This document shows positions 1-64,000 of a stretch of DNA of 64,000 nt, piece by piece. How positions within the stretch are numbered: position 1 is the stretch's first letter; each line of letters starts with the position of its first letter. Below the pieces are notes generated by a model. The model made no database searches, had not been told where the DNA came from, and saw nothing but the letters and a program-made list of their open reading frames with translations. A program made the position numbers and the translations under genes. This stretch comes from Ostrea edulis (Eukaryota): positions 4,712,001-4,776,000 of the forward strand of contig NC_079171.1 of NCBI RefSeq assembly GCF_947568905.1. Reading direction: 5' to 3'.

Positions 1-1021
1 TGGCAGGTACCAGCATTCCTTGCCTTCTGAAATTGGTGGTGCGACTTCTGCTGCTCCTTTATCTATAACACCCTTCATAAAGGTAACCATATGGTCTCGC
101 TTAGTTGGATTTTACGGATACAGATAATGCATTTATCTTTAATCAAAGGCTTCCTTTCAGAGGAATAACAAGTTCAGTTTGCATTTCAGCTGGATTGGTC
201 CATCGTTGACCTACTTTTTGAGAAAATAGGTCAAACTGTTTTCCCAGGCTTTTTTTTCATTATGGATACATATATTGCACTGATATATAGTCAAAGGCCT
301 CCTCTAAGAGGAATACAACTTCAGTTTGCATTTCAACAGGATTGGTTCATCCTGACCTACTTTTGGACTAAAAATAGGTAAGTTTTTTGAGGGATTTTTT
401 CATAACAGATACAGATAATGCCCCGATATTTAGTCAAAGGCTTCCTCTTGGAGGAAAACAAGTGCAGTTAACATTTCAGCTGGATTGTACCCTAGGGGTA
501 AGAGTAGGTCCAACAGTTTTGCAGATTGTTTTGGTATGTTCTCAGATATTGCTCTGAAATTTAATCACAGCCCCCCTTTCAGAGAAATACATAATCAGTT
601 CACATTTCAACTTAATTGGTGCACCATGACCTACTTTAGGGCTAAAAGTAGATCAAATGGTTTCCTGGACTTTTTATCATCATAAATAGATATTGCACCA
701 ACATTTTGTCACAACCTCACTCTCAGTGAAAATTTAATGCACTGAAGGAAATACCTAGTAAATGACACTAGTCAGGCTAGTAGGTCGGTAAATTTGCCTA
801 GTAATCAATCTCATTACTGAGATAGAAAGTAGGTTTACTGTCCGAAGTCTATCGGGGGCATCAAATTACGCTCGGTCAGCAGCAGTTCCCGCCATCCAGA
901 ATATACCGCCTTCAAAGACAAAGAACTGATAAGAATTTGACCAGTTGCGTGACTTTCACCCACGGATGCAGACGTGTTGTTTTTGGTGAGTATTATTAGA
1001 ATTAGTTAATGAATCTGAGTT
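1..1021 (+). repeat. Direct repeat copy 1 (appears identical to 7701-8721; runs off the window start)
   Basis: Sequence matches 7701-8721 at offset 7700, and ORFs 485..685 and 8185..8385 are identical. The match ends at the LINE poly(A) tail. Confidence 0.97.
116..715 (+). repeat. Degenerate tandem repeat, about 143-bp unit, about 4 copies (also 7816-8415)
   Basis: Recurring blocks gatacagataatgc / tcaaaggc..cct / cagtttgcatttca / gacctacttt at roughly 140-147 bp spacing. Confidence 0.75.
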
Positions 1022-1651
1022 GTTTTTTTTTTTTTTTTTTTTTTTTTTTTCCACATATATCAGTCTTTAATTTCAAAATACATTACTATTTCGGGGTAAA
1101 GTCTCCGCAGAGACCCCCTTATAATCTTTACCTAGGGTGCCAGGGGCCCCTTGGATTAGATGTATATAGGCATACATATACATATATATAAATTTATCAT
1201 ATAAATTTCTACATATAGAAAACACAAACATATATGCATACATACAAACACACACACATATAATATACTGTTATATAACAAAATTTATTAACATGTTATG
1301 GCAAAAAAGGTTCTTATTTTAACGGAAAAACCAACAACACAACAATATAATTATGTACATAAAGAACCTGAAACTGCCATATGCGGGGTTACCAATTCAA
1401 AAGTTCATATCACAACCCCCATGGCAGCACTATAGGAGGACAGGACCCCTCCTCATAGTGGGAACTTTTTGCAAAATACCAGTATATAAAAGGTTTATTA
1501 CAAAATTTTATTTGATATAGAAATATAGTTGTTTGTAATCAATTCAAATTGTTCAAAATAAACTCACATTGTAACATAGTTAAAAATGTGCATAGACAGA
1601 TATTTGTCAGGTTTCATATTATAAAAAGTCATACCTGCAAAGGTGTATAAA

Positions 1652-2617
1652 TTACAATTTGTCTTTAATTGCTTTCATAACTTTAGCATATTTTTTATCC
1701 TGAATTTTTGTGTACACTTCTGTATAAAAATTCAATTTACTTTTTATGTGGTTACATATTTCTTGAGGTTTTTCGTCTTTGTTATCTAATCTACAATACA
1801 TTTTATACTTGTATATTTTACAGGCAATAAGAGATATTATGCTATTCAAAAAGAATGTCTTTTCATTGTTTTCATAGTAAAATCCTATCACAATTGTTTT
1901 CCACGATATATCAAATTTTAAAATTTGTTTAACAATGTCCCATATATGAGAAACATTTTTACATTTTAAGATAAGATGTTCATTGTTTTCTTTAGCATCT
2001 CTGCAAAAGACACAAAAATCATTTTCTACTATCTTCCATTTCTTCAGCAATTCTCTGTTACACAATAGATTATTTAATAATTTATAATTAAATTCTGATA
2101 TACTTCTGTCTCTTATGGATAAGATTTTTTGTTCATAAATAGATTTCCAAGCCGTTTTTGTTATTTCAAAAACCTTTCCGTAATATGTTTGGTGTAATGG
2201 AGGTATAAATTTTTCATGACAAAGAATTTCGTAAATCAACTTTGAATTGATATCACACACTTTAACATGTCCTTTACATAATAAATCGTATGATGTACTC
2301 CCATGAAAAATGTTTTCGTATCGTATATTTGAATATTCATAACTTTTGAAGGTTTTTGTTATAACTGTTTTTATAATCATATATTCACACATCCAGTTTT
2401 TTTTACATATAAGTTTGTCATCAAACCATTCCAAAGGTTTTATGCCATTTTCATTTACAATATCATTCAAAAATTTAAAACCGCTCCTCAGCCAATTATG
2501 AAAAAATATTGGCTTGTTTTTGTACATAAAATTTTTATTACACCACAACGGTTCTTTCAATAATGCATTCAGATAAAATTGTTTTTTATTTTTTTTTACA
2601 TTCGTTGAAAAATACAA
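1652..2617 (-). CDS. LINE ORF2 C-terminal part (zf-RVT-like region, CxxC...EHLxxxC), separated from the main ORF2 by a frameshift
   Basis: FNYKLLNNLL...WKIVENDFCVFC...ENNEHLILKC...W is typical of the L1/Tx1 ORF2 C-terminus. The frame change falls in the A-run at about 2582-2597. Confidence 0.85.
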   Translation of the reverse strand: MYFSTNVKKNKKQFYLNALLKEPLWCNKNFMYKNKPIFFHNWLRSGFKFLNDIVNENGIKPLEWFDDKLICKKNWMCEYMIIKTVITKTFKSYEYSNIRYENIFHGSTSYDLLCKGHVKVCDINSKLIYEILCHEKFIPPLHQTYYGKVFEITKTAWKSIYEQKILSIRDRSISEFNYKLLNNLLCNRELLKKWKIVENDFCVFCRDAKENNEHLILKCKNVSHIWDIVKQILKFDISWKTIVIGFYYENNEKTFFLNSIISLIACKIYKYKMYCRLDNKDEKPQEICNHIKSKLNFYTEVYTKIQDKKYAKVMKAIKDKL

Positions 2618-5399
2618 GCATTTCCTTGTAGAATAGAGGAAAATGTTCCATTATTTGATAATCATTTGATTTCGTAATATTTGTTTTACATAGATATTCA
2701 AAATCAAAGTCTCTTTCTTTGCACAAACTATCTACAAAAAAGAATAGAGAGTTTCTCTCGCTTGAAATCCTGTTTATCCAAGATACTTTTATGGATTTTA
2801 ATTTCAAAGATACATCGACAATTCCAATGCCTCCCTTTAGGACATTTCCAATCTGTGTATTTCTTTTAATTCTATCTCTTTTGTTCCATATATAGTTATA
2901 TAACAAACTTTGAAATTTCTTAATTACTTCTTCATTTGGAAAGCTCAGAACTGATCCAACATATATAATCTTTGATATTGCTAGGCTATTGATGACACAA
3001 ACTTTACCAAAAATGGTTAGTTTTCTTTTTTTCCATGATTCAAACAGTTTTTCTAAGTCATCTACAATTTTTGTCCAATTGTTTTTATAACATATTTCTT
3101 TGTTGTGTCCTATATAAATTCCAAGAGTTTTTATGCTATCATTGTTTACGTTAACATTTCTAATTTGTTTATAATGATATTTGTGAGGACCCGTTAATAT
3201 ACATTCTGTTTTTGACATATTTAAATACATACCCGAAACATTGCTGAATTTTGCTATGACTTTTAAAGAATGTTCTAGAGAGGTTTCATCTTTAAGAGGA
3301 AGAGTACAATCATCTGCATGTTGTATAATCTTAATACTGTTAGTCATTCCTGGTTTTTGAAATCCATTAATATTTGAATTCGATCTAATATTTACCGCTA
3401 ATATTTCTATAACAAAAAGAAATAATATTGCAGAGATGGGACATCCTTGTCTTATACCTCTCTGCATATTGCATGTTTTGGACATCCATCCATTATTTTT
3501 TATTTTAAATATAGGTTTATTGTATAGTATGTTGACCCATTTGAGAAAGTTTTCGCCAAAGTTAAATTTTTTAAGAACTTTCGTCATGAAGTTCCATTCC
3601 ACAGAGTCGAACGCTTTTTGGAAATCAAGAAATAACATTATTGATTCTATATCATTTTCTTCACAATATTCAAAAATATCAATAATTAACCTTGCATTCA
3701 GAGCTATATTTCTCCCTTTTATATAAGCTGATTGATTAACATGTATTGCTTTATCCAACACTTTTTGTAGTCTATTAGCTAAAAGAAAAGCTATTATTTT
3801 ATAATCAGTATTTGTAAGACTAATAGGCCTATAATTGTTAAGACTCTGCGGGTCTCCTTTTTTAAATAAGAGAGTAATTAAAGATAGTCTTTGTGAATAT
3901 GTCATTGTATACTTTTGGAAGATCTCTTGAAGAGTGCAATAATAATGTTGTTTTATGTTTTCCCAGAAAGTTTGATAGAATTCACACGGTAATCCATCAG
4001 ATCCGGGTGATTTATTTTTTTTCATAATGAATACTGTTTCTGTACATTCTGATAGTGAGGGAAGGGTGTCTAATTCATTTTTTTCTTCATCATTTAGACT
4101 ATATTCTAATTGTATATTACTTAAATATTCATTCACTTTATTATCATTTTCATTATTTGATGTATACAATTTTTCATAAAAATTGCATGTAGAATCTAAT
4201 ATTTCATCTTCATCAAAAACTGTACCTTTTTCATTTTTTAATGATTTTATCACATTTGATATTTGTCGTCTCTTTTCTAAATTTAAAAAATAAGAGGTAT
4301 TTCTTTCTCCCTCTTCAATCCATTTTGCCCTTGATCTTACCTGTGCACCTTTTGCCTTTTTGTTTATTAATTCTGTCAATTCATTTTCTAATTTTCTTTT
4401 TCTATTCATATCTATTTTTTCATATGGCAAGTCTTCTATCTTACTTATTTCTCCTTGAATAGAATTTATTTTGTTTTTGTAAGATTTAGATATATTTTTC
4501 GATAAATTTATACATTTTGTTTTTATATTCCTTTTCAAATTTTCCCATGAATCTAGTGCATTTTCTTTATCGAAATTATAGTTTTTCAGGAATGTATTCA
4601 TTTCGTTCATGAAGGTTTCATTTTCAATTAAAGATGTGTTAAATTTCCAGTATCCTGGACCTCTAAGGTTTTCATTTACAATCAAAGAAAAAATTAAACA
4701 CTTATGATCAGACATCCTAGTACCGTTTGAGTGTGAACCAGGAATGTTTTGAAGCCTTATATTTTCACATTGAAAACAAAAGGTATCGGATAGTAAAATA
4801 TAATCTATTCTACTTGTTGGGATATTTACTCCGTTACACCATGAATATCCTTTTTTTCCGCTTTTCATAGTTTTCCACATGTCGTGTAAATCGAGCTTGT
4901 TCAGTAGTTGTTTTAAAATTATAACACTTTTATCTGATTCATTTTCTGTTGAGCAATTAAGGTCACCACATATCAATAGATTATCAAAATTTGCTGTATA
5001 TTTACTAATCCATTCTTTAGCCCGTTTAAAAAAATCACATCTATAATTGATATCGTTTGGAGCATATAAATTAACTAATGTAATAATTTTTTCATCATAT
5101 GCTATGTTAACCATGAGTTTCCTGCCTTCATTAGATTTATGTATATTTAGTATTTTGAAATTCAAATCTTTATTAAATAATATTGAAACTCCTCTACTGA
5201 AAATTGAATCGGAAAAGCAATGTATTGATATACCTTTCCACCTTGCATCATAATTTAGTACATTTTTTTCAATATAGTGGGTTTCTTGCATAAATATTAC
5301 ATCAAAACAGCTATCATTAATCCAGGTATAAACTTTTATACGTTTTTCTGCAGTATTTAAACCCCTGCAGTTCACTGAAATAATATTTAACTTGTTCAT
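2586..5399 (-). CDS. LINE ORF2: apurinic-like endonuclease + reverse transcriptase
   Basis: APE motifs SVNCRGL, MQETH, NLYAPN, GDLN, SRIDY, SDH; RT motifs KSPGSDG, YRPISL, LDFQKAFDSV, GIRQGCPIS, QHADD. Confidence 0.96.
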   Translation of the reverse strand: MNKLNIISVNCRGLNTAEKRIKVYTWINDSCFDVIFMQETHYIEKNVLNYDARWKGISIHCFSDSIFSRGVSILFNKDLNFKILNIHKSNEGRKLMVNIAYDEKIITLVNLYAPNDINYRCDFFKRAKEWISKYTANFDNLLICGDLNCSTENESDKSVIILKQLLNKLDLHDMWKTMKSGKKGYSWCNGVNIPTSRIDYILLSDTFCFQCENIRLQNIPGSHSNGTRMSDHKCLIFSLIVNENLRGPGYWKFNTSLIENETFMNEMNTFLKNYNFDKENALDSWENLKRNIKTKCINLSKNISKSYKNKINSIQGEISKIEDLPYEKIDMNRKRKLENELTELINKKAKGAQVRSRAKWIEEGERNTSYFLNLEKRRQISNVIKSLKNEKGTVFDEDEILDSTCNFYEKLYTSNNENDNKVNEYLSNIQLEYSLNDEEKNELDTLPSLSECTETVFIMKKNKSPGSDGLPCEFYQTFWENIKQHYYCTLQEIFQKYTMTYSQRLSLITLLFKKGDPQSLNNYRPISLTNTDYKIIAFLLANRLQKVLDKAIHVNQSAYIKGRNIALNARLIIDIFEYCEENDIESIMLFLDFQKAFDSVEWNFMTKVLKKFNFGENFLKWVNILYNKPIFKIKNNGWMSKTCNMQRGIRQGCPISAILFLFVIEILAVNIRSNSNINGFQKPGMTNSIKIIQHADDCTLPLKDETSLEHSLKVIAKFSNVSGMYLNMSKTECILTGPHKYHYKQIRNVNVNNDSIKTLGIYIGHNKEICYKNNWTKIVDDLEKLFESWKKRKLTIFGKVCVINSLAISKIIYVGSVLSFPNEEVIKKFQSLLYNYIWNKRDRIKRNTQIGNVLKGGIGIVDVSLKLKSIKVSWINRISSERNSLFFFVDSLCKERDFDFEYLCKTNITKSNDYQIMEHFPLFYKEMLVFFNECKKK

Positions 5400-5457
5400 G
5401 CGTATGACTGACTAGCGGTTTTTTTTTTTTTTTTTTGGTTTTTTTTGTTTGGTAGAC

Positions 5458-6684
5458 TTAACTCTGTTTTTTGCCCTGCTTGTTTCTTGTTGATCTAGAG
5501 GAATTGTTGGTAGCTGAATTTTCGTCCGTACGCTGCAATTTGGCTGCCATGCCGTCGAGGATACGTCCAAGCTTATTTTCACCTGGCCAATGTTGCATTA
5601 GAGTATGAGATGTTCCGGTCACGTTCAGCCCGCTACCCCAATAAGTATCCCATGTCGATTCCACCAGAATATCGGATTTTCTGATTTTTTTTAAAGCACT
5701 TCTGAATTGTGAACAATGCTGTAGTTTAGATTCCAGTATTTCCCGCATAACGGAGTCTTTAGATGTAATCCAAGCATCAGATTCCAGGACCTGACCTCCT
5801 ACACGTTTGGCATCTAAGGCGGTTTCAGCTTTACTTACGGCTTCTGCACGGTTAAGATCACCAGAACGTAAGGATTTGATGTGTTGGAAAGCATGTTCGG
5901 CTGAAGGATATGTTTGCCCAAAAACCTTTAACTCAGTAGGGAAGAAATTTGAAAGAGGGTTATCTTTTCCAGAGAAGCATACTATGTCCTCCTGGTGAGT
6001 GACATATGATCTGCATTTATCCGATCCCGGAAAGTGACTTGGTAGCTTGCATATTCTACAACTCTGCTCGAATTCGCAAGCATTTTTGTAATGGTCATCT
6101 GCCCAGCAGTTTGTGCACTGCTTCTTTCGTTCCCGTAGGGGTTGGCCTTTGTGAGATATGGTACAGCGTAAACCTGCACATGACGCAGAGCGTGGAAGGA
6201 ATTTTCCATTCTCTAGAGGCGACATATACACAAAACGATTTCCATTTAATATTTCAGTCATTCTGTGGGTTTTAGGATGTCTGATTTTTTCATATTTGAT
6301 ATCACTTGTTAATTCTACTCCTAGACCTAAGCCTTTGAGCATCTTTTTAATACATGAATCTTCAACCGATAGAGGTATACCTTTAATTAGGACTCGAACA
6401 ACTTTCTCATCAGGAGAGTCTGTACCCGCAGAGAATGGGTTCGTGTCATAAACCTGGATTGATCTGCTTCCAAGTGAGAATCCTTCAGTAACTAATTTCG
6501 ATCTACTCTCCGCAGACTTTATGTAGATCCTCCACAGATCTCTATCTCTTTGTACACATATCACATCCGAGACTGTTGCGCTCGCGGCTTCTGCAATGTC
6601 AAAGTCGGTGAAATATTTACTTTTTGTTGTTTGAATGTCTCTGTTCCGCATATAAACTGGCTTAAGAGTTTGTGTCCACTCCAT
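5458..6684 (-). CDS. LINE ORF1p: RRM-like region, two CCHC zinc knuckles, C-terminal NADAR (YbiA-like) domain
   Basis: Knuckles CTNCWADDHYKNAC and CRICKLPSHFPGSDKC. NADAR motifs PLSNFF, YPSAEHAFQHIK, VMREILESK, LVESTWDTYWGSG and GENKLGRIL at aa 234-384 (about 5533-5985). Confidence 0.88.
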   Translation of the reverse strand: MEWTQTLKPVYMRNRDIQTTKSKYFTDFDIAEAASATVSDVICVQRDRDLWRIYIKSAESRSKLVTEGFSLGSRSIQVYDTNPFSAGTDSPDEKVVRVLIKGIPLSVEDSCIKKMLKGLGLGVELTSDIKYEKIRHPKTHRMTEILNGNRFVYMSPLENGKFLPRSASCAGLRCTISHKGQPLRERKKQCTNCWADDHYKNACEFEQSCRICKLPSHFPGSDKCRSYVTHQEDIVCFSGKDNPLSNFFPTELKVFGQTYPSAEHAFQHIKSLRSGDLNRAEAVSKAETALDAKRVGGQVLESDAWITSKDSVMREILESKLQHCSQFRSALKKIRKSDILVESTWDTYWGSGLNVTGTSHTLMQHWPGENKLGRILDGMAAKLQRTDENSATNNSSRSTRNKQGKKQS

Positions 6685-6984
6685 AATTTCGTTATCTTAG
6701 ACACTATGAGACTCTGAAACGCCGTTCGAAAAACACAGGCACCGTGAGTAGATTGTGAACACCTATTCACGCTCAGCACAGGTGTAAATTCACAAAAACA
6801 GTCCAAAAACAAGATCACCTTGAGAAATTGTGTCAAGAGTCAAGAAATATATACACTATCTATCCAAACTCCAAACTCTGAGAAAATCGCATTAATTTCT
6901 CGAATTAAAGAGTGAAAATGACGGTCAAATTGACGGAGCAAAAAAAGTACGTCCGTACCTTAGCTCATCACGTGACTTCCTCAC

Positions 6985-7815
6985 GAATAAGCTGTTCAAG
7001 GTAGACAGGAGTCCTCTCTGGGTGAATGGTTTGTCTTCTAATTGGTTGTTGAAGGTAAAGGTGTCTGATCCCATGACAAACCAAGGCTCTGCTGTGTTGG
7101 TAAAGCATCTGATCCAATGCTGACTTGAGTCAAGCTTTTCTCCAAGTCCTGAGTGGGAAATGCATTCATAACTGCTACACTGTTAGATGCGATCTTGTGT
7201 AATCTAATGTTCCCTTGCTCCTTCAATACTTGCTGAGTTTCCTTCACCAGCTCGATAGCTTCATCTATGGTTGGAACAGAAACCAGTCCATCATCGACAT
7301 AGAAGTTCCTTTCAACGAAATCCCTAACATCTCTGTCACCGTTTTCTACTGCCTTACGTAATCCATACGTAGCTACAGCTGGTGATGGAGTATTGCCGAA
7401 CACATGCACTCGCATGCGGTAGTCTATCAGCTCATCCTCTGGGTTGTTGTTGCGATACCATAAGAATCGGAGGAAATCCCGGTGCTCTTCCTTTACATAA
7501 AATGAATAGAACATTTGTTCTATGTCAGCTATCACTGCAATCTGATCTCTACGGAAACGAAGCAAGACTCCGAGCAGACTATTTGTTAAGTTAGGACCGG
7601 TCAACAAGACACTGTTAAGCGATATTCCCTGGTACACCACTGACGAGTCAAAAACACCTCGAATCTTATCGGGCTTCTTAGGATGGTATACCCCGAAGAG
7701 TGGCAGGTACCAGCATTCCTTGCCTTCTGAAATTGGTGGTGCGACTTCTGCTGCTCCTTTATCTATAACACCCTTCATAAAGGTAACCATATGGTCTCGC
7801 TTAGTTGGATTTTAC
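6985..7815 (-). pseudogene. BEL/Pao LTR-retrotransposon RT fragment (part duplicated at 1-115)
   Basis: WYLPLFGVYHPKKPDKIRGVFD, ADIEQMF, HVFGNTPSP, FYVDDGL; continues after a frameshift as KPFTQRGLLSTLNSLF and is truncated there. Confidence 0.92.
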
Positions 7816-8721
7816 GGATACAGATAATGCATTTATCTTTAATCAAAGGCTTCCTTTCAGAGGAATAACAAGTTCAGTTTGCATTTCAGCTGGATTGGTC
7901 CATCGTTGACCTACTTTTTGAGAAAATAGGTCAAACTGTTTTCCCAGGCTTTTTTTTCATTATGGATACATATATTGCACTGATATATAGTCAAAGGCCT
8001 CCTCTAAGAGGAATACAACTTCAGTTTGCATTTCAACAGGATTGGTTCATCCTGACCTACTTTTGGACTAAAAATAGGTAAGTTTTTTGAGGGATTTTTT
8101 CATAACAGATACAGATAATGCCCCGATATTTAGTCAAAGGCTTCCTCTTGGAGGAAAACAAGTGCAGTTAACATTTCAGCTGGATTGTACCCTAGGGGTA
8201 AGAGTAGGTCCAACAGTTTTGCAGATTGTTTTGGTATGTTCTCAGATATTGCTCTGAAATTTAATCACAGCCCCCCTTTCAGAGAAATACATAATCAGTT
8301 CACATTTCAACTTAATTGGTGCACCATGACCTACTTTAGGGCTAAAAGTAGATCAAATGGTTTCCTGGACTTTTTATCATCATAAATAGATATTGCACCA
8401 ACATTTTGTCACAACCTCACTCTCAGTGAAAATTTAATGCACTGAAGGAAATACCTAGTAAATGACACTAGTCAGGCTAGTAGGTCGGTAAATTTGCCTA
8501 GTAATCAATCTCATTACTGAGATAGAAAGTAGGTTTACTGTCCGAAGTCTATCGGGGGCATCAAATTACGCTCGGTCAGCAGCAGTTCCCGCCATCCAGA
8601 ATATACCGCCTTCAAAGACAAAGAACTGATAAGAATTTGACCAGTTGCGTGACTTTCACCCACGGATGCAGACGTGTTGTTTTTGGTGAGTATTATTAGA
8701 ATTAGTTAATGAATCTGAGTT
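7701..8721 (+). repeat. Direct repeat copy 2 (appears identical to 1-1021)
   Basis: Direct comparison; the copies diverge after gaatctgagtt. Confidence 0.97.
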
Positions 8722-9531
8722 ATTTATAAATACTCTTAAAATTTGGTTCATAAAGAATATTTATTGGGGTTTAAGCGTTTAATTGATCCAAAAAGATAAT
8801 TATGTAGGTATATACAAAAGAAAGTAAATAATACACTACATGTAACAATTAAGTTTCTACATCTTGACCAGTGAATTTGGACAATCAACGCAAGGTATAG
8901 ATATAGATTTTCTTATTCCAGATATTACAAGATAATATGTGTGGTATGAGTATGATATGTTCGTGTCAATATGTTGTCATCATTTACTGATGCTGTGCGA
9001 AAGGTGAGGGAAAAGGGGGGGGGGGTCAAATCACTATCAGACAAAACCTCGTTCTGATAAAAACATGGCTGCGCCCATATAAATTCATTTAAGTGTATGA
9101 ATAGACGTATATGATATTGTTTATGTTTGTTGCTGGTTAAAAACGGAAACATGCACTTGTTTAGCTAATAAATTTATACAAAACATGATTTAAAAAAAGT
9201 TGCAAACAAAGAAATTAGTTTTTAATCTTTACACACACAAAAAAAAATATTAGGTTTTGATCTGTTAAAATAGGATATTATTTTCACGTAAATATTTTTT
9301 GTGAAGGGTATTGGTTAAAATGTTTATATGATGCTTTTTTACATTATATTTGAATTTGTAACAATATAGAAAAGTGCATGTTTGAATATGAATATGTGTC
9401 ATATTTATTTCAGATTCAAATATTCTTCATAAAAATGAAATAAATCTAACCAGTCATCACTCATCAAAACAATAGTTTCATAAATTTTTTCTTCAGAGTG
9501 AGTTATACAAGGGAACATTTCAGATATAAGA

Positions 9532-11968
9532 ATGTTTCTCTGCTTCAAATGTAATCAGGAGTTTAGACTTTTTTCAAGATTAATTAGCCATTATCGCTTT
9601 ACTCATAGTCATGAACAAGGATTTTTTTTTAACTTGTTCAGTTGAAGGCTGTGAAAAACAATATCACAATGTTGACTCTTACTTAAAACATGTCAAAAGA
9701 AAACAAATTGTTTTATCAGCAACATTTCTCTAAGTACAGAGATGAAAATAGATCAGGTGATATTGCTAATTGCCTTACTGAAGTACATGAAATGGATGAT
9801 GAACTTTTACAAGATAATATAGGTACCGAAGAAATTCAAGATTTTTCTCAAGTTGATTTCAAAAGAAAATTTGGAATCTTCTTCATACAACTTCGCGAAA
9901 GCTATAAATTACCATCAAATGTTTTACCTGTCATTATTAATGAGATCTTAGATATGATAAGCCACCACCAAGCAAGTGTTTCTAAATCTATGGACTCTTT
10001 ACTTGCTAATTATGACCTAGATGGTAACTTGGTGGATAGGTTGAGGCAAATCCTTAATGAAAAATCGGAAATTGAAAATGCATTAAGCAACTTAGATTCT
10101 GAATACAAAATCAACAAGTTTGCAAGATTCAGTCTAAATTATGTTAAACCCATTGAATACAGACCTGAAAGAAATCAGAATGACACATACCAGTATGTGC
10201 CAATTCTTGAAACAATTAAAAATCTTTTAGATCATGATGATATTTTTGCCTATGTTTTGAACAATCATAAATCAACTGATGGAATTTTAAGAGATTTTTG
10301 TGATGGTGACATTTACTCTGTAAATCCTTTATTCAGAGAAAACCCAAATGCTATACAGATTATGCTGTTTTTTGATGAATTCACAGCAGCAAATCCCTTA
10401 GGACATCAAGTAAAAAATTACAAAATTGCTGGTGTCTACATGCTCTTTGGAAATCTTCCACCAAAGTTTAGGTCCCAGTTACATTGTATTCAACTTGTAG
10501 CTCTTTGCCAATCATCTTTATTGAAAAGGAATGGTTTTTCAAAAATCTTAGAACCTTTAATCAATGATCTAAAGTTATTAGAAAATGATGGGATTGTTGT
10601 TTCAAAAGATCAGATAGACCACCGATTGTTAGGAACTGTGAGTGTGGTAATTGCTGATAATCTTGGGGCTCATGGCTTAGGTGGCTTTATGGAGTCATTT
10701 ACAACTCTCAGAAATTGTTGGTTTTGTTTTATTGATAAACACCATATGCAAAACAAATTAGATTGTCAAAATCTACATATGCGAACTGTTCAAATGTGCA
10801 ATGCCCAAACCAGAATTGTAGAGGATGATCCTTCTCTTTGCTCAGTGTATGGAGTTAAATTCTCATCCCCACTGAATGAACTAAGGCACTTTCATGTAAT
10901 AGGCGGAATGCCATCTGACATTGCTTATGATCTTTTTGAAGGGGTTGTTTGTGATGTGATGACAAATGTGATAAAATATTGTGTGTCTCAGGATTTCTTT
11001 CGTCTTGAGGAGTTAAATGAGGCTATAATGCAATTTAAATTCTCAGAGATGGATAAAAGTAATAAACCAGCTAAAGTCAATGAAGTTCTTAGAAAATTAA
11101 GGGTCCATCAGTCAGCAGCTCAAACTTGGTGTTTTGCAAGATTTTTACCTTTGTTTGTTGGTTCAAAAGTTTCTGTAGATGACGAAAATGGGAGACATTT
11201 CTCTTGCTACGAGATCTGTTGTTTTATGCATGTGCACCAGCTTTGGGTAGGGGTCATATTTTATCCATGTCAGATATAATCAATGAATTCCATGAGAGGT
11301 ACCGAAGATGTTTTCCTGATGATTCATTGAAACCAAAATTTCATTATACTTTACATTATCCTTTTTTGATGTGTCAGTTTGGACCACTTCTTCACTTGCA
11401 GACTTTACGTTTTGAGGCAAAGCATAACTATTTCAAAGAACTGGTTTTTAGAACAAAGAATAGAAAAAACATTTGCAAATCATTAGCAGAGAGACATCAG
11501 TTTTACCAAAGTACATTTAATACTGGAGGAAAATTCTTATCTAGTAGTAGGGTGGACTCAACAGGTGGCACTCCTGTTCCTTTAGTGATGCTAAATAATG
11601 ACTTTCAGCATCTTTTAGCTGGAATTGTACATGGGGATGAAGTTTTTCTGTGTAATTCTGTCAAATTTCTGGGAATTACATACTGGAAAGATACATGTGT
11701 GGTCACCGGTTTAGAGGGATTTCAATATCAGTTCTGCAAGATTGTACATAGTGCCATTATTCAGGGTCAGGCACTCCTGTTATGCCAAAGACTTAGAACA
11801 GTTGATTTTGAGAGGCATTTCCATGCTTTTGCAGTTGAAGACACAGATCATTATGAAGTGTACAAAGTTTCAGATATTCCAGAAACAAACCCACTTGGAA
11901 TTTATGATCACCCTAATCCTCTCTCTAGGTATAAATTGGTTGTTCTAAAGTACAAAGTTTTAGTTTAA
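9532..11968 (+). pseudogene. EnSpm/CACTA transposase, frameshifted
   Basis: N-terminal C2H2-like fingers (frameshifted before 9690); FFDEF..ANPLG, ADNLGAH..GGF..SF...CWFC, HDLFEG-like YDLFEG, PKFHY..HYP, FGPL..TLRFEAKH; second frameshift near 11200. Confidence 0.88.
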
Positions 11969-39064: not shown

Positions 39065-40570
39065 TACTCATGGACAAAAGAAACGTTACACATGAAAAAA
39101 TTATAGTAAAACAATATTTTTTCGTATAAATAAATAAAAACTTGTTTAACAACACTTCATGCTTTACTGATTACACTGGCAAACACAACAAATGTTAAAA
39201 CCTAGTCATGCGTGAATTTATCGTTGATACCCGTAAACATGGTTTCGTGGATATCGCATTGCACGTGCAAAGAAAATCATTTTCATTTTTATCAAATACT
39301 ACTCAAGGTGATTCAGGCAGTAAGAAAAACATCAAAATTTTCCAACATCTTCGCGTATTGCAATGCCCCGGCTCGACAGTTCCAGTCGCGAAAGAGCAAT
39401 TGGCATGTTGGAACTTGGAGCGTCGCAAGCCGACGTTGCACGGCGATTTGGGGTTGCAAGGATCACGATTTCTCGATTATTGCACCGTTTCAACACAACA
39501 AATTCAACAGCAGACCGCCCCCGATCTGGAAGACCTAGGGTAACAACGCCCAGGCAGGACCGCATGATACGATTACGTCATCTACGGAACAGAACGGAAA
39601 ATCCAGCAAACACTGCTGTTGGAATTCCTGGATTGCGGCGAATCAGTCGCCGAACAGTTCAACGACGTTTGTCGGCTGCAGGTCTACGTGCACGACGCCC
39701 ATACAAAGGACCTATGCTGACCCAAAGACACTGCCGAGAACGACTTCAATGGGCTCGACGTCACTTGAGATGGAGGCTTGCAGACTGGAATCACGTTCTG
39801 TTTAGTGATGAATCACGTTTCATGCTGCGCCGAGTGGATGGCAGAACACGCGTGTACCGTAGACGCGGTGAACGCTTCTCTGATGGATGTGTGCTACGCC
39901 ATGACCGCTTTGGAGGCGGAAGTGTAATGATGTGGGGCGGAATAAGTGGTAATCGACGAACAGATCTTGTACCGATCATTGGGACATTAAATGCACAACG
40001 ATACCGTAATGAAATCCTTGCACAACATGTCCGTCCCTTTATCGCTGCAAATGGCGGAATTTTCCAACAGGATAATGCGCGCCCCCACGTTGCAAGAGCC
40101 AACAGAGACTTTCTTGCCAACAATCACATCGACATCTTGCCATGGCCAGCACTTTCGCCCGATTTATCGCCAATCGAGCACCTCTGGGACCAATTAGACC
40201 GTCGAGTAAGACAACGCCGCAATCAACCGGAAACGCTTGAACAGCTTAGAACTGCTTTGCAGGAAGAATGGCAAAGAATCCCTCAGGTCTCCATCAATCG
40301 TCTCATTGCTTCTATGCGTCGTCGTTGTCAAGCTGTTATCGATAACATTGGTTCTTTCACTCGTTATTGACATTGTGAATTGAATATCCGAAGTTAACAC
40401 TTTCCGGCTTTGACTCCGTAATTTGTGTATGTTCAGATTCGGGAAACCTTAGATATTTGTTGTGTTTGAACATTCAAATTTTATTTTTTTATTCCCAAAT
40501 TATATTATATTTTCATGAAATAAAATTACAGTTATACATTTTGGTGTAACGTTTCTTTTGTCCATGAGTA
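39065..40570 (+). mobile_element. Full-length Tc1/mariner element (1506 bp) inserted in an intron
   Basis: Perfect 27-bp TIRs TACTCATGGACAAAAGAAACGTTACAC (39065-39091 and 40544-40570) with TA TSDs. Confidence 0.96.
39363..40370 (+). CDS. Tc1 DD34E transposase, intact (335 aa)
   Basis: Paired-like HTH; FSDESRF, QQDNARPH, and SPDLSPIE with 34 residues between the second D and the E. Confidence 0.97.
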   Translation: MPRLDSSSRERAIGMLELGASQADVARRFGVARITISRLLHRFNTTNSTADRPRSGRPRVTTPRQDRMIRLRHLRNRTENPANTAVGIPGLRRISRRTVQRRLSAAGLRARRPYKGPMLTQRHCRERLQWARRHLRWRLADWNHVLFSDESRFMLRRVDGRTRVYRRRGERFSDGCVLRHDRFGGGSVMMWGGISGNRRTDLVPIIGTLNAQRYRNEILAQHVRPFIAANGGIFQQDNARPHVARANRDFLANNHIDILPWPALSPDLSPIEHLWDQLDRRVRQRRNQPETLEQLRTALQEEWQRIPQVSINRLIASMRRRCQAVIDNIGSFTRY

Positions 40571-42020
40571 TATATACAGTGTGATTTCAGTTTTCAAAAG
40601 AAATTTCACTGCTTACTGATATATATATATATATCACATTGTAAAGGTGAAAGAGGTAAAGAATGCAGGAAAGCTTAAATCATGTTTATTTCTAAATTTT
40701 AAACCAATTGATTTGGATTGAACACTACTGCTTGAAGCAATTCATTGAATTTTGAACAGGGACTCAATGTCAACATTTGCTCCTTTGAATGTTCTGTTTT
40801 ATATTTTCTTGTTGGGATTGTATCATGCTGCAAATGTTTAATTTGGTTCAGCATGAACAATTCCCTTTTGTTTATGTTATTTGGATGTTACATTTGTTGT
40901 GTTTTTAATTTGAAATTTCAGCATCAGCATTCAAGTATTTCATAAGTTACTGCTTTGTGAACATTCCCAGTGGAGGGTAAGTCCGATAATTTCTTTTTGA
41001 TAATATTTATATTTTGATTAATGTCAACAGTAAATGTAAATATTAATAATGGGAGCAGAATTCTTTAAATCTACTTCTGTGGTATCAGACATTTCAAGAC
41101 TTCTATCAATCCAAATAATGAAATGTAATGTGAACTTTATTGGTCCGAGGAAATATCAACCAGATAAATCCTCTGGACTGATAAATTTTAAGACTGTTCG
41201 AGTAAGGAGTTACCTTAACATGCAACATTTTAAACTGGAATTGATTTGTGGTCAGTTATCGTGGTGATTGACATGTACAATACATGTCGGTTTGATGTAA
41301 ACCAAATTTAATTCTAAGACCAAAATAAGATATGTGTGTTTCCTATTTCACTCCCAAAAATATTAGGTAAGGTTGGTAGTTAAAATATTTTATTTTTATA
41401 ACCCACTTAACAAAGTTGCGGCGGGTATAATGTTTTTGACCTGTCCGTCAGTCTCTTTATTGTTAGCACAACTCCTTTGAGACCACTCAACAGAAGTTCA
41501 TGAAACTTTGTAGTTATAAGGACACACTATATAGATGTGCATATTCCCACGAAATTTTGATTTAATAATTTTTCTTGGAGTTATATGCCCCCTTTGAACT
41601 TAGAATTTCGAGCCCGTCTGTCCTGTTCTTGCAGTAGTGCATAGCATTGCCATTCATTGTGTGAGGCATTGTTAAGCAATGTTGGAGTGTGGGGTATGTG
41701 AGCTTGCTCACTTTTGCTTTCTTTCATATCAAAACATTTCATTTGAAATCTTAGTTTTTGATATGCTTTCAATACAAGTCTTTATGCATTAGAAATACTT
41801 TCCACACATTTTGAAGACCAATCGTAGTTAAAATGTCAAACAAAGAAATTCGAATGCAAAAGGGAAAAAAAAAGGTGTGAAAATTTTTGTGAAGATTTTG
41901 TATTTTATTTAAATCTGTACCGTCAATAACATATTTAGTGTTAGTATCGAAAAGGTAGGTAGGCTTGGTAAACCAGAAACATGTATATTTTATTTAAGAG
42001 ATTTTTATTTGAAATAGTTT

Positions 42021-42063
<43 letters not shown>

Positions 42064-43154
42064 AAAAAAAAATTATCTGAATAATTGTGGGTGGGAATGG
42101 GGGTGAATTAACCATGTTAAAAAAATTTCATTTGTATTAAATTTTTCAGGCACAGACAAGAATGAATCATTTAGGCCTGGTTTTATCAACAGTTTGGAGA
42201 ATGCGGTTGCAGGATAGTGCACAAGAAAAAACCTTGAAGCTTCTAACTGAAAACCTTAAAACACAGCCTTTGGTCAAAATTACAGGTAGGAAGTAGTCCT
42301 GAGATAGAATGGTGCTATAAATTTAGCTTTATATGACCCTAATATTGAGTATACATGTATATATAATTACAGTTCTAACATTGTTGGGCTAATATTCAGA
42401 TGTATCTATTATATATATAGATGTACAATGTAGTTTCTTGTCCAAATTAAGCACGAAATATATGCGATATGTTAATGGAGTCGCATAAAGTTACATTTTG
42501 TTACTATGTTCAGATGCCCTCAAGTATTGAATTATCTGATCATTATCTACACACGGTATGTAGCCAATGCTAGTGTAGTGCCAATTAAGAATGGAATGGA
42601 AATGACAGGAAAGTTGAAGTCATCATGTTTGTCTTCAATTTTGTCCCATTTCTTATTTCAAGAAATAATCCAAGTATGAAAGGGATTTTGGCATATGTTT
42701 TGTTGATATTTTCTTTCAATGTCAATGATATGCCAGCACACTTCTTTTTAATTTTACAGGTGACAACCTTGACATTTATGTAAAAACATCGAACTTGGGT
42801 ATCGACAGAAGAAACAAAGATCTCCACCTTTTTACATCAAATGTTCTGTTCAGTAGAGTGGCAACCATTGATATGAACAATGACCCTCCAAAAACTGATC
42901 TATGCAAGGTATCAGCAGAAAACATGTTCTTGCACAACAATGATTTGCAAAGACAAAGACTTATATATGCCTATAGTGTACTGTTAGGAAGAATCTTGTG
43001 CACACTTCCTGTATTTCAAACATTCAAAAAGGCAATACCAGAGCATATTCCTCACGAGTTTATGACAAAAATGTCAGAAAGGTCCATAGTTTTACCATTG
43101 CCGATTCAGTTCAAGAATGAAGCCAAACATGAAAACTGTCTCTCTATTATGGAC

Positions 43155-43944
43155 AGTAAGGAGATCGTGTTGATGGATCGATTACATCTGGATTTGTTTG
43201 AGCAAGAGAAATGTCTCCCTAATGGCGTGGATGTCCGTCTCAGATTCAATCGCGCTCGACCCCAGTTCTACATGATGACCGCTGCCAGGAGTAGTGGGAA
43301 AGTGGTCATTCAAAGTATGATCTTGTGGGTGAGGAAAGTCAAACCTGTGCCGAGTATCATTAATCTCATCAATCAGCAACTGAGTACTCAAACGGCGAAA
43401 TATCCATTGAGACGAGTGGAAGTGAAAACCTTCACCATTCCTAGTGGCACCCAATCTAAAATCACCGATCATCTGTTTCAAGGACAGATGCCTAAACTGA
43501 TCGTGTTGGGCTTTGTGGACAATGCGGCTTTTAATGGGGATAATACCAGAAACCCCTTTCATTTCCAAAATGAGAAAGTCAAGAAATTAGAAATCAGTAT
43601 CAATGGAGAAATGATGGAAACCCGACCTTTGGAACCTAATTTCACCGACGATCAATACCTGAGATCGTATTTGAGTCTGTACAAAGGCTTGGGAAAATTA
43701 GGCCAGGACTGGGCTCCGGACATTACCCTGGAAGAGTATAAAAACGGTTACACCCTCTGGTGTGTGGATTTCACGAAAGATCAAGAAGCCCAGACGGATA
43801 AATTTCATCTCATACAGACTGGGAACTTGAGTGGAAGTGCAATTTGCCGCCAACGTGGCCAGGACCTTAAACTGTGTGGTGTATGCCGTGTTCGACAATC
43901 TGCTAGAAATCAACAAACAACGAGAAGTCAGTATCGATTACTAA
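43155..43944 (+). pseudogene. Maverick major capsid protein (double jelly-roll), N-terminally truncated and frameshifted near 43830
   Basis: [43 protein letters not shown]; the shifted frame ends [17 protein letters not shown]. Confidence 0.88.
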
Positions 43945-43953
43945 GAGAGAGAG

Positions 43954-44451
43954 ATGGATACTCAGCAATTGAGAGATGTTTTACAACGAGATTTAGGACC
44001 GGCGTTTGCAGGTGTGTATCCTCGAGATGTCATACCTGAGCTGTTACCTCATCACAAAGCCATCGTGGTGAATACAGACCCTCACGATCGCCCTGGAGCG
44101 CATTGGGTCTGTTTGTATTTGAGTAGCCCTACCGTCGAATATTTTGATTCTTACGGATTACCTCCCAGCCATAAAGACATCCAACACTTTATTCAACGCC
44201 ACGGAGAGACTTGGATTCATAACACCCATTGTTATCAAGATTTGAATACGGATGTCTGTGGACAATACTGTGTGTATTTTTTACATCAACGCCATCGACA
44301 TAGAAGCACCGTACAAGAATGGTTACTTCCCTGGAAAGGCACGGCCTTACAACGCGATCGTTTTGTGGCTGATTGGTTTAAAGAGACCTTCCGAAAACCG
44401 AGAACCCATCAAGGACAAACTTGTCAATGTCAAAGACTGAATGTATTGTAA
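43954..44451 (+). CDS. Adenain-like (C5) cysteine maturation protease
   Basis: IVVNTD....[12 protein letters not shown] and YQ....VCGQYC (His/Asp/Gln/Cys catalytic set). Confidence 0.92.
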
Positions 44452-44554
44452 ACTATGTTATTGTATTGTTATTGTTCACAGTTGGAGTTTAATAAAACGT
44501 TGGAAAAAATCTTGTGGTTTTTTTTTTTTTTTCTTGTCATTGTAATCAACCATG

Positions 44555-44596
44555 TCTTTTCAAAAAGAATGGGTAGCCCTGAAAAGGGCTGTTTTT
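44555..44596 (-). terminator. Histone-type 3' stem-loop (44575-44590) plus downstream purine-rich element
   Basis: Minus strand AAAAAC-AGCCCT-TTTC-AGGGCT-ACCCA then TTTGAAAAGA. Confidence 0.8.
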
Positions 44597-44660
44597 TCTC
44601 TCTCTCTCTCTCTGTTCTTGGTCTTTTCTCTTCTTCTTCTTCTCTCTTCTCCGTCCCCCC

Positions 44661-44957
44661 TCACTGTGTGTTCTTCTTCCTCTTTCTTCTCTTCTTTTTC
44701 TGCTCCTCCGGGGGTTGCTGGTGATCAAACACAAAAACAGGCAACCACCCGTGTTTAAAAAACACTCTCCCCGGAGGCCGCTGCACCACTTCCAACTCTG
44801 CGTCCCAGTTTTCCTCTGGCGGGGGCAGATCCTGGCTCATGGGCGGTGGGGGAAGAGCCTCCCGTGAGGCCGGCGGGGCAATCTCTCGCTCCCAATCCTC
44901 CTCCCATTTGAAACAATAATCATTCACTGTAGGGTCTGGTCCTACTCTGCGGCTCAT
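44661..44957 (-). CDS. Small acidic/Pro-rich protein with a basic C-terminal NLS-like tail
   Basis: ATG start, conserved promoter block upstream (45030-45054) and histone-type stem-loop downstream; function unknown. Confidence 0.55.
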   Translation of the reverse strand: MSRRVGPDPTVNDYCFKWEEDWEREIAPPASREALPPPPMSQDLPPPEENWDAELEVVQRPPGRVFFKHGWLPVFVFDHQQPPEEQKKKRRKRKKNTQ

Positions 44958-45144
44958 ATCTACTTCTCTGGTTCCTTAAAAAATCGGAATGCCAGATTTT
45001 TGACGTTGCGCTCGTTTAAAAAGGTGAGAGCGCGGACGTCCTTGAAAACATCCCCTACCTCAGTCAAAGATGGCGGACGTCATGTTGATGACTCATCAAA
45101 AAAACACTATATAAATAGGTCACTTGTTACCATTTTTCTCAATC

Positions 45145-45546
45145 ATGTCGTTTGAACGGTACGCGAATGATGAGAAAGATGTACTAGTGTGTGGGTATTG
45201 CCGAGGACATTGGAGAACTTGTGGCTGTTTTCATTATAAAAAAGAAAACATCCTGGCCAAACACAAGTGGATAGAGAGTTTGGCAGAGCTGAATTATTAT
45301 CCCTTTGTCTATAAATGTTGTAGTCACACTAGAGAACCCTGGCTAAAGTGTAAGTGTCCGCAGCATTGTACCATCACCCCTGAAGAAGAAATAGCGCATA
45401 AGGACTGTACCTGTGAGATCTGTCAGGAGTTTAGAGAGCGCTGGACTCGGAGAAAGTTTTATCCCCACCTGTTTCAACATTGTCCTTACAGTCAAGAACC
45501 CTGGTCAACGTGTACCTGTGAGACCTGTCAACCAGCATGTCGGTGA
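45145..45546 (+). CDS. Cys/His-rich small protein (putative zinc-binding)
   Basis: ATG at 45145 below the TATA box (about 45109); repeated CxC/CxxC clusters; stop overlaps the macrodomain start. Confidence 0.55.
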   Translation: MSFERYANDEKDVLVCGYCRGHWRTCGCFHYKKENILAKHKWIESLAELNYYPFVYKCCSHTREPWLKCKCPQHCTITPEEEIAHKDCTCEICQEFRERWTRRKFYPHLFQHCPYSQEPWSTCTCETCQPACR

Positions 45547-46034
45547 CGGATCTACGAGGAGATGTATTATCTCTACCTTGGGTGGATGCTATTGTACAAC
45601 AATGTAACTGTTTAACAGTGAAACCTCATGGATTAAGTCAACGTATTGCCGACCGATTTCCTTGGGCTAATCTGTATGCGACCCGACAACCTTTAGGACG
45701 GAGAAATTTAGCTATAGAAGCGGATCGAGGAATACCGGGTACTGTGTGTATTATGCCTCATTCTACTCATCCTGATGTGATCTGTTTGTTAGCGCAATGG
45801 GATTACGGGAGAGGCACTCAACGGTTACCCCTGTATGCCGATACCCCCGAACAACGTGAACTTTGGTTTCAACAATGTTTACAGAAATTAGACACTTTGT
45901 CTTACCAGACTTTAGCGTTTCCTTATCGTATTGGATGTGGATTAGCCGGAGGCAATTGGACTCATTATAGACAATGGATTTGTGACTTTGCTTATCAGTA
46001 TCATAAACATGTTTACATTGTCAAGAAAATGTAA
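45537..46034 (+). CDS. Macrodomain protein (TARG1/DarG/phage-like branch)
   Basis: GDVL, AIVQQCNC, GLSQRIADRFP and LAFPYRIGCGLAGGNW. Confidence 0.85.
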   Translation: MSVTDLRGDVLSLPWVDAIVQQCNCLTVKPHGLSQRIADRFPWANLYATRQPLGRRNLAIEADRGIPGTVCIMPHSTHPDVICLLAQWDYGRGTQRLPLYADTPEQRELWFQQCLQKLDTLSYQTLAFPYRIGCGLAGGNWTHYRQWICDFAYQYHKHVYIVKKM

Positions 46035-46063
46035 CTTTATTATAGCTTTATTCTAGCTATTAC

Positions 46064-46103
<40 letters not shown>

Positions 46104-46199
46104 TTATTCTGCCTACTATGTGACTTGTGTTAATAAAACTTTTAAAAAAAAAACAAAAAAAAAAACTTGTGTGTTTCTTGATTTTTGCAATAAAAAGTG

Positions 46200-46240
46200 T
46201 CTTTTCAAAAAAGTTGGTGGCCCTGAAAAGGGCCGTTTGG
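46200..46240 (-). terminator. Histone-type 3' stem-loop (46219-46234) plus downstream purine-rich element
   Basis: Minus strand CCAAAC-GGCCCT-TTTC-AGGGCC-ACCAA then TTTGAAAAGA, about 21 nt after the RING ORF stop. Confidence 0.9.
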
Positions 46241-46255
46241 TCCTAAGACCGACTT

Positions 46256-47050
46256 TCAATGCCTGGTTCCGGTAAACCGGCATAACGGGCACCGTCCCCG
46301 GGTGTGTCGCCGCTCCTCTAACTGTTCCACGCACGAGCAGCAAGCTGGGCGCTGCCCACATCCCCTACACGTGATACCGGAGTGTACCCTGTCTTGCCAG
46401 CAGACAGGGCACTTAAACCAGATAGGAACCGCCCTATCTGCCCAGCCAGGGACAGTCATAGGGTGGTTCCTCGGGGGATGACTTGCCACCGGTGCGTGGG
46501 TTGGTCTCGGTGGCGGAGTCCTCCCTGCAAACCGGATGGTAGGTGGTGGGGGTCTTGCAGGGGCTGCTGGTCTCGGTGGTGATGGTGATGACGTGTCTGA
46601 CACCAACAGCGACGGACTCTGGGCTGGGCTGGGAGGTGGTGCGGGGGACGGTGACCTCGGTGAGTACTCCACCGGTGACGCTGGTGAGTCGCTCATCGGC
46701 ACCGGGCTGTATTCCACTGGTGCCGATGGGATCGCTGGTGGTGGTGTTGTAGGCGTCGCCGGGGAGTAAGGTGGTGGTGGTGAGGGTGGCTGTGGGGCCC
46801 GTCGGCGCGGTCTCGTAGCCGTGGACATCCGAGCGGTGCGGCGGCGTCCCCTCCCTTCATACTCTGCCCGCACCCGGCAGATGATCTCACGGGCCCCACT
46901 CTGGTCGAAAGGGGAGAAGGTGCTCAGGTCGTTCTCAGAACGCACGACCCAATTCTCCCCTACCCGTTCCTCAGCCACCACTAAGAGCCGGTACCGAAAG
47001 CCAGGCAGGGTCTGAAAGTTGTAAATAGGCTCTCTTCTTCCTTCAGCCAT
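46256..47050 (-). CDS. Pro/Ser-rich protein with a C-terminal C4C4 RING-like finger (putative E3 ligase)
   Basis: CPVC-x10-CRGC-x5-CCSC-x13-CPLC; homolog at 55115-55786. Confidence 0.75.
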   Translation of the reverse strand: MAEGRREPIYNFQTLPGFRYRLLVVAEERVGENWVVRSENDLSTFSPFDQSGAREIICRVRAEYEGRGRRRTARMSTATRPRRRAPQPPSPPPPYSPATPTTPPPAIPSAPVEYSPVPMSDSPASPVEYSPRSPSPAPPPSPAQSPSLLVSDTSSPSPPRPAAPARPPPPTIRFAGRTPPPRPTHAPVASHPPRNHPMTVPGWADRAVPIWFKCPVCWQDRVHSGITCRGCGQRPACCSCVEQLEERRHTRGRCPLCRFTGTRH

Positions 47051-47602
47051 TCTTCTTTCTTCTATCTTCTTTAAAATAATGAAAAGCTGTGCTGGATCAC
47101 CAGTGAAGCGAACTGGCGAGCGCGCCGGTATATATCAGGAAAGCGCGGACCTCCTCGAAAACATCCCTCGCTTCGGAGACGAAGCCAAGATGGTGGCCGT
47201 CAAAATGGCGGATTTGTGCTTTCGAGTAGAGAGTTTTTTCTCATTGTCTTTTTCTAGACATTCGATATCTGTGCATGGTAGATTTAATCTGATAGATTCT
47301 GGGGCGCGGAATTCGTTAAACTTATTTTTATTTTGCTACGTCGCATAGTTTTCAAAGAAACAGAGGTTAAAGAGGTCGAGTCGAGGTTCAATGTTTCTTC
47401 ACCACCTCTTTAAAAATTTATTTCTCGACCATGTACATCCCTAAAAACATCTCATAAGGTCTATTCGATAGAAAACACCTTATTTGATTCGATTTTCACT
47501 CTACCTTTAGGATTTTCTGGATTCCTCAACAAATAAACCCTTCTCTGAGAGAGTCAACCAAACACAGCTTTCGTGTAAACAATTTTATTCATGTCACATA
47601 TT

Positions 47603-47959
47603 TCAAATACATAACTCCCACACACAACACCAATTCACATGTATTTTTAAAATAGGGTCCAACATTTTTTCCATTTCTCGAATCCTGCGTTGAAATCGAT
47701 ATCGATCAGCGGCTACAGTCATCCAGATACTTGTCCGGTCTTCTTCGGGTAACAGATACACTTCATTATGATCCAGATTAAAAGTTACACATTTTCTTGT
47801 ATTTTGTTGTACATGTGATGAAGATACCGCCCTCGAAGGGTGTCGATCACGCCACTGATGTGCGGCTTTGTTCTCTTTAATTCCTCGGCTACTAAATGAA
47901 TCAACACTAATGCCTCGGTGTTGATACGGTTCTCGATCAAATGTCTGCATATCCACCAA
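47603..47959 (-). CDS. PPP1R15/GADD34/ICP34.5-like PP1-eIF2alpha adaptor
   Basis: RVxF-type KCVTF followed by RTSIWMTVAADRYRFQRRI...LDPIL. Confidence 0.85.
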   Translation of the reverse strand: MVDMQTFDREPYQHRGISVDSFSSRGIKENKAAHQWRDRHPSRAVSSSHVQQNTRKCVTFNLDHNEVYLLPEEDRTSIWMTVAADRYRFQRRIREMEKMLDPILKIHVNWCCVWELCI

Positions 47960-48123
47960 TATTCGTCTAAAGTTATTGGAAATAATACCGCACGAAGATA
48001 GGATTTCAATTTTTGAAAATCTGGCAAGTTTTCTATTTCCTCAATACACTGTAGGACAAATGTTTTTTCGATGTTATCCCTAGCAGTCATGATTTCATAA
48101 ATGAAATGAATTAAGTTCTTCAC
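47785..48123 (-). CDS. Bcl-2-like helical paralog 4
   Basis: Shares the FP.TLDEY..I...L.EN....LVLI....EELKR..P pattern with its neighbours. Confidence 0.55.
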   Translation of the reverse strand: MKNLIHFIYEIMTARDNIEKTFVLQCIEEIENLPDFQKLKSYLRAVLFPITLDEYWWICRHLIENRINTEALVLIHLVAEELKRTKPHISGVIDTLRGRYLHHMYNKIQENV

Positions 48124-48487
48124 ACTTTATGTATACTTCTCGAAGCCAGTCCTTGGTGATACTTTCAATCTCGGCGGTTTTTTCAGGCATGCGTTTCTTG
48201 AATTCCTCCCCCACAACATAAATTAACATCAATCCCGCATCGTTATAGAGATTGATGTACACCCGGTTCCGTAGATCTGTATATTGGTCCAGAGTCAATG
48301 GAAACACTCCCCCTATCAGAAAATTTTTAGCGAATTGAAACACCGTATCGTCTTGCATTTTCTCGACCCATTCTAATGCATGGTTATGCGCTTTTTCTGC
48401 GATGTTGTCACTTTCAGCCATGGTTTGTAAATGACTAAAATGAATACAAGTATCCGCTTTTTCTACGATGTGGTCACTGCTGGCCAT
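48095..48487 (-). CDS. Bcl-2-like helical paralog 3 (likely ATG about 48421)
   Basis: FPLTLDQY...GLMLIYVVGEEFKKRMPEKTAEIESITKDWL. Confidence 0.55.
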   Translation of the reverse strand: MASSDHIVEKADTCIHFSHLQTMAESDNIAEKAHNHALEWVEKMQDDTVFQFAKNFLIGGVFPLTLDQYTDLRNRVYINLYNDAGLMLIYVVGEEFKKRMPEKTAEIESITKDWLREVYIKCEELNSFHL

Positions 48488-48969
48488 CCTCCAGGAATAA
48501 AGGAAAAGAAAAACGGTGAGGTTTTTTTATACACCTTTTCCAGCCAGTGATCGGTAATCGCTACAATCGCCCCAGTCTTCTCAGGTTCCCTTCGTCTAAA
48601 TTCTTGCTCCATGGTATAAATCATGATCAATCCAGACTCTCTGTTCAGGTTGTCGGCTATATGCTTGCAAACGCCGGAATATTCATATAAGGTCATAGGA
48701 AATTCCCAAAAGATCAACAACTTCATGGCGAATTTATATCTCAACGGCTGTTTTTCTTTCCAGTCCTTGATACACTGTAATGCAGCGCTACGAGCGTTGT
48801 TCACCGATTCTTTGTAGTCCTTGAAATACTGTAATACAGCGGTAAGAACATTGTTGTCCCATTCAGCCATGATGATCAAATGAAAAAAAATTCCAAAACG
48901 TTCTTGTTTTATAACAGGGCAGCCATTCCTTTCATACGAATCAGTTCCACGAATCCTTTTTGTAAACAA
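48463..48969 (-). CDS. Bcl-2-like helical paralog 2 (likely ATG about 48870)
   Basis: FPMTLYEY...GLIMIYTMEQEFRRREPEKTGAIVAITDHWL. Confidence 0.55.
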   Translation of the reverse strand: MFTKRIRGTDSYERNGCPVIKQERFGIFFHLIIMAEWDNNVLTAVLQYFKDYKESVNNARSAALQCIKDWKEKQPLRYKFAMKLLIFWEFPMTLYEYSGVCKHIADNLNRESGLIMIYTMEQEFRRREPEKTGAIVAITDHWLEKVYKKTSPFFFSFIPGGWPAVTTS

Positions 48970-49268
48970 TCGCGTAAGATCCGATCAATGTCACTCATCT
49001 GGTCTGGAAGGTTCTGTTTCAATTCCTCAGCATACAAATAAATCATGAGTAAACGTCCCGTATTGGTATTCTCCGCTAATGAATCAGCAATCCGTTGAAA
49101 ACTATGTACATTTCTGACCTCCGGTGACATCTGTTGTACAAATTGACGAGCATTTTGAATGAGAGGGTCATGTAAGGCCACGTTCATACATTGTAGTACA
49201 TAGCTATATCCATTCATTCTCGTAGTAGCACTGCCGCCCATAGTGAATAACGAACGTTCAGAAAACAC
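48909..49268 (-). CDS. Bcl-2-like helical paralog 1 with the clearest BH1-like motif
   Basis: FQRIADSLAENTNTGRLLMIYLY resembles BH1 (F..V..ELF.DG.NWGRIV.FF). Confidence 0.6.
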   Translation of the reverse strand: MFSERSLFTMGGSATTRMNGYSYVLQCMNVALHDPLIQNARQFVQQMSPEVRNVHSFQRIADSLAENTNTGRLLMIYLYAEELKQNLPDQMSDIDRILRDCLQKGFVELIRMKGMAALL

Positions 49269-49378
49269 CTGTATTTATAGGTAAAGGTTATGCATCACGT
49301 GATCAAGCACCTGCACCGCGTGATCAAGCACCTGTACGTCAGCTGGTTTCTACAGTCATTCTTGTCTGACCTTCAGTC

Positions 49379-49639
49379 ATGGATACACGGAGAGTTTTAA
49401 GAGCGAGACGCCGCCGCCAGGGAATACAACAAGTGGAGAATTTAACCATAGTAGAAGATTATGTAGACGAGATGGAGATCTGGGACAATTTAGTACAGAG
49501 ATGTCGCCATCGATTACGCTGGGGCCGATCTAAAAATTGGTGTTTTGACTATGTATTGCGGTCACATGAAACAGTGGAGGATATTTGGCTGCGTTTAAGT
49601 GACATGTACCTGAAAAATTCCCCCTCATACAGTACATGA
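49379..49639 (+). CDS. Hypothetical small protein
   Basis: ATG start; coupled to the next ORF by an ATGA overlap. Confidence 0.5.
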   Translation: MDTRRVLRARRRRQGIQQVENLTIVEDYVDEMEIWDNLVQRCRHRLRWGRSKNWCFDYVLRSHETVEDIWLRLSDMYLKNSPSYST

Positions 49640-49884
49640 TTTACCAGTTTTACACGTTATTGAACGGCACTCAAAAAGTATCGGGATTTATTCGACTGGA
49701 GAAACCACGTCACCGGAGAAGTGTATGGGTATTGTTTTGGGATGCAGACTGGATGTGGGAAACCGTCGAAGAGATACGTTTCCCCGGGAGAAGAGCTCGA
49801 CAATTAGTACAGCACATTATATCCGAAGATCATGACTTACACGTGTATATAGAAGAACCTGCGTATGAAGCCGGCCATTTTTAA
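49636..49884 (+). CDS. Hypothetical small protein
   Basis: ATGA overlap; followed by AATAAA and a degenerate histone-like stem-loop (49904-49919). Confidence 0.5.
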   Translation: MIYQFYTLLNGTQKVSGFIRLEKPRHRRSVWVLFWDADWMWETVEEIRFPGRRARQLVQHIISEDHDLHVYIEEPAYEAGHF

Positions 49885-50193
49885 AAATAAAAACTTCATG
49901 CACAGCCCTTTTTAGGCCTACTTTAAACACCAATATAAGTTCCATTCCACTAAAGTCAATGTGTACCAATGTGCACTAGCACGCGCTGGTCGCGAGAAAC
50001 CGGCTTTTCAAGTTCAATTAGTGCACTAGCACGCGCTGGTCGCGCGATGTTCTAAATGAAACCGGTTTTTCCAGAAAAAGATGGTGCAACCACGTGCTCC
50101 CCACGAGACAGAATAGTCTAGACATTTTGCTGGCTATAAAAGCGGAGCCCCAGTGTCAGTCCTCATTCGATCTTCAATCACCTTCCAGAAGAC

Positions 50194-51093
50194 ATGGCTC
50201 AGAAACAAGTAGAATTTGTGGACAAAGCTCAGAAGAAAATAGATCAGCTGGTACAGAAGCAGATGGGACCACAGAAAGACTACATTGAACTGAAGAAAGC
50301 TAAGAGTGACGATCAGAAGACTGAACTGGGGAAGACCTCGAACTTCTTGCTCAAGTCTCCAGACTACATTGCTCGACAAGAGAAGATGCCCCAGACCTCG
50401 AACCAGACCACGAGCTTCAATCTCACGCCTTCAGACTACATTGCTCGACAAGAGAAGATGGCCCAGACCTCGGATTACCTCCCTAGCCAGAATCCGACAG
50501 ACCCGGGATTAGGCTTCTATTTTCCCGATTCACAGGACGCTACGGGACTGGAACTGGGCCTCTACAACGCTCAGAATGACCCTCCGACCATGAACAAAGA
50601 AGACTTTGCGATCATTACCACGACACTAGACGGGATCGTTAACCGCATTAATGTGCTGAGTAATGAGATTGGAAATCATACCACAGTCCTACTGAAGAAG
50701 CTGGAAGAGCTGACTTCTAAAAAACCTAGGAAGGAATACACTCCAGATTACGCTGCTAACCCGTGCTACACGTGTGGAGAAACAGGACATTGGTCGCCGG
50801 ATTGCCCACAGAAAACAGATTATCCGCAGACCAGTAAGAAATCGAGGTCAGCAGATTCTCAACAGACCAGCAAGAAAACCAAACAAAAGGATCCTTGCTA
50901 CAAATGCGGAAAAATAGGACACTGGATTAGTGAGTGTCCAGAAGAACAACTGGAGATAGATGCGATGATTGGGCCCGTACCTGGCTCAAAACCCCCTGTG
51001 AAGAGAGAATACAAACCGTTAGAGATGTGGAATCCGCCCGCACCTACTGAAGAACCGCCAAAAAAGAAGAAGAAGAAACTCAGCAGAAAGTAA
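50194..51093 (+). CDS. Coiled-coil protein with two CCHC zinc knuckles and a C-terminal poly-Lys NLS
   Basis: CYTCGETGHWSPDC and CYKCGKIGHWISEC; duplicated DYIARQEKM; TATAAAA at about 50135 and AATAAA at about 51184. Confidence 0.75.
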   Translation: MAQKQVEFVDKAQKKIDQLVQKQMGPQKDYIELKKAKSDDQKTELGKTSNFLLKSPDYIARQEKMPQTSNQTTSFNLTPSDYIARQEKMAQTSDYLPSQNPTDPGLGFYFPDSQDATGLELGLYNAQNDPPTMNKEDFAIITTTLDGIVNRINVLSNEIGNHTTVLLKKLEELTSKKPRKEYTPDYAANPCYTCGETGHWSPDCPQKTDYPQTSKKSRSADSQQTSKKTKQKDPCYKCGKIGHWISECPEEQLEIDAMIGPVPGSKPPVKREYKPLEMWNPPAPTEEPPKKKKKKLSRK

Positions 51094-51419
51094 TGGACTG
51101 TGCTTGAACTGTTATGCTTATTGAACTGTTTTTATGCTTATTGAACTGTTTTGCATTGTTCTATGCTTGTACCATTGTTCTTTAATAAACATGTCAACTT
51201 AAAACCTTGTGTTATTCTTTAGATTTAATACACAGGAATACATAGAAATACACAGGATTTCATACCGATTTTCAGAAAATAGCTCCAGGAACTCACCCTT
51301 TTCCAGGAACTCAAAGCGAAAGTAGCGCATAATAGAGCTAAAATTACACCAGCGGCAATAGCCCAGCCTATTAACCCGACCTACAACCCCTGCTGGGGTC
51401 CGCAAGTTGACCCCGTCCT

Positions 51420-51541
51420 AGATATTGAACCACTCATCGACCCCCGACACCGCTTGACCAATCAAAAGCCGCCCTTGCTTGACCTCATTTGCATAAAAAG
51501 TGCACTCAGTTGAACTCCCTATCGGGAGGGCTTATACTACT
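51420..51541 (-). promoter_or_regulatory. Maverick terminal repeat / putative replication origin
   Basis: AGTAGT terminus; hairpin ctccc-tatc-gggag; octamer ATTTGCAT at 51487-51494; CCAAT at about 51459. Confidence 0.65.
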
Positions 51542-52271
51542 CCCGTTTCTTTTTATCTTACAATTTACATGACTAAAGCGTTAAACTTATTGTATGTGCT
51601 TCTGAAACAAAAGTATTAAAGTTCAGTGTGTTCATGCTCCCTGGTCCCTCTACATACAATGCACATGCAAGATGTACACTAAATGTAGTATTATCTGCCT
51701 AAAGCAGGGGTGTCATTGGATGCCATCCAACTCTTTGTTGCCAGGATTAGAACATTTTCTTTATCTAAGGTACAGATGTACATGATACTGAATAATGAAG
51801 TGTACATGTCAATACCATTGTACCTATATATAACAATTGCCAAGAAGAAAATAAAATTATTGATTTATATTTTATAACGACAATGAGGATACATGAGCAG
51901 ATCCAGCACAATAGCTTTATTAAGAATTATTTAGGGAGAGGGCTAAAATAGACTGTTTGCTGCCTGATCCCATTCACTGATTTCTGAATAAAATATTGTT
52001 TAAATAAAAATAATAAGCTACATAACCAAATAAAGAGATTATGCTGGACCTGATAAGGGAATAATTATAGTACACACAATGATACAGAATGTGTTGTGAA
52101 AGTCATCACAGGGTGTGATGTCATTTTAGTGCATACAATCAGATGAAAAACCGCACACCGTCACTTTGAACAAAGGCAAGCTTCTGAATTAATGATAAAG
52201 GATGTGTTTGAGAAATGAACTAGTTGGTTGGGTGGTTTTATTCTAATTTGGTCCAAACATCTTCTACTTAC

Positions 52272-52765
52272 CATTTCTCTATAATATGGCATTCATCAAC
52301 AACAACGGCTACCACTCTTGAGGAAAATTGCTCATCCGACAGTAGTTCGTGTCCCGTTTTTGTATTAAAGAGGGCCTCTGGATGACACATAACAATTGAA
52401 AAGTCCCCTTTCTTCACTCTTTCCACATCGACGTCACACTCTGCTACTAAATCTTCATCTGTAGTGTCTTCCACCTTGGACGCAATATCAAGTCTACAGG
52501 CACTGATTCCATGAATTTTCAATATATGAATTTGATCCTTTTGAATAATATTCAATGGTGAAATTGTCAAACAAACGGGAGTCTCCTTGCCTTCACCAAG
52601 AACTTGTGGAAGTAGGTGATATATTAGGCTTTTGCCGTAACCGACAGGCAAACTTACCAACAGATCGCCTTTCTTGTCGCGTAAATACTCGAAAGCTTGT
52701 CTCTGACAGTCTCTCAACACGATGTTCTTGTCGTAATCTTTCACGATTGAATCTAATGTTGACAT
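52272..52765 (-). pseudogene. RecQ-type SF2 helicase first exon (AcademH-like); downstream exons missing
   Basis: LRDCQ, LPVGYGKSL (motif I), ISPL, HPEAL and VVVDECH (DExH); GT donor at 52271. Confidence 0.85.
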
Positions 52766-53215
52766 TTTGTCGGATGAATAAATAAACCAAATAACACAGA
52801 CTAGGAAAATGTTTCGCAAACATATAGTTCCTATAAATATAGCGTTTTAAAAATGTTTGTCGCCTAAAATAAAACCATATTTATGTCAGAAATAAAAATA
52901 TATTACAAAAGTATTAATATAAAATCTTCGATGCAAAATCTAGGCTATATTGACATATTACAGAAATCTTGTAAAACCTGAGACGTTTACAGAGATTGTG
53001 AGCACTGTAAGGATCGACAACTCTGTATGAGAGATTGAGATCGTTAGCCAAAGACACAAATCCAGGGCGACTAATCATGATTTATCTGTATGCCGAGGAG
53101 CTCAAGAAAATCATCCCCAATCAAACCCGCGACATTGCGATCATTCTACAAGAAAGTTTACAAGAGGGGTTCATGGAGATGATGCGTTTTAACTAGTTTT
53201 CTTCATTAACAAATC

Positions 53216-53542
53216 ATGGGTGAAAGTGAAAACATCTCAGAAAAAGCGCATAAGCATGCATTAAAATGCATCGAGAAAATGCAAGACGATGGGGTGTTTC
53301 AAGCTGTTAAAAATTATCTGATATCGGGAGTGTTTCCAATTACCCTAGACGAATATATAGATCTACGGAACCATGGGTACAAGGACCTCTATAACGATGC
53401 AGGATTGATGTTAATTCAAATCGTGGGGGAGGAATTCAAGAAACGCATTCCAGAAAAAACCACCGAGATTGAAAGTATCACAAGCGACTGGCTTCGAGAA
53501 GTGTACATAAAGTGTAAAGAACTTAAATCATTTCATTTATGA
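53216..53542 (+). CDS. Bcl-2-like paralog 3, copy 2
   Basis: Strong similarity to 48095..48487. Confidence 0.6.
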   Translation: MGESENISEKAHKHALKCIEKMQDDGVFQAVKNYLISGVFPITLDEYIDLRNHGYKDLYNDAGLMLIQIVGEEFKKRIPEKTTEIESITSDWLREVYIKCKELKSFHL

Positions 53543-53853
53543 AATCATGGCTGAGAGGGACAACACAGAAAAAAATATTCGTCGGCAAGTGTATTGAGGA
53601 GGTTGAAAACTTACCAGGATTTCAATTTGTGAAATCCTATCTTCGTTCGGAAATATTTCCAATCACTTTAGACGAATATTCATGGATATGCAACCATCTA
53701 ATCGAGAACCCTATCGGCACCTCGGCCTTGGTTTTGATTCATTTAATAGCCGAGGAATTAAAGAGAACGATGCCAGACCAAACACCCCAGATCGAGACCC
53801 TCCGAGCGCAGTATCTTCACGACATGTACATCAAAATACGAGAAAATGCGTAA
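53539..53853 (+). CDS. Bcl-2-like paralog 4, copy 2
   Basis: Strong similarity to 47785..48123; ATGA overlap with the previous ORF. Confidence 0.6.
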   Translation: MKSWLRGTTQKKIFVGKCIEEVENLPGFQFVKSYLRSEIFPITLDEYSWICNHLIENPIGTSALVLIHLIAEELKRTMPDQTPQIETLRAQYLHDMYIKIRENA

Positions 53854-54014
53854 CCTTTAATCTGGACAACAATGAAGTGTATCTGTTACCCGAAGAAGAT
53901 CGAAAAAGTATCTGGATGACTGTAGCCGCCGATCAATATCGATTCCAAAGAAGAATTCAGAGTGTGGAGAACATTTTAAAACCTATCTTAGAAAAACTTT
54001 TTATTTCTTTATAA
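53682..54014 (+). CDS. PPP1R15/ICP34.5-like adaptor, copy 2
   Basis: RKCVTF and RKSIWMTVAADQYRFQRRI. Confidence 0.82.
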   Translation: MDMQPSNREPYRHLGLGFDSFNSRGIKENDARPNTPDRDPPSAVSSRHVHQNTRKCVTFNLDNNEVYLLPEEDRKSIWMTVAADQYRFQRRIQSVENILKPILEKLFISL

Positions 54015-55114
54015 GTGACATGAATAAAACATTGTTGTATGTGGCGTGAATAAAAATGTTTAAAATACATGGATTGTGTTTGTCGACTCTCTCAGAGGAA
54101 GGGTTTATTTTATTACTCAGGAGAAAAATCCTAAAAGTGGATTGACAATCAGTTAGAATAAGACGTTTTCTACTGTATTACAGGTTATTTTACTGTATTA
54201 CAGGTTATTGGACATTTTTATAGTTGTGCATGTCCGAGAAATAAATACTTTAAAGGGACTGGTTCACGAAAGAAATGTTTTTCGATTTTGATGTTAAAAA
54301 TTAAAAATATACTTCATTTAATATTGACAACCAAAATTTGGACCGTCTGAATGCAAGGATAAGAGCAATATTTTAGCTTTGATTCTCTGTTAGGTAAACA
54401 AAGACTCGAGTCTTTTTATGTAAACAAACAGATCAGTGAAACGTTAATTTTGTAATTCAAAGTATGTTCATTTTGTACAATCACAAATTTTAACTTTTAA
54501 ATGACACATTTTACCTTAAGTATACTTGAGATGTGGTATATTCAATATCCATTTATTTTGAAAACCCCGTAAACAATAACACACCCCAATCTTTGTTTTC
54601 AAAACAAATAATAAACTCTCTATAATGAGCTTATGTCATGAGGAATAACCTTAATTTTTTTGTGAATCCTTCTAAACATATTAGACTGTAGATTTTGATC
54701 ATTTAAAGTGAAAAAGAAAATTTGAAGAAAAATCGTGAATCAGTCCCTTTAAGTGTCTGTGTTAGTGGATTTCACCTCGACTCGTGCTCTTTGATCTCTC
54801 TTTCATTGAAGACTATGCCCCGTAGCAAAATAAAACTAAGCTTAACGAATTCAGCGTCTCAGAATCTATCAAATAAAACCCTCAATTCAGAGAAATCGAA
54901 TGTGTAGAAAAAGAAAATGCGAAAAAACTCTCTTCACGAAAGCACAAATTAGCCATATTGACGGCAGCCATCTTGGCTTCGTCTCCGAAGCGAGGGATGT
55001 TTTCGAGGTCTGCGCTCTCTCGTTATATACCGACGCTCTCGCCAGTTCGCTTCACTGGTGATCCAGGAACTACAAGATTTATTTTGAGAAGATTCGAAGA
55101 ATTGAAGAACAACA

Positions 55115-55786
55115 ATGTCGACAACCAGTATGGTCTTTGCCACCTTACCGGGGATCAGATACCGGTTGCAGCTCGTTACCGAGCGGAACAATTGGTGGGG
55201 ACTGGGTAATCATGAGCACCCGGGAATTGGGGCAGTTTAGTCCTCTTGATAGGGCGGGGGCTATGGAGCTCGTCAATCAAGTGCGGCGCCGTTACGAGCG
55301 CCCTGGACGGGGTGCATCCGCTGTAGGACAGCGCGCATGTCCACCACCCCCAGTCAACAGACAGTCCATCGCAGCCCGGACCCTCGGAACAGCCCTCGCC
55401 ATCGATACTAGAGGGGTACTCGCCCTCACCGATGTCCCCGCAGCCGCCCACTAGCCCGAGAGCGAGTCTGGAAGAAGTGGTACCCCAAACACCCACACCC
55501 CCGTCAACCCCTGTGAGACCCCGGGCACAACGTCGCGGTGCCGTTCGTATCCTTCCACTACACCGGCATCAGCAGGACCACCGACAGAACACGAGACCGT
55601 CGTCCCGGGGTGGGCAGATCGATTACCATCGATCTGGTTCACCTGCCCCATCTGTCTGCAAGACTCCAAACACTCGCAGTTAAGAGTGCAGCCACTGTAA
55701 ACAACGGGCAGTGTTCTGCGAGTGTGGTCCAGCTGGAGGGAGGAAGATACAGCCGGTGCCCCCTCTGCAGATTCATCGGCGTGTAG
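55115..55786 (+). pseudogene. Pro-rich RING protein, copy 2, frameshifted
   Basis: TLPGIRYRL, FSPLDRAGA, WFTCPIC and RCPLCRF fall in different frames. Confidence 0.78.
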
Positions 55787-55809
55787 AAAGGCACAGCTAC
55801 AGAGCAAAA

Positions 55810-55850
55810 CCCCACGACCCTTTTAAGGGCCACCCACATCTTTGAAAAGA
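55810..55850 (+). terminator. Histone-type stem-loop (55816-55831, one mismatch) plus downstream element
   Basis: GACCCT-TTTA-AGGGCC-ACCCA then TTTGAAAAGA. Confidence 0.78.
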
Positions 55851-56184
55851 TGGTGTTTATCACAATGATTGAGAAACGTACACAAATTAACACCAGTAGC
55901 ACTTTATTTACTACCAAACACATGATTATGTTTTAATGACAATATACACTTGTTTATCATACCTACAAACAAAATCATGAATAAATTGTCTGTAATGACT
56001 CAAATTTCCTCCCGCTAAGCCACACAAATATATAAAATCTTAATTTAAAAACACAAAAACAAGGAATTATGATCAATACAATGAAATAAACACTCACGTT
56101 TTGTATAACAGACGGTATATACGATTTGGTAGACATTGTGGACGAGTCTGAAAGAATTTACGATAATAATATTTGTAAGTCTCC

Positions 56185-57700
56185 AGGAAGAGGTGTTTGC
56201 TGTAAGGGAATTCAGAAAAGGGGACTTTCTCCTTGAGTACAAGGGAAAGCTGTGCCGTAGTGACCCTGGCTACGGCACATACATGTTCCGAGTTCCAACT
56301 GAATGGGAAAGATTATTGGTATGTTTTGATTGTTACATTATGCTCAAGAGCCATAAAGACCGTCATGAGGAACAAAGACCAACTGGTATGCATATTTTTG
56401 TTTGGTATTTGCATAAACCGTAGCGAGGATTTTCTTTCATATGATTAATATCATATTGTTTTTGGCATTAGATGATAGAAGACAACCCAGCAGAAGAACG
56501 GGGTCCCCTTATCGAGGAGATAGATGAGGAGATAGATGAGGAGATAGACGAGGAGGAAGAGAATGTAATATGCATTTATTGATAGTTTCCCCCCAGTTCT
56601 GTGCATGTTACATTTCATCAGGGATGATTTTATACACAGTTCTGTGCATGTTACATTTCATCAGGGATGATTTTATACACAGTTCTGTGCATGTTACATT
56701 TCATCAGGGATGATTTTATACACAGTTCTGTGCATGTTACATTTCATCAGGGATGATTTTATACACAGTTCTGTGCATGTTACATTTCATCAGGGATGAT
56801 TTTATACACAGTTATGTGCATGTTACATTTCATCAGGGATGATTTTATACACAGTTATGTGCATGTTACATTTCATCAGGGATGATTTTATACACAGTTA
56901 TGTGCATGTTACATTTCATCAGGGATGATTTTATACACAGTTATGTGCATGTTACATTTCATCAGGGATGATTTTATACACAGTTATGTGTATGTTACAT
57001 TTCATCAGGGATGATTTTATACACAGTTATGTGCATGTTACATTTCATCAGGGATGATTTTATACACAGTTATGTGCATGTTACATTTCATCAGGGATGA
57101 TTTTATACACAGTTATGTGCATGTTACATTTCATCAGGGATGATTTTATACACAGTTATGTGCATGTTACATTTCATCAGGGATGATTTTATACACAGTT
57201 ATGTGCATGTTACATTTCATCAGGGATGATTTTATACACAGTTTTATTACATTTTCCAGCCGTCAATTTCAACATGCCAAACACCAAGCCATGGAAGACG
57301 GACGTTTACCGAGGGAGAGGGTGGCGTCATCGAAGCATTCTGCCAGTAAGGAATTTAGCATACATGTTGAAATAAAACTTGTCTTCAATGAATATGTCTA
57401 GTGTGCTGAGATTAACGCAACATCAATTTTTGTAGACGACTGCAGTCATAACACATCACAAGGTGGTGGACCGACTGTCCAGGACGGAGGAGGGGAGGGC
57501 CATAATCCACCGTTTGGAAGTGGCAGATCCAAGCGATTGGAGGAAGAGGCTAGCAGATCGGGTGAGGACTGCAAGGAGAAGGAGAAAGTAAGTGATAATG
57601 AAAATATTTGAAAATAATTGATTGATTTATTGCATTTAAAACAAATTTGTTATTTACTTTTCAGGTGAAGACCCGACTGCTAGTGGCTCTGTGGAGTGTT
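56185..57700 (+). pseudogene. Spliced gene remnant beginning with a SET-domain-like fragment
   Basis: VFAVREFRKGDFLLEYKG resembles the SET N-terminus; short acidic exons follow; no NHS motif found. Confidence 0.35.
56594..57243 (+). repeat. 43-bp minisatellite, about 15 copies
   Basis: cagtt(c/a)tgtgcatgttacatttcatcagggatgattttataca; early copies have c and later copies have a. Confidence 0.98.
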
Positions 57701-58005
57701 TATCTGGATCGGAAATGGTCCGCTCCGTTTCTTTCTAATTTGATAGGGCTAGGGGGAGTGTTTATCGGGGGCGGAAATGGTCCGCTCCGGGTTTTTTTTT
57801 TATTGTGATAGGGCGAGGAAGGAGTGTTTATCGGGGGCGGTAATGGTCCGCTCCGGGTTTTTTTTTTATTGTGATAGGGCGAGGAGGAGTGTGTATCGGG
57901 GGCGGTTGTTTATTGGGGGCGGAAATGGTCCGCTCCGTTGTGTTTTTTTTTAATTTGATAGGGCGAGGGGGAGTGTTTATCGGGGGCGGAAATGGTCCGC
58001 TCCGT
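57695..58005 (+). repeat. GC-rich about 60-bp repeat, about 5 copies
   Basis: ggagtgtttatcgggggcggaaatggtccgctccg reiterated with T-rich linkers. Confidence 0.85.
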
Positions 58006-58409
58006 TTTTTAAAAAAAATATTTTACATTCTTCAAATTTTGTACAGCTATTATGAAAGCATTGTAGATGTACATGTGTGTGATCAGACATTCTTTGAAAT
58101 ACTTGCCTGTGCATGATGTAGTTGAACTTCCATCACTTAAAATGTCATATTCCAGTAAATAATATAGTTAAATACATTGAGCAAATCTGATTTACTTTGT
58201 GATGTTTTATTTGAAACTGACAATATAAATACTCAATACAGAAGTCGATAGCATTAGAAATTTATCTTCAATGATTCATGATAATCTAGTTCTGTTTACT
58301 ATATCATTGAAAAATTACCTTTTACTTCTCTACTGGGTATATGTCAACAAGGCCATTATAACTTTGAGAAAATCTACATGATGAGAGAAAGAGAAGTAAA
58401 ACAATACAG

Positions 58410-59280
58410 CAAAAATTATTACGACTCTGTTAGTATAAACATGGCAGCTAGAAAGGGAGCGCGAAACATGACGAAATCTAGTTTTTGGATGTTACGAGTA
58501 CTTTCTTTTATTTCTTAAAGGAAGTTTGACAGAAAACCATTAAGTATGCATTATACCTACTGTTTGCAACCCATAGTTTGTCGAAAAAATAAATCGCGAC
58601 TACAGAAATAATAGATTTTCTAATAAAAACTTTGGACTTAACCATTTTCACAAAAGTGCTTGTTACAAAAGAGCACAGCTTAAATACAGATAGATATTGG
58701 GACTTCTTTAAATATGAGATCATTGCATTAAAGAAACATAAATTCGGCAACAAAAATTATTACGACTCTGTTCGTTAATATATGGCGGCCAAAAAGGGAG
58801 TGCGAAACAGGACGACCTCTCGTTTTTGGATGTTACACGAGTACTTTTTTTTTTTAAGGGATTTACACCGAAAACCATTAATTATTCATTAGAAGTATTG
58901 TTCGCACCCAATACTGTGTCGAAAAAATAAATCGCAACTGTGATAATGTCACGAGACTAATTTTGACATGTCTCAAATAGCTTCCTTTAACTTCTGTTGA
59001 AAATGTATTTTATTTTTTAAAGGAATTTAGACAGAAAACTATTACTTATTCTTTATTCGCATCCCCTTCTTTGTCGAAAAAATAAATCGCATCTGCGATG
59101 TCACTCGATTAGTTTCGACAAAAATTTATACCAGAAACTATTATTCATTCTTTGTTCGCATTTTTCACAACCCATAGTCTGTCGAAAAAATAAATCGCAC
59201 CTGCGATAATGTCCGAAAACTATTACTTATTCTTAATCGCATTGCTCGTTACCCCCTCTTTGTCGAAAAAATAAATCGTC
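58410..59280 (+). repeat. Duplicated blocks with recurrent TGTCGAAAAAATAAATCG motif (6 copies)
   Basis: 58410-58620 resembles 58750-58940; motif at about 58580, 58918, 59072, 59200 and 59261. Confidence 0.7.

Positions 59281-64000: not shown

Follow-up and report, generated by a model that had tools for sequence, protein, structure and literature searches.

We identified a LINE retrotransposon in Ostrea edulis whose ORF1 protein (ORF1p) carries a YbiA-type NADAR domain, placed after two RRM-like domains and two zinc knuckles. It lies in the window, which is the whole stretch of 64,000 nucleotides analysed here (contig NC_079171.1, positions 4,712,001 to 4,776,000 of the forward strand). The fusion recurs in diverged subfamilies of the oyster genome and in Pinctada imbricata, and the residues expected to form the active site are largely kept. 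The domain may serve the element as an eraser of ADP-ribose linked to nucleic-acid bases.

The LINE copy and its class

The element occupies 5,960 bp on the minus strand, and its parts are as follows.

1023..6982 (-): full-length copy of a LINE of the L1/Tx1 group, 5,960 bp, with ends common to the full-length copies
6685..6982 (-): 5' UTR of about 298 bp; its 5' end is common to more than 15 copies, within a few bases
5458..6684 (-): ORF1, an open frame of 408 codons plus stop
5400..5457 (-): A-rich spacer of 58 bp between ORF1 and ORF2, read directly from the sequence
2586..5399 (-): first 937 codons of ORF2, with endonuclease and reverse transcriptase (Pfam Exo_endo_phos and RVT_1)
1652..2585 (-): rest of ORF2, which continues in a different frame and contains the zf-RVT part (zf-RVT being matched in intact copies)
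1023..1651 (-): 3' UTR of about 600 bp with a 28-A tail at 1023-1050, read from the sequence

The copy in the window has a frameshift in ORF2, inside an A-run near position 2590, and 3 of the 7 copies examined have an uninterrupted ORF2 of 1,248 codons. In the intact ORF2 (1,248 residues), Pfam matched Exo_endo_phos, RVT_1 and zf-RVT, the last at residues 1083-1153. The match of ORF2p to the L1 ORF2p in PDB has an E-value of 7e-82 over residues 4-870, against 1e-12 for R2 proteins, and ORF2p is thus far nearer to L1 ORF2p than to R2. The element is a poly(A) LINE of the L1/Tx1 group, where the label “Tx1” is taken over from Repbase, which so names the relatives in C. gigas (as cited by PMC12477816 and PMC10294476).

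The A-tail length varies among copies, and the A-rich form of the spacer is confined, among the subfamilies compared, to the young subfamily. Insertion into a single specific target sequence is typical of many Tx1 elements. For the element described here, target-site duplications of 13-16 bp were found in four other copies, each at a different and unrelated site starting with A, while a clear duplication was not seen around the copy in the window. Besides, the 5' flanks of 15 copies are mutually unrelated. Taken together, the unrelated flanks and duplication sites indicate that insertion is L1-like and not site-specific.

Architecture of ORF1p

From its N-terminus, ORF1p (408 aa) consists of two RRMs, two CCHC knuckles, a YbiA-type NADAR and a short basic tail.

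6148..6660 (-): two tandem RRM-like domains, about aa 9-77 and 95-179, each beta-alpha-beta-beta-alpha-beta in the AlphaFold2 (AF2) model
6013..6117 (-): two CCHC zinc knuckles, aa 190-224 (C190-C203 and C209-C224), invariant in 8 subfamilies
5533..5985 (-): YbiA-type NADAR, aa 234-384 (Pfam match 241-382), recognized by profiles, sequence and fold
5461..5532 (-): end of the last NADAR helix and basic low-confidence tail, aa 385-408 (AF2)

The AF2 model of the whole ORF1p was built on 61 relatives and has a mean pLDDT of 91. In Foldseek, its N-terminal half matched the tandem RRMs of UP1, U2AF65 and HuR with E-values from 4e-5 to 1e-3. None of the knuckle residues (C190, C193, H198, C203, C209, C212, H217 and C224) changes in the 8 subfamilies, and relatives of ORF1p are matched by Pfam zf-CCHC. 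The L1 Transposase_22 domain gave no Pfam match in ORF1p. With an RRM fold followed by knuckles and without Transposase_22, ORF1p is of the RRM plus CCHC (“type I”) kind. The first-pass annotation of this DNA had placed the NADAR C-terminal of an RRM-like region and zinc knuckles, an order borne out by the tandem-RRM fold matches and the invariant CCHC residues. The C-terminal tail has pLDDT below 50 at residues 393-407, and its length and sequence differ among subfamilies.

Identity of the NADAR domain and its active site

Pfam NADAR (PF08719) matched residues 241-382 with an E-value of 3.5e-20 and 73.3 bits (gathering score 35.1), and NCBIfam TIGR02464, the YbiA-type N-glycosidase domain, scored 76 bits (cut-off 73.7). 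We then compared the NADAR part with known structures. By phmmer it matched YbiA (2b3w, E 2e-9) and the NADAR 8bau (E 2e-5), and in Foldseek the top PDB folds for the AF2 model were E. coli YbiA (2b3w; TM 0.72 on the target) and, in second place, the Phytophthora NADAR with ADP-ribose (8bau; TM 0.69, rmsd 3.4). The first-pass annotation had claimed a complete NADAR at 5533-5985 (aa 234-384) and had proposed a profile and structure comparison with NADAR/YbiA as a check; the two profile matches, the AF2 model (pLDDT 91), the YbiA fold at the top and 2b3w and 8bau as best PDB matches all agree with it. The motifs that it had listed (SNF, EHxFQxxK, LVE, DxxWGxG and GxNxLG) are likewise all present in the ORF1 translation, as SNF at 245-247, EHAFQHIK at 263-270, LVE at 340-342, DTYWGSG at 346-352 and GENKLG at 368-373.

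The active site was mapped through the phmmer alignment to 8bau, whose chain numbering is offset by two, and the roles of the P. nicotianae NADAR residues were taken from PMC11543638.

E263, equivalent to E43: distal ribose
K270, equivalent to K50: phosphate and adenine contacts; essential
K293, equivalent to K75: near the active site, direct contact with ADPr absent
G296, equivalent to G78: adenine contact through the backbone
E342, equivalent to E125: the glutamate that defines the YbiA family
D346, equivalent to D130: pyrophosphate contact via water
W349, equivalent to W133: pyrophosphate contact

Mutagenesis or ligand-contact support exists for the residues equivalent to E263, K270, E342 and W349 (PMC11543638). 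The Glu and Lys of ExxFQxxK correspond to E43 and K50 in the P. nicotianae NADAR and to E88 and K95 in the E. coli C7 NADAR. We counted these positions in 113 near-complete ORF1 NADAR domains, which are otherwise about 40-50% identical, and it turned out that E263 is kept in 110 (97%), K270 in 105 (93%), E342 in 103 (91%) and W349 in 112 (99%). Unconserved catalytic acidic residues together with a lack of activity had been named at first pass as a sign against the proposal, and these counts for E263 and E342 speak for their conservation. In the representatives of 8 O. edulis subfamilies the catalytic equivalents are invariant, except D346, which is one position off in one subfamily. Across 45 lineage representatives, 6 have E342 replaced (by T, H, A or P), and K270 is lost in a few. 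The equivalent of the phosphate-binding R79 also varies, being G in the window copy and K, N or R elsewhere.

At the E125 position, Glu is characteristic of the YbiA family, Asp of the BC4488/DarG1 family and His of phage NADARs (PMC11543638). By its sequence, the ORF1p domain is of the YbiA type, neither of the DarG1 type (Asp) nor of the phage type (His), its active site is intact, and catalysis is plausible. A DarG1-type antitoxin (BC4488 family) was considered as well and ruled out, with Glu instead of Asp at this position and a LINE ORF2 instead of DarT1 as the neighbour.

Copies, subfamilies and origin of the fusion

A six-frame search of the O. edulis genome with ORF1p scored 103 places (621 candidates), and at least about 85 of the matches are full ORF1-NADAR frames. 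With the NADAR profile, the six-frame search scored at least 150 places (341 candidates). At least eight O. edulis subfamilies (45-68% identity) retain the NADAR fusion, mostly without stops. In addition to the young family, the search recovered groups with about 68, 57, 52, 50, 49 and 48% identity, spanning residues 5 to about 400. Molluscs are among the NADAR-bearing animals, and the roles of animal NADARs have been stated to be unknown (PMC11125620). From the at least 150 NADAR matches and at least about 85 full ORF1-NADAR frames, it follows that much of the “mollusc NADAR” signal may be LINE ORF1p and not host genes.

As separate observations, a free-standing-looking NADAR frame is located on O. 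edulis chromosome 2, and one annotated O. edulis gene model joins an opsin to a NADAR piece.

Two relatives were found in Pinctada imbricata, both annotated only as NADAR-domain proteins, and an ORF2-sized frame lies downstream of one of them. Independent Logan contigs contain ORF1 together with an ORF2 of 1,249 aa. As for taxon range, the Atlas gave no label finer than Mollusca. Whether the fusion goes beyond one copy had been raised at first pass, and the many copies, at least eight subfamilies and the Pinctada relatives settle that it does.

For the origin of the fusion, we ran an exhaustive search with the N-terminal 234 residues, which gave 1,110 cluster representatives at E <=0.001. Of the 150 representatives listed, 147 were new, and a family-specific HMM found NADAR in 59 of these; Pfam NADAR was found in 50 of the 96 long representatives among the matches listed. 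On a tree of the N-terminal module with 146 rows (106 with NADAR), the NADAR trait takes 2 changes, against a mean of 35 with shuffled labels, and the well-supported branches require just one. This distribution, in which related sequences share labels, fits an origin of the fusion in one event, or nearly so, within an old lineage of bivalve LINEs. The tails of the NADAR-less relatives are unconserved, and the idea that they are degenerate NADARs was rejected (hhalign probability 0.06%). A search for the domain donor with the NADAR part alone returned fragments of the same ORF1 family and nothing else.

Selection and recent activity of the element

A dN/dS comparison across copies had been suggested at first pass, and the closest usable pair for it is the window copy and a relative with 78% identity. 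For the NADAR part of this pair, dN is 0.12 and dS is about 2.2 (saturated), giving an omega of about 0.06 or lower; most subfamily pairs have bounds only and no dN/dS figure, because their synonymous sites are saturated. Within the young copies, the distinct ORF1 variants comprise 12 synonymous and 15 non-synonymous ones (12 of 27, where the neutral expectation is about a quarter), and in the NADAR part 5 of 8 distinct variants are synonymous and 3 non-synonymous. Judged by these substitution patterns, the NADAR fusion has evidently been maintained by purifying selection across many diverged subfamilies.

The full-length copies are 99.3-99.7% identical to the window copy, and at least 17 further genome copies have 100% (rounded) ORF1 amino-acid identity without stops, which indicates that the family was very recently active. 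Contig fragments with at least 99% identity, which extend over portions of ORF2 and over ORF1 at its NADAR end, are present in 3 small RNA-seq libraries of one study. They weakly suggest that the element is transcribed, and DNA carry-over could also yield such fragments.

Possible function of the ORF1p NADAR

NADARs are known to remove ADP-ribose from guanine N2 in DNA (PMC11543638). Reversal of G-ADPr, on DNA as well as on RNA, is common to the four NADAR families, and YbiA-type enzymes reverse C-ADPr too (PMC12945103). NADARs are the only hydrolase family acting on RNA G-ADPr and are inactive on phosphate-end ADP-ribosylated RNA; E. coli YbiA is weaker on G-ADPr RNA than a DarG1-type NADAR, and the advantage of the more active NADAR was attributed to nucleic-acid binding (PMC11833690). 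Since nucleic-acid binding goes with higher NADAR activity, an RNA-coating ORF1p would supply this property to the domain fused to it. CARP-1 homologues, which are guanine ADP-ribosyltransferases, are found mainly in Bivalvia (PMC12945103), and the orphan NADARs of phages act in counter-defence by undoing DarT1 marks (PMC11825919).

We propose that the ORF1p NADAR is an eraser of base-linked ADP-ribose that is tethered to the LINE RNP. ORF1p would coat the element's own RNA through the RRMs and knuckles, a nucleic-acid chaperone module, and this module would keep the NADAR in place on the RNA of the LINE, as well as on nascent cDNA or target DNA. The tethered domain would cleave the N-glycosidic bond that attaches ADP-ribose to guanine (or cytosine) bases, a reaction that other NADARs carry out in vitro, and the removal of ADP-ribose would keep the template and the product readable for reverse transcription. 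The writer opposed in this way would be a base-directed ADP-ribosyltransferase, either from the host (CARP-1-like) or from a microbe. We give this reading a probability of about 45%, held at that level because no writer was found in the genome. Also counted against the eraser is that the domain is nearest to the YbiA/riboflavin-type class (TIGR02464), whose sole long-established activity is on small-molecule riboflavin intermediates, and that the R79 equivalent is not conserved.

In the search for a writer, the O. edulis genome showed no match to Pfam Enterotoxin_a, DarT, Scabin-like or ADPrib_exo_Tox, which were silent in the control genomes too, the exon-by-exon six-frame profile search being weak for ADP-ribosyltransferases. 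A genome search with PF01129 found one secreted R-S-ExE ART on chromosome 7. Its relatives are oyster proteins, one of which is named arginine ADP-ribosyltransferase, its profile is nearest to HopU1 and Vis and not to pierisin or Scabin, and its AF2 model has a pLDDT of 35. By its relatives and profile it looks like an arginine-specific protein ART, and we rejected it as a base-directed writer. The wider proposal, that bivalves use nucleic-acid ADP-ribosylation to restrict retroelements or viruses and that an eraser is found on bivalve LINEs for this reason, must be regarded as doubtful.

The main rival to the eraser is that the NADAR is active, but on an RNA-processing or NAD/ADP-ribose-derived substrate of the LINE life cycle, for instance a 5' end that bears a modification or a derivative of ADP-ribose that arises in RNA handling, so that it opposes no host ADP-ribosyltransferase. 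RNA processing has been proposed for the NADARs of Ectocarpus Gypsy and C. gigas Tx1 elements (PMC12477816), SNA-3, an essential NADAR protein of nematode trans-splicing, makes such a role thinkable, and this role would agree with the finding of no writer in the O. edulis genome. However, NADARs are inactive on RNA that is ADP-ribosylated at phosphate ends (PMC11833690), an RNA-processing substrate is defined for no NADAR, and the nearest precedent on mobile elements, that of the phage NADARs, is counter-defence. We consider a role in RNA handling possible but on the unlikely side.

The replacements of E342 in 6 of 45 representatives, the few losses of K270 and the variable R79 equivalent would also agree with a non-catalytic NADAR fold, which binds an ADP-ribose/NAD-like ligand, nucleic acid or a host factor, or aids ORF1p assembly. 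This is improbable in view of E263, K270, E342 and W349, which are kept in 91-99% of the 113 domains, a pattern typical of a working active site.

It is still harder to believe that the NADAR is an N-glycosidase for small molecules, either riboflavin intermediates (YbiA/COG3236 type) or another metabolite, with no action on nucleic acids. In favour of this, the hallmark Glu of YbiA-type enzymes is present, and the domain matches TIGR02464, “riboflavin biosynthesis intermediates N-glycosidase”, slightly above the cut-off (76 vs 73.7 bits). Against it, a conceivable benefit to the LINE is absent, more than 100 diverged proteins have the NADAR covalently joined to two RRMs and a pair of knuckles, and YbiA-type NADARs themselves act on nucleic acids with G-ADPr and C-ADPr (PMC12945103).

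That the fusion is unreal, produced by assembly or gene calling or confined to one chimeric copy, can practically be dismissed: no support for it was found beyond the opsin-NADAR gene model, which shows that chimeric models exist around such elements, whereas a single unbroken frame is present in at least 17 further copies (100% identity) and at least eight subfamilies, the Pinctada imbricata fusion has ORF2 downstream, and the Logan contigs carry ORF1 with the 1,249-aa ORF2.

A selfish element in which the protein that coats its RNA has retained, despite deep divergence, a catalytically intact eraser would be a strong hint, suggesting that base ADP-ribosylation of RNA or DNA occurs in bivalves and matters for retrotransposition. 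If the wider proposal of such a restriction in bivalves is true, the ORF1p NADAR would be the first counter-defence enzyme on a eukaryotic transposon that erases base-linked ADP-ribose. It would also give the first physiological role in animals for nucleic-acid ADP-ribosylation and for NADARs.

Comparison with known systems

Other enzyme or reader add-ons of ORF1p, as reportedly described by Khazina and Weichenrieder in 2009, include an esterase in CR1/L2-type ORF1p and PHD fingers. Like the NADAR, these are accessory domains on an RRM/zinc-knuckle ORF1p, but they differ in fold and chemistry, and we know of none that is tied to ADP-ribose. The NADAR is a third kind of accessory domain on ORF1p, now well documented, and exemplifies what appears to be a single ancient capture.

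In sequence and fold class, the closest systems are E. coli YbiA (2b3w) and the myxobacterial YbiA-like YarT antitoxins (PMC11125620). YbiA-type enzymes reverse G- and C-linked ADP-ribose and are able to neutralise an ART toxin (PMC12945103, PMC11125620). Unlike the ORF1p NADAR, YbiA and the YarT antitoxins are bacterial and single-domain, with about 28% identity to it, and YbiA also acts on riboflavin intermediates.

The phage AdfN (T4-like; PMC11825919) and DarG1 (PMC11543638) resemble the proposed role, as erasers of guanine ADP-ribosylation on mobile elements that stand alone without a cognate toxin. They differ in having His or Asp where ORF1p has E342, in being free-standing and not fused to RRMs or knuckles, and in that their writer, DarT1, is known. 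By analogy, the orphan NADARs of phages offer the best functional parallel for the ORF1p NADAR.

Among retrotransposons, Gypsy LTR elements of Ectocarpus have also captured a YbiA-family NADAR and kept it conserved, but at the N-terminus of Pol and not on ORF1p, in another element class and another kingdom (PMC12477816). This was apparently a separate acquisition, in which the nearest relatives are bacterial (PMC12477816).

The Tx1 LINEs of C. gigas likewise have an oyster as host, are of the same class as the element described here and bear a domain of this kind on ORF1p. The first-pass annotation, made without searches, had known of no NADAR among the ORF1p add-ons. This has to be corrected, as YbiA-family NADARs apparently occur on the ORF1 proteins encoded by several Tx1 LINE families of C. 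gigas listed in Repbase (PMC12477816). In that paper of 2025 on Ectocarpus transposons, the C. gigas fusion occupies one sentence and a supplementary alignment, with RNA processing suggested as its role, and no other description of a NADAR-ORF1 fusion was found in the literature searched. The C. gigas families, known here from their description, and the O. edulis element almost certainly belong to the same LINE lineage. The C. gigas report does not go into domain architecture, the active site, a census of copies, tests of selection, spread across taxa or any connection with ADP-ribosyltransferases (PMC12477816). New here are the full architecture, the active-site map, the O. edulis census, the point that many “mollusc NADARs” may be LINE proteins, the finding in Pinctada, and the evidence that the fusion had a near-single origin and is under selection.

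Base composition and spacer of the LINE

The LINE in the window is one element with two compositions, divided sharply in GC content between its two reading frames. In every subfamily examined (window 1652-6684, together with L031, L039, L043, L045, L047 and L051, the loci compared as other subfamilies of this NADAR-bearing LINE), the GC content is 41-47% for ORF1 versus 27-29% for ORF2, and within ORF1 the higher value holds for the RRM/knuckle part as well as for the NADAR half. The following segment lies between the two frames:

Window 5400-5457: ORF1-ORF2 spacer, an A-rich run in the young subfamily of the window copy

Spacers in the other subfamilies range from 11 to ~180 bp and are unrelated to this A-rich run.

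NADAR-less relatives and other NADAR matches

In the tree of the N-terminal module, 40 of the 146 rows are RRM-RRM-knuckle ORF1 proteins without NADAR, which form a sister set (representatives P0120-P0230). The C-terminal tails of these proteins, 110-250 residues long, are unconserved; they gave zero Pfam matches and have no kinship to NADAR.

Elsewhere in the O. edulis genome, the gene model P0070 (contig 5) bears the name “opsin, blue-sensitive-like” and combines a 7tm_1 domain with part of a NADAR domain sharing 99% identity with the window ORF1. It is probably an annotation chimera that takes in a truncated LINE copy. Another NADAR match (89.8 bits) is located on contig 2 at 33348575-33348964, where the open frame reaches just 181 aa, and may represent either a stand-alone NADAR gene of the host or a piece of a LINE.

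Surroundings of the LINE

Two stretches with frames of weak transposon similarity lie near the window copy:

Window 7038-7790, minus strand: frame of a retroelement fragment with a weak RVT_1 match
Window 9690-11968, plus strand: a pair of overlapping frames, 529 aa and 254 aa long

The LINE adjoins this fragment of a different retroelement (5' of 6982), or is inserted within it. The window copy shows no clear target-site duplication. The 529-aa frame has a weak match to the tnp2 transposase family, which scores under the cut-off, and the plus-strand frames are probably a DNA-transposon remnant.

An ADP-ribosyltransferase on contig 7

The search for a writer enzyme that the NADAR would oppose gave a single ADP-ribosyltransferase (ART):

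L057 1165-2121 (contig 7, ~83.42 Mb): ADP-ribosyltransferase, PF01129, single exon, with signal peptide

Its AF2 model gave no usable fold (pLDDT 35). The protein carries the motifs R / S-S-S / E-x-E and is kept in Saccostrea and Crassostrea, and the profiles nearest to it are those of HopU1 and Vis.

Follow-up and report, generated by a model that had tools for sequence, protein, structure and literature searches.

According to the sections of the literature cited here, replication-dependent histone mRNAs appear to be the sole mRNAs processed via a stem-loop and U7 (PMC5054213), and SLBP CLIP in human cells recovered essentially histone targets only (PMC4604434). The hallmarks of U7 snRNA are a UCUUU box, an RUUUNUCYNG Sm site and a 3' hairpin (PMC5054213). 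Two related cases are described in the cited parts of other works: maternal histone mRNAs of Drosophila are SLBP-dependent, U7-independent and polyadenylated (PMC11997800), and U7 snRNA represses transcription of human LTR12/HERV1 elements (PMC11417402). Adintoviruses and Mavericks carry pPolB, a capsid-like gene, an adenain-like protease, and Bcl-2-like and Cys-rich accessory genes (Starrett et al. 2021, PMC8502044). The oyster element described below has the same gene set and, like these Mavericks/Polintons and adintoviruses, many integrated copies; it differs in its histone-type ends. The word "polyadenyl" has no match in the main text of the adintovirus paper (PMC8502044). No earlier report of histone-type mRNA ends in Mavericks was found in the literature searched.

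A Maverick/Polinton-type arm and its genes

The window, i.e., the whole 64-kb stretch of DNA analysed, contains a Maverick/Polinton-type right arm that is truncated on its left side (43146..51541, plus strand). The host is an oyster, homologs being named Ostrea edulis. The original prediction of a Maverick/Polinton element is supported by protein-primed PolB genes beside related copies, a DJR capsid and an adenain-like protease. PolB (PF03175) is missing from the truncated window copy; near related copies it lies ~9-12 kb away in the same orientation (e.g., C5:93838207 beside copy L021), and many of its frames are open, with ~1330-1340 aa. Copy L021 is 96.9% identical to the window arm over 8.5 kb, with homology beginning at ~43146, and region 44400-47400 is nearly fully covered at 90-100% identity in 35 of 40 scored genomic places (window included). 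Conservation was counted over 19 related Maverick copies. The genes and ends are as follows.

43158..43950, plus strand: major capsid gene, a remnant without its 5' part and with a broken frame; a 467-aa ORF lies at the same position in L021
43954..44451, plus strand: adenain-like cysteine protease (Pfam Peptidase_C5, E 2.4e-4, at the cut-off), convergent on the site-1 gene
44661..44957, minus strand: 98-aa ORF (site-1 gene) with a Pro-rich middle and a Lys/Arg-rich tail, of no known family
45145..45546, plus strand: Cys-rich 133-aa ORF of no family, divergent from the site-1 gene
45537..46034, plus strand: macrodomain-like 165-aa ORF, convergent on the site-2 gene, with weak PDB matches only (BT1257, E 0.012; one macrodomain protein, E 0.21)
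46256..47050, minus strand: 264-aa ORF (site-2 gene) with a Pro/Ser-rich middle and a RING-like Cys cluster at the C-terminus
47603..47950, minus strand: PP1-binding ORF (Pfam PP1c_bdg, E 2e-7), which we take to be akin to GADD34/ICP34.5
47785..49241, minus strand: clustered small helical ORFs, of which one weakly resembles Bcl-2 (E 0.016, below the cut-off, for 48909-49241 only)
49379..49884, plus strand: Rep/E1 origin-binding-fold gene, two frames in the window and a single 167-168-aa frame in 16 of 19 copies
50194..51093, plus strand: zinc-knuckle ORF (zf-CCHC, E 2e-15)
51533..51541, plus strand: right terminus ending in ACTACT, with an identical end and unrelated flanks in 17 of 19 copies
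53197..55909, plus strand: second Maverick fragment (inverted repeats I1-I6), inverted, decayed and of a related subfamily, 74-89% identical to the first element
55115..55787, plus strand: frameshifted RING-like paralog (site-3 gene) in the second, decayed element, from a three-frame translation

Mavericks/Polintons characteristically have (AGT)n-ended terminal inverted repeats and a target-site duplication. The capsid ORF has no Pfam match and is assigned from Atlas features alone: the closest clusters in the ESM Atlas have a score of 0.98, with DJR-like_dom on 14-24% of their members. The 264-aa ORF matches zf-RING_2 below the cut-off (E 0.019) and has nine homologs of 34-91% identity. No histone Pfam domain was matched in either this ORF or the 98-aa ORF; thus, each would work like a histone gene without being one.

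Histone-type ends and their match to host histone genes

Histone-type stem-loops followed by a histone downstream element (HDE) are confirmed at three sites, and a fourth stem-loop, overlooked in the original prediction, lies in the arm.

44575..44590, minus strand: stem-loop 1, A-U basal pair, 6/6 pairs; stop codon 70 nt upstream
44555..44564, minus strand: HDE of site 1, TTTGAAAAGA, G at +14
46219..46234, minus strand: stem-loop 2, with the very sequence of the host H2B stem-loop; stop codon 21 nt upstream
46200..46209, minus strand: HDE of site 2, TTTGAAAAGA, G at +13
46173..46179, minus strand: third shared element, (G/A)AGAAAC, ~40 nt past stem 2
49904..49919, plus strand: stem-loop 4, without an HDE, AATAAA just upstream; 5/6 pairs in the window copy
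55816..55850, plus strand: stem-loop 3 (5/6 pairs) with its HDE at 55841-55850, G at +13

In a scan of 22 kb with the Rfam model RF00032 (Histone3; cut-off 34 bits), site 2 (46194-46239, minus) scored 40.2 bits, above the cut-off, site 1 (44550-44595, minus) 32.0 bits and site 3 (55811-55856, plus) 28.8 bits, with E values from 8e-9 to 1.4e-4. Over the 64-kb window, TTTGAAAAGA has three occurrences, one at each of the three sites. The predicted positions of the three sites are correct, as are the ACC(C/A)A 3' flanks, the identical HDE-like motif with its G 13-14 nt past the stem (14, 13 and 13 nt at sites 1-3) and the compensatory basal-pair change at site 1, seen as the A-U pair. A fully paired 6-bp stem with a 4-nt U-rich loop and A/C-rich flanks was found at sites 1 and 2; at site 3, one pair is A.C (pair 2). 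Likewise, an ORF stop precedes sites 1 and 2, while the site-3 ORF is frameshifted, and "intronless" refers to the DNA only. Sites 2 and 3 lie behind paralogous genes and are not independent.

The host H2A, H2B, H3 and H4 genes share the stem, the flanks, GAAAAGA and its 13-14 nt spacing with sites 1-3, so that the proposed comparison with the histone HDE of this species came out positive, and site 2 barely differs from the H2A/H2B context. The element (G/A)AGAAAC is found at +38 to +43 in host H2B, H3 and H4, at sites 2 and 3 and in loci L001, L229 and L230; it is absent in host H2A, L067, L227 and L228.

A candidate U7 snRNA, L064, lies outside the window and has the UCUUU box, the RUUUNUCYNG Sm site and a short 3' hairpin, which is weak (-5.8 kcal/mol). 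L064 was retrieved by a search pattern derived from the HDE. With each of the four host HDEs it forms a duplex of -19.4 to -21.3 kcal/mol, whereas the remaining 15 candidates examined reach -6.4 to -14.1. Its predicted duplexes with sites 1 and 2 are strong, at -16.3 and -18.5 kcal/mol; among 2987 random windows, 6 and 2, respectively, paired as well. These duplexes would fit the suggested complementarity to U7 if L064 is a genuine U7; that with site 3 reaches -11.6 kcal/mol. Under the Rfam U7 model RF00066, none of the 65 scored candidates exceeded the cut-off and L064 fell below detection. Comparison with four U1 loci gave no clear common promoter, an 8-nt word being present in one of the four at another distance.

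Stem-loop 4 is perfect in 17 of the 19 other copies, and its basal pair, as at site 1, is a compensatory A-U. GAAAAGA was not found behind it, and its duplex with the U7 candidate reaches only -7.6 kcal/mol. The Rep/E1-like protein matches CRESS Rep clusters in the ESM Atlas (0.92), and the top Foldseek matches of its model (pLDDT 61.5) are Rep endonuclease domains and the papillomavirus E1 DBD. The U7-independent histone mRNAs of Drosophila are a possible model for such a stem-loop without an HDE beside AATAAA, although, in the part of that work cited, they are histone mRNAs with a truncated stem-loop (PMC11997800), whereas site 4 follows a Rep/E1-like gene.

Promoter element, gene layout and selection

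Both genes carrying a stem-loop and an HDE in the arm also have a promoter element in common with host histone genes.

45033..45051, minus strand: 19-bp promoter element of the site-1 gene, common to the host H2A/H2B intergenic promoter, with a TA-rich box downstream
47146..47164, minus strand: 19-bp promoter element of the site-2 gene, two mismatches to the host H2A/H2B promoter, with a TATA box 11 nt downstream

Exactly two such 19-mers per arm are present in 19 of 19 copies, upstream of the 98-aa and RING-like genes. Only 0-1 of 300 shuffles matched the score of the 19-mer against H2A/H2B, and it was not found in 1.59 Mb of control loci. The host H3 and H4 promoters have no match to it, and the element of the frameshifted site-3 paralog is damaged. 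The presence of the H2A/H2B element at both genes strengthens the idea of histone-like regulation, and we consider it likely that the Maverick runs its RING-like and 98-aa basic-tail genes as imitation histone genes. The H2A/H2B-type element would drive the two genes, SLBP would bind the stem-loop, host U7 snRNP would pair with the HDE, and the transcript would be cut a few bases past the hairpin, leaving an mRNA with no poly(A) tail, and a second, polyadenylated form may arise from the poly(A) signals further downstream. From the histone-type signals, transcription, SLBP binding and cleavage of the Maverick messages are likely. That the benefit lies in S-phase or oocyte expression, at times that would allow the element to replicate or to reach the germline, is a weaker proposition, with slightly better than even chances.

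Neighbouring structural genes had been predicted to use AATAAA instead. This is true of the protease (stop +39); no signal was found behind the capsid ORF, and same-strand hexamers also lie downstream of site 1 (+82), site 2 (+111/+167/+178) and site 3 (+149), so that the contrast is softer. AATAAA also follows the GADD34-like (+13) and zinc-knuckle (+90) ORFs, and a signal lies behind the macrodomain-like ORF. Both genes with a stem-loop and an HDE face a convergent gene with a polyadenylation signal across a 100-220-nt gap, the protease at site 1 and the macrodomain-like gene at site 2. The same layout is found in L067, a distant Maverick (protease 66% and macrodomain ~50% identical to the window element) with a decayed stem-loop at the equivalent place (31.6 bits) and GAAAAAA as its HDE. 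The layout suggests another purpose for real processing, namely fast termination rather than timing, which would limit read-through and the dsRNA through which small-RNA silencing might be set off; at site 4, both a convergent neighbour and an HDE are lacking. We regard this explanation as unlikely, as it does not account for the H2A/H2B promoter element that both genes carry upstream, and it can coexist with that of imitation histone genes.

Could the signals be a neutral relic, a captured histone-gene shell copied in a recent element burst, with mRNAs polyadenylated at the downstream hexamers? Site 2 is indeed close to its H2A/H2B counterpart, those hexamers exist, and the copies are 90-95% identical. 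Yet stems and HDEs differ at 2 of 874 positions across the 19 copies, against 113/1235, 233/1957 and 45/304 (9-15%) in adjacent non-coding DNA, a contrast inflated by the kinship of the copies and by homopolymer runs in the flanks. Stem-loop 1 has 1/304 differences and the HDEs of sites 1 and 2 0/133 each, and the 98-aa ORF differs at 234/5643 positions. The compensatory A-U pair at sites 1 and 4 also argues against a relic, as does turnover of the spacer among subfamilies, in which the stem and GAAAAGA are constant (402 genome-wide pattern matches, histone genes included, versus 0 for the reversed pattern). Moreover, the signals persist in L067 and after exchange of the cargo: four of the 19 copies have a distant paralog in place of the RING gene (53% identical, over just 74 aa), with both the stem-loop/HDE and promoter signals kept. 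We rate the relic as the least likely explanation; on this comparative evidence, the signals are real and under selection, and their probable history is one of capture from a host histone gene followed by selective retention as the coding cargo changed.

The high copy number and the other host-modulating genes of the arm would also suit a decoy, in which abundant viral RNAs titrate SLBP and U7, host histones fall and viral DNA escapes packaging, the proteins being secondary. This is very unlikely: the ORFs are kept open across copies (39 of 40 entries, out of 54 cluster members, are named as annotated oyster proteins), the 98-aa ORF accompanies the stem-loop in 18 of 19 copies (those where the scan detected the stem-loop), and the oyster genome has, elsewhere, a Tc1-like transposase and ORFs of SGNH type that end in this way and would not be expected to act as decoys.

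Distribution and implications

Conservation of the motif in the family extends over copies and subfamilies and stops short of distant Mavericks, which lack it, apart from the decayed copy in L067. The strict stem-loop was found in none of 80 metagenome loci and none of 80 IMG/VR loci with related proteases; among three close foreign loci, one has a relaxed match, one a deletion over the region, and one ends 222 nt past the macrodomain-like gene. Judged by the Tc1-like and SGNH-type ORFs, histone-type ends are not special to Mavericks, since other mobile-element ORFs of the genome carry them. It is slightly more probable than its opposite that oyster mobile elements (Maverick and, independently, Tc1-like and SGNH) have repeatedly joined non-histone genes to the histone regulon, i.e., the promoter element, SLBP and U7 cleavage, giving functional non-polyadenylated mRNAs timed to S phase or the oocyte. 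Human LTR12/HERV1 is likewise a mobile element with an HDE-like sequence complementary to U7; its abstract describes no stem-loop or cleavage (PMC11417402), whereas in the oyster element stem-loop, spacing and HDE form a complete signal past the stop.

The Maverick genes thus share with metazoan replication-dependent histone genes the 16-nt stem-loop, its flanks, the HDE and its spacing, the ~+40 element and the H2A/H2B promoter element, and differ from them in their non-histone cargo and their location in a dispersed mobile element. With a host histone promoter element and RNA end signals on two Maverick genes, a pathway thought to be histone-only is probably used by a virus. A further product of the comparison is a candidate for the mollusc U7, together with two putative cis-elements of the oyster histone genes. 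Such mRNAs would hardly show up in poly(A)-selected RNA-seq, a possible reason for the scant knowledge of Maverick expression. If true, these would be the first natural targets of U7 snRNP cleavage outside the histone genes, breaking the rule that only histone mRNAs undergo SLBP/U7 processing in animals, and a new viral gene-expression strategy, by which integrating DNA viruses would couple their early regulators to S phase or to the germline.

Histone-type stem-loops at the ends of Maverick genes

The original prediction placed histone-type stem-loops at 44575-44590 (minus; site 1, behind the gene for a basic-tailed 98-aa protein), 46219-46234 (minus; site 2, behind the gene for a RING-like protein) and 55816-55831 (plus; site 3). 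These positions were borne out by the Rfam histone 3' stem-loop model RF00032, which matched sites 2, 1 and 3 at 40.2, 32.0 and 28.8 bits, respectively (cut-off, 34 bits). The window contains three copies of the identical TTTGAAAAGA, one behind each of these stems, and its G lies at +14, +13 and +13 nt behind the stem (sites 1, 2 and 3). The compensatory basal-pair change claimed for the 44.6-kb copy was also found, as an A-U pair is present at site 1. The description of a 6-bp stem is valid for site 1, which retains pairing through this A-U, but not for site 3, where pair 2 is an A.C mismatch. The placement of site 3 behind the stop of an ORF requires qualification, as this ORF is paralogous to the site-2 gene and frameshifted, and lies in another element, which is inverted and more degraded than the first. 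A fourth stem-loop, overlooked previously, was identified at 49904-49919 (plus; site 4); the window copy has one mispair and lacks the histone downstream element (HDE; U7-pairing, purine-rich, core GAAAAGA), and across 19 other copies this stem-loop is perfect in 17, near-perfect in one and absent from one. With these corrections, the observation is confirmed. The main features of the element are as follows:

43146-51541: right arm of a left-truncated Maverick/Polinton-type element
49379-49884: Maverick gene for a protein with a Rep/E1 origin-binding-type fold

The genome containing the window is that of an animal (895 Mb), and proteins named Ostrea edulis show 83-91% identity with the site-2 product; the RING relatives P0004-P0009 are more distant (34-47% identical). 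The arm contains a capsid-like gene (score of 0.98 to Atlas clusters that include DJR-like domains), an adenain-like protease and PP1-binding, weakly Bcl-2-like and zinc-knuckle ORFs. It ends on the right in ACTACT, as do 17 of 19 copies, and their flanks are unrelated. Among 40 scored places out of 279 candidates, 35 (the window included) match almost the whole of 44400-47400 with 90-100% identity. Matches to pPolB lie 9-12 kb away from such copies, and because many of them are in frames of about 1330-1340 aa, the sequences point to recent activity of the family. The site-2 product is rich in Pro and Ser, contains a cluster of Cys residues resembling a RING (E 0.019, under the cut-off) and may be a ubiquitin ligase; the 98-aa site-1 product has no known family. 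A host-modulation cassette occupies 47603-49241 and 53216-54014, where the PP1-binding ORF overlaps clustered small helical ORFs, which differ between copies.

Site 4 terminates the gene for a 168-aa protein. A single-sequence model was unusable (pLDDT 42.9) and was discarded; the structure model retained (pLDDT 61.5) was closest to the endonuclease domains of CRESS Rep proteins and to the DNA-binding domain of papillomavirus E1 (lowest E in the PDB, 9.9e-4), with 132 viral matches at E <= 0.001. The histidines of an HUH motif are apparently missing on inspection, and for this reason origin binding is the more likely role of the modeled protein than nicking.

Other features lie elsewhere in the window. 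A LINE-like element with endonuclease/RT-like ORFs lies at 1652-6684 (minus), with an upstream 408-aa ORF containing a NADAR domain (E 3.5e-20), and a Tc1/mariner-like element at 39062-40573 has a 335-aa transposase-like ORF flanked by perfect 30-bp inverted repeats. A RecQ/DEAD-type helicase fragment (52268-52765) is sited between both Maverick pieces, while a 43-bp tandem array of about 15 copies (56465-57366) and a short GC-rich repeat cluster (57685-58011) adjoin the second one. A tRNA-like match at 60107-60179 (38.7 bits) is possibly a SINE head.

Conservation of the signals and their counterparts in host histone genes

When each of the 19 copies was aligned pairwise with the window, the two stems and the two HDE cores together showed 2 differences in 874 positions, compared with 113/1235, 233/1957 and 45/304 in neighboring non-coding DNA and 234/5643 in the 98-aa ORF; relatedness among the copies and homopolymers in the flanks inflate the statistical contrast, although its direction is unaffected. 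The stem-loop plus HDE pattern gave 402 matches genome-wide, histone genes included, versus none for the reversed pattern. Among the 100 matches listed, the spacer changes between subfamilies, whereas the stem and GAAAAGA are constant. One subfamily copy (L002:1500-1580) has lost the DNA that separates the HDE from the +40 element, which fuses the two purine-rich words. In 4 of the 19 copies, a distantly related paralog (53% identity across 74 aa) takes the place of the RING-like gene, with the 3' signal and promoter element retained.

The same signals are found in the host histone genes. The 16-nt stem-loop of host H2B equals that of site 2, and H2A, H3 and H4 possess variants (G-C at pair position 5 in loci L235, L003 and L011, respectively; loop UAUA in H4). 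Comparison of the HDEs revealed that GAAAAGA at +13 or +14 is common to Maverick sites 1-3 and all four host genes. A further word, (G/A)AGAAAC, at +38 to +43 (about 42 nt) is present in host H2B, H3 and H4, at Maverick sites 2 and 3 and in L001, L229 and L230, with a variant at site 1; among the sites read, it is absent from H2A, L067, L227 and L228. The ten best Rfam loci fetched comprised seven Maverick genes and three H2B genes.

The resemblance extends to the promoter. The site-1 and site-2 genes have a common upstream 19-mer, ATGTTTTC(A/G)AGGA(C/G)GTCCG, which precedes a TA-rich box. In both clusters read, the stretch between host H2A and H2B contains this 19-mer, differing at two positions from the site-2 version. 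All 19 arms carry it exactly twice, upstream of these two genes, and L040, a copy of another subfamily, carries it once. Its score was attained by 0-1 of 300 shuffles, values uncorrected for its having been picked by inspecting 12 promoters. It did not score at the capsid, zinc-knuckle, site-3 and site-4 promoters or against the H3 and H4 promoters, and 1.59 Mb of foreign loci contained no match at <=3 mismatches. The 19-mer seemed to us reminiscent of the vertebrate H4 Site II/HINFP element; this label was dropped, as the oyster H4 promoter lacks the 19-mer and the literature searched gave no confirmation.

Is there an oyster U7 snRNA that could pair with these elements? The Rfam U7 search returned ten weak matches, none above the cut-off, and patterns made from the HDE and an Sm motif showed no excess over reversed-pattern controls (12 vs 16 and 32 vs 37). 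Sixteen candidates from match lists of 2, 12 and 32 entries were read, and 15 were rejected; these 15 pair with host HDEs at -6.4 to -14.1 kcal/mol. The one retained was:

G000:C10:11843090-11843320, minus: L064, candidate oyster U7 snRNA gene with an HDE-complementary 5' end, a U7-type Sm site and a short hairpin, undetected by Rfam; the candidate RNA itself lies at about 11843170-11843217

L064 pairs with all four host HDEs over about 15 bases, 9 of which the search pattern required, at -19.4 to -21.3 kcal/mol. For sites 1, 2, 3 and 4, the values are -16.3, -18.5, -11.6 and -7.6 kcal/mol; those of sites 1, 2 and 3 were matched by 6, 2 and 77 of 2987 random windows. L064 has the UCUUU box, RUUUNUCYNG site and 3' hairpin, albeit weak, that the available text of PMC5054213 gives as U7 features. 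Its upstream region revealed no clear snRNA promoter on comparison with those of four U1 loci. By its sequence, L064 is a candidate for the oyster U7 snRNA.

Distribution of stem-loop ends outside the element

Conservation in other family members was found in part: it extends to oyster copies and subfamilies, but a strict scan detected no stem-loop in loci carrying related proteases from metagenomes (80) or IMG/VR (80). The IMG/VR loci, many labelled GVMAG, were found with the protease alignment (27-41% identity); searches of IMG/VR starting from the RING protein, the RING alignment or the protease itself gave no relatives. Among these foreign protease loci, only three are close (46-66%). In L067, the layout of protease, macrodomain-like gene and convergent Cys/basic ORF is preserved, along with a decayed stem-loop (31.6 bits, GAAAAAA at +14); L069 has a deletion over this region, and L070 ends before it. 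Contigs of 4 of 10 listed sequencing runs were compared (X1, X2, X4 and X10); X1, X2 and X4, only guessed to be RNA, also cover the terminal region, and for this reason neither their coverage nor its lack over the RING ORF was taken as a sign of expression or its absence. In X2 (another organism), a macrodomain-like gene is joined to 21 letters of stem-loop 2, and X4 covers site 4; both are hints only. Hairpin-like words in L127, L130 and eight more loci were dismissed as chance, having no upstream stop and lying seemingly antisense to coding sequence; two of these ten, scanned along with six other loci, gave no Rfam match.

Within the oyster genome, the sequences indicate that stem-loop plus HDE ends extend beyond Mavericks. 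The 74 matches examined, those with a third flank base other than C, included 19 at H2B genes, a dispersed family of 37 identical and 3 variant matches, groups of 4, 3 and 5, and 3 single ones. One member was read from each of the four non-H2B groups:

L227:1-421 (G000:C1:25824250-25824720): SGNH/GDSL-like ORF (E 0.0036) ending in stem-loop plus HDE, member of the dispersed 37+3 family
L228 (G000:C1:2663800-2664200), minus: C-terminus of a Tc1/IS630-like DDE_3 transposase (E 7.7e-4), then stem-loop plus HDE; 3 matches with its spacer
L238 (G000:C7:50080930-50081170), minus: end of an unclassified non-histone ORF with stem-loop plus HDE; 5 clustered matches on C7
L239 (G000:C1:67164270-67164430), minus: end of a second SGNH-like ORF with stem-loop plus HDE, by inspection only; 4 matches

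All three of these loci that were scanned passed the Rfam cut-off (34.3, 35.3 and 38.9 bits). No longer relatives of the SGNH ORF were found.

Putative processing of the Maverick transcripts

Histone pre-mRNAs are cleaved a few bases behind the stem with SLBP and U7 (bioRxiv 10.64898/2026.10.14.759114, in part), and histone mRNAs are presented as the sole clients of this machinery in the available text of PMC5054213 and PMC4604434. The machinery itself is already known; for this architecture in a virus or transposon, the literature searched gave no report. The original prediction knew of no description in Mavericks, and the literature searched, which did not extend to supplements, subscription journals and Repbase reports, yielded none for viruses or transposons either. 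The available parts of the bioRxiv paper do not mention non-histone or transpos-, and those of PMC13525598 contain no histone-type ends in Mavericks, viruses or transposons. Accessory genes of adintoviruses are described without mention of 'polyadenyl' in the text available (PMC8502044), and at human LTR12 elements, U7 is linked to them as a repressor (PMC11417402, in part).

From the sequence features, the most likely course is that the two Maverick genes would be transcribed from a histone-type promoter, SLBP would bind the stem-loop of their transcripts, and U7 would pair with the HDE, with the cut falling a few bases behind the stem, as in histone pre-mRNAs. Poly(A) hexamers farther downstream, which host H3 has as well, may yield a second transcript form. 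The signals were probably captured from an H2A/H2B gene and afterwards held by selection, which would account for their near-identity and the exchange of cargo. The interpretation of histone-type mRNA processing of Maverick genes is supported in part and extended. As for the benefit, our best guess is that the element would gain expression of these two genes at S phase or in the oocyte, because the promoter and the 3' end indicate one regulon; under the main rival explanation, the gain would be rapid termination where these genes face convergent ones.

Follow-up and report, generated by a model that had tools for sequence, protein, structure and literature searches.

A putative host-antagonism gene cluster in a truncated Maverick/Polinton copy of the mollusc Ostrea edulis

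Results

Gene content of the locus

We analysed a window of 64,000 nucleotides from Ostrea edulis (contig NC_079171.1, positions 4,712,001 to 4,776,000) and confirmed that it contains a putative host-antagonism gene cluster carried by a Maverick/Polinton copy (Table 1). The original prediction, made from the letters alone, had described a compact cluster at 44661-49270. All the ORFs that it named are present there, and the same span also holds two domainless ORFs (44661-44957 and 45145-45546), the second of which, Cys-rich, gave no signal of selection in its dN/dS.

Table 1. Features of the Maverick/Polinton copy and its neighbour, in window coordinates.
Feature	Position	Strand	Remarks
Right-hand Maverick/Polinton fragment, subfamily A	43152..51541	+	8.4 kb; left ~12 kb missing
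Presumed major capsid gene, 3' part	43152..43950	+	5'-truncated, frameshifted
Adenain-type maturation protease, 165 aa	43954..44451	+	PF00770 (Peptidase_C5), E 2.4e-4, at cut-off
98-aa ORF, acidic, Pro-rich, basic tail	44661..44957	-	No match in domain search
133-aa Cys-rich ORF	45145..45546	+	Confined to subfamily A; no match in domain search
Predicted Gln-type ALC1-class macrodomain, 165 aa, near SCO6735/Bt_1257	45537..46034	+	Profile; Asn24, Gln87 conserved
RING-like protein, 264 aa	46256..47050	-	Small N-terminal domain, Pro/Ser linker, C-terminal C4C4 finger
Putative transcription unit b4-b3-b2-b1-adaptor	47584..49279	-	TATA-like box 38 nt before b4
Predicted PP1-recruiting eIF2alpha phosphatase adaptor (GADD34/CReP/DP71L/ICP34.5 type), 115 aa	47603..47950	-	PP1c_bdg
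b1, five-helix Bcl-2-core-like, 101 aa	47785..48090	-	Fold model; no BH1 Gly-Arg
b2, b1 paralogue, 130 aa	48095..48487	-	Sequence; 108 aa in other copies
b3, paralogue, only in part of subfamily A	48463..48870	-	Frame end disturbed near 48510; 117 aa in most other copies
b4, five-helix Bcl-2-core-like, 110 aa	48909..49241	-	Fold model; BH1-like Asn-x-Gly-Arg
Domainless gene	49379..49884	+	168 codons in other copies; here broken in two near 49620
Double zinc-knuckle protein, 299 aa	50194..51093	+	PF00098, E 2e-15
Right terminal inverted repeat	51110..51541	+	Outer end reads AGTAGT
Second fragment, subfamily C, decayed, inverted	52975..55790	+	b4 remnant, b2, b1, PP1 adaptor, broken RING gene

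The copy is a 5'-truncated member of a young Maverick/Polinton family of 20-21 kb elements. It has loose ends at 43146-43152 and a right terminus at 51541, and no left inverted repeat for it was found within the window. It is thus a defective fragment, although its Maverick identity holds. The first gene has lost about 200 codons from its start and carries a frameshift near 43830; the remnant matches a 467-aa ORF from another copy at 82%, and we infer from its position and size that it encodes the capsid. The ORF listed from 42873 starts in host DNA, outside the element.

The element belongs to a multi-copy family that exchanges modules

One gene of the element occurs in at least 84 near-identical copies in the genome. 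The full-length family members whose recovery had been proposed as a check do exist: 14 other copies measure 19.9-21.1 kb and have inverted repeats of 251-436 bp, and the 6-bp target duplication is exact in 13 of them. Longer copies carry a BIR-RING IAP gene and an rve integrase with a chromodomain; in one, a packaging ATPase (Pox_A32, E 4e-7) and pPolB (PF03175, E 1e-42) were identified, the latter missing from the truncated window copy. Presumed capsid (467 aa) and penton (332 aa) ORFs lie in the expected places in longer copies, without a match in Pfam or PDB sequence searches. No viral contig matched the capsid patterns in a search that reaches close relatives only and may omit records of this genome.

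Subfamilies A and B are mosaic, being 93-96% identical over 46172-48507 and 68-84% identical on either side. Genomes that replicate together would be expected to show such mosaicism; gene conversion could produce it too. At a distant locus, whose integrase is only 38-43% identical, an adaptor match and then a CARD-PC4 gene come directly after a b gene.

The selection estimates use 3-10 of the far more numerous copies of each subfamily, with broken or partial ORFs mostly left out. Per-gene purifying selection, another check proposed for the cluster, is seen between subfamilies for b4 (net dN/dS 0.12-0.16), the macrodomain (0.18), the adaptor (0.19, CI 0.06-0.52) and the RING gene (dN/dS 0.12-0.5), and not for b1, b2 or b3. 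The net values for b1 (0.65) and b2 (0.74) have intervals that include 1, with no significant departure from neutrality and with dS low relative to their neighbours, and b3 has diverged too little for the test. Strong purifying selection between subfamilies is also found for the ATPase (dN/dS 0.07), presumed capsid (0.11), presumed penton (0.22) and adenain protease (0.22; net value 0.21), and dN/dS is 0.1-0.2 for the zinc-knuckle gene.

A predicted PP1 adaptor is partly overprinted on b1

The PP1 adaptor had been called from sequence alone, and the call is borne out. Pfam PP1c_bdg matches at 31.4 bits (E 2e-7) against a cut-off of 26.1, and PDB matches include CReP (E 3e-5, gapless) and DP71L (E 2e-4), so that we regard the predicted identity as firm. 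The RVxF motif is K53-V55-F57. Every position of the eIF2alpha-binding motif, taken as quoted in PMC5346070, agrees except the Gly, which is Ser here, and both leucines of the DP71L LSAVL are retained. Along 30 aa the protein shares 43% identity with a host-like PF10488 exon; a large protein search with it returned zero candidates.

Approximately the first 55 adaptor codons are overprinted on b1, and this N-terminal half evolves neutrally. In all 17 copies compared, no stop interrupts the adaptor frame over b1; the equivalent frames across b2 and b4 contain 1-5 stops. The order b4-b3-b2-b1-adaptor is suggestive of a single transcription unit: its minus strand has no AATAAA before 47589, the TATA/poly(A) layout recurs in one B copy, and the poly(A) layout is also found in one C copy. 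Contigs from 4 runs, which carry no strand, level or splicing information, have joints without GT-AG ends, one of which corresponds to the b3-less form of genomic copies.

The macrodomain and RING proteins

The macrodomain ORF has no match in Pfam. A profile of 58 macrodomain sequences matched Bt_1257 (E 8e-9) and TARG1 (E 2e-4) in the PDB; Gln87 is invariant among the 58 and Asn24 at least 90% conserved. These residues align with Gln85 and Asn27 of SCO6735, both required for activity according to PMC9411070, and the Gln occupies the position of TARG1 Lys84. Two residues ahead of the Asn, the element has Gln22 where SCO6735 has the subclass-specific Val25/Ile, which by sequence would place the domain near, not inside, the strict SCO6735 subclass. 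Because of this replacement the protein may be a reader; the predicted macrodomain stands, with a counter to ADP-ribosylation as its putative role. We take it not to be of the coronavirus MacroD type. Stops are absent from 54 of 56 near-identical full-length matches, and the nearest IMG/VR relatives are mostly giant-virus contigs, at 40-48%.

The RING finger has eight spaced zinc ligands and a terminal Cys-Pro-x-Cys-Arg, with the Arg after the last Cys invariant; nine Cys and this Arg are invariant in all seven aligned members. Six of the seven match zf-RING_2 (best E 1e-3, under the Pfam cut-off), and a PDB search gave no RING match (best E 0.8). The closest look-alikes beyond its own mollusc cluster are viral. 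The finger is best described as a C4C4 variant that probably ubiquitinates target proteins; that it counters ubiquitin-mediated restriction, as had been suggested, is a guess.

The modelled b proteins resemble Bcl-2 cores

The four helical ORFs are paralogues whose frames remain open across ~30% divergence. Four paralogues are not the rule of the family: of the 10 closest copies examined, 5 have b3, and the two other subfamilies lack it. Pfam Bcl-2 is matched by only one of 24 aligned b members (E 0.016). Profile-profile comparison of the b genes with host Bcl-2 exons gave E 8e-4 at a probability of only 24%, and a b4-only profile E 0.06. The alignment register sets Asn-x-Gly-Arg onto the host BH1 motif; Gly62-Arg63 is invariant in 13 b4 sequences, and the Gly-Arg is absent from b1-b3. 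A PDB profile search with the b genes returned no Bcl-2 by sequence, its matches (E at least 0.14) being judged chance. Run against 1.84 billion representatives, the 24-sequence profile retrieved 29 short proteins that by eye belong to the element's own family; none of the 10 looked up bears a Bcl-2 name. A protein search with b4 gave one near-identical protein among 5 candidates, and no b4 relative was present in 63 viral and 130 metagenome candidate stretches, at a reach of close relatives and with own-genome records possibly omitted. An LxCxE in b1 was considered as an Rb motif and rejected, as it sits in a helix and is not retained in subfamily C.

Models were built for b1 and b4, which are 25% identical and were folded from overlapping alignments. 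Compared with 48,161 chains, the b1 model has Bcl-2 family members in each of its first 11 places, led by Bcl-xL (Z 7.9, rmsd 3.2 A, 97 aligned). With the b4 model, ORFV125 or BAK fill Foldseek ranks 1-9; in VIA, 18 of 50 rows are Bcl-2, but the leading two are not. Foldseek ranks Bcl-2 proteins first for both models, with no E-value reaching 0.001. Both contain a helical core around the BH1 helix at modest scores, and a Z below 8 for an all-helical model may reflect a common arrangement. That the ORFs are generic five-helix bundles unrelated to Bcl-2, as these scores, the 24% probability and the lack of a significant PDB sequence match or a usable Atlas match for b4 would allow, is quite improbable given that two such divergent paralogues both put Bcl-2 proteins first, that Asn-x-Gly-Arg registers on the host BH1 motif and that the complex model described below has BH3-in-groove geometry.

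A complete Bcl-2 fold has 7-8 helices, including helix 1 and the BH2 helices. The b1 and b4 models have five, matching Bcl-xL residues 81-186; in the helix numbering of Bcl-2 proteins, they have neither helix 1 (BH4) nor the anchor, and the end of BH2 is absent. No C-terminal membrane anchor was found in the b proteins (highest 19-residue hydropathy 0.7-1.2). N1 likewise has none, according to PMC5691641. No in-frame upstream extension that might supply helix 1 was found for b4, b3 or b1; a spliced upstream exon is possible. The models thus suggest Bcl-2-derived cores, not full Bcl-2 members.

A b4 complex is predicted with the BH3 of host Bak

A complex model of b4 with the BH3 stretch of host Bak scored 0.87, against 0.61 for the best control; runs agree in at least 97% of contacts, with a partner pLDDT of at least 88. 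In this model Arg63 lies next to the BH3 Gly-Asp, in canonical BH3-in-groove geometry. Among microbial pairs, 51 of 78 solved and 2 of 108 mismatched ones attain the score mark, and among eukaryotic pairs 39 of 65 solved and 2 of 126 mismatched ones do, a calibration without peptides or host-pathogen pairs. The pass may reflect resemblance to solved Bcl-2:BH3 complexes. b4 is thus predicted to bind host Bak BH3 and is the best candidate BH3 trap among the b genes. As Gly-Arg and clear selection are found in b4 only, and all four proteins lack helix 1 and an anchor, the proposal of four apoptosis inhibitors is not established.

We give even odds to the reading that b4 alone traps BH3, with b1-b3 being Bcl-2-fold scaffolds on non-apoptotic targets (compare poxvirus A52, B14 and K7) or decaying duplicates. 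The missing Gly-Arg, the dN/dS and low dS of b1 and b2, and the variable presence of b3 argue for it, as does the description in PMC5691641 of poxvirus proteins with a Bcl-2 fold that act as NF-kB inhibitors without binding to pro-apoptotic proteins. However, that text also describes several viral BH3 binders (F1L) without recognisable Bcl-2 sequence similarity, b1 is the better fold match to Bcl-xL, and the frames stay open despite their divergence.

Discussion

Since the domain calls for the most part hold up in profile and structure searches, where their failure would have undone the original prediction, and four genes are under purifying selection, 'host-manipulation cluster' is a fair description. 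Our preferred explanation, to which we assign a probability of roughly 0.7, is the accessory region of an adintovirus-type bivalve Maverick, with genes that blunt the host cell response. The element would copy itself as linear DNA and produce its capsid-module proteins while the cluster genes blunt that response. The adaptor would bring PP1 to eIF2alpha for dephosphorylation, so that translation goes on; b4, as a shortened soluble Bcl-2 core, would trap the BH3 helix of Bak-type killers, backed up by the BIR-RING IAP encoded elsewhere in the element; the macrodomain would bind, and probably remove, ADP-ribose on proteins or DNA; the RING protein would probably attach ubiquitin to its targets; and b1-b3, as diverged duplicates of a b4-type core, may have other partners. 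What the data show is the anatomy of the element, the domain identities, selection on four genes, spread in many copies and exchange of modules among subfamilies; every activity, expression and any particle phase are here what we infer.

The cluster had also been taken to support a real infectious virus phase. It suggests a virus-like replication phase and is compatible with an infectious one, without proving the former or showing the latter. That the element is an integrated infectious adintovirus with the cluster as its early region falls only a little short of an even chance in our judgement. The conserved packaging and capsid module, gene types in common with asfar-, herpes- and poxviruses, the giant-virus macrodomain relatives and the viral RING look-alikes all point that way; yet Mavericks in general show selection on their capsid genes, which is older than the cluster, and the cluster cannot tell such a virus apart from an intracellular transposon. 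All four functions are exerted within the replicating cell and would also help a non-infectious self-synthesizing transposon. A purely germline transposon with no infectious particle today, its genes shielding the cell against the DNA-damage, stress and death signalling that its linear DNA and integrase provoke, is conceivable though on balance doubtful. It accords with these cell-autonomous functions, with spread by integration into at least 84 copies with target duplications, and with the statement in PMC7805220 that an extracellular Polinton form had not been detected; strong selection on the packaging and capsid-module genes and the A/B mosaics speak against it, with the reservation on gene conversion noted above. 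More speculatively, and in our view unlikely in full, bivalve Mavericks may be active viruses whose modular early region is on a par with those of large DNA viruses, and may have evolved a minimal five-helix Bcl-2 that has neither helix 1 nor membrane anchor and still traps Bak BH3. This core may derive from a captured host exon, cut at the conserved BH2 intron, with its tandem duplicates having moved to other innate-immune targets, one of them hosting the overprinted adaptor.

The cluster bears on the long-standing question of the viral nature of animal Mavericks, without settling infectivity. The preferred explanation would imply that bivalve cells oppose such elements through eIF2alpha kinases, ADP-ribosylation and Bak. 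Because the family is young and abundant, and its candidate antagonists of four host pathways are open to testing, each gene can be assayed separately for expression and function, and a Bcl-2 core of ~100 residues offers a test of which helices BH3 binding requires.

Comparison with known systems

Adintoviruses and animal Mavericks, as described in the main text and part of the supplement of PMC8502044 (Starrett et al. 2021), have in common with this element pPolB, a chromo-integrase, the ATPase, adenain, inverted repeats and 6-bp duplications. Anti-apoptotic cargo is already known in adintovirus-type elements: that source reports Bcl2 and IAP homologues, with IAP labels beside the bivalve maps in its supplement, and in those portions makes no mention of macro, GADD34, PP1 or RING. 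The lancelet adintovirus Bcl2 has 197 aa; the present family has 3-4 b genes in tandem, with products of 101-117 aa. We found no report of shortened Bcl-2 cores in such elements in the literature, nor of a macrodomain or PP1 adaptor in Polintons in the open literature searched, including passages of PMC11071296, PMC11131425, PMC10294476 and bioRxiv 2025.04.19.649669. eIF2alpha-phosphatase mimicry and Gln-type macrodomains would thus be extended to Polintons.

With viral Bcl-2 proteins (ORFV125, A179L, F1L, GIV66 and N1; PMC5691641), the b cores have in common a helical core and predicted BH3 groove, and differ in the modelled truncation to five helices. The macrodomain has its best PDB profile matches in SCO6735/Bt_1257, sharing the Gln in place of the TARG1/DarG lysine and the conserved Asn (PMC9411070); unlike them it groups apart, its nearest neighbours there being oyster proteins and giant-virus contigs. 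The adaptor shares its RVxF, eIF2alpha-binding motif and LSAVL leucines with DP71L, HSV-1 ICP34.5, GADD34 and CReP (PPP1R15), and differs from them as a predicted adaptor with Ser for the motif Gly and an N-terminal half overprinted on a Bcl-2-like gene.

Gene cluster and element family

The window is part of contig 8 of the 895-Mb assembly; the named homologues are from an oyster. The original prediction placed a host-antagonism gene cluster in a Maverick (Polinton), and this observation was confirmed: it lies in a fragment of 8.4 kb with a Maverick terminus at one end and, at the other, a presumed capsid gene that is truncated there and also frameshifted. Other loci match this fragment at 92-98% across most of its length. 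For b4, one of four helical open reading frames (b1-b4), 150 of 355 candidates were scored; at least 84 of these are full-length matches at 95-100% identity, and 83 have no stop.

Features of the window (positions in nucleotides)
Feature	Position	Strand	Remark
Tx1/L1-type LINE	1652-6684	-	young
CACTA-type transposase ORFs	9690-11968		
Tc1/mariner transposase	39363-40370		intact-looking
Maverick fragment with gene cluster	~43152-51541		8.4 kb; one end a Maverick terminus, other end inside presumed capsid gene
Promoter-like region	45030-45115		divergent
Macrodomain ORF	45537-46034	+	
RING ORF	46256-47050	-	
Promoter-like region	47125-47210		divergent
PP1 adaptor ORF	47603-47950	-	
b1-b4 ORFs	about 47785-49241	-	
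RecQ-like helicase fragment	52268-52765		
Second Maverick fragment	~52975-55790		decayed, inverted
43-bp tandem array	56465-57366		

Longer family members were also recovered. In the fourteen copies examined piecewise, the full element measures 19.9-21.1 kb, its inverted repeats are 251-436 bp long, and the 6-bp target duplication is exact in 13. They encode pPolB, a BIR-RING IAP, an A32-type ATPase and a chromo-integrase; the capsid and penton ORFs are presumed, being labelled by position and size only. The IAP sits between polymerase and ATPase (L033:7284-7811 and other longer copies), and its two allelic types cut across subfamilies A and B. The family comprises at least three subfamilies. 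A and B are 93-96% identical over 46172-48507 and 68-84% identical to either side; they are mosaics.

The genes from b4 through the adaptor have a single TATA-like box and a single poly(A) signal in common, which suggests one unit with several products. Two promoter-like regions of the window resemble one another, each carry a YY1-type word and TATA-like boxes, and occur in B and C copies as well. Elsewhere in the window, the LINE encodes an ORF1 with a C-terminal NADAR domain (E 3.5e-20); of 29 candidates scored, 16 match it over the full length at 99-100%. NADAR in oyster Tx1 ORF1 is already known from the available text of PMC12477816.

Adaptor, macrodomain and RING protein

The adaptor call held up well. 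The protein matches PF10488 above cut-off and has an RVxF motif, and over its last 65 residues it can be aligned to CReP (E 3e-5) and DP71L (E 2e-4) with no gap. Compared with the eIF2alpha-binding motif as given in the available text of PMC5346070, all positions agree except a Gly, and both leucines of the DP71L LSAVL are conserved. Net dN/dS is 0.19 across the motif region; in the part overlapping b1, the first 51 codons, it is 1.03. The adaptor frame over b1 has no stop in any of the 17 copies, against 1-5 in the corresponding frames over b2 and b4; the overprint is therefore held open, probably only so that the adaptor start codon can be reached. At two distant loci (L180:4394-5126 and L181) a stand-alone adaptor of 61 aa, the size of DP71L, lies upstream of a b-family gene (PF10488 E 2e-8). 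In one relative, P0129, b gene and adaptor are joined as one 148-aa frame, which is either a fusion of natural origin or a copy with a frameshift.

The macrodomain, missed by Pfam, was likewise substantiated. Among its 125 homologues several are named O-acetyl-ADP-ribose deacetylase and one carries PF01661, and the homologue profile matches Bt_1257 (E 8e-9), SCO6735, TARG1 and Poa1. In the homologue alignment Gln87 never varies and Asn24 hardly does; the two align with Gln85 and Asn27 of SCO6735, which hydrolysis requires according to the available text of PMC9411070. Since the subclass-specific Val25/Ile of SCO6735 is Gln here, the domain may serve for binding only. Net dN/dS is 0.18. Most of its best relatives in IMG/VR are giant-virus contigs (40-48% identity). 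Another Maverick lineage (L182:4885-9688; presumed capsid 27%) has the same macrodomain type (48%) adjoining a PC4-like gene.

The RING call stands in part: in all seven sequences nine cysteines are invariant, as is the arginine that follows the last of them. Six of the seven match zf-RING_2, below cut-off (best E 1e-3). Against the PDB, TRIM32 came up at E 0.8. The protein's own Atlas cluster is mainly Mollusca; as a lead only, neighbours at 0.87-0.90 are viral clusters, and those carrying a Pfam family are RING types. An E3 identity is plausible from these sequence features.

Bcl-2-like proteins

The proteins b1-b4 are paralogues (17-25% identity to b4), and their sequences point weakly to Bcl-2. 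One of 24 b-family sequences gave a Bcl-2 match (E 0.016), PDB sequence searches gave none for the family, and the b profile against host Bcl-2 exons gave E 8e-4 at 24% probability, in BH3-BH1-helix-6 register. Structure models were made for b1 and b4; both are confident (pLDDT 86.6 for one and 87.1 for the other) and have five helices. For b1, Bcl-2 family members fill the first 11 places among 48,161 chains and 21 of the best 50 (best match Bcl-xL 81-186, Z 7.9, rmsd 3.2 A), and Foldseek places BAX and Bcl-xL at ranks 1-5 (E 0.8-1.2). For b4, Foldseek returns ORFV125 or BAK at ranks 1-9 (E 0.35-1.1) and BFVD a lancelet adintovirus Bcl2 second (E 1.4); VIA is mixed, with Bcl-2 in 18 of the best 50 rows and two top rows that are not Bcl-2. 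The predicted Bcl-2 fold thus draws on consistency among scores, none individually significant. The suggestion of four Bcl-2-like ORFs is partly supported by the paralogy and by the modelled folds of b1 and b4, but only b4 keeps Asn-x-Gly-Arg.

Helix 1 is absent from the b proteins, as are the final part of BH2 and a membrane anchor. In host Bcl-2-family frames (L071-L080), 8 of 10 matches stop at Gly-Gly-Trp, where the next codon begins with GT, likely the BH2 intron; the b proteins terminate just short of this point. Such ends would fit genomic exon capture, which leaves the missing helix 1 unexplained.

Modelled with 32 residues of a host Bak exon, b4 scored 0.87 against 0.61 for the best control, with contact agreement of at least 97%, a partner pLDDT of 88 or more, and Arg63 placed on the BH3 Gly-Asp. 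Among microbial pairs, 51 of 78 solved ones and 2 of 108 mismatched ones reached that mark; peptides and host-pathogen pairs fall outside this benchmark, and the pass may stem from likeness to solved complexes. Purifying selection holds for b4 (net dN/dS 0.12-0.16), the macrodomain and the adaptor motif region, but the intervals for b1 (0.65, 0.33-1.24) and b2 (0.74, 0.42-1.83) include 1. b3 does not occur in 5 of the 10 close copies, nor in subfamily B or C.

Function and comparison with known elements

Most likely, the cluster would sustain the host cell and its protein synthesis during replication of the element as linear DNA. The adaptor would recruit PP1 to counter eIF2alpha shut-off, BH3 trapping together with the IAP would counter apoptosis, the macrodomain would remove or read ADP-ribose, and the RING protein would act as a ubiquitin ligase. 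Because these putative activities are cell-autonomous, they fit a germline transposon and an infectious virus alike. The interpretation in the original prediction is partly supported. The infectious phase that it saw supported by the cluster is mildly favoured by purifying selection on packaging genes (dN/dS 0.07-0.22) and by A/B mosaicism.

Cluster modules recur at distant loci of the same genome (L178, L180/L181, L182). The Maverick-like L178:4562-7635 holds a b-family gene, an adaptor match, an integrase only 38-43% identical, and a CARD-PC4 fusion gene (CARD E 1e-14, PC4 E 6e-10) that is a candidate further death-pathway decoy.

In the available text of PMC8502044 and in the other literature searched we found no report of a PP1 adaptor, a macrodomain or a shortened Bcl-2 array in Polintons, though these may be recorded in supplements or repeat databases. 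Adintoviruses, according to the same text, carry homologues of both Bcl2 and IAP (Starrett et al., PMC8502044).

Follow-up and report, generated by a model that had tools for sequence, protein, structure and literature searches.

SCO6735 of Streptomyces coelicolor is a thymine/uracil- and protein-ADP-ribose hydrolase for which Gln85 is essential (PMC9411070, PMC13036486, each consulted in part). According to the parts of PMC9411070 that we consulted, Gln85 is equivalent to Lys84 of TARG1 and Lys80 of DarG, the Q85A substitution abolishes the activity on DNA and on protein, N27S and G128E also lose activity, Lys34 and Lys89 matter for the activity on DNA, and water-mediated hydrolysis was proposed as the mechanism; Val/Ile25 is named there as specific to SCO6735. 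Uracil-linked ADP-ribose on RNA is reversed by SCO6735, TARG1, and DarG (PMC13036486, in part). The well-studied macrodomains of viruses are those of the MacroD class in RNA viruses, and antagonism of PARP-based immunity has been described for RNA-virus macrodomains in the sources consulted in part. Wsv206-like proteins of nimaviruses were already noted as macro domains (PMC7016691, in part). The ALC1-like class, the Gln chemistry, and the presence of macrodomains in large invertebrate and giant DNA viruses are thus known.

In the present study, we analysed a stretch of 64,000 nucleotides from the oyster Ostrea edulis (NC_079171.1, positions 4,712,001 to 4,776,000; hereafter the window) and followed up an original prediction of an intact macrodomain gene in a Maverick. 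We found that the gene is intact, that it lies in the accessory region of a Maverick, and that the Maverick itself is a truncated remnant of 8.4 kb (43125-51541), with a GC content of 44% against 31-35% in the flanks. The features of the remnant are as follows.

43125..43941, + strand: piece of the major capsid gene, about residues 1-197 missing, frameshift near 43830
43954..44451, + strand: adenain-type cysteine protease, open, 165 aa (Pfam Peptidase_C5, E 2.4e-4; 21.3 bits, equal to the cut-off)
44661..44957, - strand: 98-aa accessory ORF with a basic C-terminal tail; no family found
45145..45546, + strand: 133-aa accessory ORF rich in Cys and His, just before the macrodomain gene; searches of Pfam, NCBIfam, and PHROG gave no match
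45537..46034, + strand: macrodomain gene (Gln-type, ALC1-like), 165 aa, intact
46256..47050, - strand: 264-aa proline-rich ORF, convergent with the macrodomain gene; no Pfam match; homologue in the second copy
47603..47950, - strand: PP1 catalytic-subunit-binding protein (Pfam PP1c_bdg, E 2e-7; 31.4 bits against a cut-off of 26.1)
47785..49241, - strand: four tandem paralogous ORFs of 101-135 aa; mutual identity 30-37%; no Pfam family
50194..51093, + strand: 299-aa ORF with two CCHC zinc knuckles (Pfam zf-CCHC, E 2.1e-15)
51440..51541, no strand: probable right terminus; CCAAT and octamer-like boxes, then (ACT)2 at 51536-51541

The element is a truncated Maverick, as it has a gene for a double jelly-roll capsid protein, an adenain-type protease, and an (ACT)2 end. 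The capsid piece is 98% identical to the 'F54H12.2-like' proteins of O. edulis; compared with one of the full-length O. edulis capsid proteins (P0256), it is 96% identical to residues 198-429 in one frame and 100% identical to residues 431-467 in another, and further upstream its reading frame runs into unrelated DNA. As a PDB sequence search with the fragment gave nothing at E<=10, the capsid was identified through its homologues and their fold: P0256 has a double jelly-roll, with the Sputnik, iridovirus, PBCV-1, and mavirus capsids as best matches (E about 1e-16 to 1e-14). No paper linking 'F54H12.2' to a capsid was found in the literature searched. Like known Maverick/Polinton elements, the remnant has the capsid gene followed by the protease gene, accessory genes next to the core module, and (ACT)2 as end motif, all as in vertebrate Mavericks (PMC8097293, in part). 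In contrast to these elements, just 8.4 kb is left, the capsid gene is broken, and the polymerase, integrase, ATPase, minor capsid protein, and left end were not found. Pfam scans of 35 ATG ORFs and of 104 ORFs read from stop to stop gave no match to a polymerase, Maverick integrase, or ATPase; the latter ORFs were taken from 156, the rest of which were in the ATG scan, before 13.5 kb, or in alternative frames over identified genes. The single integrase match, at 25.9 kb, adjoins a retroelement RNase H, no ORF of the remnant is long enough for a protein-primed polymerase, and no left end or inverted-repeat partner of the right terminus was found in the window. Since the capsid, too, goes undetected by Pfam, small pieces of core genes could escape such scans. 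The polymerase, integrase, and ATPase genes may lie in other copies of the element. About 10 kb upstream of the remnant is a 200-N assembly gap (32541-32740).

Several accessory ORFs gave further information. The 133-aa ORF is preceded by a TATA-like box about 37 nt upstream, and its end overlaps the start of the macrodomain ORF by 10 nt. The C-terminal Cys cluster of the 264-aa ORF resembles a RING finger by eye only. The PP1-binding protein, which we take to be 'GADD34/ICP34.5-like', is encoded in both Maverick copies (see below) and is a candidate for counteracting the shut-off of translation.

The macrodomain ORF has neither stops nor frameshifts and is of full length compared with its relatives. 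In the homologue search, 125 of 143 candidates matched at E<=0.001. The closest (P0001; 96% identity over 100% of the length) came from a 935-nt ENA contig and has 12 member sequences; among the matches listed, three named homologues from Saccostrea cucullata are 55-60% identical, and the others (120 of the 125 were listed) are mostly unnamed, at 31-74% identity. A first family alignment comprised the window protein and 98 of the 120 listed homologues, picked for near-full length. A search with its profile gave 8,934 clusters (formed at 50% identity) at E<=0.001, including 868 at E<=1e-30. This large family is mostly missed by Pfam, which detected Macro in 14 of the 99 alignment members and no family at E<=1 in the window protein; NCBIfam likewise found no family in it. 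The sole match in PHROG was phrog_335, annotated 'phosphatase' (E 3.9e-10). The number of homologues, the quality of the structural model, and the profile matches in the PDB all agree that the similarity to macrodomains is not due to chance.

The AlphaFold2 model of the window protein had a pLDDT of 94.8 and a pTM of 0.90, and judging from this model, the protein has the macro alpha/beta/alpha fold with near certainty. The profile matched 13 distinct PDB sequences at E<=0.01, all 13 of the ALC1-like class, including BT1257, SCO6735, Poa1p, two DarG proteins, and TARG1; MacroD proteins were absent from these 13. In the VIA structure comparison, the best match was BT1257 (2FG1; 2AFC is the other entry; Z 17.4, rmsd 2.8, 149 aligned), followed by Poa1p and DarG (both 16.6; 5M3E and 5M3I gave 16.6 and 16.5), TARG1 (15.6; 15.2-15.6 for 4J5S), SCO6735 (5E3B; Z 15.5, rmsd 2.6, 138 aligned), and ALC1 (Z 14.5, rmsd 2.8, 145 aligned). 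Rows 1-18 were all of the ALC1-like class, and MacroD rows stood from rank 19 down with Z of 13.9 or less; the best alphavirus MacroD domain had a Z of 13.7. Foldseek by itself put an alphavirus domain at rank 5, with lower TM-scores. As rows within 1 Z unit of each other were taken as tied, the structure settles the class and not the subclass. The window protein belongs to the ALC1-like class of BT1257, SCO6735, Poa1p, DarG, and TARG1, not to MacroD. The viral MacroD domains (alphavirus nsP3 and coronavirus Mac1) share with it the macro fold (Z up to 13.7) and presumably the principle of undoing ADP-ribosylation by the host, but they belong to another class, are 10-15% identical, and are those for which, unlike the window family, immune antagonism has been described.

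The original prediction had placed the protein on the TARG1/DarG side, apart from MacroD, by its IGCGLAGGNW motif (residues 132-141). The class was borne out by the Z values (17.4 for BT1257, 16.6 for DarG, and 15.6 for TARG1 against 13.7 for the alphavirus domain), but the loop is of another form than assumed. The phosphate-binding loop of the window protein, IGCGLAGG-W, is that of SCO6735 and BT1257, whereas the four DarG sequences have LG(C/S)G(N/L)GGL-W. The absence of a macro fold, on which the prediction had offered to be given up, was not observed, as the model at pLDDT 94.8 reached Z 17.4 to 2FG1. A GD motif (G8-D9) and the glycine-rich loops are conserved in the family, and from these motifs the window protein is predicted, with high confidence, to bind ADP-ribose.

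Residues were counted in an alignment that combined 288 domains of the family with 57 from bacteria and phages and four from DarG. The family domains came from 302 non-capsid proteins, 14 of which were left out for length or split domains, and the DarG domains were taken from plasmid genes adjacent to DUF4433. The key residues of the window protein are Q22, N24, Q87, G133, and G135. In the column of Q87, which lies in the LLAQW motif (residues 84-88), Gln was found in all 288 family rows and in 54 of the 57 bacterial and phage rows, and Lys in all four DarG rows; as most bacterial rows were picked by the IGCGLAGG pattern, their loop conservation is by construction. N24 was conserved in 275, G133 in 280, G135 in 277, and Q22 in 282 of the 288 family rows, and Q22, N24, C25, G32, L33, and Q87 are near-invariant across these divergent sequences. 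In the profile alignment, the family Gln falls on chain position 105 of SCO6735, which corresponds to Gln85 after an offset of 20 tag residues counted by hand; in Poa1p, the residue aligned there is not Gln.

The comparison with SCO6735 and BT1257 thus yielded shared and different residues. Shared are the Gln at the position of the catalytic Lys, the equivalent of Asn27 (N24), and the loop, with Gly126 and Gly128 of SCO6735 corresponding to G133 and G135. However, identity is 19% to SCO6735 and 21% to BT1257, and the window protein falls in a separate clade. It reads QQCNC..HGLS where these two have H(V/I)CND..KGF, contains an additional conserved segment at about residues 47-68, and comes from a eukaryotic viral context. 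Of the differing positions in SCO6735, His24 corresponds to Q21, Gly87 to D89, and the two lysines that matter for DNA, Lys34 and Lys89, to H31 and G91; next to these are K29 and R92 (Lys or Arg at 92 in 225 of the 288 rows), in loops whose alignment is uncertain. In place of the Val/Ile25 of SCO6735, the window protein has Q22, as do the 282 family rows. Compared with DarG and TARG1, class and fold are shared, and with DarG also the conserved Asn, but the catalytic Lys (K80/K84) is Gln in the window family and the phosphate-binding loop differs; Pfam scans moreover found no C-terminal DarG domain in the window protein and no DarT gene nearby.

It had been cautioned that LLAQW stands where DarG and TARG1 have their catalytic Lys, and that substrate and mechanism may therefore differ. 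The Lys is indeed absent from the family. But because the family Gln coincides with Gln85 of SCO6735, where Q85A abolishes activity, its loss points to a known alternative chemistry rather than to a dead enzyme; judged from the alignment, the Lys-to-Gln change is a hallmark of the Gln-type branch and no sign of lost function. By analogy, we infer that the window protein works like SCO6735, yet outside the SCO6735 subclass.

For the phylogenetic analysis, IQ-TREE was run on 60 rows: the window protein, 32 family members (14 of them drawn at random), 23 bacterial and phage sequences, and four DarG sequences. The family and three proteins from metagenome-assembled genomes (MAGs) split off at 100/99, and the SCO6735-like and DarG sequences each grouped at 100/100. 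An AU test gave p 0.005 against grouping the window protein with seven SCO-like rows, a constraint that also pulls it from its own relatives. FastTree on 350 rows agreed, with a family clade of 290 rows (support 99) that contained four MAG proteins. Neither tree contained TARG1, ALC1, Poa1p, or wsv206. With E. coli YmdB as the root, a branch 3.8 long made the tree uninformative. In these trees the clade of the window protein is distinct from those of the SCO6735-like and DarG sequences. The phylogeny that the original prediction had proposed as a check thus gave no grouping with DarG, but a giant-virus protein (P0401) is in the family by sequence.

This protein, a fusion with uracil-DNA glycosylase (UDG) from Marseillevirus LCMAC101 (A0A481YRS7; TM 0.83, 36% identity), and a nimavirus wsv206-like protein (TM 0.87, 27% identity) were the best viral structural matches in BFVD. 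The relatives from nimaviruses and giant viruses (Marseillevirus LCMAC101 and pithovirus) belong to large DNA viruses, whereas the window gene stands alone in a Maverick. The top Atlas cluster for another homologue (P0003) was 75% viral, mostly Nucleocytoviricota, with the phylum known for eight members. The family is likely to be largely one of eukaryotic viruses, as far as its few named members indicate. Matches in phages (103 of 50,697 records; 26.5-27.7% identity among the matches listed) and in GTDB (at least 58 loci; the best near-full-length one at 36% among the matches listed) were distant, and a recent bacterial or phage origin was rejected on these grounds. A scan of 31 ORFs neighbouring the four MAG loci found no match to DarT, PARP, or NADAR.

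Of the longer relatives, 34 of 49 have a UDG domain. All 34 form one clade (support 93) with the window protein outside, and fusion by many independent events was rejected; they count as one event. PIF1 fusions were found in P0127 and P0374, an AlkB-type oxygenase in two of 14 relatives scanned, and SNF2 (P0419), a reverse transcriptase (RT), an integrase, and a weak NADAR match in others. The partners, mostly nucleic-acid enzymes, suggest a lead rather than proof. Three decapod proteins (P0385, P0403, and P0414; Homarus, Cherax, and Procambarus) contain this macrodomain interrupted by some 30 inserted residues and group with P0388 in one clade; Pfam found no match in these long proteins, which are possibly virus-derived or domesticated.

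The gene is best explained as one of the accessory genes of a Maverick (polintovirus) lineage in oysters, encoding a putative stand-alone ADP-ribosyl hydrolase from a Gln-type, apparently largely viral subfamily of ALC1-like macrodomains. We give an even chance to the proposal that its product, as a Gln-type hydrolase, takes ADP-ribose off thymine or uracil bases or acidic residues and thereby shields the element against ADP-ribosylation by the host. Taken separately, hydrolase activity is predicted as fairly probable, nucleic-acid bases are possible substrates at slightly less than equal odds, and the putative role in counter-defence is evenly balanced. By extension from SCO6735, ADP-ribose would bind in the cleft, where the IGCGLAGG loop would clamp the diphosphate; Asn24 would orient Gln87, which would position the distal ribose, and an ordered water would cleave the glycosidic bond without a covalent intermediate on Lys. 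The likely substrates would be thymine- or uracil-linked ADP-ribose on DNA or RNA and Glu-linked ADP-ribose on proteins. In an active element, the protein may remove host-added ADP-ribose from the DNA, transcripts, or proteins of the element, and with the adjacent PP1-recruiting protein it may be part of a cluster for counter-defence or genome protection. We counted against this explanation the low identity to SCO6735 and BT1257 (19-21%), the separate clade, and the several changed SCO6735 residues, and also the single UDG event that leaves the window protein outside.

The macrodomain of ALC1 is regarded as a binder and is not known as a hydrolase. A protein of this kind would be a non-catalytic reader of ADP-ribose or poly(ADP-ribose) that binds and shields its targets, or inhibits a transferase by binding, with no hydrolysis. 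The structural match to ALC1 (Z 14.5), the SNF2 helicase fused in P0419, and the annotation 'SNF2 subfamily' on three of the top 12 BFVD rows fit such a reader. The near-invariance of Q22, N24, C25, G32, L33, and Q87 suggests instead an active site under constraint, hydrolases (DarG, TARG1, and SCO6735) are among the top structural matches, and the view of ALC1 as a pure binder is general background. In favour of a reader, a Gln85-type residue is also conserved in ALC1 homologues, which we also counted against hydrolysis, and inactive SCO6735 still inhibits DarT (both from PMC9411070, in part). On balance, we regard a reader as unlikely.

We also considered a housekeeping enzyme of replication or repair that clears O-acetyl-ADP-ribose, ADP-ribose-1''-phosphate, or PARP marks at repair sites and has no anti-immune role. 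Poa1p, which is annotated for such metabolites, ties for the top structural match at Z 16.6 but lacks the Gln; UDG, AlkB, and PIF1 are repair enzymes, but the window gene is fused to none and lies among accessory genes of the host-interaction type, such as the PP1-binding ORF. The 'phosphatase' annotation of phrog_335 and a phage relative near a nicotinamide phosphoribosyltransferase gene speak for housekeeping, which we hold to be improbable, the hydrolase of a mobile element being preferred.

Downstream of the right terminus, the following features of a second copy were found.

53041..56024, no strand: second, inverted, decayed copy, about 80-85% identical
53041-53853, + strand: paralogue ORF array of the second copy; no Pfam match
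53682-54014, + strand: PP1-binding gene of the second copy (Pfam PP1c_bdg, E 5.7e-9)

The second copy keeps the order of paralogues, PP1-binder, RING-like gene (frameshifted), and macrodomain, of which the last 31 codons are left (55932-56024, - strand; 68% amino acid identity). As neighbours and order are kept, the macrodomain gene travels with the element, and its location in the accessory region was observed in both copies. Between the copies, pN was 0.18 against a pS of 0.45 over these 31 codons; the dN/dS estimate based on pN and pS was 0.30, and those of three neighbours were 0.42, 0.50, and 0.85. These values hint weakly at selection on the accessory genes; the 31 codons and the one neighbour at 0.85 were among the points counted against our reading. 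Between the two Maverick copies is a DEAD-helicase fragment (52268-52765), and just beyond the second copy are about 21 tandem units of 43 bp (56465-57366) and GC-rich repeats of 60-80 bp (57685-58011).

An intact ORF beside a broken capsid gene could mean that the oyster host kept or domesticated the macrodomain; the 96%-identical protein on the 935-nt ENA contig, with its 12 member sequences, and the related domains of decapod proteins named as host genes are in keeping with this. However, the remnant is young: full-length capsid proteins of O. edulis match its capsid piece at 96-100% identity, and open frames are likewise kept by the protease and every other accessory gene, so that an intact macrodomain ORF calls for no special explanation. 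The second copy, moreover, has lost most of the gene. Domestication is very unlikely, and the copy in the window is a passenger in a dead element. After the macrodomain stop is a run of about 34 A at about 46068-46101, flanked by a 9-nt direct repeat (46047-46111), which is possibly a tiny retro-insertion or an expanded microsatellite. As the second copy has no A-run there, retroposition of the macrodomain gene is not supported.

A second mobile element in the window also carries a candidate eraser of nucleic-acid ADP-ribose.

1652-6684, - strand: LINE; ORF1 (5458-6684, 408 aa) with a C-terminal NADAR domain (Pfam, E 3.5e-20)

Its ORF2, for an endonuclease-RT, is at 2586-5399, and the final part follows in another ORF (1652-2527). 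According to PMC11125620 (in part), which does not mention transposons or retroelements, ADP-ribosylation of guanosine is reversed by NADARs. The NADAR of the LINE fits a picture of defence by nucleic-acid ADP-ribosylation. Identical direct repeats of at least 300 nt (1-300 and 7701-8000), 7.7 kb apart, bracket the LINE and an RT fragment (7038-7790); they are likely an LTR element or a duplication with the LINE inserted within. An intact Tc1/mariner-type transposase ORF of 335 aa (DDE_3, HTH_Tnp_Tc3_2) is located at 39363-40370 (+ strand).

In the open-access literature searched, at the level of main texts and abstracts, no paper reported a macrodomain together with a Maverick or Polinton. 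The main texts of PMC8502044, PMC11131425, and PMC8097293 on Polintons and Mavericks do not mention a macrodomain, and the papers listed on Polintons and ADP-ribosylation contained nothing on such macrodomains in the titles and openings of their abstracts. DNA-virus terms were absent from the portions consulted of the reviews PMC7729036, PMC8120803, and PMC10221186. No biochemical work on the window family was found in the literature searched, nor activity data for wsv206-like or giant-virus macrodomains, on which PMC7016691 (in part) was the one paper found. The subfamily thus appears uncharacterised, and its presence in a Maverick appears unreported in that literature. The same search found no test of antagonism of PARP-based immunity by ALC1-like macrodomains of eukaryotic DNA viruses, so we infer such antagonism, as in the original prediction, only by extension for the window family.

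The weight of the finding is limited by the macrodomains already annotated in invertebrate and giant DNA viruses and by the dead element in which the window copy lies. Nevertheless, the domain is Gln-type and ALC1-like, unlike the well-studied MacroD domains of RNA viruses, and the protein, small and well folded, is open to direct assay. Should it prove to erase base-linked ADP-ribose, it would provide a handle on whether thymine/uracil ADP-ribosylation is used in animals, a question raised in PMC12879935 and PMC13036486 (in part). If the counter-defence role is true, Mavericks carry counter-defence genes as true viruses do. It is a doubtful, speculative step further that the Mavericks of oysters have an enzyme dedicated to erasing ADP-ribose from thymine or uracil bases, a member of a large family common to giant viruses and nimaviruses. 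If that were so, invertebrate and protist hosts would ADP-ribosylate invading nucleic acids, in a eukaryotic counterpart of the DarTG defence against phages, and mobile elements would answer with erasers.

Follow-up and report, generated by a model that had tools for sequence, protein, structure and literature searches.

By analyzing the window, that is the whole 64-kb stretch of DNA studied here, we found four tandem paralogues (A to D), likely of Bcl-2 ancestry, and a fifth gene (E) that overlaps D and resembles regulators of the phosphatase PP1. On balance, we consider A to E to be accessory genes with which an animal Maverick/Polinton would counter host defences, forming a compact cassette in which A would be a BH3 decoy, B, C and D repurposed scaffolds and E a PP1 recruiter.

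Organization of the gene cluster

Four tandem ORFs had been described in the original prediction, and we could confirm them on the minus strand in the ORF list (110, 135, 130 or 108, and 101 aa). With E, which that prediction did not contain, the cluster is organized as follows:

48909..49241, minus strand: gene A, 110 aa, the sole paralogue with a BH1-like NxGR
48463..48870, minus strand: gene B, 135 aa, sister of C
48095..48421, minus strand: gene C, 108 aa from the ATG at 48421, or 130 aa from an in-frame upstream ATG at 48487
47785..48090, minus strand: gene D, 101 aa, whose last 55 codons, read in the -1 frame, also encode the N-terminal part of E
47603..47950, minus strand: gene E, a GADD34/ICP34.5/DP71L-like PP1 regulatory protein

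A to D are paralogues: all six pairs outscored every one of 1000 shuffles (SW 52-161 against shuffle maxima of 42-53), and the profile-profile comparison of A-type with B/C/D-type proteins reached a probability of 97.9% (E 3e-13). A single sequence pattern had been said to run through the four ORFs, which was not borne out. Indeed, FPxTLxxY was found in three of them (B, C and D), EExK in three, and GLx[LM]I and WL in two each, A having EExK only and lacking FPxTL, GLxLI and WL. The overlapping stops and starts attributed to the array did not hold up either, with gaps of 38 nt between A and B and of 4 nt between C and D, and we rejected overlap as a design feature of A to D. The sole overlap among these four genes (25 nt, B/C) depends on the upstream ATG of C and on an extended B. 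This ATG sits in a 28-bp duplicate of the C start, and the present copy of B runs 18 residues past the end point of its relatives P0002 and P0003 (117 aa), at which P0004 ends too. The B/C overlap thus arises because B runs 18 residues beyond its three close relatives, into the duplicated C start.

Homologues were few. A first search yielded 12 proteins from 1250 candidates, a larger one 26 representatives among 1.84 billion, and a wider one with alignment A2 21 proteins from 584 candidates. The 12 and the 21 relatives were all unnamed or "hypothetical", on short contigs and without a Pfam label; the family of A to D is small and unannotated. Since none of the 21 proteins of the wider search had a Pfam label, there was no sequence bridge to canonical Bcl-2. 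In a tree of 32 rows, from which fragments and near-duplicates were left out, B and C formed a clade with a support of 97/95.

Copy turnover and selection

A second element with only three copies had also been announced, and we found it at 53.0-56.0 kb on the plus strand, with A, C and D counterparts and no B:

53011..54014, plus strand: second remnant, inverted, with A', C', D' and E'
53011-53196, plus strand: A', 5'-truncated
53216-53542, plus strand: C', 19 nt from A'
about 53547-53853, plus strand: D', broken near its start
53682/53688-54014, plus strand: E', which passes the Pfam PP1c_bdg cut-off

The two clusters share 79.9% nucleotide identity across 979 nt. As the tree places B and C together as sisters, B was gained or lost through local duplication or deletion, in a copy-number comparison that comprises two elements. 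Among the relatives, P0032 has two domain stretches within one ORF, and P0039 starts like P0020 and ends like P0016; both fit tandem turnover, and either may be a broken copy. A third, broken copy (P0024) retains the C-then-D/E order.

Then, we compared the two clusters gene by gene, keeping in mind that dN/dS values here are single-pair estimates blurred by decay after insertion. Constraint was clear for A (pS 0.84 and pN 0.21 against A', 51 codons) and for the C-terminal 52 codons of E (dN/dS 0.23, p 4e-4), modest for D (dN/dS 0.57, p 0.04), and not demonstrable for C, with a dN/dS of 0.92 that is indistinguishable from neutral and a pS of only 0.14. The N-terminus of E that overlaps D was unconstrained (dN/dS 1.02). 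The sixfold spread in pS suggests that the two elements are mosaics.

Bcl-2 ancestry of A to D

The Bcl-2 fold is a bundle of up to eight helices around the central hydrophobic helix 5 (PMC7022251). Structure predictions for the present proteins were confident and contained five predicted helices. In a fold search with C, Bcl-2-fold chains occupied all of the top five places and 20 of the first 25; of the 50 matches listed they made up 23, with F1L, M11L, DPV022 and A49 among them. These Bcl-2-fold matches spanned 87-107 of the 108 residues, compared with 59-95 for most unrelated ones, and Z scores were low. With A, 33 of the 37 Foldseek matches listed were Bcl-2-family entries, and the BFVD matches listed included viral Bcl-2s, with a lancelet adintovirus Bcl2 at rank 12. 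Despite this ranking, Foldseek gave no significant match, and ESM Atlas gave no usable one for A or C. No CARD, DED or PYD entry appeared among the fold-search matches listed, a death fold being still conceivable. The prediction of a C homodimer, in which the alignment was unused, scored 0.02 against a mark of 0.32.

A scored 16.2 bits against the gathering cut-off of 31.4 of Pfam PF00452, to which B, C and D had no match; at E values up to 1, three of 30 family members matched, all of A type. Neither phmmer with A nor profile searches with alignments A2, A4 and A5 found anything significant in PDB sequences, and nothing relevant came from NCBIfam for A to D or from PHROGs for A and C. The Bcl-2-like fold proposed for the array is favoured by ranking but lacks significance in the Foldseek and profile searches.

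In the Bcl-2 family, BH1 is an NWGR-type motif (PMC11209288), and viral members may be without BH motifs (PMC7022251). The strings NTGRLLMI and LIRMKG are both in A, as had been claimed. The first of them places NxGR, without Trp, at the BH1 position, where the central helix begins. NxGR was present in 9 of 10 A-type rows and in none of 20 B/C/D-type rows; across 11 A-type rows the N is invariant, and G and R are found in 10. The BH2 motif is a Trp/Gly-rich pattern, and for LIRMKG the assignment to BH2 fell away: A has no Trp, and the C-terminal tail is variable in the 11 A-type rows. We found no C-terminal transmembrane anchor, the peak 19-residue hydropathy being 0.58-1.27 across the seven copies of the window and the C-terminal window hydropathy at most 1.01 over 32 rows. 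Together, these data make a Bcl-2 ancestry of A to D likely; this much of the Bcl-2-like interpretation stands, with the motif absent from B, C and D.

Two other readings of these data have to be weighed. First, A to D could all be Bcl-2-derived scaffolds that do not bind BH3, A too being a non-apoptotic immunomodulator. Having only five helices, no BH2 motif and no anchor would suit such proteins, and the fold alone does not ensure BH3 binding, because vaccinia A49 has it yet binds neither Bax nor Bak (PMC4358236). However, the N, G and R of the BH1 position are specifically kept in A-type proteins, where purifying selection is strong, and we hold this reading to be unlikely. Second, A to D could form an unrelated five-helix bundle, resembling Bcl-2 by convergence or by chance of helical packing, as would fit the low Z scores, the lack of significant Foldseek or profile matches and the absence of usable ESM Atlas matches. 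Against this, the Pfam HMM, the Foldseek ranking and the exhaustive VIA ranking, which are partly independent, agree on one family, the Bcl-2 matches span nearly the whole C model when most unrelated ones are shorter, and NxGR sits at the beginning of the central helix; we judge the unrelated bundle still less probable.

Gene E, overprinted on D

By its sequence, E belongs to the PPP1R15/ICP34.5/DP71L family. E and E' score 31.4 and 36.4 bits with Pfam PP1c_bdg (PF10488; cut-off 26.1), and E matches PPP1R15B (E 3.5e-5) and DP71L (E 5.9e-4) in the PDB. Both copies carry the RVxF-type motif KCVTF, aligned to the PPP1R15B motif, and fit the eIF2alpha-binding-type consensus (taken from PMC5346070) at nine (E) and eight (E') of its 10 defined positions. 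A homologue search with E returned zero candidates.

With 166 nt in the -1 frame, D/E is the large real overlap of the cluster. The -1 frame is open across the last 55 codons of D in both copies, where A, B, C and C' have 7-9 stops (P ~0.02), and it is open for about 84 codons in D (P ~0.003 from the stop rate of the paralogues). The stop of D coincides with the RVxF-type motif of E, and E has a start AUG of its own in both copies. We rejected programmed -1 frameshifting between D and E, neither D nor D' containing a strict slippery heptamer. In one relative (P0017, 148 aa), a D-type domain is fused in frame to the PP1 motif.

The least probable reading, to us, is that D and E work as one unit (by frameshift fusion, or through in-frame coding in certain lineages) in which the D-type domain would target the PP1 recruiter, the array providing a set of variant adaptors: the P0017 fusion, the position of the D stop, the long open -1 frame and the unconstrained N-terminus of E speak for such a unit, but there is no strict slippery heptamer, each copy of E starts with a separate AUG, and P0017 is a single sequence with a degenerate eIF2alpha motif (5/10 positions).

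Candidate expression signals

Signals that may govern transcription of the cluster lie at the following positions:

49273..49279, minus strand: TATA-like box, 38 nt upstream of A
48913, 48531 and 48133, minus strand: TATA-like boxes, 43-44 nt upstream of the ATGs of B, C (upstream ATG) and D
47584..47589, minus strand: AATAAA, candidate shared poly(A) signal, the first one downstream of A to E

The boxes of B, C and D are at or within the 3' end of the preceding gene: the B box spans the stop of A, and the C and D boxes fall in last-helix codons of the preceding paralogue. Each duplicated unit would therefore carry the promoter of the next one. TATAAA occurs four times against 1.4 expected, three of the four at box positions; the D box reads TACATAA. 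Taken at face value, A to D would each be transcribed from a separate TATA promoter placed where the preceding gene ends, with a single poly(A) site common to all genes of the cluster, and translation of E would begin at the second AUG on the message of D. Two absences are weak evidence in this respect: that of an AATAAA further upstream within the cluster (P 0.19) and that, in both copies, of any AUG intervening between the start of D and that of E (P 0.06).

The host element and its surroundings

The cluster lies in a virus-like remnant extending from ~43.1 to 51.54 kb, with a probable capsid fragment, a protease, a macrodomain-like and a RING-like ORF, A to E, a zinc-knuckle ORF and an ACTACT end. 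Among its features are:

43155..43829, plus strand: probable major-capsid fragment, 5' part missing and broken near the 3' end
43954..44451, plus strand: adenovirus-type protease (Pfam Peptidase_C5, 21.3 bits, at the cut-off)
51487: octamer ATTTGCAT, about 50 nt inside the terminal ACTACT
51536..51541, plus strand: (ACT)2 end-motif, the surviving element terminus

We take the fragment beside the protease to be the major-capsid gene, which in Mavericks encodes a double jelly-roll protein, by its resemblance and position; it had no match in Pfam, NCBIfam, PHROGs or PDB. The octamer ATTTGCAT is reminiscent of the Oct-1 site of adenovirus origins. An (AGT)2//(ACT)2 end-motif has been described for Mavericks (PMC8097293). 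Because of the protease at the cut-off and the (ACT)2 end, we treat the element as a truncated Maverick/Polinton, endogenous and decaying. Complete Mavericks are bounded by terminal inverted repeats and a 6-bp target duplication; here, no partner repeat of the ACTACT end was found elsewhere in the 64-kb window, the other end appearing lost, and no ORF for a protein-primed polymerase, an integrase or a packaging ATPase was recognized in the ORF lists near the remnant.

The element holds several other ORFs. A macrodomain-like ORF (45537-46034, plus strand) has weak PDB matches (E 0.012-0.21) and a PHROG 335 match (E 4e-10). A proline-rich 264-aa ORF (46256-47050, minus strand) has a RING-like finger at its C-terminus (Pfam E 0.019, which is below the cut-off) and is possibly a ubiquitin ligase; it is broken in the second element. 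Upstream of it, a non-coding block (47092-47387, compared with 54774-55066) is 85% identical between the elements, above the neighbouring genes, and is probably a promoter; AA(A/G)ATGGCGG-type motifs, which we take to be YY1-like, lie in the block at 47202 and 54965, with another at 45067. Adjoining the terminus, a 299-aa ORF (50194-51093, plus strand) with a basic C-terminal tail contains a pair of CCHC zinc knuckles, as well as a stretch of ~24 residues that is repeated internally. Neither Pfam nor NCBIfam had a match for a Cys-rich 133-aa ORF (45145-45546, plus strand), and Pfam had none for two short ORFs of 86 and 82 aa (49379-49884, plus strand). The second element is interrupted at ~54249-54752 by a MITE-like, AT-rich insertion of ~500 bp with short inverted ends, and a DEAD/RecQ-like helicase fragment (52268-52765, minus strand; Pfam DEAD E 2e-11) lies between the two remnants.

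The window as a whole is repeat-rich, animal-like DNA with ORFs that we take to be retroelement- and transposase-like. A LINE-like element (1652-6684, minus strand; long ORFs of 408, 937 and 291 aa) is bracketed by 1025-bp copies, 99.9% identical, at 1-1025 and 7701-8725. An intact-looking 335-aa transposase ORF, presumably Tc1/mariner-like, is found at 39363-40370 (plus strand), and an 86-bp tandem repeat, with copies 98-99% identical, at 56594-57243.

Discussion

In the counter-defence cassette that we favour, a Bcl-2-family gene would have been trimmed to a soluble five-helix core of ~100 aa and then expanded in tandem. A, in which the BH1-like NxGR is kept under strong purifying selection, would most likely be a cytosolic decoy for host BH3 helices, thereby delaying apoptosis or autophagy. 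For B, C and D, from which the motif would have been lost, the most likely role of the scaffold would be the binding of other defence proteins, by analogy with several poxviral Bcl-2-fold proteins. E would bring host PP1 to eIF2alpha, whose dephosphorylation would prevent translational shut-off. More tentatively, a Maverick may have expanded the smallest working Bcl-2 fold, which has five helices, lacks an anchor and is missing one helix at the N-terminus, into a tandem family of specialized adaptors, with one lineage coupling the scaffold to a PP1/eIF2alpha recruiter, either overprinted or fused, so that a cassette of ~2 kb would keep invertebrate cells from dying as well as from shutting off translation.

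If this holds true, animal Mavericks would share a toolkit of large DNA viruses, namely Bcl-2 mimics and an ICP34.5/DP71L-type phosphatase recruiter, in under 2 kb, which would support Mavericks replicating as real viruses that face apoptosis and eIF2alpha shut-off. The macrodomain-like and RING-like genes would form a larger counter-defence region with A to E. Also, a natural minimal Bcl-2 core, with motif-retaining beside motif-lacking paralogues, could tell which of the helices are required for the fold and how it is put to new uses.

In the literature, with limited coverage of subscription journals, we found neither a tandem minimal Bcl-2 family nor a Maverick PP1 recruiter. The words polinton and adintovirus are absent from the accessible text of a 2024 review on viral Bcl-2 (PMC11209288), and the portion of PMC6431247 at hand mentions Bcl-2-like motifs only for planarian retrotransposons. 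A close precedent is that of Starrett et al., who reported Bcl2 and IAP homologues in adintoviruses, with Bcl2 labels on three maps of their Fig. S2 (PMC8502044); the readable supplement text of this work has no GADD34, ICP34.5 or PP1 label. Like the present array, adintovirus Bcl2 genes are Bcl-2 homologues carried as accessory genes of an animal Maverick. However, the lancelet adintovirus Bcl2 (BFVD A0A5H3CWZ2) is 197 aa long and a weak match to A (E 1.5, TMq 0.50), whereas the proteins described here are ~100 aa long, in tandem, mostly motif-less and linked to a PP1 recruiter.

The poxviral Bcl-2-fold immunomodulators (F1, M11, N1 and A49, among others) likewise point to one Bcl-2 gene that duplicated and diverged within a DNA virus, some copies having lost BH3 binding (PMC4358236). 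Poxviral chains among the matches listed comprise 129-143 residues as solved, compared with 100-110 aa and five predicted helices here; moreover, the present genes follow one another head to tail, the element that carries them is small and integrating, and no sequence-level link to the poxviral ones was found. Finally, GADD34/PPP1R15A-B, HSV ICP34.5 and ASFV DP71L have, like E, an RVxF-type motif followed by an eIF2alpha-binding-type motif. E differs from them in having Ser where the consensus has Gly/Asn/Leu, and in being Maverick-encoded and overprinted on a Bcl-2-like gene, with a fusion to a helical domain in one relative.
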